Shown here: piece after piece, positions 1 to 64,000 of the stretch
How positions within the stretch are numbered: position 1 is the stretch's first letter
Layout: each line of letters starts with the position of its first letter
NCBI GenBank assembly: GCA_050084515.1
Contig: CM114271.1
Location: 1,612,001 to 1,676,000 of the forward strand
Source: Blasia pusilla
Taxonomy: Eukaryota
Reading direction: 5' to 3'
Length of the DNA: 64,000 bases
Position numbers and translations under genes: made by a program
The notes under the pieces: generated by a model
Told to the model about the DNA's origin: nothing
The model's input: only the letters and a program-made list of their open reading frames with translations
Databases searched by the model: none

Positions 1-1948
1 GGCTAAATCTATGAGTCCATGGATGGGAAGAGTACGTATTCAATTTTTTGACACTGGTCAGAGCTTGAGTGAGGAGTCAGAGGCATCTACCTGTAAACAA
101 CAACTTCGTAGATCAAGTAGAGTTACACATCCAGTTCATAAATTCATAAATGAAGATTTTCTTGCGAAACATCATACATATATGATCACTATCCTTCAAG
201 AACAGGAGCCGAGTTTTTTTCAAGAAGCTGCAAGTAAAGTCGAATGGATTGAAGCTATGGAGAAAGAGCTTGTTGCATCAAGATATCAACAGACATGGAA
301 GCTGATTGATATACCTTTCGATAAGGAAGCTATTGGTTGCAAATGGGTTAACAAAATCAAGCACAATCAAGATGGTACAATTAACAGATACAAATCGAGA
401 TTGGTGGCTAAAGGCTATGCACAACAATATGACATCGATTATGAGGAAATATTTAGCCCTGTTGCAAAGATGGCGACTACGAGAACAGTGGTTGTAGTTG
501 AAGTAAGTAAGAAGTGGAGATTACATCACATGGATGTCAAGAATGCTTTCTTGAATGGAGATCTATACGAGGAGTTAGAACCACCTAGATACAAGCATAC
601 CAAGTTTCCATTTCACGTATGCAAGTTGAAGAAAGCTCTATACGGGCTCAAACAAGCTCCAAGAGCTTGGTATGGCAAGATTACATACGTCCTACAAGAG
701 TTGGGTTTTAGGGTATGTGATTCTGACTCCTCGTTATATGTCTTGAGAGGACAAGATCATACGACTCTCATTGTGTTGTATGTTGATGATCTTCTGATTA
801 TTGGGAGTACCGAAGAAATGGTATAACAAGTCAAGCTTAAGTTACAAGCAGAATTTGATATGAAGGATTGGGAGAACTCAAGCACTCCCTTGGTATTGAG
901 TTTATCAAGGTTGGAGAGAGCATGTGTTTATTACAATGACAATATGCTCTTCATATGCTTTCAAAATATGATATGACGGCTTATAAGCCAATCTCTACAC
1001 CGTTGGATCAGAATGTGAAGCTAAGAGTGAATGAAGGAAAGTTGCTTACAGATTCTAATATGTACAGGCGCATGGTTGGAAGTTTGATCTATCTAACTAT
1101 AACCAGACTAGATTTGAGCTATGCTCTTGGCATAGTGAGCCAATTTATGCAAGCATCTGGAAAACCTCACCTTAATGCTATGAGGAGGATTATGCGGCAT
1201 GTGCAATTCTCTATTCAATTCGGGCTTCAATTTGAACCTTCTCCGAGTTTTCAATTACAGGGATTCACAAATGTTGATTGGGCAGGAAGCGTGTCTGATC
1301 AACACTCCACATCTGGTTATTCATTTACTTTGGGAAGCGCAACTATAAGTTGGGCTTCAAAGAAGCAACCTATCGTTGTTTTATCTTCAATAGAGGCTAA
1401 GTACAGAGGAGCAACCAATGCAGCATGTGAGGCAGTGTGGCTTCATCGATTACTTGTTGAGATTGATGTTAGTAGCTTAGGACCTAGTATAATATATGCA
1501 GACAATATTAATAGCATCAAGCTTGCTAATAATCCTGTGCTTCATGCTTGTACAAAGCATGTTGAGGTGCACTATCATTTTATCAGAGAGAAAGTGCTTG
1601 CAGGAGAAATAGATCTTATGTACATAGTACATATCAGCAAATTGATGACATCTTTACAAATGCATTGTCTAGAGATAAGTTTCAGATGTTTAGAAATGAT
1701 TTAGGCGTTAGAGATATCGATATGAGCTTGAGGGGGAGTATTGAAGATTGAGTTACAATCAAGCTCATGAGACACTAGAACTACTACATTTGGTACTCAT
1801 ACAAAGTAGGGAAGCTTAATCTTGGCTAGTCAGTTAAGAGCGATTATCTTAACTAAGGTTAGTTAATCATAGTTAGTCTAACTCGAGACTATGGTTAAGG
1901 TTAGGGTTGCTTGTATATACCCTTGTAAATAAAATTGGGTTGTGTTCA
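1..1948 (+). mobile_element. Ty1/copia LTR retrotransposon, 3' part (RT, RNase H, PPT, start of 3' LTR), degenerate
   Basis: ORF 11-826 has copia RT motifs (RYKSRLVAKGYAQ, MDVKNAFLNG, LKKALYGLKQAPRAW, LYVDD). ORF 955-1704 has RNase H (DWAG, KHVEVHYHFIRE). Stop and frameshift at ~826-940. PPT GAGGGGGAG at 1730-1738 is followed by TATTGAAG (decayed TGTTG LTR start) at 1739. Confidence 0.93.
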
Positions 1949-2128
1949 TCTATATTACTAAAAGAGGACCGGGTTTGGAAAACCCCTCCTCTTGTGTCGA
2001 CATGTGTTCATTTTGGCTTCATGTGGTGATGACACGTGTAATACAAGAATTAACTAAACATAACAGTGCGTGCCCGCCCTTTCCTCACGGGTGATTTTCA
2101 TCCGTGCAGGGCACAAGCATTATACTAG
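1949..2128 (+). mobile_element. Non-autonomous Helitron (~180 bp)
   Basis: Inserted between A(1948) and T(2129). 5' TCTATATTACTAAAAG, 3' TATACTAG, subterminal hairpin CACGGGTGA-TTT-TCATCCGTG, no TSD. Confidence 0.75.
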
Positions 2129-2402
2129 TGTGGATTTAATGCCCTCCTTTCTTTAGTGACTTCCATTCCATTTAATATTCTTATTCTTTCCCTATTCTTC
2201 TCTTCCATTGTATTTCTGTACGTTAATTTTTCTCATATTTTTGTTTCTCTCAAATAAGTTTTTCACCTTTTCCTTCATCCATCCTCATTCATGGATTAAT
2301 ATCTAACAAAATTAAAATTTTCAAAGAGAAAAAAATAAAACTTAAGAAAAAAACTTCCAAAAAACATGGACCTTCATCTTTATTATAGTGAGCGACCATA
2401 TG

Positions 2403-2942
2403 TGTCACGTCCTTTAGGATAGATCGGTGAGATCTAGTAGAGCGTCTTCGAGAGTAGTGGAGGACAGGCCTAGGAGGTCGAGGATGACCTGCTGAGTCCC
2501 CGGGAAACCTGAAAGAGCAGGTTTCCCCTTCGTTTTGGCTCATTTGGAGCCATATTGAGGAACTTACTATTTTAGGTAAGTACCATTTTTAATATATGAT
2601 CAACTTTCTATTTTTGGTAATTGGCCCTTGACCTCTTACATCAGGTCAAGAGCCAAGGAGGTGACTTGGGAGAATAGGTTACCATGGAGAGAGCTTGGGA
2701 GAAGGGAGGGGTATATATCCAAAGGAGAGAGAGCTTGAGAGCTCATTCTCTCTTTGTTGAACCTCTTGGCATGAGGCGGCGGAGCTATGGTCCCTTGCCT
2801 TGTGAGTGTAATCCAAGCCTCTCATTAGGAGAGTGGGTTTGGTTTGACATGAGAGAGAGTGCACACCTTTGAGAGCTATGGTGTGAGATTGTGTAGAGAG
2901 AGATTGGATCTTACTTTACAAAGAGAGAATGAGAGAGTGACA
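2403..2942 (+). repeat. 5' LTR of the DNMT-carrying retrotransposon (tail and PBS partly deleted)
   Basis: Begins TGTCAC, TATA-like GTATATAT at ~2711, followed by CAGAGC (possible PBS-Met remnant). Similar to the reverse complements of 45100-45270 and 49030-49317. Confidence 0.65.
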
Positions 2943-3479
2943 GAGCTTCATGGAGGAGTTCGCTGGTCACTTGCTGTTTTTGGAGGTTGGGGACCGTGTT
3001 CCTCATTCAACGGCTCATGGGAATGCTCATCGGAGCAAGGGTTGCTTGGATTGTTCTTTGCATTTGCCGATTTTTTTAGGGAAGAGTGGAAAGAGTGGCG
3101 TGAAGCGCTGCCCAATTTTTGATAGGGATTGAGTATGGGGGTGGGTCGCCCCATGCCGGTGCTTTCGGGAGCACCATGTCGCTTGCTGATTTGCATTTTT
3201 GCAGGTTTTACATTTTTGTTGAGAGGAATCAGCACGTAAGCGCTGCCGAATTTTGTGTAGGAGAAAGAGACATTGGGCTTTACGACAATCCCCTTCAGTT
3301 TTTACTGGAATGTTGGATTCTAAATATTTTTTGATACTAGCGTAGATCATCAAGCTGTGCACGCTGTACAACAAACAATGCGCAATTTGGAGTTGCGAGC
3401 AAAAAGTTATGGTCAATCTTGCAAAATTGCCATTGCTAGGCGATTTTTAGGGTTAAATTGTGCAAACCCTAAACTAGCC

Positions 3480-3645
3480 GCCACACCAGCGGCGACCGTC
3501 GCCGTCATATTCACCGTCAACCTTCAACGGAAAAAATAATCTTCGACGGTCAAATATCACCGTCAACGGTCAACCGTCACCAGCGACGGTCAACCATCAC
3601 CGTCACCATCAACGGTCAACCATCACCATCAATGGTCCACCGTCC
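3480..3645. repeat. Degenerate short tandem repeats (CACCGTCAACGGTCAAC-like) in the element's 5' leader
   Basis: Repeated CACCGTCA / ACGGTCAAC units visible at 3511-3640. Confidence 0.6.
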
Positions 3646-5000
3646 GTTGTCCACCCTTTGGTTGCCATTGCCGCCGTTACGGAGTGGAGGGTCTTCCACA
3701 ACGTTCGTTGATTCTCGGACTTGCGTCGCCATCACGTACTTTGTTTTGGCCGCCACTGTCATCAACCTGTGATGGCATATGACCTCCTGTTATAGTGTTT
3801 GAGTTTTGATTTTATGTTGCTATGTTGTGATTGGTAGTCGCTCAACGACGATCGAGTACCGTGTTGTGACGCCGTAGCCGCAACGCACCACCGATTGCCG
3901 TGCCGTGCCGCTCGTGGCCGCACCGCAGCGTCTCGATCGCGGAGCCGCTCTGTCATTGTGGAGCATAGTGTGGGTTTATTGTTGATTGAGGAGGGTATGC
4001 CTCCGAGTGCCGGATCCCATCATCGAGGGCCGTGCCATTCGTAGCCGTTCCGAGCCACCTGCAACGCGTTGCACCGTTCCGCTAGAACCGCACCGTCTAT
4101 CGAGGAGTTTTGAGCAACGTCAGTATGGGAGGAGTATGACTTGCTGATTGGAGGAGTTGTCTCCACGACCGAGTTGGGGTCGAGATTTGCAGTTGTTGAG
4201 GAGCGACATTGACATGTGTTCAGGTTACCCATTCTGGTCCTTTACCTTGCACGTGTGAGGGATTCTGGGATTTGGGTAGTTTATTTGGGGATATTGGGTG
4301 TGTGGATACTGAGAGCATCATTTATGTATGTGGTTTAGGGGACATAGACCTGTGTGGGATGTCTGGAGTTGAGGGTAGGTTATCGATGAAATGATAGCCT
4401 GGTCGATTTGCCCCACCACGCCGCCGCTTATTGCTGCACGTTACATGTCTCGGGGAGGGAGAGTGTAGATCGAGTGCCGCATGTTTGGGATGAGTGATTG
4501 AGGGATTACTTGCGAGGCAAGAGTGATCGGGTGAGAAGGGGACGAGGGTCATCACGATGTCCGTTCGGGACTTTGAGGGCGAGGTGATGAACCCGAGAGT
4601 AGCTCTAGAGGTTTTACACAGAGTGGCGCGAGGTTCCGAGGGTCTCCACGTGAGGGACCACCTCGACCTCCTTCTGTGTCATCGTGAGACAAGGGGGAGG
4701 GTGTAGAGGAGGGTCCTGGACCGGATCCTGCGGACACGGGTGCGGGAGGGGGTGCTTCTTATGAACACCTCCCCTACGTTGAGAGATGTTTTTAGGACCG
4801 CCGAGAACATTTAGTGCAACATGGCGGAGGAGAGCGTAGCCACCATGGGTTCTGGGCAAGAGCAATCACCATTTTCTGCACCACCTGTGCAGCAACGTGG
4901 ACTCCGGGATAGGGTGATTGTGGCACCACGAGCTCAGGGAGGATATCGGGAGGCCGTGCCACAGAGACCTGCGCCTTCATATGCGGCTTAGCAGCAGTCA

Positions 5001-5190
5001 CCTAATATTACTTGTTGGTCATGTGGTGGAGCCCATCATCAACGAGATTGCACTCGTTAGGATCATGGACGTGTGCCTCAACATGGAGGAGGAGATGGTG
5101 CTGCACCAGGAGGTTATCAATGTGACTATTGTCAGAGGTATGGTCATACACGCGCCAAGTGTTTCAGTTTATATCTTGAGTTACGTCCGG
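5001..5190 (+). pseudogene. Retrotransposon gag nucleocapsid region, two zinc knuckles
   Basis: Same frame: CWSCGGAHHQRDC (5013-5051) and CDYCQRYGHTRAKC (5121-5162, CX2CX4HX4C). Confidence 0.8.
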
Positions 5191-6001
5191 ATTGAGGGCC
5201 GGAGAGGGCACTAGAGCGAGTAGCCGGTCTAGGTGGGCCTAGAGATCGTGCTGGAGTTGCCCGACAGGGTGGTGGAGCTACCTATGGAGGAGGTAGAGTA
5301 CCACCACCTAGACGCGCCGAGGGAGACGCCGGACGTGAGGCTGGGATGGCTGCTCAAATACAGCAGCTAAAGGAGCAGATTGCTGCTATGGCATTGAGGT
5401 TACCCGATGGCGGATCCATGGTATGGACATCATATGGAGCAGCCAAGATGTGGAGGATCCTGGTTGGATGTGCGGGGTTGCCCAGATGGAGGTCGCCACA
5501 GTTGTGACGCGTGGAGCAGTCGCAGAGTTGGATCCACAGCGAGGGGAAGCCATAAAATAGACTAGGCTTCCTCAGTCTTTCACGTTGTCCGAAGCGATGA
5601 GGACCCCATCGATGGGTCCTCATCAAAGTTCCTTGAGAGTTGGTGATGTTGTTGGTGTGCAGGCACGGAGGGCGATGGGAGAAACGAGTCCAAGACTCCT
5701 ATTGTTGATGCTCAGGAGGGGCATGTGTCGAGCACGTTGTTGGGGGCCGCCACCGTTGTGTACCGCACTCCTTTATTTTCTGCTTTCCATGTTATGACGT
5801 TGGGGGGTACGCCCGCCGAGGCTTTTCGGCTGGCCGCTTCGCTATGTGAGCGCGGAGTTGGAGTTCCTGCATCACGTTCAAAGGTGATTGCAGAGGAGGT
5901 GATGGACCTGCCCTTGGAGCGGATGCTCGGACCGTCCACGCTAGATTCATGGTAGGCTGCGGCTGCTAGGATGGCGGAGATGACCCGCGATAGAGCGTGC
6001 C

Positions 6002-6484
6002 ATGGCTTCTCCTGGTGTTGTGTTGCTGGATAACCGAGGAGAGGTCTTCCAGTTGGTGAGTCCTGAAGGTAGAGCTTTTAGTCCGCAGCGCGTCTTTTTG
6101 GATTCAGGAGCGCAACCCCTGATGTTGGGGAAAGCGTCATTTAGAGGATTGGGCTTGACGAGAGCCGATGTGGAGCGTTGTCCATTCCGGATATAGACAT
6201 CCTTGGGTGGAGCGAGTACCACACAGTATATCACCCGACAGGAGGTCGTGGTGAGGATTCGCCCGGGATATCTTACAAATGAGTCCGTGGTGAGCGCCAA
6301 GGCAATAGTGACTGATGCAGAGTCCTATGACGTCTTGGTTGGTGGAGTAGTGTTATACCCCATGGGGTTTTCCTTGGATTACTGGGAGTCAGCGTCCTAC
6401 AGACCAAGATGGCAGTTAGGTGATGGGCGCCTTAGCTCATTACCCGTTCGATTCACAAGTGCAGTGATCGAGCAACGGCCATGA
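6002..6484 (+). pseudogene. Retropepsin-like aspartic protease of the retrotransposon
   Basis: VFLDSGAQPLMLG (DSG at 6101-6109) and downstream YDVLVG. In-frame stop at 6194-6196. Confidence 0.8.
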
Positions 6485-6799
6485 GAGATGGTGACCTTAG
6501 CAGCATTTAGCAGTGCCATCACTTGGCCTAGTAATTTGATTGAGGGATATGTCCATGTAGAGGATACTCCCATTCCTGACATTTCTATGGAGAGGAGTGT
6601 TATGGTAGCTACATCATTCCGTGGAGGAGAGGTGCCGTTGTGGGGCTTGATAGAGGAGCTTCGACGATTGGCAGATGAGCACGTGCAGACCGCGTGGAGC
6701 GAGGCGTTTGCACTAGAGCGTGATGGGTCTGAGGAACCCGAGGAAGCAGGGAGTGCTACGATGACGCCCTTGGATACCACATCCACTGTGTGGTGTATC

Positions 6800-7175
6800 C
6801 CGGAGGAGGGTATTCGAGTGTTAGATCTCTTTGGAGGGATTAGCACCGGGTTAGTTGTTGTTTTGCAGGCATGAGTGCGAGTACATCAGTACCTGTATGT
6901 GGAGAGTGATGATGTTGCGAGGCGCGTCTCACTACGACATGTGGCGCACTTACGCCTACGTTTTCCCGACTTATTATCTGCGTCCGCGGTACAGGGATAC
7001 CAAAGTTCCCTACGAAGGGATATTTCGTTGTTGGGGGCGCAAGACTTAGAGCAGGTAGGGACCATTAATTTGGTCATTTCCGGTTGGCAATGTGAGGGCC
7101 AATCGAGTGCTGGACGAGGTAGCGGGTTGGCTGACACTCGGTCCAGATTGTTTTGGGAGATGTTGAGGATCTTAC
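6800..7175 (+). pseudogene. C5 cytosine-specific DNA methyltransferase domain, N-terminal half (motifs I-IV), truncated
   Basis: IRVLDLFGGISTG (motif I), YLYVE (motif II), DI (motif III), INLVISGWQCEGQSSAGRGSGLADTRSRLFWEMLRIL (motif IV, Cys at 7091-7093, P>Q; then the G..D.RS.LF element). Same frame as the protease, one stop at 6872-6874. No ENV motif VI because of the deletion. Confidence 0.85.
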
Positions 7176-8295
7176 TTTACAAAGTTGGATATTTTGGTAC
7201 TTCTTGTCTCGTTGTTTGGATGCCATGAGTTAGCATGGGATCGTGCGTGTTTGTGTGTGTGTTTGGTGACAGCGATATATGTTGTGTAGCGATGTGTATA
7301 CGCACGACATATATGTACAATAGGACAAAATAGTGGGATAGTAAGAAAAAATGGTAATATGTTTGAATTTCGTTCCTTGATTTACATTAGATGGTTAGGG
7401 AATATGAATGTTAGTGGAAAGGGAAAATATTTTTATTGAACGAAAAATTAATTAACATTAACTAATAATTTAGTTAGTGGATTCTATTTTTGGGGGAAGA
7501 ATGGTAGGAAAAGAATAAGTATTGTTGAAACTTTTATGGTAGAATGGAATTATTTAGAGGACTCTGGTATTATTTAAATTTAAATTTAAATTTATAATTA
7601 TTATTCTTTTTTATGTTTGAATATTTCATAAAATAGAAATTATTTTTAAAATTTAAATTAAAAATATCTCTAAATTACTAAAAAATAATTTGTACGGTAC
7701 GCTAACTAGTATTTGTTAATAATAATCGAACAATAAAAAGATTTGCATTATTGAGTATCGGGGAGATCCGGGGTCGGTTTCGTCTCACACTGGTCGGACA
7801 AGACTTTGTATAATAGGGTATCTGAAAATCTGGTCTTACCCTTACCGGCTAGGAAATACCGGTCCCGGTGGAAAACCTCCCGGAGCCTGGAATGGAAACT
7901 CGCATGCATTGGGTCCCGCATACGAGGAAAGCGTGGACTACGTATATAGCTAGCTAATGGACGCTAGACTCGGGAAATCGCATGTATAGGGTCCCGCACT
8001 TGAGGGAAGGGTCGGACTCAGTGTCCCACTGCGAGAAGGACCAGTGCGAGAAGGACAAGTGTACAACTCAGAGTGGGAGACCAGGAGAATTAAGTGGCAT
8101 ACGAATCTTATTCCCGGAAAAGCGGAGGCAGTGAGAGGAAGCTCTCTCTGGTTGCGAGTCGCGCGGGCGGCGAACGGAAGGAAGGACAGAAGGACAGACG
8201 GACGGAACGCGTAGGAGAGGACCGAAGGACCGTCAAGTTTCCGAAGGACGGAAGAACGGGAGTTCCAAAGAGCCGTCCAGTTTTCCATTCGAGTC

Positions 8296-8478
8296 GCTAC
8301 GGACATCCACGAGAGGGAGGGAGGACCGCGCGTATCCCACCGAAGCAGTCCGGTTTCCCATCCGCGTTCCCGCAGTCTGTTGAGTTGCTACGGACATCCA
8401 CGACTCCCCGAGAGGGGGGGAGGACCGTGCGTCTCCCACCGAAGCAGTCCGGTTCTCCATTCGCGTTCCCGCATTCCG
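8296..8478. repeat. Direct tandem duplication (~85-90 bp, 2 copies)
   Basis: GCTACGGACATCCACGA...CCCACCGAAGCAGTCCGGTT...CGCGTTCCCGCA occurs twice. Confidence 0.8.
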
Positions 8479-8535
8479 TTCTTTGCTACCGACATCGACG
8501 AGAAGGAGATGTAGTGGGTACATCCCATTGCTAAA

Positions 8536-8578
8536 GAAAGGAAGGAAGGAAGGAAGGAAGGAAGAAAGGAAGGAAGGA
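8536..8578. repeat. (GGAA)n microsatellite
   Basis: Direct reading of the sequence. Confidence 0.9.
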
Positions 8579-10125
8579 CCGACGGACTACGTGAGCTGTC
8601 CAGTTTCACTCGGCTCCTCGCACTCGCTTCAAAATTTACCGGTACCCGCGCTCACCACAGAATTGCGTATCTGGATGAGCTGAAGCTCCAGGAATGCAAA
8701 CGAACGCACACTAGTGGTGAGTTTCCCTTTCATCATCAGCTTCTTCTGATGCTCAAAGAGCGCTTGAATTTGGAACGAGCTCACTTTTTGCACTGGAACT
8801 GCTGATAATCTTCGCAGGTCCAAGTCCAGTGTATTGATGGGCCGATTCTTGCAGATAATCTGGACCAGTCGGCTCACCAGAGCCTGTCGGTAGCTTGGAA
8901 CAGTCCATTTTCTAGAAAGAGTGAGATGGTGTGATTGCCTTATTTACGTTCATCCGGTTCCGCTCTTCTGCCGGATTCTACAGGTTGTCTTTTGAATTAG
9001 CTATCGATTTCACTCTGGATCTGCGCATGTCAATGTCGGAAATGGTTGGGTGGATCTGAACCATGAACTAGACCATTAAGGGTGGGTAAGATGTTACCTT
9101 CTCCTCTCTCTCGAGTCCAGCACCAGCCACGCCAAGAAGTTCTGATATGAAATGTTGGGTGCGTTTGAATTTAGTGGAGACTTGAAGATGCTATTGCTTA
9201 ACTGGAGAACTGAGGCAAATTATGAGAAAGCCAAAATGAAGAATCGTACATAGCCTTATCCAGAATTATTCTTTCAACAGGAAGATCCAGCTTCTCGTTT
9301 CAGTCAAGAACTTATGTTTGGATCATAAGAGACAGGGAAAGTGGAATAAACTTGCAGATAAGCTAAGGCCTTACAGTTCGTTGATGGGTTCATCGACATC
9401 TTGAGGACTTTTTCGTGAATGCGAAAGCTGTTCTGTCCAGAGTGGCTGACGTGGTTGTGCGATCTCTCGTTTTCTTCCACCCACATTTGACGACTTGATT
9501 TTGAATCCAGACCTCACACATCCACCTACATTTGACGCATTGGTTTATCCAAGTGTTGAGAACTTGAGTGATTATGAATCCAGACATGATACACTCTCCA
9601 GAGTGGGGTGCCACAGTCGGTCGGTCGGTCGGGCGGTCTTGCGTTTTTCTGGTGTAATTGCAACCACATTTGAAATTGCGATGACGATGTAGACGCAAAA
9701 CCGATCTCATGACGACGCTTCAAGTAATGGAAGTAGTTTTTGTACCAAATCTCTGACGGCAGATAAAAGCCACCTCAAGAGTGCTGCTGCTGCAACTGAA
9801 TTTGTCGACGCTTGTGGTTCCAGTCCATGGTGAACTCGCTTCGAACTGTTCAATGACAGAGTAACCTTTGCGCAGCGCCTGTAAGGAAATCTCAAGCGCC
9901 CGAAGTTCTAAACGGCGATGCCTTGATATGGGACAGCAGAAGTCGGGCGAGAGATTGTACATAGATGCAATCCTGCAGTTTGCGATTCTGGCTATAGACT
10001 GTCTCTGCGTTAATCTACTTTCAGTTCCTATAACCTCCTTTCCGGCATCATTTTGCTTTCTTGATGAGACTCCCCAATCCTTCTTTTATCATGGATGCTT
10101 TTAATATGAAATATCTTGAGGATTG

Positions 10126-13100
10126 ATGGTCAAGCTCTCACCAATCTCTTGTGCAGTGCATACCGTGAGGAAATTTGGATTTTCTAGTGCACGCTTCACT
10201 CCTGGTCATATCCGTAAGAGCATCATGGACACTAATGGAAGCTCTGGTGGTATGGATTTCCTCCAAGAAGAAATGATTTCGTTCATTCATTCATTCATAC
10301 CATGCTGTTCAAACTAGTAGTACTGAAAGAGTTCATCTGGATTGTGATAAGATAGGTCTCATGTTGGTGGTTCAAATCGCATAAAATAATTGAAATCGGT
10401 TTGCAACGAGCAGGTCATCAAGTTCCATACTTGGCCGATGCGTCCCAACTTATTGATGATGTGGAGACCTTCATATTCGACATAGACGGTGAGCTGCTGT
10501 CTTTCTTTTCTCTGTCTGTGAGAGAGTGTCTATTAGAGCCCTATTGGGAAATGTATTCTCAAATGTGTTGCTGGAAATAAGTAGTAGAGACTGTGGTGAA
10601 CTCTATCTACATCGAGAAATATAAAGTAGAGATAATAATCTGAGCAAGATAGAGACGGTATATAATGAGACATATAAAGTGCATACTGAACAATGTGAAT
10701 CAGAGATCGTAACGAAATGTATACCGAACAATATCAAGTAAAGATGGCAATATGCTCAAGTGATGTTCCAGATTCTCTATACTCGTTTAAGAGGATGGGC
10801 TCTACATTTCTCAAATCTTAAAAATTTGACATGAATCTTAACGGTCAGGCGAGGCAGCCAAATTTGAAGCAAGTACTAGGACTGGTCGAAAAGATGGGCT
10901 CTCATTACTAATTTACTATTACTAGTTTGTTTCTTGAATAGTACCAGGTTTTTTGGGTGGTCCAACCTAGACACAAGCTCATGGTCAGCTCTGACCCCCA
11001 AGGTTATTTCTAACGAGTTTTTAGGAGGCATATATTTGCAACCAAGTCTCAGGGCTGCTCTTCTGGTCTGAGGACTTTTAGATGGTGGATTGTTTATGCA
11101 GGAGTGATATGGAGAGGTGGCAAGGTAATAGATGGAGTTCCAGAGACTTTAGACATGTTGCGGTCTATGGTGAGTTCACGAAACATATGTAAGCTTTGTT
11201 GTCTTTGTAATTTAGGCGAGACTTCCCGAGTTGGGCTATGGGCCCGGCCGACTTGATGCTTCGAGCTGTTTTGTATAGACCATCTATCACTATTCTGTTA
11301 CTCTGATGCAGGACATAGGACCTAGGTGCATGCTGAGACAGCAAGCTTGCTGGAGAACTTGAAAGTCATGGTGATCTGTTTCCTTGTGGGGAATGAATAG
11401 GGCAAACGGCTACTCTTTATGACCAATAACTCTACCAAGTCAAGGAAGCAGTTCAAGACGAAGTTTCAGGCATTGGGCCTAAGAATTAGCGAGGTATTAG
11501 TGATCTATGTTCGTGCTTTGCCGATATAGAGTGCACCCAGTCTCCTCTTGGAAACTGTAAGAGTTGATGCCAAACTCAGTGTAGAGGGTCACTTCCACTC
11601 GCATTCCTTGCCACAACATGGCAAGTTTTGGCCCTGATTTTCCTTACGAGTCCTTGAGTGCCTCGTTTCTTCCTTGATGAGCTTTCCGATTTCCCCCTTT
11701 AGTCATGGATGCTCTGGAGTCTCAGAGAAAGTAACAGTTCTTCAGTTCCACATCTTCTCTGAATGAAAGATGGCAGATTTGATCTACCGTGTTTATTTGT
11801 ATAATTTTTTCATATCTGTAATTGAGTACTGCTATTTTAGAGCTCGAATAATATTTTCATTCAAAGCTGACTAGTCTGTGATCTCTTTCTGTATATGTTT
11901 ACTCCATTTTTCTGCATTTTCAAGCATACATTTATGGACTCCATGCCAACCAAGGAGGAAGTCCTTCGTACACCTGCTGAGCTGATGTCTTACATGTTCT
12001 TGGTGTAGGAGGAAGTGTTCTCTTCATCGTTTGCTGCGGCAGGCTACTTGCAGTCAATTGGGTTTCCTCCAAATAAGAAGGTTTACGATGAACCTTGAGC
12101 TTTTCTAGTTTGTTCAGTTTTAATTGCAATGTTTAGAAGCAGTCTTTAAATCCTTGAAAGCTTCAAACTTCAAAGGAAGACCTTACAGCTTAGCAGAGTG
12201 TTTTGATAAAACTGAACATCGGAGATTCGGATTCTTTTTCACGTAGGGTTGGTGGAAACTACCTCTTGGCACTGTTAACGAGACGCTTCTTGATTCAATA
12301 GGTGTACGTTGTAGGAGAAGAAGGAATAGGAGAGGAACTTGCGCAAGTCGGTTATCAGCACCTCGGTGGTCCTGTGATTATCCTCTCTTAATCCTTTCCT
12401 TTTTGACTGCAATTCGAGATCTGCTATCATATGATGGTGCTACAGAAGAGTTACTACAGTCTGTATTTCTAATCTCTAGCTTGTCCACTGAGTCGAAGGT
12501 AGAAATTACATGTAATGTGGGATTGTGGGTGCCCCTGAGCAAAAACCCCTGAAGCTACTATCGCATGAAATTGACAGAAGCGGAGAATTCATGCCTTTCT
12601 TCCTCTTCTTTCAGTTCATCATTCCACTATTTACAGGAGAACGCTCATCTGACTTCAGTCTCCTGTGATTTCAGGAGGACGGTGACAAGAAGCTGGACAT
12701 GAAATCAGGCAAAAACTTGGATCATGATCATGATGTATTGGAGCCTAAACCTCTCTGATTTACCAGGGAACTATGATAATAGGCCATATATGTCATCGTG
12801 GCATCTAAATTCTTTCTATGGATGCATGGAGTTTCTGGTACTCACATGCTTATTTGCTGACTGTTGAAGTAGTTTTGCAGGTGCAGTGTTACCCTTTCCC
12901 TCTCTTTGATACTGTCCTGTGAAAGAAACAAATAGTACTAGACGTTTTTGTAATATTTACAAAATAGGCTCCAATAAATTTCACTTTGATTACAGGTGGG
13001 TGCTGTTGTGGTTGGATTCGACAGCTACATCAACTACTACAAGCTAACGTAAGGACTGGTCGGTGAGGGCATGCATGCCGAACTGTCTATATGGCCATTT

Positions 13101-14451
13101 CTTTCTCGCAGCTCCAGTAAATGTGCGGTCCTCTGGGATATGGGGTACTTCGGTGATACATTGCAAGTTTTTGGGCCTTCCTGATGTCAACAGTTACCGA
13201 GAATAACCTTTGTCATCAAATCGGATCTTGAGAAACTGCTCAAAGCAAATCTGATTCTGGAGGGATGATTGGGCCAAATAAATTAGATGTGAAATCCTTA
13301 TTGTGAAATCCAAATACAATCAAATACAGTCCAGTTGCTAAGTCAGTTTGCTGAACCTAGTTTGTGGAAAGAAATCTTTCGAGGAATTCCGGTTCTGCCT
13401 TCACTGAAGGATAACTGGTTGTTGTGGTTGTTTCAATGTGGCAGATATGCAACACTCTGCATACGAGAAAATCCTGGCTGTCTTTTCATCGCCACAAATC
13501 TTGATAGTGTGTCCCATTTTACAGATACACAAGAGTGGCCAGCTGGAGGAACCATGGTTGGTGCTGTAAGAGCCTCAACAAATGTGCAGCCCATTGTTGT
13601 GGGCAAGCCCTCTACTTTTATGATGACGTACCTTGCAAATAAGTAAGTGAACTCAGAACCATGAGATGTAGATATGCGAAAGGGCTTGTAGAGGTCAGAG
13701 TAGGTTTGTTTTCGAATAGGATGCTAAAATGTACTGTTGTCATGTCGAACTCTTAGCCTCCCAGCAGTTTTCAAGTGGCTTGATTATGATGCCGCAGATT
13801 TCAAATCAGCCAGTCAAAGATGTGCATGGTGGGAGACAGGCTTGACACTGATATCCTATTCGGTCAAAATGGTGGATGCAAGACTTTGCTTGTTCTGTCA
13901 GGTACTGAGGTCTTTACCTTTACATTAGAAAAGAGGAGTGATGAGAAGCTGAGGGAAATCAAACTTATGCATCAATGGAAAGTCAGGATGTCATAAGTCT
14001 TCGATCATATTGAAACTTTGAATTGTCTTTTTGGTCTCTTCACTGTGGAAACCAGTTGCTGCCAGAAGTATTCATACAAGAGAAGCAACAAGGTCGCCAA
14101 TATTAGTAGCATGACTTGTTTGGATTTTTGTTCCAGACCAAATTACTAAATAACCAGGCTTTTGTAAATTTGCTTGGAAGCTGAAGTTCGTATTGAAAAG
14201 CCAGTGGCTACTGTGTGTACCAGAAAGATCTGTGAAAGAAATTCTGTCAAGGATAAGTAGACAGCAGTATCAAAACTCCATAGCAGAATTCTTGCAAAAG
14301 GTTGTGCTCTTTCTTAATCACACTTTGTTTTATGAATGCAGGTGTTACAAACCTGAAGACTCTCCAGAGTCATGAGAATACGATTCATCCTGATTTTTAT
14401 GCAAATCAGATATCGGATCTCATGTCTGCCAGAAAATCTGCTGCAGTATGA
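10126..14451 (+). CDS. PGLP1: Phosphoglycolate phosphatase-like HAD hydrolase (subfamily IIA), paralogue 1; 11 exons, ~342 aa
   Basis: Exons 10126-10249, 10414-10488, 11102-11169, 11401-11493, 12009-12080, 12302-12373, 12675-12734, 12996-13048, 13445-13642, 13798-13901, 14342-14451. All GT-AG, sum 1029 nt in frame. Motifs [39 protein letters not shown]. Exon 1 start is uncertain (ATG 10126 or 10225). Symbol denotes family, not orthology. Confidence 0.92.
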
Positions 14452-15246
14452 AATTTCACTATTCAGATTTCCGCATCTTACACCTTGAGAATACACTTGG
14501 AGGCACAGCTCATGTACACTTAAGCCTGATCTAGTAGAGCATTAAATTCCAGTCCCAAGCCTACCCGTCATCTCATTCGCAGCATCGGGGTTCAATCTCC
14601 GATCCCATTTCTGATTACTACGTCATTCGAGCCAAACTCCTTACGACTAAGTTTATCTTTAAACCTGAATTGGCTGGCGCTTTGGGGATTTTCGTCTGCA
14701 TCGCAGAATTATAAATCGCCATGACACGCATCTTCGGAAGAAAAAATTGCTACTTACATCTTGATGCCAGAAACTGACGCTCCTGCAATTTCTGCAGCGA
14801 TTTATCAAGTATTATGGAATATTCATTAAAAACATTCGAGTTTAGGGTTCAGGTAAGCTTGTTATTATTAATAGCGAACATTTCTTATACATGTCTATTG
14901 TATACGAGGTTTAATTTTTTATATATCTTAGTAGGCTATAGTAAATTGATTTATGAGTTAGGTCGATTCGAAATTTATTGGAGAGTGACTTCTAGGTTTT
15001 CATGACAACCGTGAGTTAAAAAATATTTTCTATTTTGAGGTAAGAGGAAAATTTATCTCCTTCTACATCAAGAAAAAGATTTTGCATAATATGATTAGTC
15101 TTTTCACTCTTGAGAGTGGCTCAAATTGCCCACTAATATTTATTTGATATAAGAATAAATATAAAAAATATTAAAACTAGGATAAAAATACTAATCCATG
15201 TTATTAAAAGACTAGAATGAATTGGGATTTGGGAAATCCCTCTTTG

Positions 15247-15407
15247 ACATATTCATTTTGATTCGTTTCGGCAATGATATGGGTAATTAACATAACAGTG
15301 CGTAACCACATAGCATAACATATTCATTTTGATTCATTTCGGTTCGGTAATGATATGGGTAATTAACATAACAGTGCTTACCCACATGACACGAGCATTA
15401 TACTAAT
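15247..15407 (+). mobile_element. Helitron-like 3' end with internal ~65-70 bp duplication
   Basis: AACATAACAGTGC...CACGAGCATTATACTAAT matches the 3' end of the 1949-2128 Helitron. 15247-15311 is repeated at 15318-15387. Confidence 0.55.
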
Positions 15408-15636
15408 ACGAAGTGGAGGGAGTGAATCTGGTTAGCCTAAATGAGCCGAACACGTGGCACCACTAGAAAGAGATTATATTAGGAAAACTTAGTAGTAGGG
15501 GTAAAAAATATATCCACTTTATTATAAAATAAATCTCAAGAGGACAAAGAAGGGTAATAAAATTTCATAAAAGGAGTCAAAAAATGCATAAAAGAATGTG
15601 AAAAGAAAATCGCAATAAGCCAACGCAAACATCGGC

Positions 15637-15838
15637 TCAATGAGCTACACGATTGATAGCCTCAAACAAATTTGACAAGAACACGAGTGGTTGGTTAGAC
15701 GTGAATGGACGACGAGGCGAGTGATCCTCCACCACCTCCGCACGACGTATCAATGCCAAGGCTTGTGCACGTTGTAAGGCCACTGAGATGCATTGCCGAA
15801 AATAAGTAGTAACTATCGAGAGAGAAGGACTACGGGAA
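15637..15838 (-). mobile_element. 3' end of CRE-type non-LTR retrotransposon ORF
   Basis: Minus strand reads SLSIVTTYFRQCISVALQRAQALALIRRAE...AH*, resembling the CRE-clade C-terminal 'Q(R)xSxALQRAQA' segment. It directly abuts the gypsy LTR at 15839. Confidence 0.6.
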
Positions 15839-16598
15839 TGTCGTGCGCCTACTCTCCTTGAACGTTAATCTTGTTGTTGCAGAAGCGTGCGTTCATTAGG
15901 TCACGCTCTCAACGCTAATCTGCATCCAAACAAACACGCACTTTGGTTAGTCGGGTCTTGGATCAATCAGCGGGCTAACTTTCCAAGTTCTCGTCTCGGT
16001 ATCTCATCAAGCTCAACCTTCCTAGTTTCGCGGTTTACAACACGGGCAAGTCTCGCAAGACTTGGGACAGACTTTCTGGTCGGTTCAGGAACCTGAAACG
16101 GCGTTTCGCGCCTAGCGGTTCCAACGGTCCGATGGACATCCAATGAGTCCCTAACCGAGACTTGCACAAAGTGAATCTCGGGTTGGAATCCAAGTGTGGC
16201 GTACAAAGTCCACTCCCTTGGATCAGGTTTGGGTTTCGAGTTCCAATGCCAAACTCCCGTTCCATCCCATGCCTCTGAGACGCCGTTTGGCGCTCAAAAT
16301 GGGGATTCGTGTTCCAAGACATCTTGGAGAGACTCCTACCTTACTAGTACTTCTGGGGATCTCCGGGGTCCCCTACCTTTAGGGAAAGACACCTGGGCCT
16401 CTCCAATTGGCCCTCAACCCGATTGCTCTCACAGTCGTTTAAACGCACAACTCTTTTCCACGTTTCGTCTCTTGGACTTTTCCAAGAGACCTTTCCAAAC
16501 GCCTCTCCAAAGCGCAAACATCGCAGCGTGAGTCCACTTGAGTTCTGATGTTCCGCTTGGCACCTATTTGGTGTTGTTTGGTTATGAGGGTCGCGACA
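15839..16598 (-). repeat. 3' LTR of element A
   Basis: TGTCGTGCGCC...GGGTCGCGACA termini, adjacent PPT. Homologous to 57269-58276 and 58817-61033. Confidence 0.88.
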
Positions 16599-18587
16599 CT
16601 CACCCCTCTTTAGAAGGTTGATGTCCTCATCAACGCAAACCTTATTAATGTTAAGTTCTGGGAAGCCAACCCCTTAACATTGAATCACGTTCTGGTAACT
16701 AACCCGCAATTCAACTTTTGGCTTGAGTGTTAGGTTGTCGCTTGCAGCACTTAGAATTATTAGCTTCTTCACTTCAATTAGCCTAGACCAATTCTGGAGA
16801 ACTAATCTAAACTATCAAAATAAGCTAACTAAGTCTGCAACCTAACACTTCATTCACTATTTGTAAACAACCGCCTGCTTACCTAGCCAACTTGTACTAC
16901 TTTTGGGTCACTCGTATTCCACTTAGGCGCGTCACTAAGTTCACTCATGCAACATGAATGAGATCACCACAAACCCCAAGACAGACTAATTTGCCTTGCC
17001 TACGTTAGGGCGAGCCCAAATGCTAGTACTTCAACACTTGATCATGATCTAGATGCCTTATTTGAATACAAGCTCTCACCTCAAATATTCATTATTTGGC
17101 CTCCTTGACTTACATCCTAAGCATATGAAGAACTACTCATTGCCATGCACTACCAAACTCAAAATCGCAATCACTAGCATCGAATCTCCAAATCCATGCA
17201 TTCTTTATTGCAACCACTAAATATTTCTAGTTACAATGGGTTATCGGCCCAAGCTTCCCCGTCACAAGTTATGTCCTTTGCTTCACCATGTACTAACGCA
17301 TGTGCCTATCTTGCATCCATTTGAAGTCTCGCAATGCTTCTTGCGCGTGTTCAAGCTCCGCCTCCGCAATCCAAGTCGCCTCTTTCACTTGGTAGCCTTT
17401 CCACTTAACCAAGTACTCGTACTTGGCGGCTCTACGTCTAGAACGCAGAATGGTCTCAACCTTGAACTCTGGTTCTTCATTTCTGATGACCGGTTGTGGT
17501 CTCAATACCATCCTTCGTTCCGGCCGCGCATTGTCTTGAAGACACTTCTTCAATAATGACACATGGAAAGTCCGGTGAATCTTGAACTTTTTTGGCAGCT
17601 CCAATGTGTACATATCCTCAGACGGCTTTGCCTTGATCACATACGGTCCGGCATACTTGGCTTAAAATTTTGCAGAAAATTCCTTTGGAAGAGTAAGATT
17701 CTTTACACTCAACCACACTTGTTCCCCAACTTGGAAACTCAGTTGGCGCCGACTTTTGTTAGCATGCTTCACGTATCTTAGTTGAGCCTTGGAAAGACTT
17801 TTCCTCGCTCGCTCTTGTCGTTCGTGCATTTCCACTAACAAACATTCCGCCATTGCTTGATGAGTGTGTGCCGATGTAGCGCCCTTTGAAAGAGCCAAGT
17901 CAAGAGGCCCACCTGGTTCTCTTTGATACGCCAGAAGAAACGGAGATTCTCCAATTGCAGAATGCTTGGTCGAGTTGTAACAATACTCAGCCATACTTAG
18001 CCACTTGGCCCAATCTCTTTGGTCTGCACTCACGTAATTCCTTAGGTACTGGTTAAGACCAAGTTTACTTTTTCCGTTTGCCCATCCGTTTGAGGATGGA
18101 AGGCCGTACTAAAGCTGAGTTTGATTCGGAACCTCCTAAATAGTTGTTTCCAAAAGACACTCGTAAACTTCGGATCTCGATCGGACACAATGCTCCTAGG
18201 CAATCCATGAGCTCACCATCAACCATCCAGGAACATTCGGGAAGCCGTGTAGGCCGTTGCAGACTCTCTCGATGGCACAAACCTCCCCAACTTGCTAAAC
18301 CGATCAACTATCACAAGTATAGCGTTATATCCCTCAGATTCTGGAAGACTCGTAATGAAATCCATGCTAATGCTTTGCAAGGGTCCCTCCGGGATTGGAA
18401 AAGGATGAAGTAAGCCTTGTTTCTTCGCATAAGAAACTATGTTCGCCTGACAGGTCACGCAGGTTTTCACATATTGAGCAGCATATTCCTTCTTCTTGGG
18501 CCAAAAGAACCTTTTGGCCAAAACAACAAGAGTGGATTTCTCCCCTTTGTGTCCTGCCAAAGGTCCATCATGACATTCCACAAACAC

Positions 18588-19470
18588 TGTCGTGACCCTC
18601 ATGACCAAACGAGTGCCAAAGCGGAACATCGGAACATTAGCGGGCTAACGCTAAGATGGTTTGCGCGTTGGAGTAGTCTCGAAGAAGAGACAAGAGACGA
18701 GACGCAAGCGAGGCTTCACATTTCAGATGTTGTGGTCGCGACCAAGAAACCTTGACCAAACGCGGAATAAGACTTGAAAGGAGTCAAGTCTAGAAAGTGG
18801 GTTGCCAAAGGAAGGAATCCGGATTTGAAACGCCACTAGCGTTTGAGAGTTTCCGATTGTATTTATAACCATAAATTTTAGCACCAAGATGCGTTTGGAT
18901 TAAACAAGAGTGCGTTGGAAGGCTTATGGAAAGCCGGTTCAAACGCACCAAAGATCTCTGCAAACTCATAAGCAGCGGATGAGAAACAACCCAGAAACGA
19001 CTGTAAGTAGAGTCGGGTTGAGGGCCACAATGAAGGGCCCGACCCTCCTTTTCCAAAAGGGGGTTATTGGAGAACCCTAGAAGTACTAGTAAGGGGGAAG
19101 GTCTCTGAGAGTTCTTGGAACTCGAACCCCACTTTGGGGCGCCATGGGGTGGCTCAAGGGCATGGAACCGATCGAGAGTTTGGGGTTGGATTGGAAAACC
19201 TGAACCAAGTCTACGGAGGCGATTTTAGACATCCCTCTTGGATTTCACGCCGTGACTCAATTACTTGGGTCTCAGTTTGGAACTTGCACGAGGTCCGTTG
19301 AATAGTTGGGATCGCTAGGCGCGTAAGTGCCGTTTTAGGTTCCTGGACTAATCAGGAAGTCTGTTCCAAGTCTTGAAGGACTTGCCATGTTTTGGAAACT
19401 AGGAATTAAGGAAGGTTGAGCTTGATGAGACGCCAAGTTGAGAATTCGGTGGGTTCGAACGCTGGTTGGG
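18588..19470 (+). repeat. Same-family LTR inserted in opposite orientation into the integrase of element A, one end deleted
   Basis: Starts TGTCGTGACCCTC and is the reverse complement of 57380-58276. Integrase coding sequence flanks it on both sides, missing ~30 bp relative to element B. Confidence 0.85.
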
Positions 19471-20851
19471 TCCTGCTCTGCTTAAACCTTAGCAAGCCGT
19501 GTCTCAAACTTAGATTGGCCACCTTCTCACCCCTCTTTAACTTACCAAGGTACTCCCTCGCTTGCGCATCCTTCATGTATCCTTCACGAATCCTTCTTTC
19601 CAGGTCTATTTCATTAGGAACATTGCTCTCAACGCTTGTGCTATCGATGGCATATGCTCATCCCTGCGACTTAATGCATCTGGAATGACATTGTCTTTCC
19701 CCGGCTTGTGGATTTGCTCCACATTTTTCAACGCCAAGGTATTATGCCATCAAAGTTGCTTTGGTGTTACGCGATCCTGGGTCTCAAAATACTTGAGCGA
19801 TATGTGATCGGTGAATACTCGAGTCTTGTGAAGTCCCAGATAGTGACGCCACTTTCTCAAGCAATGAACCACCGCGAATAACTCTTTCTCATGAGTGGGC
19901 CATCTCCTTTGGGTGTCGCTAAGATTCTTGCTCTCGTATGCTACAGGTCTCCCTTTTTGCACCAACATTCCAGCAATCGCAAAATCACTAGCATCAGTGT
20001 GCACCTCGAACGGTTGGTCAAACTCCGGCAGCTTCAGAACTGGTTCTTGCGAGAGGATCTCTTTGACTCGATTGAACGCTTTATCCACTTCCTTAGTCCA
20101 TGTTGTGTTGGAAAATTTTTTGGTCCAATCTGTGAGAGGTTTCACTATTCCCGAAAATTTCTTCACGAATTTCCGGTAAAATTGGACCGCTCCGATGAAC
20201 CTCCTCATCCCCTTCACAGTGGAAGGAGGTTCCCATTTGGCAATGGCGCTTACCTTTTCCATGTCTGGACTCACTCCATCTACACTAACCACATGCCCCA
20301 AGAACTTGATCTTCGTCAAACCAAACTCACTCTTATCCGCATTCGCATACAGCTTGTTCGTCCTGAGTTTCTCAAACACCGTCTTCAAATGTCGAGCGTG
20401 CTACTCTAGTGTTTTCGAATAGATGAGTATGTCATCTATGTAGATGATCACAAACTCATCCGTCTCCTTATGAAAGACGGAGTTCATCAAAATGGTGAAC
20501 ATCGGAGGCGCATTACAAAGACCGAAAGGCATTACCACAAACTTGAACAAACCGTATCTCGTTCTACACGCAATCTTCTCTACATCCGCTTCGGTAATCC
20601 GAATCTGATAATAACCAGATTTTAGGTCAATCCGGCTGAAATACTTGGCACCTGAAAATCGATCAAAGAGGTCATCCATCCTTGGGAGAGGATAGTTGTT
20701 CCTTACCGTCACTTTATTCAGCGCCCGGTATTCAACACAGAGTCTCAACTTCCCATCCTTCTTCTTCACAAAGAGAACGGGCGTTCCATAAGGTGACTTG
20801 CTAGTTCGGATGTAACCCCTCTCTAGGAGTTCACCCAATTGTTTCTTCAAC

Positions 20852-21930
20852 TCACCTTGACGTGTGCCACAAGGCGATTGTAGAATACTATATTCCCCAG
20901 AAGTAGAATGATGGGAATAGATAATGGGCGTATCATAGGCATAGAAGGAGAAAACAAATGGAATGAGGGTGGCGAGTTGTCCTCCTGCATAACGTAACTC
21001 CTCAAAGATGGCCGCACGAGAAACTGAATTGAATGCGTTAGCCACAACGACTTGAATTGCTACCCAATATGGATGAATATCAAGAGTGGAGCAAATCCCA
21101 TGCACCAAAGCCTCACAACCTCCAGGAGTTTCCACTCCAAATTGATGAGGAAATAAGTGGGCACTAAAGTGAGGACGAAATTACAAGCATAGGGATCGAC
21201 TAACCAAGCGGTATAAAACCTCTCCAATAGCCAAAGGGCGCACACCTGAAGGAGGCTTATCCATAGCCAACAAACGACAAGCCCCTAAGAGCCTAGAGAT
21301 AGAGCATGGGAGACGACCTGCAGCCATATGTGCACACACCTTATATAAAGAGACAAAGCCACTTGCTGAATCTGCTTGGATAAAACAATCGCAGAGATGA
21401 TCAAAAACCATCCCTGATAGCCCGCTTGCTGATAAGCGAGGAGTATGCAGAAAAGCCCTTGTGAAAACCTCCAAGTCAAGCTCCAAGTCAAGGTCCGTTG
21501 TATAGTCTTCCATAAAAGGTGGAGCATCGCCACTTGAAGGAGGATGAAGAGCTTCTAAGAGAGCCACTGTTTCCGCACTTGGAACCGCGAGAGAAAGAGG
21601 ACCCAATGCTCGAGCTGCACGTGAAAACTCACCAACCTGCCCCAGAAGTAGACTTCGTCGAAGGTGTTGTTATATTGAAGGCCTCCCATGATTGGCATGT
21701 TGAGTGGGATAAGCTGCAGCTAAGGCTTGTGCTTGAAGTACATGCTCATGTGAACCAGGGGGAGAGGTTACGGTTGTAGGAGGGCGTGTAAAACTAGATA
21801 AGCGAGTAGATGGAGAATCCAACTCCATCTCTGATGACATAGAAGTAAAGGTAGGCAAGTCATCGAAGACAAGGAAAGACATATGAAACGTGGTTTGGAG
21901 AAAGCATGAAGATAACGAGCGAAGCAAAAG
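20852..21930 (-). mobile_element. CRE-type non-LTR retrotransposon RT fragment
   Basis: RPLAIGEVLYRL, (QFGV)[25 protein letters not shown] motifs, with frameshifts and stops. Fused to gypsy RT at ~20852. Confidence 0.8.
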
Positions 21931-23988
21931 TAGTGGAATCCGTTCAAAAGAAATTTAAATTGAGAGAAGAAGATTAGGAAATACTGAATTTATGATTGAA
22001 AGTTACTATAAGAAGAATATAAAAAGTAATTGAAAAGGAAAAATGATCTATATGGTATGGGAAGAGGTGGGTCAAGAATATGAATTTCTAATGTCTATAA
22101 GGAGATGGCAAACGTATGTAGGGGCAAAACATTAAGGTAAGGAGTTGAAAGAGCAAAACATTAGTCGGGTCCGGAATTACATTTTTATACACTTTGATAT
22201 TTATATTTTAGGGTATGTACACCTTACTAGAACATCACTTTTGGCATTTTGACATATTACTGGACATGCATTACACTACTTTTATTGCAAGAGAATTCAC
22301 CAAATAGAAGAATCTTACAATACCATGGGAATAGCTCATGAATCAAATTTAACATGTGGCAAAATGATAATACTCCACGTAACTCGTAATTATAAACGTG
22401 GCGGATGGATACAAGCGTATAATGAAGATTTTAATTGGTATCCAATCAGAAAAAATAATAAAATTTTAGTCATAAACGTAATGCAACAATGAAATGAAAT
22501 ATAAGGAGTTCAAATTCAAAAATTGAAATGAAAACTTGAAGAAAAACTTGAAAGCCCTTTACGGTCTGGCGGGGAACCATCTGGCACAAATCCTACCCGA
22601 GAAAGCTTGCCCCGGCTACAAAACCTCCTCTGGAAGCGGTGCCCGCTCAACTCGTATCGTCCAGTTTCACCTAAAAAAGTCCGATGCTCGAGTCACCCCG
22701 GTGCTGCGCTGAACCGATGAAGCAAGCGCGGAAGAGTGCGGCCAAGCGGATCATAAAAAGGATAAAGAAGATTAGAAGCGGGGAGTCGGGAGGTACCAAT
22801 GGTGAATAGCGAGCACTACCTAGCACTGATTTCTTCTTCCCGGGTTGCCACACGCTTCCGCTTGTAAATTTGGTGGTATAAAGGTTTTATGAAATCTGGA
22901 CCGCCTTTCGCAAGAAGATTCACTACGACATTCTGTGTCAATAATTATTGGATTGACAGCGACGTGCGGTCTTCGTCGTAGCTCGTCACATTTCTCAGTT
23001 CTGCATCAGATATCCTTCGTTAAGGCATAGAAGATATTAGCGCAATATGGATTGTCATCCGGAATTGCGCTTCGCACTATGAAATCTTTGGCGTAATGAA
23101 ACACTTGACAACGACTCGATATGACCGTTGATCTTTATGAATTACACGCATTCTTAACAGCAGTTACGAATCATCTGCGTGTCGTGATAGTGTTTGGTGA
23201 TGCAGATGAGACTGTTTGGTAGGCAGTCATAGATAGAGAGTTCTACGTCGTAAAATGGACGTGGAGATTATGACGGGTGATTGAGAGGTCCAAGAAGTGA
23301 CGTATGTTGTACAGGAGGTGAAAATCTGGACAGGATGAGGAACTCGGTAACCAAATGATTGGGAGGTGCAAGGAGTGACGTGTGCTGTACAGTAGAGCTC
23401 GCGATCCAAAGTGTACTATTGTTGACTTTGGAGATTTATCGTTCGGAAAAGGGCCTCTGTTCGAAGGTATGAATAGAGATGACTTCAAAGGTTGACGTCT
23501 GCAGAGACTTTTTAGGAAAAAATTTCGTCGAAGATGGAAAGATGAGTTTTCCGGTGACGTAGAGGTAGAATGCATAATGGAGCACCCGACAATGCAAGAG
23601 GAGTCGTCTAGGCAGGTTAGCGGAGCTTCAACGTCCCGTTTGGCGATCAGGCAGCGCTCTCAGAGTAACTTCAAAGGTCACATCTCGCCTATGAACTATG
23701 AACATCAGCTTGCTCATGAAGATCTTGCCTATGAACATCGATTGTTGTGACGTCGTGCGCGTTCTTACGACGGGTGTTTGTCATGGATGTGTCAAGTGAT
23801 AACGTGTTGCGGTGTTTTAGTGTTTTCGTCGTTTGCAAGAATTTCTTGCTAGTTGCCAATATAATTGCTGAGAGAATAAAATTATGTCTTTCTCATCTTG
23901 GCTGCCAATGGCAGACCCGAAATCCCGTCTCTGGCTGCGCGTATTAGGAGGAGAAACCCACGGGGTCGTGATCTCATCGAACTGCAAA

Positions 23989-25233
23989 ATGGATAGCGCT
24001 TTGTAGAGCAGGCTACCTTCGGATCTCGTTGCGCTCGTGCTGCTCTTTCTACCCTGCATCAGCCATCTTCGATTCCGTGCGGTCTGCAGAAACTGGTAAT
24101 TCCTGCTTTCTTCCCCGAATTTCCAAGCGCAGAGTACATCTCGTAGATCTGCTCTTCCGCCGCTGGTTTGTATGTATCGTTTTGTTCCTAGAAAATGGCT
24201 GAGAGTTTGGGTAGTTGAAAGCCGAGAGGGCCCGCCTTCAAACTACTCGTTCAAGGCCAACATTCGGGAACCTGACTTGTCATTTCCTGAGTAAATTACC
24301 GGAGATCGTCATCCTCGTCTGTGTCGAATCTGTGCTAACGTATCACCACAAGATGGCGCACTGTGCTCTCAAGTATGGGAAGCATGGGACGTCCCACCAA
24401 ACTACCTAAGTCCTTCTCTTACTGACATTTACCTGAATTGCGATGTCTACATTTTAAAACCGTTCACGTACTCAAGAATGACCCTGCCGCGACAAAAAAC
24501 AATGATACCTCATGAAGCTGCTCGCGCACAGATACTACGTCGAAATCATTTCGGGCTGCTCTCGACAAAAGTAGATCCTCGCAAGAATGTCAAAAGTTTA
24601 TCCAAGCTTGACAACTTCTGTTGGACCTGGAACACCTGGACTTGTTACTTTGGCGGGAATTGGATGTTGAAGGACTTTACGACATCAGCCCCGTCGATCT
24701 GAAAGCAGGGACGTTTCAAACAGTCATCAACCAAGGAGTGATTTATGGAATGCACTCCACTGCTTATGGACGCAACTGCCTTTTTCTTGTCAACCTACGT
24801 CCATTAGCCAGGTCTGTAGAGTAGCCACGACAACTGATCTCCTGCTTTTCTTGGTTGAACATAGCGCATCACATTCCGTGTACCTCATGGGACGGTCCCG
24901 AGATCGACTAGGTGGGATAGCTTACCGGATAGGCAACCTCGAACGAAATATTCTACCTGGTTGTTTGTTACTATTCTATCGGGAGAGTTCGTTGAAACGA
25001 TGAGCAGCTCTTTCCATGGGATTAAAGATCAATCCAAGAAGGAGTTTGCGTTGCGCAGCACCTTTGTCGCGGGTAACTTCATCGTTTTGTCGTTTATCAG
25101 TTCTAAGAGGGGCGGCCAGGCGCGCTTCATCGCATTTAATGCTGTCGTTGCCGAAGAGACCTGGCAATCTTTCTTTGAGAATGAAGATCCCCATGAGCTA
25201 GCAAACTTCGATGGATTTTTGGGGCTCACCTAA
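23989..25233 (+). pseudogene. F-box protein pseudogene (intronless)
   Basis: MDSAL*SRLPSDLVALVLLFLPCISHLRFRAVCRNW*FLLSSPNF is an F-box signature with stops at 24004 and 24097. Downstream fragments lie in shifting frames and end at 25233. Confidence 0.75.
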
Positions 25234-26768
25234 ATGTCCATTTCCTACAAGCTGTGAGAGATGAATTAGACTGGGAACCGTAGATCTGAGAAGTTTTCCC
25301 GACTTTTTCTTCAGAGTTCGCTAGCATTTTCTATTGTTTTCAGTTGCCAGAAATGTACTTAACAAATTATGGGAAGATAGCCAAGAAATATTGTCGGTTT
25401 TAAGCAGGCCTCCGGAAGTCAGCGGAGGCGTGGATTACGTTTCTTGAGAGGGCTGAGAGACATTAACCTTAACTTAAAAGGCCATGCCACTGATGACCTA
25501 CCCTTATGTACCCGCCATAAATAACCACATCTAGAAATGAAACTCCGAAATCCTTTTCCTCCAAACTTCGCAGCACTACATTAGTCAATAAACAAACGTT
25601 TGAGGTAAGTTGCACCTTTTCCAAAGAACCATGAAACTAACGTAGCTGTCAGCTGGGTATAGAATGCGGTACAAGTAGAAATCTTATTCAATCCTCCATC
25701 GCCTCGTCATGGGACGTCAGTTATCTCCCAATGGCCTTCGAATCTGATTCAGTACACTGATGAGAATTCGTCGCTTTACAAATCATTTAGCTAGAATGTA
25801 GCTGCTTGTTCGCAGAACAAAAGAAACTAGAACTTTCTATTGTGCAGACGCCTTTTAACCTGAGGCAGGTATATAATAATATTATAGTTTCCGTATCGTC
25901 CGCTTAGCTCTCTTTCCACCTCTTCGTGGTACCTGGCTCTCTTTTCCACCTCATCAAAATTTGGTCCGATAGCAAGAAATCATGGACTTCATATTACGGG
26001 ATGAATCGGTGCCTTATCTATTCAGGCCAAGGGCAGCATCAGGCATCATCTCTTTTCGTAGCCGTAGAGGTGATTGTGTCGATACCAAACACAAATTCGC
26101 GCTCGCTCTCGGAAGCCGCCAGATCGATTTTCAGGACATACTTCCTGACCAGAAATAGGATCCCAATTGTCCGACAAGGAAGAAGACTCATGGTGCATAA
26201 ATAGTCTCTCCTATCATAGACTCGTAGTTTGTTCAGGACTTCCACTGCAACCTCACAAAAGAGAACGGTTAGCTTTTATTGCTGGAAGAGCTGAGAGAGA
26301 CTGAGTTGCTTTCACGCCATTCCATACGTAGCAGCGTATTTCCAGAATGGCGGGAATCGGAACGGTCCCCAGCCTTGCCCTCAGATTACACGAGGACTGA
26401 AAATCCTCCGGTAGACCCAAAACAAGGAGGATTTCCGGAGTAGTCAACCATGGTGAGATGTACCTCCTCTCTATTTGCATGAGAAATCGTATCCTACTTT
26501 CATTTCGAAGGTTAGCAATTCGGGGATTAGGAGGTGAAACTACGCTTCTAGGCCGCAGTACACCGATTAGTGAGAGTACACGTGATTACCTATTTGTGAG
26601 AGAAGACGTAATTATGTTGGCGCCGAGATTCAATACAAGGACTTCCGTGCATATGTTTTGAATAGTTTCAAGGTGTTGCTTACGATTAAGGAATGCTAAT
26701 CACCCGGGCAGGAGTCTGAAATTTGATCTCTTTCTGCTTTGCTTGATTCTTTCACCGATGTGGAGAGA

Positions 26769-28320
26769 GGGCTGTGCCTGCCAAAGTTACAGTGCAATAC
26801 CTTAGCGACACTGGCGGATCCTGTGCAGCAAGCTGCATATCTGGGCCCGCACCCTGAAAGAAATTAGATTAAAATCATGAGGGTCAATAACCCTCGTATT
26901 AGATACAGCACTGACAAGAACAGATACTACACTTGAACAAACCTAGAGCCCGAGAATGAGCGCGTATATGTACCTTCCACGTCTTCGTGAACTCATTTAG
27001 ACCTTATGGGTTTATTTCGGACCAGCGAAACTTGCGGACTGCTTCGATCATAAAACGATAGTTGGTTAGTAGTAACAGAGTAGTCTCCCTCACGATAGAC
27101 CAAGAATTTCTGCAACCAGGACCCTGTGAATAATTTGATGGATCTGGAACAAATATTCTGGTTGGGTTGCTTTGAACTTGTGATGACTTTACCGCGTCTT
27201 CTATCCAGGGAGGGAATAAGCAATGCCTGTAGCCGAAGTAGTTGTGGCCTTTTGGAGTGGTTATTCTACCGTCTGGGGAGAGTAGAGGTTCTATTTTGAT
27301 TGATTGTCGTTCCCACTAATTATGGGAGAGTGGGCTGCGCCAGCCTAGAATGTAGTGCTGTACCTGGCCGATACTGGCGGATCCTGTGCAGCAAGCTGCA
27401 TGATTGGGTTCGTGCCCGGCAAGAAATTAGACCAATATCGTGACAGGCGATAGCCTCTCGAATATCTGATAATTTCGGATACCACACTTGATCTTAGCCA
27501 AAGGCCAAGAAAAGTATGCGTTGGCAGCGACGTGCGCTTATAGAGTGCGTATCTGTAGCTTCCTCATCTTCGTCAATTCACGTAGAGCTTATGAGTTTAT
27601 TTTGGACGAGCGAAACTTGTGGATTGCTTCTATCGACCGTAGAGATATGCTCGTTACCAATAATACAGTAGAACCGAGAATCAACTTAACTCTAATTATT
27701 TTGATAGATCTTTAACATGTATTCTGGCTGGATTAGTCAACTTGACATGTATTCTGGCTGCTTTGGTTATCTTGTATAACTTCAATTCACTCTCCCTAGT
27801 AGTGTGTACGCGACCTGCCAACATGCCAAGTACGATGGCAAGAATTTGTTTGGGTTAGAAAATTTCCTGACAGTCCATGATATCCACTATGATTTATATT
27901 GGTTCTCCCTTTAGGGGAAAGAAGGCTGCGCCTGCCGGGGATGTAGTGCAATACCACGGCGACACTGGCGGGACCTATGCAGCAAGCTGCATGTGCGGAC
28001 CCGCACCTTGAAACAAATTAGATTAATATCGTGAGGGTCGATGACCCTCGTATCAGATATTAAACTGATAAGAACAGATACTACACTTGATCTTAGCCAA
28101 AAGGCCGAGAAAGGTATACTTCTCTGGCGAATGAGCGCGTATTTCTACCTTGGACGTCTTCAAAGATTCATCTAGAGCTTATGGGTTTATTTTGGACCAG
28201 CGAAACCTATGCTTCTATCATAACGCGACCGCAGGGAGATAGGTGGGAAGCAGTAATAGAATACTCTCGAGAGACAAAGAATTAATGCAACCGGGACTCT
28301 CTAAATATTTGGATCGATCC
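26769..28320. repeat. Diverged triplicated ~560-590 bp unit
   Basis: GGCTG(T/C)GCC...ACTGGCGG(A/G)..CT.TGCAGCAAGCTGCAT begins at ~26769, ~27332 and ~27924. Shared downstream blocks include ACACTTGA and AGCGAAAC. Confidence 0.8.
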
Positions 28321-30731
28321 TGTAAGTGGCTTTCAGACATGCTGGGATTTCAATGGAGGTTAGGGGAGAACCATACGTGTCAATCAATAAGAGGCCAGAC
28401 AAGACAGATGTCGCCAGGATGATGGCACTCTCCCATAATTTATTTATATTTATTTGCTGGGCTTTGGGCTTGAGATGACTTTCAAGTCATCGGAAATCAG
28501 AACAGCTTTCTGTTCTGAAATCCGAGTCACTCGAGTGCTACTCGAGTGCACTTGACTCGAGTAGCACTCGAGTCAAGTGCAGATTATTGCTCTGCTGTGG
28601 CCGAATCGTATGCATGGAATGTCGATATGTCTATCTCGCTCAGGGATCGGCGAAGCTCCGTGCAGCCGCTGTAAGTATACCTCGAGTAAAATTTCCCAGT
28701 CAAAGAAATGGAATCTTCTCAAAATCGATCCAAGAACGCATGTAAAGAGCTTCGGCGTCTGACGCACTTTCTGTGGCACATGACCCAAACTTCAACGCCC
28801 GACTGAACAGCAAAGAGCTGTCTGAGTGAATTAAGAAGCAAGTGGATTTTGTGATGCCACGTCATCATTTATCTAACGTTTGCAGAAGCTTCTTATTTGA
28901 AGAGGCAGGCCAAATCTTCCCGAGAACAGTATCCAGGGTAACCCACGCTTCGGGAGGAGCTGAAATGAGTCTCATTGATAGATCTGATTAGATGTGTGGT
29001 TTATGGCCTCTACAAATAAGTCGGCTGAAGTTCGAGTAGGAAAAACGTTTCCGGAATCCTGCTTTGGGGACAGTCCCGATCGTAACATTTCCTTAATGCA
29101 GAAAGTTCATGTATGACGGGAAGTGCTAAAATGTGTACCCACTTCCTTTGTCATGCCATACCTCGACATTCGACAGCAAAGAACTCGATCAGAAGTCCCG
29201 GAAAAAGTTGAGTGAAAATTGAACGGGAAGCTACGCAATTTGAATGGCTTAGTAGGATATCTAACGCAATTCCTATTATTTGCCCGGGCTTGTCGGCAAG
29301 ATTAAGCGACTGCATCATTTGAATTGGCCACATATTTAACGGAACTAACTGGCCAATATTGTAGGCATGAGGAATTTGGATGAAATCTATCTGTTTTATA
29401 ATTTCGATGTCTAACCTGTTACACAGAATACTGTACCTTTTCCAACAACGCCGCTGGAAAGATGATCATATCCACGAGCCCGTTAGTATTATTCACGTTG
29501 AATAATATCGATGACGCAACCGCGTTGAACCAAGCTTTTCGGCCCTCTGAGTAATTCCTTGATGAATTTAACATGCTGACCGTCTATAGAATGTTTTTTC
29601 CAACCCGGAGTACACTGTATTCAATTCCCTGCACGCCATGACACGAGCGTTGGAGTTTTTGTCCAGCAACGGTTTGCTGCATATTGTAAGCTCGGAGGCT
29701 AAAGTCGGCTCTGAGCTAAGTTTGTGCCCGCATTGTTCCTCGGTTCAATCGAGGCCATGATACGGCTATTACAAGAGTAAAAAAGGAGAGAATTCTGAAG
29801 AGATTAGGGGAACATGCTCACACTTACGCCAACTTGGCGTAAGATTCAGTCGTTATGATTTCCCTCTCTGCATTCCATCTCCAGCCACCAGCTCTGTGGT
29901 TTATTTCAGCGGCAAGCGAACTTTTACTACATTGAACATATGAATACTTTGTACGTTCATCAACGCTAACATTAGGTCTTAAGTTATGTTTGTTGTTAAC
30001 TGACATTCGGATGAGGCATTCTGAACGGACGTTCAGATCGTAGCAGCGTTTATATTTCAGCAAGCTCGTAGTACTAGCTCGCCAAATGAACATGTCATGC
30101 TCCTTGGCTATCCCCGGGTACCTTACTCCATTTGCTCAGTTTCTCCGGTGCTCTTGATGAGAACAAGAACTTTACCTCTTGCCCAAGTACTAAGCAAGTA
30201 CTAATGTTTCTCCGTGAGCCCCATCAAGCAAATACCTCTCAAGGAACTGACCAACAACTTGCAGGTACGGATAGATGGTGAAGAGAGGTCCACGTACACC
30301 CAAGTGAGGTAATACTGCTATGTCATTATCTACAAATCCAAACGCAAATATGTAAATGCACTCTCTAGAATTCCAAATGAATAATGCATTCGGATTTCGA
30401 TCATAGCTCACGAGTTGACATCTATTGGAATTGGAGCTTCGTACTGCAACAGAAGAAGCTTTCATACGCATTGGATATGACCGCCTAACGAATTTACCTC
30501 GTCTCAACACTTGAACTCGACAGATAGGCGGACCATATCCACGTTCGCCAATTTGAATTAGCAGTGAGGATTCATGACCTCCCTGTATAATTAACGCTCG
30601 TACGCCGTGAATTTCAGGCCACTGGGATGCACGTTTAATCCCGAAGCTGCAGCAATCTTGCAAGCACCGTGGAGCATGTTGGAGCAGCAGATCCAGGTCC
30701 TCTTGATTCCTCTCTCGGAGAGACTTAGGGC

Positions 30732-33700
30732 ATGGCTTTCTTCAAGCTTCCAACGTTCCGAGCACTTTTTCGGACATCGCGAATAACTACGAGCACATTT
30801 GGACGAATTGGGCTACAGGACGTGACAGCGAGGCTAGAGGTCGCAGCCAGTCCGCGTGTGGCTAACTCTGTCATGGTAAAGTGTGGGAACTACCGGTCCA
30901 CTTCCGTTGGTGCTCCCATTCCACTCCCTTTCTCTGCCCAGACATCAGATATTCGTTGCAGACCATCACGTTCGACATTATCAAGTGCAAGAAAGTGGAC
31001 ATCACTAACATCTGCAAGGATGTCTTTTGACGAGAATAGAAGCGCTGCCGGTATAGATCACTGGCCGAAGTCAGTAGTTTCGCTGCTGTCAAGGGTTGTC
31101 TTGTATCTCTAAGTGGAAGTCACTCCGTGCTAGGTCAGGCAATTTGCAAATGGAGGAACTAGTTCTGGAATTGAAGTCCTCCAAACCTCATGTGGCGATG
31201 AACAATCTTTTAGGAGAAATGATTGTCGATGCAAACTTTGAATTCAGCGCGGATGGAATACACAGGTAATGGGCCAGTGCCGTTCCTGAAGGATGCAGCG
31301 CAATTCATCGCAGACGTGGAGACATTCATCTTCGACTGCGATGGTTAGTTGAAATGTCCGTAGAGTTTACTCTCGCACTAATTCCTTGATTCTCTGTTCA
31401 TAATTCAATTTATCATCAGATTGAAGGATCGACACCAGGCTGTATTTTCTGGCAGCGGAAATGTTTTCTAGTGAAATTGTAGGACCAGCGCTGGTCAGGA
31501 TAGTACCGGATGACGGTTTCTTAAATCTCTATTGTTTTGAGGCTGAGGTCAAAGATGTATGATTATTTCCAGGGTCTATTCTCAGTTTGAGCGAATATTT
31601 CTTGTAGAACTAGTACAAACTTATCCAAACGAATGCTCGCCATTTCCATCTCCTCAAACTTAAATGGCCCCTTTATCCTGTTCTGTACCCGTACTCTGTG
31701 GTCGAAATGCCATAGCGACGACTAATTTAGACTACATTGTGTAGGTTCCCGAGCGAGTCCTGAGAAAGTTTCATCAAGGTTAGTATTTTAATGGTCGCAC
31801 CTAACACAGTTTTGTAGTGGGATGTTTATCATCCTGATCACATTCGAGAATAGTAAAGTTATCCCTTGATGAAGGCTGACCATATGAAATATCCACTGTC
31901 TTCTGTAGTCTCGCGTCGATGTCCAAACTACCGCAACCAATCCCCAATTCCTCTTGCTATGTAGGATATTTCAGCTTTAAGCCTGATTGCGATTCTTTCG
32001 AATTTCGTGCACGAGCAATTTTGATGTCACCAACTGCAAATGGGTCTTCACTCCAGAGGAACACGCAGACATCATGATGGTTTGAGTGTTGCCAAGCCTC
32101 TCGGCCAACTTGCTGTCGGCTTTGACAGTTTACACTTGGCCGTGACATCGTTAGCGTATCTTTGTCAATCTTGTAGGTTACCATTCAGGGTCTAGTCGAT
32201 TCTCGGACTGGCAAAGATTCCAGCTAAATACCTGGGGAGCAGACGAAGTTTCGTTTCGTCTACTCCCTGTTGCAGGTCTGTATTTTGCACTGCAACAGGG
32301 AGTAGACGAAACGAAACTTGAAGTCCACAGCAAGAAGTTCAACACGGGCAAATGAGAGCAAGTCGGACAAACGGATAGATGGTGCTCACTGCACGAAAAC
32401 AAAGCTTCGTGTTTTGTGGCCAGACAAAGCTGCTATGTTAATTAACCGTATATTCTGGCATTGTCACTCTGATCTATTTACTGACTGGGTGAAGAGATAT
32501 TCCAAGATGGAACCTGAATACTTTTTTGTCCGTTAGGTCTGAGTTCAGGATATGACCATAAGGCTTTGACCTCTTTGTTACAGGTGTGATTTGGAGTGCC
32601 TATGGGTTGTTCGAGGGTGTTTCCGAGACTATTGATCTACTTCGTTCATTGGTAATTTTCTGGTCTGAGTTTGATGAAGGCTCTATTGCTAGTACATATC
32701 TCTACTCCACGTCTCAAGTAAAGGGACACTGTTCAGTTTGGCTCGAGCTTACATCCCCAGGCTAATGAGCAAAGTACAATACTTCATAAGCGTTTCATGA
32801 CTGCCTGTTGTTACTTGAATATGAAATCAATCATACTTTGTCATGTGGAATCAGGGCAAACGGGTATACTTCCTCACGAATAACTCAACAAAATCTAGGA
32901 AGGAGTACGGCAAGAAGTGCAAGGCTTTGGGATTAAATGTCAGCGAGGTATTTGAGCTGTTGATTCTTAGAAGTAAACGAATCGTTTGAGACTTTAAATT
33001 CTACCTAGTTTTTGCCGATGTCCAAGCAGAGCTGCATCGTCAGCACTTGTGCTCACGGACAAGAAGAGGCGTCTCCTTCTGCCTTGGGTTTTTAATAATT
33101 TTCACGGGTTATTTAGATGTCCAAAGAAAGGTTGTAATGCAATAAGAACTCGTCAACAAAATATTATACATTCACCCTCAAAATGTTTGAAGCCATAAGT
33201 AAAAGCACTCTTTGAACTCATTTGCGTACAAGATCTCCTAGGAGTATTTGCAATTCTTGTGCAAGCCCCATTTCTCATTCAGCCCTCACTATTTGACCAC
33301 AGAAATCCAGAGTATTATGCAGAGAGGTGGTCTGTAATTGTGAGGCATCGAGAAGCAGGGTCGTCGTTGTGTGAAGTCTACGTCTTCTGGTTAAGTATCG
33401 ATGGTATTCTACAGCTAAGAGTGATGAGATAGCTACAACTTCCTGCAGGAGGAAGTCTTTTCTTCAGGATTTGCCGCAGCAAGCTACTTGAAGTCTATTG
33501 ACTTCCCTGGAGATAAGAAGGTAATTACCCAGCACACGAACAAAAGTTAACATGAAATGATTGAAGAAATCGGCTGCGGGTAGGTCTGCACAACTGGCAA
33601 ATGTTGAAGATGACAAGTGAACGCGAACTGCAGGTAGCTAGGTTTTGCAGTACAAGTGGCTCATTTACAACTTTGGGGACGGTAGGTGGGCGTTCGGACT

Positions 33701-36684
33701 TTACTATTGAGCCTTATTATCTCTTTCTGACTAGAACAGCTGCTTTTACAGGTGTACTTAATAGGTGAAACTGGTATTCAAAAGGAATTTGAAGAAGCGG
33801 GGATCCCATACATCGGTGGTTCTGTGCGCATCTTCCCTCCAATCTTGTTCATTTGCAATTGATTTCCAATACTTAAGTGCAGCGCCACCACGATTTGAGG
33901 GTTGTGCAAGCATCTTCTTAGACAGTGATTTGAATGCCCACATTTTTCTCTCGAATACAGTTCTGATATAGACACAAGCTGGGTAGCACCAGGCCAAGCC
34001 ATCTCTGTAGTACCCAGGCAATTTATCATGTGATAACACGAGTGCAACCACCGAAATCTGTATAGTTATGGGAATGTAGTACTGCACATTTGGCTAACCG
34101 TCAAATGGCTGTTCAACTTGCCCTGGACTAATCCTCTGCAGTCCATACTGTCCTGTGATGACAGGACCATGATGACAAGGAATTAAATTGGAATGCAGGC
34201 CAAGTCATTGAGCATGATAACAAAGTAATCGGCCCTCTTCGTTGCTCTAAAGCTCGGTTCTCTCTGTAATGTCATCTTTTGTGCTTGGTATACTAGTAAG
34301 CCTCCGGATATACTGCTAAGTACGATCTTATTATTCAGGATCAAATGTGATAGAAACCTGAGAATATATGGTTACTTTCTCTACCCACGACATGCAAGCA
34401 CTAGCATTCTTTTTTAAAGTTCAGGATTCTGTTCTCTAAATTTTTGCTTCGGCTACTCAAAGGTTGGTGCCGTCGTGGTTGCATTCGACCGACACATAAA
34501 CTACTACAAGATTCAGTGAGTACTTACTATCTGTGCTGGTCACTAACACTTCTTGTTTAATTACCCTCAAATTCTGAGAGTGGTTTTCTGTATCCCGCCA
34601 GTACCGAAACCACAGTCCTTATTCCTTCACTAGTCCAATGCACAATGCTTAACTTCGTCTTCAACTATTTTGAAAGACGGTGTCACCTGACTGCAGTGTC
34701 CCTTTATGTGAGGCAGATATGCCACACTCTGTGTACGCAAAAATCCCGGCTGTCTGTTCATAGCTGCCAACTGCGATGTGGTTATTTGTCCCACTGGTGG
34801 CCAAGGATATGCGGGTGAAGCTTCCATGGTAGGTGCTCTCATGGGATCGACTCAGAAGGAGCCAATTGTTGTTGGGAAGCCTTCAACTTTCATGATGGAC
34901 TACCTAGTAAACAAGTAGGTGTACGACTTACTCATGTCCACTTCTATGAACTTGATACGAAACTAGAAAATGCTAGGAACCTTATTTGAACCTGTTGATT
35001 CACAGTTGTCTGGATGTCTTAGGTTGCTAAGAGATGTCGATTTCCTGGGAAGGTTTGGATTATCTGTGCATGTTGTGAAATATGCACAGATCATAACACC
35101 TTTCCACCATGAAGATTTCGGACCACATTTTTTTTTATCGAAGTGGGTATGAATAGCAGGTTCAAGATCAAGAAGGGACAGATCTGCATGGTGGGAGACA
35201 ACTTAGAAACCGATATTCTCTTCGGCAAGAATGGTGGATGCAAAACTCTTCTTGTGCTTACTGGTAAGTTCCAATTCATATGAACAACGGCCAAATTGGC
35301 AGCACAAGAATTTCACCCAAGTTTTCACGACTAAACTGGAAACGAAAAGTCCTTCAGAGCATTCTGACTTGACTGCGCGAGAGTTTGGATGAGCACAAGA
35401 AAAGAAGCCAAGCGGCAGTGGCGACTCTAGACTATTTCTTGACCGCTGATGAGTGAAGCAGCTTTAACTCTAGTTTCAGAACCTGCGTTCAAATATTGGA
35501 TAATCATGTACGGTCATCCAAAGGCTCAAATCGTCGGCTGAGTGAATAAGCTAACCCACCTTCTCAACTGTAAGGCAAGTTTCATGCACAAGAAATAGAT
35601 TGAACCCTTACGCAAATTTGACCGGCATAAAAGAATCACCTAGTTTATGACCTAGAGGGGCGTGGAACAATTCAGCATGGACCCTATGTCGAATCCTACA
35701 GGTTTGAAATGGGCGTGCTAGGAAAAGGTTTAGGAGACAATCAGGAGAAAGGGTGGACCCCGATTTTGATCCTCTCATGACGGGACTCGTGTCAACGACT
35801 TCACCCGGCATTCTCAACCTTACATGCACTTGTAAGCGAGATGGTAGACGTGAAGGTCGTACACAATAGGATCGAGTAGATTCAATGCCATACAAATGAG
35901 ACCGGAAGTAAATGGATGTCGGTGCGTCCAGATGAGAGTCTCGTCCACTAGATGGGGAGAGACTGTTTGAATTCTGAATAGGGTACAGGGATTTTCTGGC
36001 TTTGATCCTTAAGACGGAATTAGTGCACATGAATGCAGATGAAAGGATACAGGAAAGAAGGGAATGATGCGTGGAGTGTGGTTGCTCACGAAGCCAGTAT
36101 ATGTGCGGAGCTTGCCTGGTTTCAAACAGGACGCTCTCACATAACTGTTGAGCTCGCAGGGTGTATTCATGATCTCTCGGTGACCTCTAACACCGTAAGG
36201 GAGATCGATGAGGATGAGATGGGTCATAAGTAGGCCTACGCGTCAAAACAGCATCTATAGAGAGTTGGCATGGAGGACAAGCGAAGGCCACTACGTTTCA
36301 GTTCCGACTTGGACCGTTGAAACCATTCTAAGTCAGGTGTCTCCCAGGTCTGAACACAGTGGAAAGTTTATCCTAATTTCTGAGTAATAGTGCCCTTGGC
36401 GCACTGCTACTGTTGTTACACGATGTGGGTCGTTACAATTTTTTAAGAGTTGTACTATCAACATCTGGAAGGTCAAAGTGGACAGGAAACTGCACTTCAT
36501 ACCACAAGTCGGTTTCCGAATCTGACGTTTTCGTGTGGACGTTTTTCTACTGCTTCTGACAGGAGTGACTGACTTGGACTCTCTCCAAAGTTCAGAGAAC
36601 AGCATCCATCCCGATTTCTACACGCACCAGCTCTCTGATCTTTTGGCTGTGAGGGAAGTACCAACCGATGGTGTCCGGGTGTAA
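30732..36684 (+). CDS. PGLP1: Phosphoglycolate phosphatase-like HAD hydrolase, paralogue 2; 11 exons, ~412 aa with long N-terminal transit-peptide-like region
   Basis: Exons 30732-31050, 31266-31343, 32584-32651, 32855-32947, 33449-33520, 33752-33823, 34165-34224, 34463-34515, 34717-34914, 35160-35263, 36563-36684. All GT-AG, sum 1239 nt. Exons 3-10 are the same size as in paralogue 1. Motifs [24 protein letters not shown]. Symbol denotes family, not orthology. Confidence 0.92.
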
Positions 36685-39664
36685 ATAATTAGAAGGAGAA
36701 AGTCTCAATTTCGGGACAAAGGATTCTCTCGTCTGACTGGTATCACCCAAGTCCACTTTGAACTGGAGCTGCACAATTCGACTGTCTAATTGGCGACGAA
36801 GTATCTAGCCTCGTAAACGTGTTTATCAGTGTAGGACGAAAAAAACCTTTCCCTCGCCATCTCTTCTAGTTGAGTACAGTTGCCCTTTTATTGAGTTATT
36901 CGGAAGCAGAATCCTTAGGAATTTCTTCGGTTCTATGTACCTTTCTTTTTTTTGTAACGAAAGTTTGACTTTTTCTTTGGAACGGGTTGCCTTGTAACCC
37001 TCACTGGAAGATAAGTCCATTTAGACCGTTGTAGGGTAATCATATCCGGTGTTCAATTGATACTGTTTCTGCTGTGGGTGAAGCCCTCCAGCCAGTAGTG
37101 GCCTTGGCCAAAATGGTCGGCCACTGGAATCCTGTCCTGTTTTTATTTAACGGACTTTTTTTATCCATGGAGTCTTTTATCACTTGTTTATCACTTGAGT
37201 TTATGGTATGGAATTTTGAGCACGCAGCTTTGGTTCGTCCTGTTAGGACAAATGACTTTTGTGATTCTGCGATTCTCGGTACGTCTGCGGGGAAATCTGG
37301 ACCTAATTCAATAGTGCAGATCGAGTTTCTTCCTACAAGAGTTGAGATAAAAGCTAACATTTGACGTTTGTGAGACCCGATGATACCTGCAAAGAAACAA
37401 GCATCCGGCAGAGAATTGACGACCGGTCGCCCACACTATACATTCCTCTGCATCGACAAGCACGAAGCACAATGCTATTTTGCTCACAATCTAAACTTCC
37501 CTTCTCTGCTGTTGGCCTTGGTAGAAATGACTGCTCTCGTGGTCTTGCTGTGCTGCATTACTCATACGCCAGTCCGACCTTCGAACTCCTCCATATGCAG
37601 AATTTAGAAACTATCTGACTTACCCAGATGTCACTCAAATAAGCGTGACACAGTGCAAGTGAGTTTGATCACATGAGGTATTCATCCACTCACAGATAGG
37701 AGAAAATTTAGAGGATTCAGCTGCTGAAATTTCAGAGAATCCGGGCGAGGGGCTTCCATAGGAGCTGTTACTGTTATCGTTGTTATCGCTGTCTAGAACC
37801 CAGACATTGTCACCACCTATGAGTTTAAGGTCCTGGTCCTATGGAACAGACTCTCCTCAAGTTGCAAATATGAGCCATGGTAAACCACAGCGGGGATTTC
37901 AGAAGTGCCTGACTGAATCAAGTCAACGATATTTATCAACTTATCAAGAAATAGATGACGGAATCAGGTCACAGTTGCAGGTCTCCCCATCTCAAACTTC
38001 TGTATTCAGAGGGCCCCTTGTGTTCTAGCTTGGTCACGAGTCAGTGATTTCGTTCAAACTCATTTCAATCCACAGAGCTCAGTTTCGAGAGCACTTACTC
38101 TTTAATATGTGTTAGGCAGTATGTTACCGAGCTTGGATAGACTTCAGCAGCAACTGGAATATGCTTAGAAAAGGTACATATAAACTGGTCAAAAGGTTGA
38201 GATGCAAGTAGTGAACGGTATAAATTAGACGAGAACAAGGGCGTATCTAGGTGGCAAACCTCTTCCAAGAAGTCCTTCGCTGCAAACCCTTTGTTTTCTT
38301 TCTTTTGTCCTTCTCTTCAGGCTTCATTGTCGGATTCATTGACCCGTTGTCCACTTGGATCAACGGGACAATGAATCCGTTCATTCATTCAATATTTCTC
38401 CACTTAATTTTCTTTCGAAATTCTATTCCTTCTTTTTCTGTCCCATGGCCCTCTTGTGTCCCCGGAGCCAATGAACTTATTCCTCAGGACCTGGTCCCAT
38501 GCAAGTAAGTGGCGAGTCTGACATACTCATCTGATTTAATACATGGTCAAGAATCAAAGATTCAATTCCAAGACACAATATGAATTCGTGTCCTAGTAGA
38601 CCAGGATGCAAATTTCGACAGACTGTCCTCACGACAGCAGTTGCATAGGACCAAGAGCTTAGTTCATTCTTATACACATAAGTGAATAATCACAAGTCCC
38701 TCTTCCACATTGTTTAGCTTCTGCCCTTTGACCATACAGGTCGACTTTCTGGATTCTGAGGGAGTGTCACAGTCACAACTCAATCTTCAAACTTCCAGAC
38801 TGTGTCAGATCCATCCTTTTCCAATTCTAGACAGATAACATATGAGACAGGACACATGGAAACTTGATACACATACAGCTTTCAGACTAGTCTATCATTT
38901 GACGTTTTCTCAGTCTCAAGGGTCACTCACAAATCCCATCACTGCTCAAACGATTTGTGGCAGAGGCATAACTGGCCCAGCTCAGAATCTTTAAATTCCT
39001 ATGGGACGTCATTCATCACCCTACATGGCGCCCTAAATTTGTCGAGCGTACAGCTCTCAACTTAAGCCATAGTTTTTGGAATGGGCAAAGCAGTGACTCC
39101 CATGTTTACAGTCCCTAGTAAAACTGTACGATTTCTCATGAAGTCATTAATAACTTATAAGCTAAGTTCGGGTAATTTTGATTCATACTGTAGAGTAAAC
39201 TAATGACAGCTTTATGTATATATAGTATGAAGCGGGGAGATCCGGGGTTACGAGTAAGGCTAGCCGGTTAATTATGAGAATTTCCGATTAATTTTAAAGC
39301 TGCCTAAAAAAACCGGTTGGATTTGAGGACTCTTTGTATATCGTATCTGAAAACCGGTATTTCCGGTTCCGATTTACCATTCCCGGTAATGTACCGAGTC
39401 CCACGAAAAAAATCCCCGAACCCTGGTATGAAGGCTGTCCCATCTGATCTACGGCCCCCACCGATGGAATGATTGACCACAAAACCCTCACCTATTTTCA
39501 TTAATCACGCACGCGAGCCTCAATGTCCGTTGCCACGGGATGACACAAATCTGCTCTCTTCAAGGTGCAAGAGACTAAGTACACCTTCAAGAATGTCCGT
39601 TTCTCCCATTCAACGAATCTTACTCGTGTATGGAAGCCCTAAAAGGTTGTGGACCTCGTAGCGA

Positions 39665-39848
39665 ACACTTTCTTGCAGCTGAATTCACACATGTGTTTAG
39701 TTAGACCTCATTGCCAACACATTCTTACTGCTGAGTTCGTACACGTGTTCAGGTAGATCTCATAGGTTACTGCTGGCCGAGTTCTCATACACGTATTTAG
39801 TTAGACCTAATTGCTGACAGATTCTTACTGCTGAGTTCATAGATGTGA
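39665..39848. repeat. Degenerate minisatellite (~45-52 bp, ~4 copies)
   Basis: Repeated TTACTGCTGAGTTC..ACACGTGTT.AG.TAGACCT units. Confidence 0.7.
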
Positions 39849-42800
39849 CCCTCAGCCCACTCTTCGAGAACGGGTACTAGAGGAGTAAAGGAGAGGGAGT
39901 ATGATCAGATCATTCTTCACTATTTCTGCCAAAGTCTCTACTCTCGTTCTAGCCATCCACTTTGCAATGGGGAAGCATAGTTTTTCTGGTTGCAGTCATT
40001 CATGTTGAAGTAGAGAAATAATGTGATCGATCTTGGGGTAGAAAATATATGGAATTAAGGATGCATGTACTTTTCATGGAATGAATATCTAGACCCACCA
40101 TGGTGTACTTACATTCACGAAAAGATTCGATGGCTACATAATGGCGTGATTGAAAGTCAACGAATTGAAGGAATGACAACAATAAGAACTTCAAGTAGTT
40201 CTTGCATTATGTTGGCTACTTTAAACAACCTCTTCTCCACGAAAGTACAAACCAAGACCTTTGCACCCACCATGCCAACCTCTCCCACTAGGAGAGAGAT
40301 ATCCGAGTCAACTTTCCCATGCACCCACATACCAAATACACTACTGCAAGAGGAGAAAGCTCGAAATCGATAGGGGGAGTAGTGTGGGAGTGTCTCCTAG
40401 TCCTTCACACCCCTATGATTTTTCGTTGTCTTAATGGTTGTTGTCTTCTTTGAGTTCATACCTTTTCTTAACAATGGACGATGGAAACCTCCCTTTCAAT
40501 CATGACCTATGTGGTTGACACTTTCTATAAAAATGGGCTCCCCACTCTATGATGTTATCAACCAACTATGAGAGCCCGATCCCATGGAGTAATTCGAACT
40601 ATCAACCTTGGCAGATACGTCATATCAAGCACATCCAATGGTTAATGTATTTCTAAAATGATCGGAGTCTTTGGTTTTTTATCAGTGTCTTGAGTTTTTC
40701 CCGGGGTCTTTGGAATTCCTGCGACCATTATTTTTGGGCGCAAGAAAGCCGCAACGTCCTCAAGCCTTATGAAACCTGCGAGGGCCGGTTGCTATTTGGC
40801 AAGATACAAGTTTCGATCAATAGTGTAGAGTAACTGAACGGGAAGGAGACCGGAGCAATTCCGGAGGTCCCGGCTGAACAGGCCGGTTGTTGCAGCCGGA
40901 TAAAGTTTCTTGGGGTTGCGTGCAACCCCAAGAAACTTGCCGTGGAATCGAGCTCCGAGTGTCGATTTAGTTGAGACTTTATCAAAGCATGTCTTGCAAG
41001 TTCATCTTCTATATTGTTAAAATAGTTTTTAAGAGATGTTTTGAATGGATTTCATGTGTCTTTTCTTAAAATTATTGGAAAAATATCCTTTTTTCATTGA
41101 AAAAAATTTCTATGGTTTTTGCTCACAAATTCTATTCCATTTTTCTACCATTGAACTATTACCTGTCTATTCCTATCACTAAAATATTCCCTCATTTTTT
41201 TCTCACCGGGATTTTTTGTATCTAACTCTTTGTCGGTGTAAAATAAACACAATATTGGGAAGTTCAAAATAAAATTTTAGCTGTTTGTAGTATGTGTGTG
41301 TCATAGCGGTGCCTATGGGCATGGACTTGGATCTGAGGGAGATACCTAATTATATCCCACTTTCAAAATTCTCTTGAGATACATGGGCATACACAAATGC
41401 CCAAGGTATGTGTGTAAGGAGTTGAAAGATGCCACATTGGTGCCAATTTGGTGGGGCGAGAGGAGTAGCCTTACAAGCATCAAAACTACTCTCAATAAGC
41501 ATGTACACCCCTTCCCCCTATTTCCTTCAATCCTTGACATCAACATCCATTTGGCCTATCCATCCCTTCTTCTCCCCATAAACAAGCACCTCGGATTGAG
41601 ATGCCCAAATGTCGAGTGTGTCATATTCAAACACATCATTCCATAGGGATCCCATAAGGGTTGCATGTAATCTTGATTATAAATCTTATAGATTTTATTT
41701 TTTTAAACACTTGTGTGTTGCCCATGCCATGCACATGACTATTGACAACAACCAAAAATAACTACATAAATAAAGGCCTTTCCTCGATCCTTATGTGTCC
41801 CCTCCTTTGTGTCCCCTCCTTTCTTCCCTTCCCCCCCCCTCGCCGTGTGTAGTCTCCCCTTAACTAAACTCACTCCTCTTTTAATTTAAATCCCTCCCCT
41901 TCAAATTATACATGTTAACACCACATAAGTCCTCAAGTGATATATGTCCACATTAGGAGGGCAGTTTCTATAAACCTCTCCTATGTAAATAGTATAGTAT
42001 AGATAAGAATACCATTTACACTTATAAATTAGAGTTATTTTCTTCTTACTTTTAGATCTTTTCCCCTCCATTCCTATTTCTGAGTTTTTTTAAATGAAAT
42101 TTCCCCATCTTATATAATGGATTATACAAGAACGCAATACTTCAACATTTTACAATAATAGGACTCTAAAACATAAAATATTAAAAAATAGGACTCTAGT
42201 AATCAATTACATCCTAGAAACATCACTACCGACTATTGATGCTTAAGGTCTTGTCTTGGTAATCATGTTCTCATTACCACTAGTAAGAATGCTCTTGCAA
42301 TACATATGTGTTGGATTCATAATCTGGTGTATGGTAGACCCGTGTAAGACGGGCTCACACCCGCTCGACTCATGCCCTACCATGCACGCACCCATTCTTG
42401 TGTCCCAAGCCCGCGTGGGCCACTGGATTGCCAAAAAAACCCGGGTGGGGGACCCGTTGGGTATGTCCATGGACATATCCGGACTTGTATGTTTCCGTGC
42501 AAACTTTCTGTCTAGGGGATTTTCAAAAGTCTAATTATCTCGTGGGAAAAGGATTCTTTAGGATTCTTGGATTCTTTATCTTCAATCGTAAGGAATCCAA
42601 AACAAAAACTCTACACATTAAATCTCTAAATTTTTACTCCAACTCACAAGAAAACTGCAGGATTTTCTTTAAATATCTATGTCCGTATTGCGGGTATGGA
42701 AATTTGGGGAGTTGTGGAAATCCCCCTTATTTTCCAACTACCTCTCTTAATTGCCCAGTCTATTATCTCTAATATTCCCTTCTAAGAAACTAAGCATGGT

Positions 42801-43260
42801 GGATGAAATAAATCTTAATGTGTTGAAAATTATGTTATCCAATAACATATCCAATCTATTTCAATAATATAGACTAATGGATGTTTGAACCATTAGAGGT
42901 TAATATTAAGTATCCCTAATACACATATTAATTCTAAATTAATTAAATATGACTAACTAATTAGATGATACAAGTATCATCTTAGGAAGTCATATCCAAG
43001 AGAACATCTATATTATTATTGGCAACCCGTATCAACAATAAGATAAAATAGAAATACTATTATATTTGTTATGGCGTAGTCTTCACAAACTTAGGTTAAT
43101 TATTTAAGTGATTTGGACGAGATTTTAATTGTTACAAAGCATGGAGTTTCATATATAGGATTTTAATTTATGATGGAATAAGATATTAAGAAAAAGGATG
43201 AAATGTAATGACTTCCACTTTAAAATTTAGATTCATGTCTACATGGACTTTCCTTTCATA

Positions 43261-43918
43261 TCTATATCAGACGGTGCCCGTACTATGCATGGGTGATACT
43301 TAAATTTTTTATTATCTCTCTTTATTTCAACTCCTTATCTCGAAGGTTGCATGTGGACAAAATCCGTATCCGTGGACATGTCCATGTCCGTCCTATGGAA
43401 GGACTTGTCCATATGGGCCTCATCTTTCCCTTTTTTATCCTTCCCCTTACTTGTCTTCATGTTCCATACTCCCTTGTTTCTTCCTCCCTCCACCTCCACC
43501 TCCACTCCCTCCTCCCTCATTGCTCCACTCATCCTTACCTTACTTTCCATCATGGATTATAAGTGTGGGTCCCACCTCTTGGAACCCATGTCCGTCCTGA
43601 GGAAGACTTGTCCGTTTTGTGCAACCATGCTTCTCTCAAAGTGACACGTGTCGACACCATAGGAGCCCTTAGAGGATAGGTGTCAACACCTGAGGAAGGT
43701 TTCCTCAAACCTTGTCCTCTTTTAAATGTATAAATTATTAGTGGAGAGTGCCCTTTCATTTTGCAAAATTTTCTCCTCTTGACACGTGGCACTTTCAACC
43801 AATGGAATCACGTACCTTCTAAACCAATAGGATTATTCGAAATTGATTAAAAATGACACTTGAAAATCATAAGAGGTAATTATGGAAAGTAAAATAAACT
43901 CGTACGGGCTTATACTAG
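43261..43918 (+). mobile_element. Probable non-autonomous Helitron containing a hAT MITE
   Basis: A|TCTATATC start and CGTACGGGCTTATACTAG|T end. The 3' hairpin is degenerate. Confidence 0.45.
43342..43629. mobile_element. hAT-type MITE
   Basis: TIR core GGTTGCA...TGCAACC. 8-bp TSD CTTATCTC (43334-43341) / CTTCTCTC (43630-43637). Internal GGAC/GTCC subterminal motifs. Confidence 0.75.
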
Positions 43919-44941
43919 TGTGTAAAATTGAAAGGTGTTTACGATGGCGAGATCCATTCCCAACAATAGTTTATTTCATTGCTAAAAAATCTTCCTTCAA
44001 TTTTCAGATTCTTCTCGTCATAACACAATTTTATTTCTCAAACAATTTATTAAAATTTTATTTTTAATATTCCATAAAAGAACTTAATGAATTGGAAATT
44101 TTAATTAAATATCAATAATTTAAACGCGTGACTAACATACATAAATGAACATTGATGAATAAACAAGCGGCTCGGCAGGTCGGCGCGCAATTGCCGTTCT
44201 CCTTCCCGGCGAGCTAGTCACGGCGCACAGTTCCCGTCAAAGTGTCCGTAAGTCTCCTGGGCCGCACCGCTACGGATGGGAAAGCCGGGGAATCGTGATC
44301 ATTCGAGATACGCCGTCGATTCTTCAGTTCCTACGATGGACATCTCCCGCGGACCATCTCGTAGATTATGCACAGAGACGTTGGGGTGTGGAGCAAGAGA
44401 TTGGAAAAGGACCGTCGATTTTCTGCACACTCTCCGTGGACCCGTACGATGTGCATCTCATGAGCCCGCGGTGTCCGCGAGCGCTTATCGGTCACAGGAA
44501 ACGGAAACCCGGAGGTCCCGGGCTAGGCAGTCCATGGGACGGACCGCCAAAAGACTCGTCTTGTGGATAGATCCTCGGTTTTTGTCGTATCATAAGTCTG
44601 GACTTTGTCCCGGTCTTGTCTCTCGCGCATGAGAAGTCAAAAAACGTGACTTTCGCGTGTGCGCAGTTAACTTATTGTGACGGGTTCGATCATTTCTTTT
44701 GTAATTATATATTTTTTCATTGTTCAAATTATTGAATTTAAAATGTTATTGTTGGTTTTGAAGTTTGTTTTGCGTTTGGAAGTGGAATGTTATTTTTCTT
44801 ATAATAATATTACACCTAAATACATGGAAAACTTTCCCCATATTTTGTTTATAAAAATATTAGAGAAGCCAAAGAAAGGACTAAAGAATATGTAGGAGAG
44901 GAGACCATTTGCTATTAGGGTTATTCAATTTATGTCCTATG

Positions 44942-45500
44942 TGTTGTGTGCATACATGTCATTACACAACATGCATTATTGTCATCATCCAACAAATTCA
45001 TCAACTTGGAAATCATACTCAACCTCGGAAATCAAACTCACGCACAATCCTATACAAAAAATCCACAAAATATGCAATTGCATTCTCACATCACAAAGTT
45101 CTTTTCTATGTCAAATCGAACTCACTCTCCTAATGAGATGTTCACACTATGCAAAACGCAAGAGAGACCATAATTTTGTTGCCTTATAGGAGGAGGTTTA
45201 ACAAAGAGATAATGAGCTCCCAAACTCTTTCTCTCTTTAATGTATAAACCCTTAACCCCCTCCCAAGCCCTCTTCTTGGTGACTTGTGCATATGTGTCAT
45301 ATCTCTAACTCTCTCTAGTAGGATAAAAGGCATTTTCTTAAGATGAAGTCAACTATGTCATAAATAGAGAATTCAAAAGTTCTTCCAAGTAGCCCTTAAT
45401 GGATCTATAACTAGGGAAAACTTTCACACTCAAGTTTCCCACGTTCTCAAAAAATCATCCTCAAATTTTTGGGATCGATACGTGAACTCTCCAAGTACTC
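44942..45500 (-). repeat. LTR related to the DNMT-retrotransposon LTR (probable solo LTR)
   Basis: Reverse complement shares CTCATTAGGAGAGTG and GAGCTCATT.TCTCTTTGTT with 2730-2850. Its terminus TGTTGTGTGCATAC matches the 7296-7309 LTR end. Confidence 0.7.
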
Positions 45501-47649
45501 CATGCACATACTCTCTACTTCCATATGAACAATGAGATAAATATTTCATATACATATCACTACACAACATACATTGTTATTATCATCCAACAAACTTAAG
45601 AGCCTAAAAACCAAACTTAATCTTAGACACAAGACACACCCACAATCCTATATCGAAACATCTCCAATCATTCCCAATCGTGCATATACATATCACTACA
45701 TAAAACACATCCCTATCATGATCCATTCATTCCTAAACACAAGATATTAAACTCGATCATTTAGTCTATATACGTAAATGATTATTCATTAAAAAAAATC
45801 TAATTAGAAACAGTTCATGACTCTCATTGCCGAGCCAACCCCAATTTTATGGTGAAAAACTTGGGTTACACAATTTACTAATGATGGAAGGAGGCTCAAC
45901 AAAGGAAGAAAAAGGTCCCAATCTCTTATTGGGTTCTCTCTATCTCTCCACATCGGGACAATATGCCTTTTGGAGGTATATCGTTGGAATCTGCTAACTC
46001 CATTCCGCCTTCGCACAAGTTGGGCCGGAATAGATCTAGAGCCTCGTCGGAATTGAACCCTCAAAGAGAGGGCTCCATTTTCTCCTCTTTCCTTTGTTTT
46101 AACACTATAAAAAGGACGGAGGAAAATTTTAGGGTGAACAAGCACTCACACATAAGTTTCCTACTTTATGACAGTCTAAATATTCAAGAGAGCTCTTTTG
46201 CCCTCCTTGTGAAGGTGAGTTATATAAAATAGTAGTTGTGAGAGTGTATTAGACTAGGATAGTCATATTTTTTTGTTGCAAATCGCCACGCCTTATTCTT
46301 AGAGTCAAAATGACCATAATGAGAAGATCTTGAACCCCAATTTTTTTGGGATATGTATATGTAATATACATTAAAATCTCATTTATTTCCGTGTAGAGTC
46401 ATTTACACCATTCAATGAGGATTTGACTTATTTTAAATTGTTTATGTATACTCTAGGTACAAGAAATATCTACCTACATGGAGAGGACTACTAGCATTTC
46501 AGCAAATCTTGTGGTACCAGACTCACAGAGAGCTATAATCTCAACCAAGACCAATTGCAAGAAAAAAAATCCGATATGGTTTTTCATACGATCCCAATCC
46601 TTCATGTTGCCTCATATGCATTGTTTGAGGGTTTTTATGTGATAATGCTTATCACTATAAATTGTGTTGTCTTGATATCAAGTCCTTCTTCTCTTAAAAA
46701 ACCAATAGTATAATGGAGTAAAGATAATGAGAGAATATTTCTTGATTTGTATGAAGAATGTTAAGTCCGTAACTGTAATCAAGGCAATGTGACCCAAGAT
46801 CAACGACGATGCAATTTACATGAATTAAAGATGTCAAGTGACCATACCATATGAGCCAAAAATATAAATAAATAAATTAGATGGGTTAGTAAAAAATTAT
46901 AAGAGTGAAAAAATGAAACAAGCTCAAATAGATGCTGAACCAAGTGAGAGGGAATATTATGCTCAAATACACAAGTTTAAAGGTACATCATCAAAAGATT
47001 CAGGAATACCAAGTGCATGTGATGGTGATACTAATATCCAAGAATCCGTTGGTATGGAAGTTTTTGTTGATTTCAGTGAATAAGACCTCATTCATACTGA
47101 ATCTCAACCATGATTTATTCATATTCTATTTTATAAGGGCGAGAAATTAATGGATCAGTGGAGTGATCCATCTATTCATCCATCAATAGATACAATCAAT
47201 AGATATATTTCGAACCCACACATCCAATACGAGTTCAAGTGAAGCTCTACCTACCGAAAAAAGTCTAAGAAGCAAAGCATGTTTCCGATTGAGTATTGCA
47301 CGATAACCAAACAAAATAAGAAAGTCGAGAGATGAGAGTGATAGTATTACACAATCAATGAATGTATTTATTCAAGTTTTGAAGGAAACAAGTGAGAAGA
47401 AAGCTCAACAAGAAGATAAAAAAATGGAACTCATATCTCCAATGTTCAAATTTCATCGTATGGAGCTTCAGTTGGAGAGAGAAAAGCGAGAAGGAAAATC
47501 ATCAATAACATCTACTTCTGAAAAATAAGTATGTATGATCTACCTCAAGCTCTATTATCGCTCAAGTAAGCATGTATGTCACAAAACTCTTTAAAGAATG
47601 TTGCTCACATTAGTTCACATATAATTGTTCTTCTCCTATGCCTCTTAAT

Positions 47650-48700
47650 TGTACTTCCAGGGTTTTTTATTGGATAATTCCACCATTCATCCTATATTCC
47701 ATTTGATTGATGTCTTGCAATAAGGGCTTTGTATGTAGGATAACAAAATTATGCAAAACTCCATATGTAAGCGTTACTTTAGAAACCATTTCAAGAGCCA
47801 TTGGACAATCACTTAGAAATGTACATCTTTCTTTTAAATGACCAAAAGCATTTTCTATTGTCACTCTTTCCTTTGATGTATGTCTATCAAATATATTTTC
47901 CAATGGATTTCCTTGTAGTAGGTGTATATGGAAATGCTTCAATAGCCATGGTCATAGGCGATAAGCTGTATCCCCAAGTATTATGGGCGAAATGACTTGA
48001 ATCTCTCTACGATCAAGTGACAATGGGATTTTTGGTTGAGAAAGGACACGTTTCTCTTCAATGTATTGAAAAACTATGGATTGCCTTAAATGTGCAGCAT
48101 CATGAGTGATTCTCGGCCTAGTACAACATAAGTCCCAAAACTTTAGATTAGCATCACATATATATCTTGGAGAAGCGGAGAATAATTAGAGTTACAATTT
48201 CTATATTGCTCTAGGAAATATTTCATAGGAGGTTTGAATTTAAGTTTTATGTGAGACCCATCTTTGGCTCCTATGATTTTTGAAACTCCACAAATACACT
48301 TATATTTGGCATAGATGGCATGAATGGTTTAATCACATCCACTAATATTTGGAAATTTTCAAAAGACATTCTATATGGACTTCTCATATGAGTATAAAGA
48401 AAATCGTCATTATAAGTCCAAAACTCTTTATGAATGACCTCCCACCAAGTGAATTATCTTAGTATTATCCAAAACTCTCTTCCTCCATTTGATTGACTTC
48501 GATGCCACTCTTCAATCATGAAATAGAGCATGAATAAACTTTGACTATTAACTTCGTCGTCTTTTTTGGTCCCCATCATAAAAGTAACGAGCTCGATTTC
48601 ACTGAACATTCCACCTTCAAGAAACCATGCACAAAATAAGTCAAAAAGTTCATAATGATAGCTAAAATAGTCTCAATGAAAATCTCCTTCTTTTTCAGCT
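47650..48700 (-). mobile_element. PIF/Harbinger transposase remnant
   Basis: GAKDGSHI (48249-48271), THDA, GDTAY (47961-47975), RVTIENAFGHLKER, LHNF. A possible convergent second ORF on + strand ends at ~47525. Confidence 0.8.
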
Positions 48701-49029
48701 ACTAGAATATGTATGTCCTCCCTATTGTTCCAAATAAAAAAAGTAAAGAAAAAAAATTAAACACCACAACATCTAGTAATACTATATAAAATATTGTGTT
48801 CTATGTGTGAAGAACTCTATGTGTGAAATGCTCTCTCTATACCCTATCCCTTCAACCCGCAAAATACTTGGCTTTCCTCAACCCGCTGAATAAAAAAAAT
48901 ACTAAAAAAAGAAGTTGAATGGAGGAAAATGGAGCAGCACACGTTTTTTAGGCTCCGTTGTCTAAACCTAAGCCGTTTCGATAGTAGTCACAGTTGGAGA
49001 AGGGAGGCTCCATGTGAACTGCCCCTCTG

Positions 49030-51060
49030 TCTCTCTCATATGTATATATATCACATCCTCAACTTTGACCTATGATAATGGATCAAGGGGCATATTTTTT
49101 TCTCCAAGAGAAAGTCAACTCTATTCAAAATAGGAAAGTTACTCAACATTGTAAGTTCCTAAAATTAAAGAGCTCTAGATAAGCCTTAATAAAAGAAGAC
49201 CTACACACAAAATTTTCCTACTTCTCAATATATCATACTTGACCTAATGAGACCAACTTCCAATTTTCCCATATACACCGAGCGGATACTTTCCATTTTC
49301 CTACAAAAGATGTTACATCCCTAGCTACTTGTTATGTCCTTCAAACTCCAAATAGCCATCTATTCGTACCTATAATGATATATATATCTCTATGATACTA
49401 AGAGAGAAAAAGGCCAGGTGTCCATGTGGCCCTGATCGTTAGTCATCTTTGTATCACCTCATGAGTAGCAAGCTAGTCCAGATTTAAGATTACCTCTCTC
49501 ATGTACATTTAGGATATACTCATTATCCCTAAGGAAAAGTACCTGATCCAAGAGGTAGAGTCAAACGCAACATATGCCACCTTGTTGAACATTCATCACA
49601 AGCTAGTATGGTGGCCATACCTTTGGTTGATCCACACAACGTGCACCATAAGCCTACGTATACTATTGCCAAGTTAAGTTCCATTATCCCTTTGGGAGGT
49701 GCCATGGTGCATATATGATCCTTCCAAATCATGCCAGTATATGCCTCTATGAAGAAAATTCTTAATGGCCCTTAGAATGTGCATGCATCCTATTGTAACA
49801 TCCAATGACATTGGATCTATCTATTCTATCCATTGCAAGTAGACATGATCTTCCTGATAAACTTCAAGATCATTGGTCGATATCCTTCTCCATAAATAGT
49901 CATATACCTCAATATATCACGATGTTATGCAATAGCCAAGTTCTCAAATACCTTAAGCATGACCCATCAAAATATATTGGTTTGTTGAAAACATGCCCTA
50001 ACCCATACAAATAGTTTATCAAGGTTTAAGATCTTTGGACCGGTATGACATATGGATATAGATAAATTTTGCTCTTGTCCTTAGAGAAAAAAATTGGTTA
50101 AAAGGATACCAAGGATTCCAATAAGAAGATACTCTAAGACCATTCTATCCCGATTCCTCATGAATATCTCAACTACATATTTCTCACTAGCATGAATCCA
50201 AAATAGATAGATACATGCAATTTAAGCACCATCTCCTTATCACTCTCATCTTTTCATTAAGCTTCATTTTTGTCTCACTAACTCATGCATAGGTTAAAAC
50301 TCAACCAATCAACATCTTAGTTGAGTTATCCACGTCCATGCACCACCTAAAAATCAAACTCATATAACACGAGAAACCCATATGGAAAGCTTAATTGTAA
50401 GCTTGTGGGACTCCATCAACCATTTGAGTGGTTGATGATCAATGATGAGGGTAAAGGGGTTACCAAATAAATAGCATATTTTCTAATGCCCACAATGTGC
50501 TAGGCATTCATGCTCGTACAAGCTATAGTTTGACATGGCATGGCTGTTTGAGTGACGAAAAAAATCCACTACAAACTCTCTCCCCTCATTATCTTGTTGG
50601 ATGAGCACCGGTCAAAACCCCAACATACTCTAATCTTTGTGCAACTAGAATAGATGCCCTCCACTAGATCTCCACAAGATGGATGCCCACATTAACCTAT
50701 CCTTAAGTTGCTAAAAATCTCTAACTTAATCCAAATTCGTTAACTTAGTCACCAAGTTTACAATTCTACTTGAATCCTTTGACGTATCTTTGATATAAGT
50801 TTTCCAATCATAAAAATACACAACAAGCTTAGCTCACATATGGAGGGCATGTGCATGAAATATCCTCCATATTTTTTTGCTGAACTCCTGGGCCAATGGA
50901 ATATATCGTGTGACCTAAATACTCAATTTGATCTGAGAAGAACTTGCATTTTCTTGGATGTCACTTCAAATCATATTCATGCAATCAATGAAACACCTTG
51001 ACAAGATGTCACTCGTGCTATTCCAATTTCACATTGAAGACTATGATGTCATTGATATAA
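49030..51060 (-). mobile_element. Decayed Ty3/gypsy 3' part: integrase remnants, PHD finger and 3' LTR
   Basis: ORF 49529-49732 CTLCGSTKGMATILACDECSTRWHM is a degenerate C4HC3 PHD. Integrase-like residue at 50450-51000. LTR starts TGTAACATC at 49317 (minus strand) and resembles 2403-2670. Confidence 0.7.
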
Positions 51061-51079
51061 CATCTAAAAAACTCCAAAC

Positions 51080-51518
51080 CATGATTGCACAGAAATAAAC
51101 ATGTCCACGAAAATGCCCAACGGATCCCCAACCCAAGTTTTTTCAATACCTCGGCCAATGGCACGCGCAGGCTTGGGAGGCGGGAACAGATGCGGACTCA
51201 GATTAAGAGAGGCGGGCAGGAATCGTCCTGTACATAGCTTGCACTAGCCCGTAAAGGATGGATTGCGTGGTTGAGCTCGCCCTCAGTGGGCTCGTAGCCC
51301 TTCCTCCTACATGGGCCTATTGCAGGCCAATGCGGGCTTAGGGCAAGCTGGTATGGGCTACAAAACGGGAGACGGGTGCTTAGATTGGGTGCGGGCTAGC
51401 CGAGCCTAGGTATACATTGTGGGTGGGGCGGGCGGGCTTGGGTGCGGTCCATGGGTGCCCTCGCCCGTATGGACATGGACTTGTCCATGAACACGTACTT
51501 TTTCCGTGCACGAACTTG
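51080..51518. mobile_element. hAT-type MITE
   Basis: Perfect 8-bp TSD CTCCAAAC (51072-51079, 51519-51526). Imperfect TIRs CATGATTGCACAGAAA / TTTCCGTGCA..AACTTG. A related end occurs at 42400-42505. Confidence 0.8.
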
Positions 51519-54500
51519 CTCCAAACCCACCAAGATCATATCCATGACCTTATGGAAGGCTTTTAGGATGTTGTTCAACCCAAATGATAATAATCAAAAT
51601 CTTCTAGCTACCATACACTTCTTTCTTGGTGGGAATGATTGTGATAGATGCACACTCCTCTTACAATATCTCCACAAGTCATACCTCTACCAAGTTTTGG
51701 CTCCTACTTTGAATCAAAGCCTCCATATCACTTACCTATAAATTTGTCAAGAGATTGATGTGTCACTAGCCAAACCGATGTGAATCTTTAGAACCCTCAA
51801 TGTATTCAAGTCTTGCATATTCAATATAAAGTAGTTTTTATATCTCCTAAAGAACGTTCTGATGTATCTAGTGTTACTCTCATCTTGTAAACTAGCTTCG
51901 GCCCAATCTTTGCTCCCAAGTCTCCATTGTGACTGATAAGACTAGACAACAAGAGATCTATTGCTATTTTTCAACCTCTTGAATGCCATTACTAGTGCTA
52001 GTTTGCTCTCATGTAGTAATAACATCAACACTAGTCATGATATCTAACTTTGAAATTCCTAACTATGAAATCTTTATAAACTACTTTACGCTTGTACACA
52101 AGAAAAATGGCACAACTAGTATTAAACCCTACTCAAGAAGGCCTATTTATAGTCATATATTGCTAAATAAGGACGTATAAAATACAATCCCAAGTCCTTG
52201 GGTAGTTTACAATAAGAAATATCACTAGAGTTGGTGATTGCGTAACCACATTCATGAATGCCTCCCCAAAGTGCCAAAGTGATTGACTAGATAACGAGTA
52301 AACCAGTGCCTATCTACGAAGAGAACCTTCACGTGGTATGGATTAAGAAAAGGGAAATTGGATACGACTCGCACTCCATCCCTATCTAAGCACAAATCAT
52401 CCTAGCTTGAGCTCGCAAGAGTTTGGATGTTTTGCTTGGCGCTCGTTTGGTAATGAGGGTTGCGACAATCACTCATCTTAAGAGGTTGATGCCCTCATCA
52501 ATGCAAACCTTTTGATGTCAATTCATTTTGGGGAAGCCAACCCCTTGACATCGAATTGCATTCTGGTAGCTAACTCGCAATTTCTCTTTTGGCTTAAGTC
52601 TTAGGTTGTCGCCTGCAACACTTAGCATCGTTTAGCATCTCCTCTTGAAGAAGCCTAGACCGATTCTCGACCGATCTAACCTATCAAATAAGCTAACTAA
52701 GGTTGCTATCTAAGACTTCTCTTGCTCACAACTCATAAACATCTCACATGTTTACATGTTATACAATTTGTACTACTCTTGGATCGCTCTCGTATTCGAC
52801 TTAGGCGCGTCACTAAGTTCACTCATGTACTCATGAGTAAGATCACCCGAAGCCCCAAGATAGAGTGATCTGCCCTGCCGACGCTAGGGCGAGCCCAAGT
52901 GTTAGTTATCCAATAGTGGTCCTATTCTAGGTACTTATCCGAATACAAGCTCTTGCCTCAAATACTCCTTGTCTATCCTCTTTATGTACATCCTAAGCAT
53001 CTGAGGAACCACTCATTGCCATGCACTACCTAAGACAAATTGCAAATAACACAAACATCGAATCTCCAAATTCATGCATTCCTTTATCACAACACTAGCC
53101 TGTTCTGGTTACAATGGCCTTTGGCCCAAGCTTCCTATGGCACAAGTCATGTTCCTAGCTACTCTGTGTACTAACGCATGTGCTTCCCTTGCAACCGTTT
53201 GAAGTCTTGCAACACCTCTTGCGCGTGTTCAACGTCTTCCTCCACAATCCAAGTCACATCTTTCACATGGTAGCCCTTTCAATTGACTAAGTACTCATAC
53301 TTGTTGGCACTACACCTCGAACACAAGATGGTCTCCACATTGAACTCTGGTTCTTCACTTGCGATTATCGGTTGCGGTCTCAACGCTTGTCTTCACTCGG
53401 GACGCTCAATATCCTGAAGATACTTCTTCAACAATGGCATATGGAAAGTGGGATGTATCTTGAACTCTTATGGAAGCTCCAATGTATACACGTCCTTAAA
53501 CAGGTTTGCCTTTATCACATACGGTCCAACATACTTGGCAGATAGCTCCGCGGACAACTCCTTCGAAAGAGTGAGATTCTTCACACTCAACCACACTTGT
53601 TCCCCAACTTGGAATCTCACTTGGCGCCTGCTCTTGTTAGCATGCTTCACGTACCTCAATTGAGCCTTTTCAAGGTTTCTACTTGCTCGCTCCTCCCGAT
53701 CTCACATTTCCGCTAACAAACCTTCTGCCGTCGCTTGTTGGGTGTGTGTTGATGTAGTACCCTTTGAAAGGGACAGGTCAAGAGGCCCTTCTGGCTCACA
53801 TCCAAAAGCGAGGAGAAATGGAGATTCTCCAGTTGCAGAATGCTTGGTGGAGTTGTAGCAGAACTCCGCCATACCCAGCCACTTTGCCCAAGTACTAGTT
53901 CCTTAAGTACTAGTTCACGAGGGAGTTTACCTTTTCTATTTTGCCCATCCGTCTACGGATGGAAGGCTGTGTTGAAACTCAGCTTGGTCTTGAACCTCCT
54001 GAACAAGTATTTCCAAAAGGCATTGGTAAACTTTGGATCCTGATCTGACACAATACTCCTTGGCAACCCGTGTGCACGCCACCAACTATCCAGGAAGAGT
54101 CGAGAAGTAGTATAGGCCATCGTTGAATCCACCATCAACATGAATCTCCCCAACTTATTGAACCGATCAACTATCACAAGTATAGCATTGTATCCCTCAT
54201 ACTGTGGAAGACTCGTTATGAAGTCCATACTCACACTCTGCAAGGTCCGTCCGGAATCGGAAAAGGGTGCAACAAGCCTTGTTTCTTTGCATAAGAAACT
54301 CTGTTTGCTTGACAAGTCACATAGGTCTTCACATATTGAGCAACATCCTCTTTCATGTTGGGCCAAAAGAACCTCTTAGCTAGAACAGCCAGCGTAGATT
54401 TCTCCCCTTTATGTCGTGCCAAGAGTCTGTCATGACATTCCACTAACACCTTGGTTTGCACTCTGCCTTTGCCCACATAGATCTTGCTATGCTTGAACCT

Positions 54501-57268
54501 TAGCAAACCATGCCTCAAACTTATGTTGGCCATCTTCTCACCCTACTTCAACTTCCTTAGGTACTCGCTTGCCTGGGTGTCTTTCATGTATCCCTCACGA
54601 TTCCTTCTTTCCAAATCTATTTCCTCTATGAGGAGATCTTGAGATCATATCCTCATCCCTGCCACTCAACGCATATAGAATGACATTATCCTTCCCTAGC
54701 TTGTGGATCTATTCCACATTCATCAACGCCAAGGTATCATGCCATCGTAGTTGTTTCAGTGTCACTCGATCCCGGGTCTCAAAATACTTGAGTGATACAT
54801 TATTGGTGAACACTCGAGTCCTGTGAAGTCCCAAATAGTGACGCCACTTCCTCAAGCAATGGACCACTGCGAACAACTCTTTCTCATGAGCAGGAAACCT
54901 CCTCTCGGTGTTATTGAGCTTCTTGCTCTCGTATGCTATAGGTCTTCCTTTTTGTACCAACATTCTTGCAATCGTGAAATCACTAGGATTAGTATGCATC
55001 TCGAATGGCTTGTCAAACTTCGGCAGCTTCAACACTGGCTCGTACGATAGGATCTCCTTGACTCGATTGATTTTGTCATTCACTTCTTGGGTCTAGGTCA
55101 TGTTAGCGTACTTTTCAGTCTAATCTATGAGAGGTCTCACAATCCCCGAAAAATTCCTCACATAGGTTTGGTAGAACTACACCGTGCCGATAAACCTCCT
55201 CATTCCCTTCATTGTGGAAGGCGGTTCCACTCGACGATGGCTTGCACCATGAACATATCTGGACTAACTCCATCTTTGCTAACCACGTGACCCAAGAACT
55301 TGATCTTGCCTAACCCGAACTCAATCTTGTCCATATTTGCATATAGCTTGTTCGCCCTTAGTTTCGACAATACCTCCCTCAAATGTCACGCGTGCTCTTC
55401 TAGTGACTTCGAATAGATGAGTATATCATCAATGTAGATGATCACATACTCATCCATCTCCTTGTGAAAAATGAAGTTCATCAAGGTGGTGAACGTCGGA
55501 GGCGTATTACACAGACTGAAGGTCATCACCACAAACTCGAACGAGCCATATCTCGTTCTACACGTAGTCTTCTCCACATCCACTTTGGCAATCCGAATCT
55601 GGTAATATCTTGACTTCAAGTCAATCCTACTTAAGTACTTTGCCCCTCACAATCTATCAAAGAGGTCATCGATCCTCGAAGAGGGTAATTTTTTCTCACC
55701 GTCATCTTATTCAACGTAGAGTAATCCACACAGAGTCTCATCTTTCCATCCTTCTTCCTCACAAAGAGAACAAGTGCACCATATGGTGGCTTGCTGGTTC
55801 TAATGTAGCCCTTCTCTAAGAGCTCACTTAACTACTTTTTCAACTCAACAAGCTCCTCTTGATTCAATCTTAATGGTGCCTTGGAAGGTGGTTGAGACCC
55901 GGGGATGACGTCTATTTTATGATCGACTGCCTTGTGCGGTGGCAACTCGTTTGGAAGCTCATTCGTCAAGACATCACCAAACTCCTTGACTACTCTTTGT
56001 AGCAGTCTTGGGATTCCCCTCGAAGTCGCATCCTAATCTTTGCGCTTCTTGCTTGTGATGTCCTCCACTTGTCTCATTAAGCAAAGGAACCCATCCTCCA
56101 ACTCGGTCAGACTCTTCCTCGTAGTGGCATTCACCAACTCCTTTCTCACGGGCATCTGGTGAACCAATCTCACATGCAACCGTTTACCTTTCACTAAGAC
56201 GCTCAACCTCAATTGCCTTCGTCTCAACTCCATCTTATACGCATCCATGAATATGTTCCTCAAGACTCTGTCAATGCCATCCATTTTGCACACTGTGAAA
56301 TTCTCCTTCAACTCGAATACTGCGCAGCCTATGGCCAAACCCACCACCAACTCAGAAGTTCGATGAGATTTGCGTGTGACAGCCTACTCAAATGGGCTTG
56401 TCCCATTGAGAGGTCGACAAACCCAACTCCTTCACAATTCTCGAGCTTAGGAAGGAGTGCAAAGCACTTGTATCCATGAGCAACATCACATTGCGATAAG
56501 CAATCTTGGATCTTAGGTACATCAAGTTGGGCGTCTTCTTGGTGACTTGAAGGGAGGTCTCCAGACCTCCGCCGACAAGTGCTTAGCAGCCAACCTAATC
56601 ATACTCCCGTTAATAACCTTTGGTTTGGAGCATCCCTTCGCCATGTGCCCAAGTTTGCCACATTTGTAGCATACCACCTTGCCATTTCATGACTTTGGAT
56701 GATGTGCTCCCTTCGGCTTAGCATGGCGTTCGTGTCGCTTTGTCGCCAAGTTGAGAGACTCTCCTTGGTCCCGCTCAACCCCACTCTAGACTCTCTTGGG
56801 TGCCCCTTTATTTTTCAAACTCTTGAAAAAACTTTTTGTCTCAAAGGGCTTCAGTGTTTGGACCTCGTCGTCCCCAATCCTCTCTGTTAGCCTCAATAGT
56901 TGTTCAGAAACTCCGACATCCTATATAGGGCCTTCTGTGCACTCGGTTTGAGTGCACCGTTGAAGATTGCTATTTGAGATGCCTCATCTATCTTAGGAAT
57001 GGAATTCAACTTCGTGTTGAACTCCCTCACATAAGCGCTAAGGGACCCAATGTGCTGCAGTCACATGAGCTCTACCCTATCGCGAATCTCTTGGTACTCT
57101 AGGGTGAATCGGTCACCAATTAGCGTCTTGAACTCCTCCCAACTTAGAGGTGAACCATCGGCCGGATGTTCTTCTTCTGCATTATCCACCACTATAGCGC
57201 ATGATCCTTTAGAAAGATGACCGCCACGGCCACCTTATCTTGCTCCGTTGCCCTATGCGCCTCGAAGT

Positions 57269-58276
57269 TGTTGTGCACCTACTCTCCTTGAACGTCAATC
57301 TCTAGTATTGCGGAAACGTACGTTCAATAGGACACGCTCTCATCGCCGACCTACACCCAAACACACTCACATTAGTCTGGCTTTGGGTCAAGCGGCCTTC
57401 CAACCCACCGAGTCCTCAACTCGGCATCTCATCAAGCTCAACCTTCCTTACTTCCTAGGTTCCCAACATGGCAAGTCCTTCAAGACTTGGAACAGACTTT
57501 CTGGTTAGTCCAGGAACCTAAAATGAAAAACTGTGTGCCTAGCGGTTCCAACTGTTCAACGGACCTCATGCGAGTTCCTAATCGGGACCCAAGTAATTGA
57601 ATCGCGGGTTGGAATCCAAGAGGGATCTCTAATAATCACCTCAATAGACTTGGTTCAGGTTTTCAAGCCCAACTCCAAACTCCTGATCCGTTCCATGCCC
57701 TTGAGCCGCCCCGTGGCGCCCAAAGTGGGGTTCAAGTCCCAAGCACCCTTGGAGACCTTCCCCCTTACTACTACTTCTGGGGATCTCCAAACACCCCCTA
57801 CCTTTGGAAAAGGATGGTCGGGCCCTTCATTGTGGCCCTCAACCTAACTCTACTTACAGTTGTTTTTGGATTTTTTTTTTCTCATCCTCTACTTGTGCAT
57901 TTGCAGAGATCTTTAGTGCGTCTGAACCGGCTTTCCATAAGCTTTCTAGCGCATTCTTACTTGTCCCAAATACATCTTGGCGCTAAAAGTTATGGCCATA
58001 AATATAGTCAGAAACTCTCAAACGCTAGTGGCGTCCCAAATCCGGATTCCTTCCTTTGGCAACCCACTTCCTAGACTTGACTCCTCTCAAGTCTTGATCC
58101 GCGTTTGGTCCGAGTTTCTCAGTCGCGACCACAACACATGAAACGCGAAGCCTCGCTTGCGTCTCGTCTCTTGTCTCTTCTCCGAGACCACTCCAACAAG
58201 CAAACCATCTCAGCGTGAGCCCGCTAGTGTTCTGATGTTTCGCTTTGGCACTCGTTTGGTCATGAGTATCGCGACA
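57269..58276 (-). repeat. Solo LTR of the chromovirus family inserted in gag of element B
   Basis: TGTTGTGCAC...GCGACA termini. TSD GAAGT (57264-57268) / CAAGT (58277-58281). Confidence 0.88.
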
Positions 58277-59368
58277 CAAGTAATATTTTGTCTCTGTAAG
58301 GAAATCTTTCACCTTGCGAGCACGCCCCACTCCAATGAACGGTGTGGGCACGTTTGTGTTGCAGAGCTTTTTTCCAGAACTCCAAGCTCGGTCCGACTCG
58401 AGCTCTGCAATCTGCTTATTTTGCATGAACGTTTGCTCGATCATTATCTTTATATAGTCCATCATTTGGGCATAGAAGGCCGATTCACCTGAGTTTGGAG
58501 TCGTTGGCTCCCCATGAGAGTTTGTGTTTGGGATATCCTCATGTTAGGTGTTCGGCACCTCGGGAGTCGGAGTCTCCTCCACCGGCTCTCGATTTGGCAT
58601 CGGTTCATATCTCGATTTATGTCATTTGACTCGGCATTTCCATGGTTCATGCCCCTTGGTCGCCATCTTCAAGCCGCCACTTCATGTCTCCTCCTTGTTT
58701 CTTGCGTCCCTCCCCGAATGTCTGGGCCTTGTCGCTACCTTGGGTTTTCCCCCAAGCGTCCGGTAACTCCCACGACCTCAAGTTCTCGCTCACCAAGGAT
58801 TAGCTCAGATACCACATATCATGCACCTACTCTCCTCGAACATCAATCTCAGTGTTGCGGAAGTGTACGTTTAGAAGGACATGCTCTCATCGCCAACCTA
58901 CACTCAAACGCACTCACGTTAGTCTGGCTTTGGATCAAGCGGCCTTTCAAACCACCAAGTCCTCGACTCGGCACCTCATACATCTCAACCTTTCCTCATT
59001 CCTAGGCTTCCAACATGGACAAGTCTTTCGAGACTTGGGACAGACTTTCTGGTTAGTCCAGGCACCTAAAATGGCGTTTGCGCGCCTAGCGGTCCCAATT
59101 GTCCAACGGACCTCGCATGAGTCCCCAATCGAGACTCAAAAATATGAGTTGCAAGTTGGAATCCAATAGGGTCCTCCAAAATCCACTCTATTGGACTTGG
59201 TTTGGGTTTCAAATCCCAACACCAAACTCCCAATTTGTTTGGTGCCCTTGAGTCCCCTCGCGGTGCCCAAAGTGGGATTCAAGTCCCAAACACCCTTGGA
59301 GATCTTTCCCCTTCCAAGCATTTCTGCGGATTCGCAGGGTCCCCCTACCTTTGGGAAAGAGCACCCGG

Positions 59369-60582
59369 TGTCATATAGTAAAATCATCTAGTATGTAAAC
59401 TCCTCTCTCATTAAGTATTAGAGAGCATTTTATTAATATTAAATAAATTAGTTTAGAAAAAGGAAATTCCCATATTCAAACCTTTTTATGGTGCCTCTTT
59501 TGTGCGGGCCTAACTTTAGGAAAAGAGGTAATAAATAAAAGATGGGATTATAAAAGTAAATTAGTGGGGTTTGTGCTTTAATGAAAGAAAAGCAAAAGTA
59601 GTCTCGGTTTGTGACTAGGGTAGTTGGGTAGTTTGGAAAATATGAAGTGAAAAAAGGAGGATATTTTGGAAGAGATCAGAGATAATTTACTTGTGTCAAA
59701 ATGTGATTGGCTAAGCCTTGAGAGAAAGCCATGTGGCACAAGATAAGATTAGCCCTATTTCGTATTCTTGTGGATCCCTCGTGAGTAAATATAGAGGAGG
59801 GACCTTCAAGAATTTATCAATTTCTACTTCACATCTTGAGTTTCCCGTGTCACTCTTGAGTGGATGGCTTTGGGATTTCTTGCTCTTCCAATGAGAGTGG
59901 ATTATCCCTCTTGGGAGAATAACTTGACTATGCTCGAGTCTTCGAGAGGATTTTAGAGTGTGGTATGTGTGGAGATGAGAAACTTTTCACCTGAGGGGAG
60001 TTTAGTCATACTAGAAATAGTGGATGGTTTGGCTTATTATTTTCCCAATGAGAGTGGATTACCCCTCTTGGGAGAGCAACTCCGCCAACCCCCATTCTAG
60101 ACGAGATTAGAGGATGTTTGTCAAGTATGGATAGGAATGGAGCACGAGTTATGCCCGATTTTCCTTTCCTTAACTCGTATCACGTCAAGATTCTCTTTGT
60201 AGATAGGCAATAGTTCACTCGCTATCTAGTTTATCACTTTGGGGAGACATTCATGAACCAAGTCATGCAATATCCAACTCTGGTGATTCTTCATATAGTC
60301 ACGTACGGAAGGACATGGGATTGTACTTTGTATGTCCTTATATAGCAATCCATTGACGTCTATAGGCGTGTTTAAGTAGGATTTAACACTAATTATGCTA
60401 TTTTCCTTGTGAACAAACGTAAAATAATTTACAATGATTTCATAGTTATGAATTTTGGGGTTCCATATTATGAAGAAGTTATCGCCTCGGCACTACCATT
60501 CGTGATTCCTATCGTGAGAGAATCAAGGATTTACATAATAATTTTTTAGTGAAACTCTCGAAGAAAGACTCTCAACATGACA
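59369..60582. repeat. LTR-like repeat of a second family (C) inserted in the 5' LTR of element B
   Basis: TGTCAT...ATGACA termini, and the B LTR resumes at 60583. Other copies at 62921-63295 (direct), 61034-61345 and 52020-52400 (inverted). TSD not clear. Confidence 0.7.
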
Positions 60583-62299
60583 CCATCTTTTTGGCCCTCA
60601 ACCCAACTCTCCATAGAGTCAATTTTGGCCCATATCTCGGCTTTTGCTAAAGCGTTTGCCGAGATCTGTGGTGCATTGGAACCAACTATGCATACGCTTT
60701 CCAAAGCTTTCTTACTTATCCCAAACTCATCTAGGGACTAAAATTTATGCTCAAAAGTACAGTCGGGAACTCCCAACGCTAGCCGCGCCCCAAGTTCGGT
60801 TCTCCCCCTTGGCCGCGTCTCCTTCCAAGACTCATCTTCCTTAAGTCTGGGTTTCGCGTTTGGTTATGGTTTCCTAAGTCGTAACCATAAACGCATGAAA
60901 TACTTGAAATGCTTGCCGCGCTTGTGTCTCGCACTTGTGTTTCTCTAACTCCCAAATTGCAAACCATCCTAGTGTGAGCTCGCTAGAGTTCGGATGTTTC
61001 GCTTGACACTCGTTTGGTTTGAGAGTCGCGACATACAAGAGATCCACAAGAGTACAAAATATGACTAATCTTATCTTGTGCCATATGGTTTCCTCTCACT
61101 TGATATCTTCCGTACTACCCTAACTAGCCATCAACCAAAACTACTTTCATTTTATTTTCATTAATACACCAATCCATTACTTTACTTTTATATTCCTGTG
61201 TCTCATTTATTGCCTCTTTTCCTAAAGTTGGGCCAGCACAAATAAGGCACCATAAAGACGTTTAAACATTAAAAAAATACTTTTCTAAACTAATTTACTT
61301 AATGCTCATAACACTCTCTCTAAAACCAATAAGATAGGAGTCTAAATAGTGGATCATTTTTCTATACAAAAATGTTGCCCGTTTTTCTCAAATTTTGTTG
61401 ATGCAGGTTGATAGGGGACAACAAAAAAGTATAATGTAGAATGAGGCGATGGGAGTTTGCAAGTATATTTCCGACGAGAAGGCAACGAGAGTCGGGAAAG
61501 TTAAGGGAGCTTTGCATAGCTTGCGATTGGCGGAGGGCTATCAAGTAAAGGTGGTTAGGGCTTGGACTAGGGTTAGGACGTAGGAGATAGAGCGCACAAC
61601 CTGGCGAAACAAGAACCTGGATGGGCGAGCGACGAGTCACCATATGGCAGCCAAGTGAGCAAAGGCGAGAGGAGAGGGAGCCAGGCTGCGCCCATGAGAG
61701 GAAGGAGCACATCCACATAGAGATGCATGCCCAAATGAGGAAGACTCTCCCGTGGGAGCACTTGGATCACCGAAAGTTGTAGAGGGAGCAGGATCAAGCT
61801 CCATAGGGAAGTGTGCAAGGAACGTGCAGGACTCGGGGAGACATGGGGTGTCGAGCCGAGCTAAGAGGGTTCCGCCAAGGAAGCCGCATGCAAGGACCGT
61901 GGCTAGGAGGCTTGCAATTTAGCAATTATGGGGTGTAAGGAGTCAGAAGTGAAGAAGCAAGGGAAGGGCGCTTGGCATGAGATATTCGGGTGTAAGAACG
62001 GAGGCGCCCTACGTGCAGAGGGATACGTGACGAGCCAAAGGTGTCGTGAAGTGTTGGCATGTTGCAGAGGGGGTGGGCCAAGTGCTTCGACCCCCCTACT
62101 TTCCCTCTTCTCCCCCCCCCCTCCCCCCCAAAATTCAAGGATTGGAGGTGCATAGGGCATCATGAAGAATTTGGTAGGAGTCACAGCTATATGATAGGAA
62201 AGTGGTCAAGCAAGAATGTGGTTGGTCTAGGCTACCAGGTTGAGGGGCCAAATATGGTTAAGTCGAGTTATGTAGTGGAAGAGAGTTTTTGGGACTTGG

Positions 62300-62920
62300 T
62301 GTTTTGCAAGCGTGGATGGGATTCACGATGGAAGTTTGTTAGTCATTGCGAGTTGATTGGATGCCAACTCAATAGTACTTCACCAATTGTGGGCGTTAGG
62401 ATTGTGATGCACATGCATCCATATCGACTGGTAGTCCGCATCCACTTATGCGAGGGTTGACGTGTTGTTTGGAAAAAATTTTGTATCGTGGAGATTGTTG
62501 CGCTATACGGAGCATTCAGTGTTGATCATGCACTAAAGAGCTAGAGGCCATGTTCATGTTATCCATTTGAGTCCCTTTTCTTGCACCTGTCTCGTATCAT
62601 TGAGGGTGTTGGGTATCGAAAAAGATCGGGTGCTAGATGGGTGTAGTGATGGTGACGAGTATACAATTCTTGTATGTATAGCATATTTATGGATATAGGG
62701 CAATTTTCTTAGTAGGGGTTGCATGTATGACCTTAGAGAGAGTGCCTGTAGCTTAGGTGAGCTAGTTCGAGAGGTTCAAGATGAACCCCAGTGGTGAGTG
62801 TGTGTGAGGCCGGATGCGTCATCACGAGATTAGCATTAAGATAGATGAGCTAGTTAGGAGTGTGGGAGACTCTTGGTGAGTCTGAGTGCTTGAGTGTGTG
62901 AAGCAAGATTGTCATCACGG
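62300..62920 (+). mobile_element. Fragment related to the 5' internal region of the DNMT retrotransposon
   Basis: 62551-62590 TGTTCATGTTATCCATTTGAGTCCCTTTTCTTGCACCTGT resembles 4217-4256 TGTTCAGGTTACCCATTCTGGTCCTTTACCTTGCACGTGT. Confidence 0.45.
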
Positions 62921-63295
62921 TGTCATATAGTAAAATCATGTACTATGTAAAATCCTCTCTTATTAACTATTAGAGAGATTAGAGAGATTAAATTAGCTTA
63001 GAAAAACATAATTCTCATGTTTATGGTCTCTCATTTGTGCAGGCCCAACTTTAAGAAAAAAGGTAATAAATGAAATATGGGAGTATAAAAAGTAAAGTAG
63101 TTAGGTTGGTCTATTAATGAAAGAAAAGTAAAAGTAGTCTTTGGTGGTGGCTAGGGTAGTTGGGATAGTTTGGAGGATATGAAGTGAGTTGATGAGGATA
63201 TTTTGGAGGAGATAATATGTAATTTACTTGTGTCAAAATGGGACTAGCTAAACCTTAAGAGGAAGCCATGTAGCACAAGATAAGATTAGTCCTAT
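62921..63295. repeat. Partial copy of LTR-like family C
   Basis: TGTCATATAGTAAAATCAT start identical to 59369, colinear to ~59757. Confidence 0.8.
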
Positions 63296-64000
63296 AAACA
63301 ATTTATGACACTCATAAATTGTTTATAATAAATGTTACCTTACATGCACAGAATTTGTGCTTCATGAGCGGCCAAGCTTGCAACTAATCCTACAATAAGC
63401 CTTATTTATCTTGCATCTACCCTATAATTCCACATGCGAGTACTTCTGGTTTTAGTAGATTGATTTCTCTTAAACGTGAATCGTATTAGTTATTTGTGTA
63501 CGCGGAAACGTCAAAAAGCATAAGAACCAGGTTGCTACAATTTTGTAAGTTGAATAAGCATCTTTATGTTGTTGCAATACTATAACTTGAATGAACATTT
63601 TTGTATGGAAAATTGAATCTTGCTCCCTAACATGAACTTTGTCTTATGTTGTCATGCAGAAATATCAAGGTCAATATTTAGAATGATCAAAATTGTAGGA
63701 CAACTGAGAAATTTGCAAAAGGCAAGAAGTTAGTTAAAAAGGATATTCTTATGTGTTATTCATCAAAGAAATATTACGCAGTGAAATCTCCCAATGTAAC
63801 TCCTATGAGAAGACCCAATAAATGGACTTCATAACTTAAGTATGTTGGGCCAACAAGCCTAGAGTATGGTGGACCAACGAGCAAAGTGGCACGATAAAAC
63901 ATCTCTAAGTCTAGAACATAGAAGTTGCCAAAGAGAATCCAATTTAAACGGTCCTAGAGTTTGGTGGAGTAGGAAGCAAAGGGATACAGTATACAACCCC

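Follow-up and report, generated by a model that had tools for sequence, protein, structure and literature searches.

How a C5 cytosine DNA methyltransferase (DNMT) sequence comes to lie behind a retroelement protease in a land plant is the question raised by positions 2403-7309 of the window, the 64,000-nt stretch of Blasia pusilla DNA analysed here. Very probably, this segment is one Gypsy-type insertion with split repeats and a deletion, with ORF1 coding for gag, an aspartic protease and a DNMT3-like methyltransferase. Retrotransposons that bring along a DNMT3-type methyltransferase had been described only from a green alga and dinoflagellates; a Gypsy-DNMT3 family is now seen to be abundant and transcribed in a land plant.

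Coding remnant and its relatives

A single forward frame holds four stop-to-stop ORFs (5984-6196, 6197-6484, 6485-6874 and 6875-7228), confirming the initial annotation, which had placed ORFs 6002, 6203, 6488 and 6875 in one frame split by stops. Read-through translation (X = stop) gave nine in-frame stops across 5561-7228, and the protease-DNMT part has three internal ones, at residues 212, 308 and 438 of P0001. Positions 4710-7175 (+) read, in order, gag with two CCHC knuckles, aspartic protease, linker and C5-methyltransferase motifs I-IV, with in-frame stops and frameshifts, and align end to end with Marchantia polymorpha gag-PR-DNMT(-RT-RH) proteins and metagenome elements at 41-52% identity (tblastn E values down to 1e-120). 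The gag remnant (4710-5620, +) is frameshifted and carries stops, and residues 199-490 of P0004 match it in two frames at 33-46% identity (tblastn). The gag knuckles that had been claimed upstream were found in the translation at 5013-5051 and 5121-5162 and align with those of Marchantia gag. The preceding stretch (2924-4709, +) comprises a leader or 5' untranslated region, a short tandem repeat block (3511-3644) and an unrecognisable gag N-terminus; the first approximately 200 residues of Marchantia gag had no match there. DNA contig depth from the source organism is similar over this stretch and the coding part, indicating that it too is part of the repeated family. No primer-binding site was recognised.

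The aspartic protease domain (5984-6484, +), with D-S-G at 6101-6109 and one internal stop, aligns with the protease region of P0002-P0011; the homologous region matches Pfam gag-asp_proteas in P0026 (E 4.5e-8) and weakly in P0002. It is followed by a linker (6485-6799, +) that is colinear with all aligned relatives and by the N-terminal third of a DNMT3-like C5 methyltransferase (6800-7175, +), which runs from motif I (LDLFGGISTGL, beginning at 6821) through FWEMLRIL, with YVE and DISLLGA downstream of motif I. Motif IV is GWQCEG (Cys at 7091-7093), GWPCQG in relatives, and is followed in the window frame by RSRLFWEMLRIL. The succession from protease through linker to motifs I-IV proposed earlier thus holds, and tblastn of P0002, P0004 and P0006 against 5984-7180 gave E values of 1e-103 to 1e-120 at 48-52% identity, much stronger than a chance match. 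Profile searches had also been suggested: PF00145 does match the window's own frame at about 7016-7174 (E 6e-4), but at 19.8 bits it stays beneath the Pfam cut-off of 22, and the Pfam protease families gave no match in that frame. The identity of both domains in the window therefore rests on relatives. PF00145 scored above cut-off in five of the seven relatives scanned, and P0006 also contains RVT_1 and RNase H.

Marchantia supplies 12 of the 13 long homologous proteins that were found. The initial annotation had held that DNMT retroelements are not standard in land plants; taken as absence of the family this is wrong, as gene models of Marchantia and Calypogeia hold it, and we found no paper reporting the family in land plants. 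The proposed place of the DNMT, between protease and RT in a gypsy lineage, is borne out by Marchantia P0006 (PR-DNMT-RVT_1-RNaseH), by P0022 (CCHC-DNMT-RT-RH-IN) and by locus L007, in which ORF1 is gag-PR-DNMT and ORF2 is RT-RH-IN-PHD. DNMT and RT occur together in 38 of 59 metagenome loci; in 32 of the 59 the DNMT precedes RT by 4-301 nt, as expected for homologues in frame with retroelement protease/RT, and RT lies upstream of the DNMT in six. The Gypsy-type polyprotein orders with DNMT are gag-PR-DNMT-RT-RH-IN-PHD or RT-RH-DNMT-IN-PHD, and in whole relatives the first part is followed by a second that encodes RT, RNase H, a DDE integrase and a PHD finger.

In the tree, the window copy falls inside a 19-row clade (SH-aLRT 100) with P0002, L001-L006 and Marchantia. 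We consider it somewhat unlikely that horizontal transfer, with a bryophyte or alga as a conceivable donor, brought the family into the source plant in place of ancient streptophyte descent. Transfer would agree with the patchy named distribution (Marchantia, Calypogeia and Closterium; 9 of 30 clusters carry an organism name) and with the absence of seed-plant proteins among the top matches, although the database is rich in seed-plant proteomes. For copia, the best match that carries an organism name is from a fern, at only 58%. However, the closest protein in a search of about 15 billion is at most 53% identical to the window copy, and with no near donor any transfer would be old; moreover, the window copy branches outside the group of Marchantia and L001-L006 and is heavily decayed in place.

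The methyltransferase domain

Intact relatives carry a complete DNMT3-like domain. Compared with the PDB, the profile of relatives matched DNMT3A (E 2.8e-10), HaeIII (1.6e-3) and DRM2 (0.39), and in a Foldseek search with the AF2 model of the L007 domain (pLDDT 89.2) the matches listed were all DNMT3A/B/C (best E 6e-20, TM 0.71-0.81). Ten stop-free domains show no variation in the catalytic Cys, EN, the GS.AHR.R block or ERE, and all three stop-free pairs with usable dS gave low dN/dS (0.03, 0.12 and 0.12). Among the close metagenome relatives, most have decayed too (3-10 stops; dN/dS 0.3-1.05). Judged from these sequences, the DNMT of stop-free relatives is under strong constraint; whole copies are seen in relatives and not in the source plant.

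We infer that the DNMT of a live copy, made together with gag and protease, would act as a de novo methyltransferase on newly made element DNA or on the insertion site. Chromatin choice may be aided by the PHD finger, and the two together would shape how the host silencing machinery treats a new copy. We know of no assay of the DNMT of any streptophyte element. In the cited passages of de Mendoza 2018 (PMC5890265), the dinoflagellate SymbioDIRS-Dnmt3 is the only enzyme with a stated activity, methylation of CG; the tested SymbioLINE DNMT is reported not to methylate DNA de novo in yeast, and RNA is proposed as its possible substrate. The latter case lends some weight to the idea that the live-copy domain has RNA as its target, or serves as a binding module with no catalytic role, rather than methylating DNA. 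So does the residue before the catalytic Cys, where P is replaced by E in stop-free L036, L038, L041 and L043 and by Q in the window. The Q was correctly noted in the initial annotation, but decay is not required for it, given the E in constrained relatives. We regard such a role as unlikely: at the low dN/dS given above, neither the catalytic Cys nor motifs VI, VIII, IX and X vary, both the predicted structure and the top sequence matches point to the DNA-methylating DNMT3A/B/C and not to DNMT2, and the SymbioDIRS enzyme is stated to act on DNA.

Split repeats, deletion and decay

LTR-derived ends had been claimed to flank the element. Positions 2403 and 7309 are indeed its ends, but they carry two different repeats, A and B, and not two copies of one LTR. 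The 5' terminal repeat A1 (2403-2923, +) starts with TGTCACG, and its part 2480-2850 is 63% like the A2 of a second copy in the window (45462-45108); the 3' terminal repeat B2 (7185-7309, +) ends with CGCACGACA, and 7253-7313 is 72-75% like both B repeats of that copy. The end motifs TGTCAYG (A1, A2) and CGCACGACA (B2) are common to the window copy and locus L019, in which A1 (1676-2017), B1 (10238-10350), A2 (10350-10691) and B2 (10693-10805) enclose all coding parts and an exact 4-bp target duplication, AAGG, is found at the same termini. In other copies, joints in DNA and RNA runs put the B end (7309) 2 nt ahead of 2403 and join the end of A to B (2918>7188), and a conserved polypurine stretch precedes B; this stretch, like the end motifs, is kept between L019 and the source plant. 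The element ends are split direct repeats, A1 ... B1-A2-B2, and not classical LTRs. The family layout runs from A1 through the coding region and polypurine tract to B1-A2-B2; its ends are of TG...CA type, and the target duplication is short. In the window, CATATG (2397-2402, +) adjoins the A1 start and TATATG follows B2 at 7310-7315, a 5/6 match whose mismatch is a C/T transition; the two are a probable target-site duplication, for which the AT-rich context keeps support moderate.

The copy at 2403-7309 is dead and internally deleted, keeping A1 and B2. Its stops, frameshifts and deletion junction agree with the earlier view of a dead copy lacking motif VI onward, RT and IN. The breakpoint had been put at 7167 and is in fact at 7175/7176: 7167-7184 (+) is the 18-nt tail of repeat A, the last 18 nt of A2, identical to 2906-2923, and it shares 7167-7175, the 9 nt at its start, with the DNMT sequence. 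A single internal deletion across this 9-nt overlap took away DNMT motifs VI-X, RT, RNase H, integrase, B1 and most of A2. RNA reads from other copies extend beyond the loose end at 7175 in the DNMT frame (27 reads in run X20), and the source-organism RNA consensus beyond it has an in-frame TAG. Compared with other copies (run X1), the window copy has A/T where others have G/C at 160 places and the reverse at 88; its stops and frameshifts stem from C>T/G>A decay.

The family is abundant and sense-transcribed in the source plant. Two public DNA runs contain 15,671 and 14,969 contig pieces matching at least 90%, and 1,543 and 1,674 RNA reads were placed on the family with the first mate mostly on the minus strand, corresponding to sense-strand RNA; reads at least 99% like the window copy number only 8 and 10 in two runs. 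A second broken copy lies at about 51941-44938 (-). Its coding remnant (49505-51941, -) comprises decayed RT, RNase H and a C-terminal PHD region; RVT_1 was found in its frame, the integrase core is missing and the 5' part is replaced by another repeat. Its RT/RH is 49-53% identical to Marchantia P0006, against only 25-33% for other gypsy elements in the window, and residues 228-533 and 840-1034 of L007 ORF2 match 51080-50191 and 50080-49505, respectively. Self-comparison and comparison with A1 and B2 of the first copy defined its 3' end (44938-45662, -) as B1 (45662-45550), A2 (about 45549-45064) and B2 (45063-44938).

Such abundance, together with the retained termini and probable target duplication, would also suit a gag-PR-half-DNMT form that is a non-autonomous deletion derivative, itself amplified by proteins of whole copies; RT-less forms recur, as the repeats of L006 lie only about 1.2 kb after its DNMT. 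We find this improbable, because no contig or read was seen to share the 7175/7176 junction, RNA reads that get as far as 7175 continue through DNMT sequence and the listed A-to-B joints are ordinary A2-B2. A host DNMT3 gene fragment, captured once or merely adjoining an unrelated retroelement, would make the DNMT no family feature and fits the short window piece (motifs I-IV), its weak PF00145 match and the frequent capture of host gene fragments by plant transposons, but we give it almost no credence, as it is contradicted by the single frame of PR, linker and DNMT, which is colinear with 12 Marchantia proteins, P0002, P0003 and many loci, by the joint DNMT and RT of most loci, by the DNMT inside the A1...B1 repeats of L019 and by the DNA and RNA runs, in which the repeated family also covers the DNMT part.

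Comparison with known systems

Read as a Gypsy-type insertion with a DNMT in ORF1, the copy belongs to a family that shares with Ty3/Gypsy the gag CCHC, aspartic protease, RVT_1, RT_RNaseH, Integrase_H2C2 and rve, TG...CA ends and a short target duplication. It differs in its extra DNMT domain, in its split terminal repeats (5' A, 3' B-A-B) where Ty3/Gypsy elements have two identical LTRs, and in the PHD finger that ends the relatives; chromoviruses end in a chromodomain. Like host DNMT3/DRM, the family has DNMT3-like sequence, a DNMT3-like predicted fold and the motif order I-IV-VI-VIII-IX-X, whereas its DNMT is no stand-alone gene but an intronless, colinear fusion downstream of a retroelement protease. 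Pfam scans of relatives found no reader domain except the PHD finger ending the integrase protein, and in contrast to DRM the domain is not circularly permuted, in line with the poor DRM2 match.

The A1-B1-A2-B2 repeats, with the internal ones downstream of the coding region, resemble those of PAT/Ngaro-type elements as described in the cited part of PMC4157794. Those are tyrosine-recombinase elements, whereas the relatives here encode a DDE integrase and have a 4-bp target duplication, and no tyrosine recombinase was found. SymbioDIRS-Dnmt3 and SymbioLINE-Dnmt of Symbiodinium are likewise retroelements with a C5 DNMT, the DIRS one of DNMT3 type, according to the cited passages of PMC5890265, but they are dinoflagellate elements with a tyrosine-recombinase (DIRS) or LINE backbone, in contrast to the DDE integrase (rve) and Gypsy RT/RH here.

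KnitGypsy-Dnmt3 of Klebsormidium nitens, as those passages describe it (PMC5890265), likewise has an intronless, non-rearranged DNMT3-type domain within a polyprotein of Gypsy content; the comparison here is with the published description. Its repeat layout, 'the same as that of a DIRS retrotransposon' (Fig. 4c legend), matches A1 ... B1-A2-B2, and its DNMT is under purifying selection (Ka/Ks < 0.2), as in the relatives here (dN/dS 0.03-0.12). Its host is a charophyte alga, as opposed to a land plant with liverwort relatives, and its acquisition is inferred there 'in the K. nitens lineage', whereas the clade described here spans Closterium, liverworts and the source plant.

Reading frames and truncation of the window copy

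In the copy at 2403-7309 (+), the stop-to-stop ORFs 5984-6196, 6197-6484, 6485-6874 and 6875-7228 share a single forward frame. Translation of 5561-7228 as one 556-residue string (P0001), with an X at each of the nine in-frame stops, resolved a D-S-G protease triad at 6101-6109 (+), DNMT motif I (LDLFGGISTGL) from 6821 (+), and then YVE, DISLLGA and motif IV (GWQCEG, with the Cys codon at 7091-7093), followed by RSRLFWEMLRIL on the same strand. Two gag CCHC knuckles lie upstream of the protease at 5013-5051 and 5121-5162. The shared frame, the protease, motifs I-IV with the Cys at 7091 and the upstream knuckles are as the initial annotation described them, and protease, linker and DNMT are colinear in one frame of a copy from which RT through integrase has been deleted. 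PF00145 matched this frame with an E-value of 6e-4; the match that the initial annotation anticipated is present but stays below the gathering cut-off (19.8 versus 22 bits), as expected for a fragment that holds motifs I-IV only. No Pfam protease family matched the window's own frame, NCBIfam returned only dcm superfamily matches, all sub-threshold, and the Protein Atlas clusters matched were just 'DNA methylase, Streptophyta' and phage methylases.

The end of the frame was defined by RNA reads from other copies of the family, which match the window copy up to 7175 and then continue in the DNMT frame. Their translation past this point aligns with the next residues of the relatives, but carries an in-frame TAG. 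The window copy, by contrast, matches the tail of the 5' terminal repeat (A) from 7167 on, and then the 3' terminal repeat (B), placing the deletion junction at 7175/7176. The 9 nt at 7167-7175 are common to both parents of the junction, an overlap from which we infer that the deletion arose by illegitimate recombination at a short repeat. DNMT motifs VI-X, RT, RNase H, integrase, B1 and most of A2 were lost. The loss of motif VI onward, RT and integrase proposed earlier thus stands, whereas the breakpoint proposed at 7167 marks the start of the overlap. Compared with the family, the window copy carries A/T against G/C at 160 places and the reverse at 88 (one run, X1), a bias in keeping with decay by deamination in a copy that was methylated and silenced. 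As it stands, the window copy is dead and functionless.

Pfam scans of 20 ORFs or frames of the window found transposon domains only, and the remainder of the window consists of nested remnants of copia and gypsy elements. Just upstream of the window copy lies the 3' part of a Ty1/copia polyprotein (2-1704, +; RVT_2, E 8.8e-51), whose best named match is from the fern Adiantum nelumboides (58%), with angiosperms at about 53% or below and no liverwort among the 120 matches listed. Just downstream of the window copy, at 8291-8501, two GC-rich units of about 99 nt stand in tandem and are 82-88% alike. Another Gypsy family has two copies, at 16510-20854 and 52388-55847, with RVT_1, RNase H and integrase domains and a mutual likeness of 77-79% over 2.1 and 1.4 kb; more repeats at 57-63 kb are nested with them. 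On the minus strand, three U2 snRNA genes lie in tandem (26767-26960, 27330-27517 and 27921-28117, scoring 92, 66 and 162 bits) and look like one intact and two diverged genes.

Relatives of the element and type of methyltransferase

A search with the window frame retrieved P0002 (E 3.5e-61) and P0003, two proteins in the range of 305-973 residues, and 13 homologues among longer proteins, 12 of which come from Marchantia polymorpha and are annotated as 'hypothetical proteins' (identity 41-51%, E as low as 1e-119). Five of the seven relatives scanned with Pfam contain PF00145 above the cut-off, and the scores of relatives range from 31.9 to 51.1 bits. In the Marchantia protein P0006, Pfam placed the DNMT at 460-529, RVT_1 at 833-919 and RNase H at 974-1098. 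The window copy aligns colinearly with its relatives from the point where gag ends, across protease and linker, as far as motif IV and further; past FWEMLR(I/V)L the relatives continue with ENVP, RAHRxRLWWTN, ERERAMGF and LGQAMD, which the window copy does not have. Searched back against the window by tblastn, the relatives matched 5984-7180 (E 1e-103 to 1e-120) and, as gag pieces in shifting frames, 4710-5620, while the first ~200 residues of Marchantia gag found no match in 2924-4709, even at E 5.

The family proved to be broad. Against 1.84 billion cluster representatives, phmmer with P0002 gave 4,102 matches down to the E 1e-3 threshold, of which 970 reached 1e-10 and 280 reached 1e-30; many span 1,000-3,456 residues and have a central DNMT. 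Nine of the 30 clusters looked up bear an organism name (Calypogeia fissa, 3; Marchantia, 2; Closterium strains, 4), Closterium being the only alga among these nine, and the remainder are metagenome proteins. None of these relatives exceeds 53% identity to the window copy. In a tree of 43 protease-DNMT rows, the window falls in a 19-row clade (SH-aLRT 100) with P0002, the metagenome loci L001-L006 and Marchantia, and outside the group of Marchantia plus L001-L006 (99); because the search was quick and the branches are long, only clade membership is safe.

Homologues never in frame with retroelement protease or RT would have refuted the initial annotation; those examined do lie beside these domains. 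Among 59 loci in metagenome contigs, 38 hold both DNMT and RT; the DNMT ends 4-301 nt before RT in 32, and RT lies upstream of the DNMT in six. The polyproteins of P0006, P0022, L007 and L046 combine an embedded, intronless DNMT with RT, RNase H and integrase of Gypsy type. Two layouts occur among whole relatives: CCHC-(PR)-DNMT-RT-RH-IN (P0022 and the stop-free ORF1/ORF2 element L007) and RT-RH-DNMT-IN-PHD (P0031, L046 and L041). L038 was placed with the second by the RT upstream of its DNMT match, its Pfam scan having listed no PF00145. A homologous DNMT between RNase H and integrase was seen in L046, L041, L038, L043, L040, L053 and the protein P0031. The DNMT domain was therefore either moved within the polyprotein or taken up twice.

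Two further observations concern single loci. L007 has a single in-frame TAG between the DNMT and RT through integrase. A TAG followed by CAG TTA separates DNMT and RT both there (5083-5091) and in L008 (2081-2089), a context like that around the leaky stops of some plant viruses; as a family feature this readthrough context was rejected, being present in just two of the 32 loci with the DNMT upstream of RT. L006 has a repeat pair of 200 nt (13420-13619 and 14399-14595) only ~1.2 kb past the DNMT, suggesting that it is another copy without RT through integrase, like the window copy.

To classify the enzyme, a profile of 14 relatives was compared with PDB entries. The best match was DNMT3A (E 2.8e-10), followed by DNMT3C and DNMT3B, with HaeIII at 1.6e-3 and DRM2 at 0.39. 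For the stop-free L007 domain, an AlphaFold model (mean pLDDT 89.2) matched only DNMT3A, B or C among the Foldseek matches listed, with a best E of 6e-20 and TM scores of 0.71-0.81. The motif order of the relatives is the non-rearranged I, IV, VI, VIII, IX, X, of which the window copy retains I-IV only. Across ten stop-free domains, the catalytic Cys, EN, GS.AHR.R..W.N, ERE and LG..D are invariant. The dN/dS over the DNMT domain is 0.03 (L041-L043), 0.12 (L036-L038) and 0.12 (L007-L008) in all three stop-free pairs with 0.03 < dS < 1.2, a set to which the dead window copy does not belong, and 0.3-1.05 for copies with stops. Taken together, these comparisons establish a predicted DNMT3-like fold for the DNMT domain of the family, under constraint in stop-free relatives. 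They also bear on motif IV, where the initial annotation had marked a Pro-to-Gln change. The Gln is indeed present, but in the stop-free, constrained L036, L038, L041 and L043 the usual Pro-Cys catalytic dipeptide is replaced by W-E-C-Q (alignment A4, columns 100-104). Because four constrained relatives have Glu at the Pro position, Gln there is not clearly damage.

Split terminal repeats, copy number and RNA

The ends had been described as LTR-derived; no LTR pair, however, was detected in 2300-7450 or in 1-12000. The sole direct repeat joining both ends of 2403-7309 is 18 nt long (2906-2923 = 7167-7184), and the AT-rich flanks show a weak inverted resemblance (25 nt, 80%) that was put down to chance. 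The two ends are in fact different repeats, A at the 5' and B at the 3' end. Their arrangement is seen in the metagenome locus L019 as A ... B-A-B, with A1 at 1676-2017 at the 5' end and B1 (10238-10350), A2 (10350-10691) and B2 (10693-10805) at the 3' end; every coding part lies between A1 and B1. L019 has the termini TGTCATG...CGACA and an exact 4-bp target duplication (AAGG/AAGG). The window copy starts with TGTCACG (2403) and ends with CGCACGACA (7309), and its flanks, CATATG and TATATG, agree at five of six positions.

Copy 2, a second broken member of the family on the minus strand, retains RT-RNase H (51941-50191), a PHD region (50080-49505), B1 (45662-45550), A2 (about 45549-45064, 63% like A1) and B2 (45063-44938), and is older than the window copy. 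Decayed ORFs between its PHD region and B1 (47667-48672, -) resemble by eye a PIF/Harbinger-type transposase; Pfam found nothing in them. Both joints of the repeat array occur in DNA contigs and RNA reads of the source species: the end of B runs into the start of A (7309 to 2403, with two letters between), and the end of A into the start of B (2918 to 7188). A polypurine run precedes B in other copies and is near-identical in L019. The stop-free contigs L007, L038, L041, L043 and L046 lack terminal repeats, probably because the assemblies end at repeats, and are uninformative on repeat structure.

Two DNA runs yielded 15,671 and 14,969 contig pieces that match the 5.1-kb stretch at 90% likeness or more. 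All 30 bins were covered, indicating that the whole stretch, leader included, is part of a high-copy family. Two RNA runs under the same species label placed 1,543 and 1,674 reads on the 5.1 kb, with the first mate mostly on the minus strand, which in usual stranded libraries indicates sense RNA. Only 8 and 10 of the RNA reads are at least 99% like the window copy, so other copies are the source. No copy free of stops came to light in the sequence analysed from this species. In some RNA reads (9 and 2) the leader lacks 1,104 nt, from 2928 to 4033, with AT..CG ends, a gap seen in no DNA contig; splicing, an uncommon deletion variant or an artefact could account for it. A stand-alone, spliced host DNMT3/DRM gene is ruled out by the in-frame fusion behind gag and protease, the element's own repeats and its thousands of repeated copies.

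Possible role and comparison with known elements

Plants silence transposons mainly by cytosine methylation, and a transposon family equipped with a de novo methyltransferase of its own is for this reason a striking inversion. With the anatomy, the DNMT3-like fold and its constraint established, a role can be proposed. The enzyme would be produced together with gag and protease and might methylate the new cDNA or the landing site, and the C-terminal PHD finger may read chromatin. In the sections of de Mendoza et al. 2018 (PMC5890265) consulted, cDNA methylation, evasion of recognition and self-limitation are discussed as options, and SymbioDIRS-Dnmt3 of dinoflagellates is the only enzyme for which CG methylation activity is stated. 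Those authors assayed their dinoflagellate enzymes in yeast, an organism devoid of 5mC. Should an intact copy exist, a land-plant nucleus would have a transposon-borne de novo methyltransferase at work in it. Marchantia as a tractable model and the natural stop-free sequences (L007 and others) offer material for probing the enzyme's role.

The same kind of element is now found in land plants, in gene models of Marchantia and Calypogeia and in Blasia pusilla, with Closterium also in the clade. This range argues against a recent acquisition confined to Klebsormidium. We tentatively suggest, while holding it somewhat doubtful, that DNMT3-carrying, integrase-encoding, split-repeat retroelements form an old streptophyte lineage, from Closterium-type algae through liverworts to Blasia pusilla, rather than a Klebsormidium oddity, and that the lineage here is at very high copy and still transcribed. 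What makes the case significant is not the dead copy but a host that is a land plant, a broad clade and a family that is abundant and transcribed. Surveys of plant DNMT repertoires may count transposon copies (one Marchantia model already carries the automatic name 'DNA (cytosine-5...'), and element-borne copies could confound the scoring of plant DNMT3 or have given rise to what is so scored.

DNMT retroelements have been described in dinoflagellates and one charophyte alga, the streptophyte Gypsy-DNMT3 elements being those of Klebsormidium, according to the portions of de Mendoza et al. 2018 (PMC5890265) consulted; a later paper and a preprint refer to 'streptophytes' when citing that work. 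Our search of openly accessible article text found no report of such elements in Marchantia, other land plants or Closterium, though the DNMT tables that accompany de Mendoza 2018 and Sarre 2025 may include some. Like classical Ty3/Gypsy elements, the family has the PR-RT-RH-IN order, a DDE integrase (in the relatives) and a short target duplication (exact in L019, five of six positions in the window copy), but it does not have two like terminal repeats, one at each end. Unlike DIRS and Ngaro elements, the relatives encode a DDE integrase (rve, Integrase_H2C2), and Pfam found no tyrosine recombinase in whole relatives. The A1-B1-A2-B2 layout, in contrast, is that of PAT/Ngaro elements, as far as the sections of PMC4157794 consulted describe it. 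The closest published parallel to both sides of this combination is KnitGypsy-Dnmt3 of Klebsormidium nitens, for which the Fig. 4c legend of de Mendoza et al. 2018 (PMC5890265) describes repeats as in DIRS and domains as in Gypsy, so that by this published description the Gypsy domains and the DIRS-like repeats are both shared with the family reported here.

Follow-up and report, generated by a model that had tools for sequence, protein, structure and literature searches.

Evidence for a high-copy Gypsy lineage in Blasia pusilla with a DNMT3-type methyltransferase, a PHD finger and split repeats that probably reflect joined-end integration

The window analyzed here is a stretch of 64,000 nucleotides of Blasia pusilla (contig CM114271.1, positions 1,612,001 to 1,676,000). 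Its minus strand carries a decayed Gypsy remnant at 49030-51980, and its plus strand carries a DNA methyltransferase (DNMT) element at 2403. A preliminary description, made from the sequence alone, had noted a PHD-like cysteine pattern behind the integrase remnants, where chromoviruses A and B have a chromodomain, and an adjacent LTR resembling that of the DNMT element. It had proposed that the 3' half missing from the DNMT element might be an integrase-PHD (IN-PHD) part. Are a DNA methylase and a histone reader indeed combined in one lineage, and how are the two insertions related? The features of both are listed in Table 1. Also present in the window are a Copia-type reverse transcriptase (RT) and RNase H (RH) remnant at 1-1740 (+), recognized by eye, and two copies of a HAD-hydrolase host gene (11395-13904 and 32848-35266), the first with Pfam Hydrolase_6 and Hydrolase_like matches; their matching pieces are 68-84% identical.

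Table 1. Features of the remnant, of the younger copy and of a further repeat fragment (window coordinates; PPT, polypurine tract; PBS, primer-binding site).
Feature	Position	Strand	Evidence or remark
Remnant: A part of split repeat, decayed, TG start	49030..49317	-	alignment; similarity lost past TATA region
Remnant: 3' untranslated region and shortened PPT	49318..49504	-	abuts A directly, B1 missing
Remnant: PHD finger, decayed, integrase C-terminus	49505..49645	-	PF00628 and family PHD match
Remnant: integrase C-terminal part	49646..50080	-	zinc finger and core deleted
Remnant: RT 3' part and RNase H	50198..51081	-	Pfam matches for both
Unrelated insertion, ~520 bp, splitting remnant RT	51082..51602	.	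window comparison
Remnant: DNMT-RT linker and RT start	51603..51980	-	family read-through stop; TAG-CAA kept at 51966-51961
Younger copy: repeat A1, subfamily D1; TATA ~2712	2403..2917	+	comparison with D1 copies
Younger copy: predicted RNA 5' end and self-primer (11-mer 2747-2757), complementary to PBS	2742..2757	+	sequence pairing
Younger copy: PBS for self-priming, immediately after A1	2918..2933	+	sequence pairing
Younger copy: Gag zinc knuckles	5013..5165	+	Cys/His pattern; second with weak Pfam match
Younger copy: aspartic protease region	6053..6439	+	DSG motif
Younger copy: DNMT3-type methyltransferase, N-terminal part, deletion-cut	6800..7166	+	profile/structure matches
Younger copy: deletion joint to final bases of A2 (short common sequence), then 6 retained PBS-copy bases at A2/B2	7167..7184	+	
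Younger copy: repeat B2, CA end	7185..7309	+	comparison with D1 copies
Separate third fragment of repeat A, decayed	45103..45283	-	72% to D1 repeat

The PHD-like pattern is real. The segment matches PF00628 with E 0.0015 and 19 bits, below the Pfam cut-off of 24, and is 55% identical to the PHD finger of the family described below (E 5e-9). Six of its eight zinc ligands remain, three stops interrupt it, and a scan of 900-residue frames did not detect it. Profiles also recovered RT and RNase H in the remnant. The search for rve, proposed along with PF00628, gave no match because a deletion of about 830 bp removed the zinc finger and the catalytic core of the integrase. The chromodomain of chromovirus A, to which the position of the PHD finger had been compared, was confirmed as well (PF00385, E 4e-13). 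The insertion that splits the RT is GC-rich, has a kin piece at window 42403-42476 (73% over 81 bp), and yielded no terminal inverted repeat when one was sought.

The reported resemblance of the two LTRs also held up, but what had been called an LTR is just one part, A, of a split repeat. The alignment of 49000-49320 (-) with 2400-2760 scored 305, against a mean of 117 (sd 19, maximum 198) for 1000 dinucleotide shuffles. Only one of 388 window segments scored higher, the one at 45121 (-) with 355, which is itself a piece of the same repeat. Identity between 49030-49317 (-) and 2403-2700 is weak, about 58% by count across the first 300 columns, and neither window self-BLAST nor a genome DNA search detected the pair. 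When the 3' half of A and the B part were searched behind the A of the remnant, the scores stayed inside the shuffle range.

Displacement of a 3' half from the element at 2403 was considered as the origin of the remnant and rejected. The element at 2403 ends in B2 at 7309 and has its own flanks, TATG (2399-2402) and TATA (7310-7313), which match at three of four positions; it carries an internal deletion from the middle of the DNMT through the end of A2. Age argues against a single element too, with the element at 2403 being 88-93% like the copies of subfamily D1 and the remnant 65-70%. The two are thus separate insertions of different age. In the comparison of the remnant with D1, changes from C/G to T/A are about four times as frequent as the reverse and peak at CG (0.40-0.46) and CHG (0.35-0.40), indicating long decay under methylation.

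Copies elsewhere in the genome supply the part that the element at 2403 has lost. By Pfam in fuller copies, this part is RT-RH-IN-PHD, of which the anticipated IN-PHD is the end, and the complete layout reads A1-PBS-Gag-PR-DNMT3-(UAG-CAA-CCA)-RT-RH-IN-PHD-PPT-B1-A2-B2 (PR, protease). The open reading frame at 6485-6871, which runs into the DNMT, was used as a query against the 390-Mb genome. It had 9958 first-look candidates, a figure that is not a copy number; the 150 scored candidates, the query itself excluded, were 81-88% identical. A PHD finger was found downstream in 20 of 20 copies chosen through this DNMT-adjacent frame. Pfam placed DNA_methylase, RT, RNase H and PHD in this order in all three copies scanned, and rve in two of them. 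With a 60% filter on the domains, the PHD finger was present at 26 of 26 loci and the DNMT at 22. Writer and reader therefore almost certainly occur within one lineage, as had been suggested.

The search was also run from the other side. Among 14 fetched close DNA relatives of the remnant IN-PHD, nine have the DNMT upstream and four are truncated; for one (L101), the sequence came from the wrong side of the match and is uninformative on the DNMT. A protease joined to RT without a DNMT occurred in none of the 14. We conclude that the remnant is very probably an old member of the high-copy DNMT-PHD lineage. In the RNase H tree, it clusters with subfamilies D1 and D2 (SH 97), on a long branch. 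Alternatively, it could come from a sister lineage that has ordinary LTRs and no DNMT, and share only ancestry with the DNMT family. Such a lineage would be consistent with the polypurine tract of the remnant, which continues straight into the TG of A, with its low identity to D1 and about equal distance from D2, and with the search for its own DNMT, which was negative in the window and in four stretches up to 36 kb past it and returned only an unrelated younger fragment (L089). We consider this quite improbable, since the remnant retains the TAG-CAA of the DNMT-RT linker and the 14 relatives contain no direct PR-RT join. In addition, among other old copies whose A resembles that of the remnant, L014 and L011/L152 contain B or a spacer of its size, and L153 has DNMT remains along with an inversion, which makes a private deletion the likelier cause of the missing B. 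As a member of the DNMT-PHD lineage, the remnant has lost its own DNMT behind the chromovirus insertion, whose repeat starts near 52035, beyond the linker and RT start.

By its enzymes, with an HHCC and DDE integrase and the order PR-RT-RH-IN, the family belongs to Ty3/Gypsy, and the nearest solved structure to the RT of one relative is that of Ty3. The Pfam scan found no chromodomain at the integrase C-terminus, where the PHD finger is located, and no match to DAM or a chromodomain anywhere in the three copies. A second subfamily, D2 (L106, L111, L115, L121, L126-L130, L133, L150, L151), shares the domain order, layout, PPT, junction palindrome and read-through stop with D1. Its A and B sequences differ, and its DNMT is 66-67% identical to that of D1. 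All copies with listed frames are broken by stops or frameshifts. Because dN/dS inside D1 (0.34-0.44) is blurred by decay after insertion, we relied on D1 versus D2, with two D2 copies only, for which dN/dS was 0.15 for the DNMT, 0.06 for PHD, 0.17 for RT-RH, 0.09 for IN and 0.13 for PR. These ratios indicate purifying selection on both DNMT and PHD in the two subfamilies.

The family is transcribed. Three RNA runs were chosen by species label. At 85% likeness, one D1 copy was matched by 6225 of 10.1 million, 6605 of 12.0 million and 6638 of 11.1 million records. The reads derive from many copies and do not imply a full-length transcript; they are mostly sense-oriented, cover 30 of 30 bins in the three runs, and span the B1/A2 junction. 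A search of indexed runs recorded as RNA did not find the query sequence.

The DNMT lies between protease and RT and has DNMT3-type catalytic motifs. Among 22 copies, 20 have an intact motif I, 19 the PC dipeptide and 17 the ENV motif. The best matches among solved structures are DNMT3A/B; the DNMT3-like domain has no ADD. Several copies encode Gag, protease and DNMT in a single frame. Of 28 aligned copies, 27 have an in-frame TAG-CAA-CCA after the DNMT, and RT follows it in the same frame; this sequence conforms to the read-through motif UAG-CAR-YYA described in PMC3159437. Because this conserved stop lies between them, DNMT and IN-PHD are probably made as different proteins and in different amounts. 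Encoded ahead of a leaky stop, the DNMT would be made at the Gag level and be abundant in the particle. Its most likely and simplest job would be the methylation of the element's own cDNA, as proposed for retrotransposon DNMTs in PMC5890265.

The PHD finger would be present in the read-through product only, carried on the integrase. Its nearest solved structures are the fingers of CHD4, PHF12, KAT6A and KDM5B PHD1. Readers of H3K4me3 possess a cage tryptophan, whereas readers of H3K4me0 have an aspartate after Cys3 and a C-terminal loop for the H3 N-terminus, and several of them bind K4 via an acidic residue before the first cysteine. In the family PHD, the cage tryptophan is absent and the aspartate after Cys3 is present; the acidic K4-contact position before the first cysteine is occupied by arginine. 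Most likely, the finger would bind the unmethylated H3 N-terminus and steer insertion away from H3K4me3 promoters, as a counterpart of the chromodomain in chromoviruses. It might instead act as an ADD-like guide by which the DNMT, as part of a read-through polyprotein or of the integration complex, reaches H3K4-unmethylated chromatin at the new site. Speaking for such a guide, besides the missing ADD, are 63 of the best 120 relatives (see below), which combine a DNMT match with PF00628 in the same protein, and P0174, which reads PR-DNMT-RT-RH-IN-PHD in a single ORF. The conserved stop between DNMT and RT argues against it, as does protease cleavage, which is the rule for polyproteins of such elements. 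Moreover, the DNMT precedes RT in one group and follows RNase H in another, while the PHD finger always follows the integrase. We regard the guide as improbable. Since the finger resembles those of CHD4, PHF12, KAT6A and KDM5B PHD1 and lacks the cage tryptophan, direction of integration to unmethylated H3 tails seems likelier.

The terminal repeats are unusual. Instead of two whole equal LTRs, the copies read A1 (515 bp)-internal-B1 (~128 bp)-2 nt-A2-B2. The inner B/A junction has 1455 exact occurrences in the genome and two in the control. In 54 of 54 examined junctions, the spacer between B and A measures 2 nt, mostly GC, AC, GT or AT, variants that are expected because the palindrome CA-GC-TG decays at CHG. 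The elements end in TG...CA, and flanking 4-bp duplications are exact in six of eight end pairs and match at three of four bp in the other two; the end pair of L080, whose A piece is a 62-bp internal fragment, was set aside. The best reading of these sequences is that the TG/CA ends with their 4-bp duplications come from the internal B/A palindrome. As an observation on repeat sharing, L110, L124 and L051 show PPT-B/A-PBS, with two internal regions having one whole B-A repeat in common.

An A...B-A-B arrangement is known from elements of the DIRS order (PMC5890265), and the split repeats could in principle be due to replication of the PAT/Ngaro type with the help of a tyrosine recombinase, in cis or in trans. 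We give this reading hardly any credence. No recombinase was matched in the sense frames of three copies or the antisense frames of one, and the integrase is strongly constrained (see the ratio above). The TG...CA ends and above all the 4-bp duplications largely refute it.

Priming also appears to depart from the tRNA type, as no tRNA-type primer site with a TGG start was found behind A1. Rather, the sequence there is complementary to bases that lie some 30-35 nt downstream of the TATA box. Of 12 copies with a PBS match, nine show primer-PBS pairing over 14-20 nt, with the partners 160-164 nt apart; the rest are mutated or rearranged. The PBS predicted for D2 from its different post-TATA sequence had 42 matches in the genome and none in the control. 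The PPT before B1 is identical in D1 and D2. The Tf1 element uses its first 11 bases as primer (PMC7175516). In the same manner, the RNA of the family would begin some 35 nt downstream of the A1 TATA box and prime the minus strand with its first 11 nt; plus-strand priming would occur from the PPT, where B1 starts. The reads of the three runs, from libraries that do not map caps, did not reveal an RNA start where one was predicted.

With a self-priming site and a PPT as borders, the linear cDNA would therefore be B-A-internal-B-A, lacking TG/CA ends. Its two ends should meet in the A2/B2 junction, and primer remnants are indeed seen there. Among the 100 listed of 334 such junctions in D1, 58 are precise, 35 contain one PBS base, three contain PPT bases (1-5; a single PPT base may be a point change), one contains an 11-nt primer copy, and three show other small changes. 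L100 keeps 11 nt and the window copy at 2403 keeps six. In D2, 83 of the 100 listed of 487 have the precise length, and the remainder have extra PBS, PPT or T bases or have lost 1-3 nt; the search patterns for both subfamilies miss large deletions. On a 45-copy tree, from which ten of 55 units with PPT-side or odd junctions had been dropped beforehand, the precise and plus-one junction classes were scattered (13 changes versus 12.1 in shuffles, P 0.89). A control SNP was clustered on the same tree (two changes versus 5.7; 0 of 1000 shuffles). The junction classes scatter while the SNP is inherited, suggesting that the A2/B2 junction is remade at each insertion. From its sequence, this junction appears to be two cDNA ends joined, and because it is made anew each time, the integrated form can be read as joined-end cDNA opened at the left B/A palindrome.

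In the proposed route, both cDNA ends would be joined in a 2-LTR circle or a head-to-tail dimer, creating the A2/B2 junction. The integrase would then cut the palindrome CA-GC-TG of the left B/A pair with a 2-nt stagger, yielding ordinary processed CA ends, and insertion of both would give A-internal-B-A-B. That joined ends are integrated, whatever the order of events, is in our view likely, with good confidence. Joining before cutting, as in the full mechanism, is the order we favor somewhat. A symmetric 2-LTR circle has two equal B/A junctions, and the mirror form A-B-A-internal-B is expected from it half the time. A pattern for the mirror form had five matches versus 479 for PPT-B/A, the two patterns being unequal in strictness. 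On inspection, two of the five (L137, L139) were chance motifs in flanks and three (L135, L136, L138) were B-A-B-A arrays; none is a clear mirror. The mirror form may be missing because the left junction becomes double-stranded first, or because cutting precedes joining.

In the latter case, the integrase would cut the left B/A of linear cDNA and insert the new ends, and the break between A2 and B2 would be repaired later, in the chromosome; in one variant, the RT jumps from end to end. Neither course requires a free circle. This order predicts an identical sequence and identical primer remnants. Nearness to a free DNA end could account for the use of the left junction only, and A-internal-B copies with exact duplications (L093, L095, L151) fit a double cut of linear DNA. 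Against this order, the junctions are mostly precise with few deletions (58 plus 35 of 100 in D1, 83 of 100 in D2), though the patterns miss large ones, and B-A-B-A arrays, such as L092, which continues into a PBS, fit head-to-tail dimers that predate insertion. Cutting first is thus rather unlikely, and joining first remains our preferred order.

Relatives occur in other green plants. In the best 120 longer of 293 IN-PHD relatives, PF00628 was detected in 117 and a DNMT match in 65; named hosts are Coleochaete, Klebsormidium, Pleodorina, Tetrabaena, Volvox and Chlamydomonas eustigma. At E 1e-5, again in the best 120 of 293, the DNMT was placed after RNase H in 41, before RT in four, and before integrase in 17 RT-less ORFs. 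In volvocine relatives, it is mostly placed after RNase H. The label "noD" in the RT tree does not signify absence of a DNMT, as most such ORFs start shortly before RT. In this tree, the Klebsormidium nitens element is closer to the chlorophyte-type group; in the DNMT tree (50 rows, no host DNMT3 outgroup), it groups with the Blasia family (SH 97). Relatives of the DNMT itself occur in Calypogeia (69%), Marchantia (~60%) and Sphagnum (53%). Annotated proteins of these three genera (P0197, P0202, P0221, P0250) match the element DNMT at 53-69%; the Marchantia protein P0202 reads DNMT-RT-RH, and P0250 combines a DNMT piece with a PHD finger. The chlorophyte-type relatives P0024-P0122 have the DNMT between RNase H and integrase and a long tail after the PHD finger. 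P0104 of Chlamydomonas eustigma has a chromodomain in addition, and the tail of P0099 shows a weak adenine-methylase match (E 0.003).

Tentatively, and as a picture somewhat more likely to need revision than to stand in full, these observations may describe an old Gypsy lineage of green plants, from volvocine algae to liverworts and Sphagnum. In it, joined-end cDNA would be the obligatory substrate of a DDE integrase, a DNMT3 made at the Gag level would methylate the new copy, and the PHD finger on the integrase would pick H3K4-unmethylated chromatin. A DNMT3 retrotransposon described from one alga is now found at high copy in the Blasia genome and in liverwort and moss proteins, beside a histone reader. 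Some bryophyte "DNMT3" gene models may therefore be element-borne, and an element-made methylase may shape host methylomes. LTR finders requiring two equal LTRs would be expected to mis-delimit such copies. Circles with two LTRs are widely held to be dead ends, and their role as precursors, long disputed, has been argued from experiments with foamy virus and HIV. Here, a large genomic insertion record keeps the joined-end junction with primer remnants, making the precursor question testable by sequence.

Ordinary paired LTRs distinguish Tf1/Sushi and Tcn1 elements from the Blasia family. Tf1-type elements resemble it in that the RNA 5' end, predicted here, is complementary to the PBS (PMC7175516). 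Plant Tcn1 has a chromodomain, absent from the Blasia family, and the available text of the respective paper mentions neither a PHD finger nor a methyltransferase (PMC6317226). PHD fingers in retrotransposons are already known (PMC9940879, PMC6673714, bioRxiv 2021.11.30.470311). In Chlamydomonas reinhardtii, they occur in REM1, a PHD-type Gypsy element cited in PMC9940879, and in Gypsy-7a_cRei, whose insertions are enriched between genes (PMC9940879). The left LTR of Gypsy-7a is without the last 8 bp of the right LTR, a difference that could be a minimal split repeat. Unlike the Blasia family, Gypsy-7a has no DNMT listed in PMC9940879, a comparison made by description only. The EpiLTRs of Cymbomonas and Euglena carry a chromodomain, DAM and a DNMT4-related DNMT (bioRxiv 10.64898/2026.05.21.726589). 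Like the Blasia family, they unite a DNA methyltransferase and a chromatin reader in one LTR element, and a writer plus reader as such has therefore already been published. The Blasia family differs by its PHD finger and DNMT3-type domain and by having no DAM or chromodomain match.

The closest described system is KnitGypsy-Dnmt3 of Klebsormidium nitens, a Gypsy element with a DNMT3 domain and "repeats the same as a DIRS retrotransposon" (PMC5890265). It shares with the Blasia family the DNMT3-type domain in the Gypsy polyprotein region and the DIRS-like split repeats. The K. nitens protein KFL_009030040 reads PR-DNMT-RT-RH-IN, and its DNMT falls in the same clade as that of the Blasia family. 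The authors treat the capture as an event of the K. nitens lineage involving few copies, and we found no mechanism for the repeats in their text (PMC5890265). A search of the main text and of three supplement files did not find the word "PHD"; Fig. 4c may show such a finger. Unlike KnitGypsy-Dnmt3, the Blasia family has at least 1455 junction-bearing copies, a PHD finger and a read-through stop, and its relatives extend to Calypogeia, Marchantia and Sphagnum. DNMT3 in streptophyte elements is mentioned in PMC12344493, where the text gives no detail. In the open-access literature, with subscription papers and theses outside its scope, we found no DNMT3 and PHD Gypsy element, no land-plant copies and no joined-end integration of this kind.

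For the integration step, the nearest parallels are the integrases of foamy virus and HIV-1, which can cut palindromic junctions of 2-LTR circles (PMC1180852, PMC4372172). The likeness would be that a DDE integrase cuts at a palindromic CA-N-TG junction located internally. In the viruses, the cut restores normal linear ends and is a side route. In the Blasia family, the att site lies inside the LTR, and every main-form copy would consequently record the joining step.
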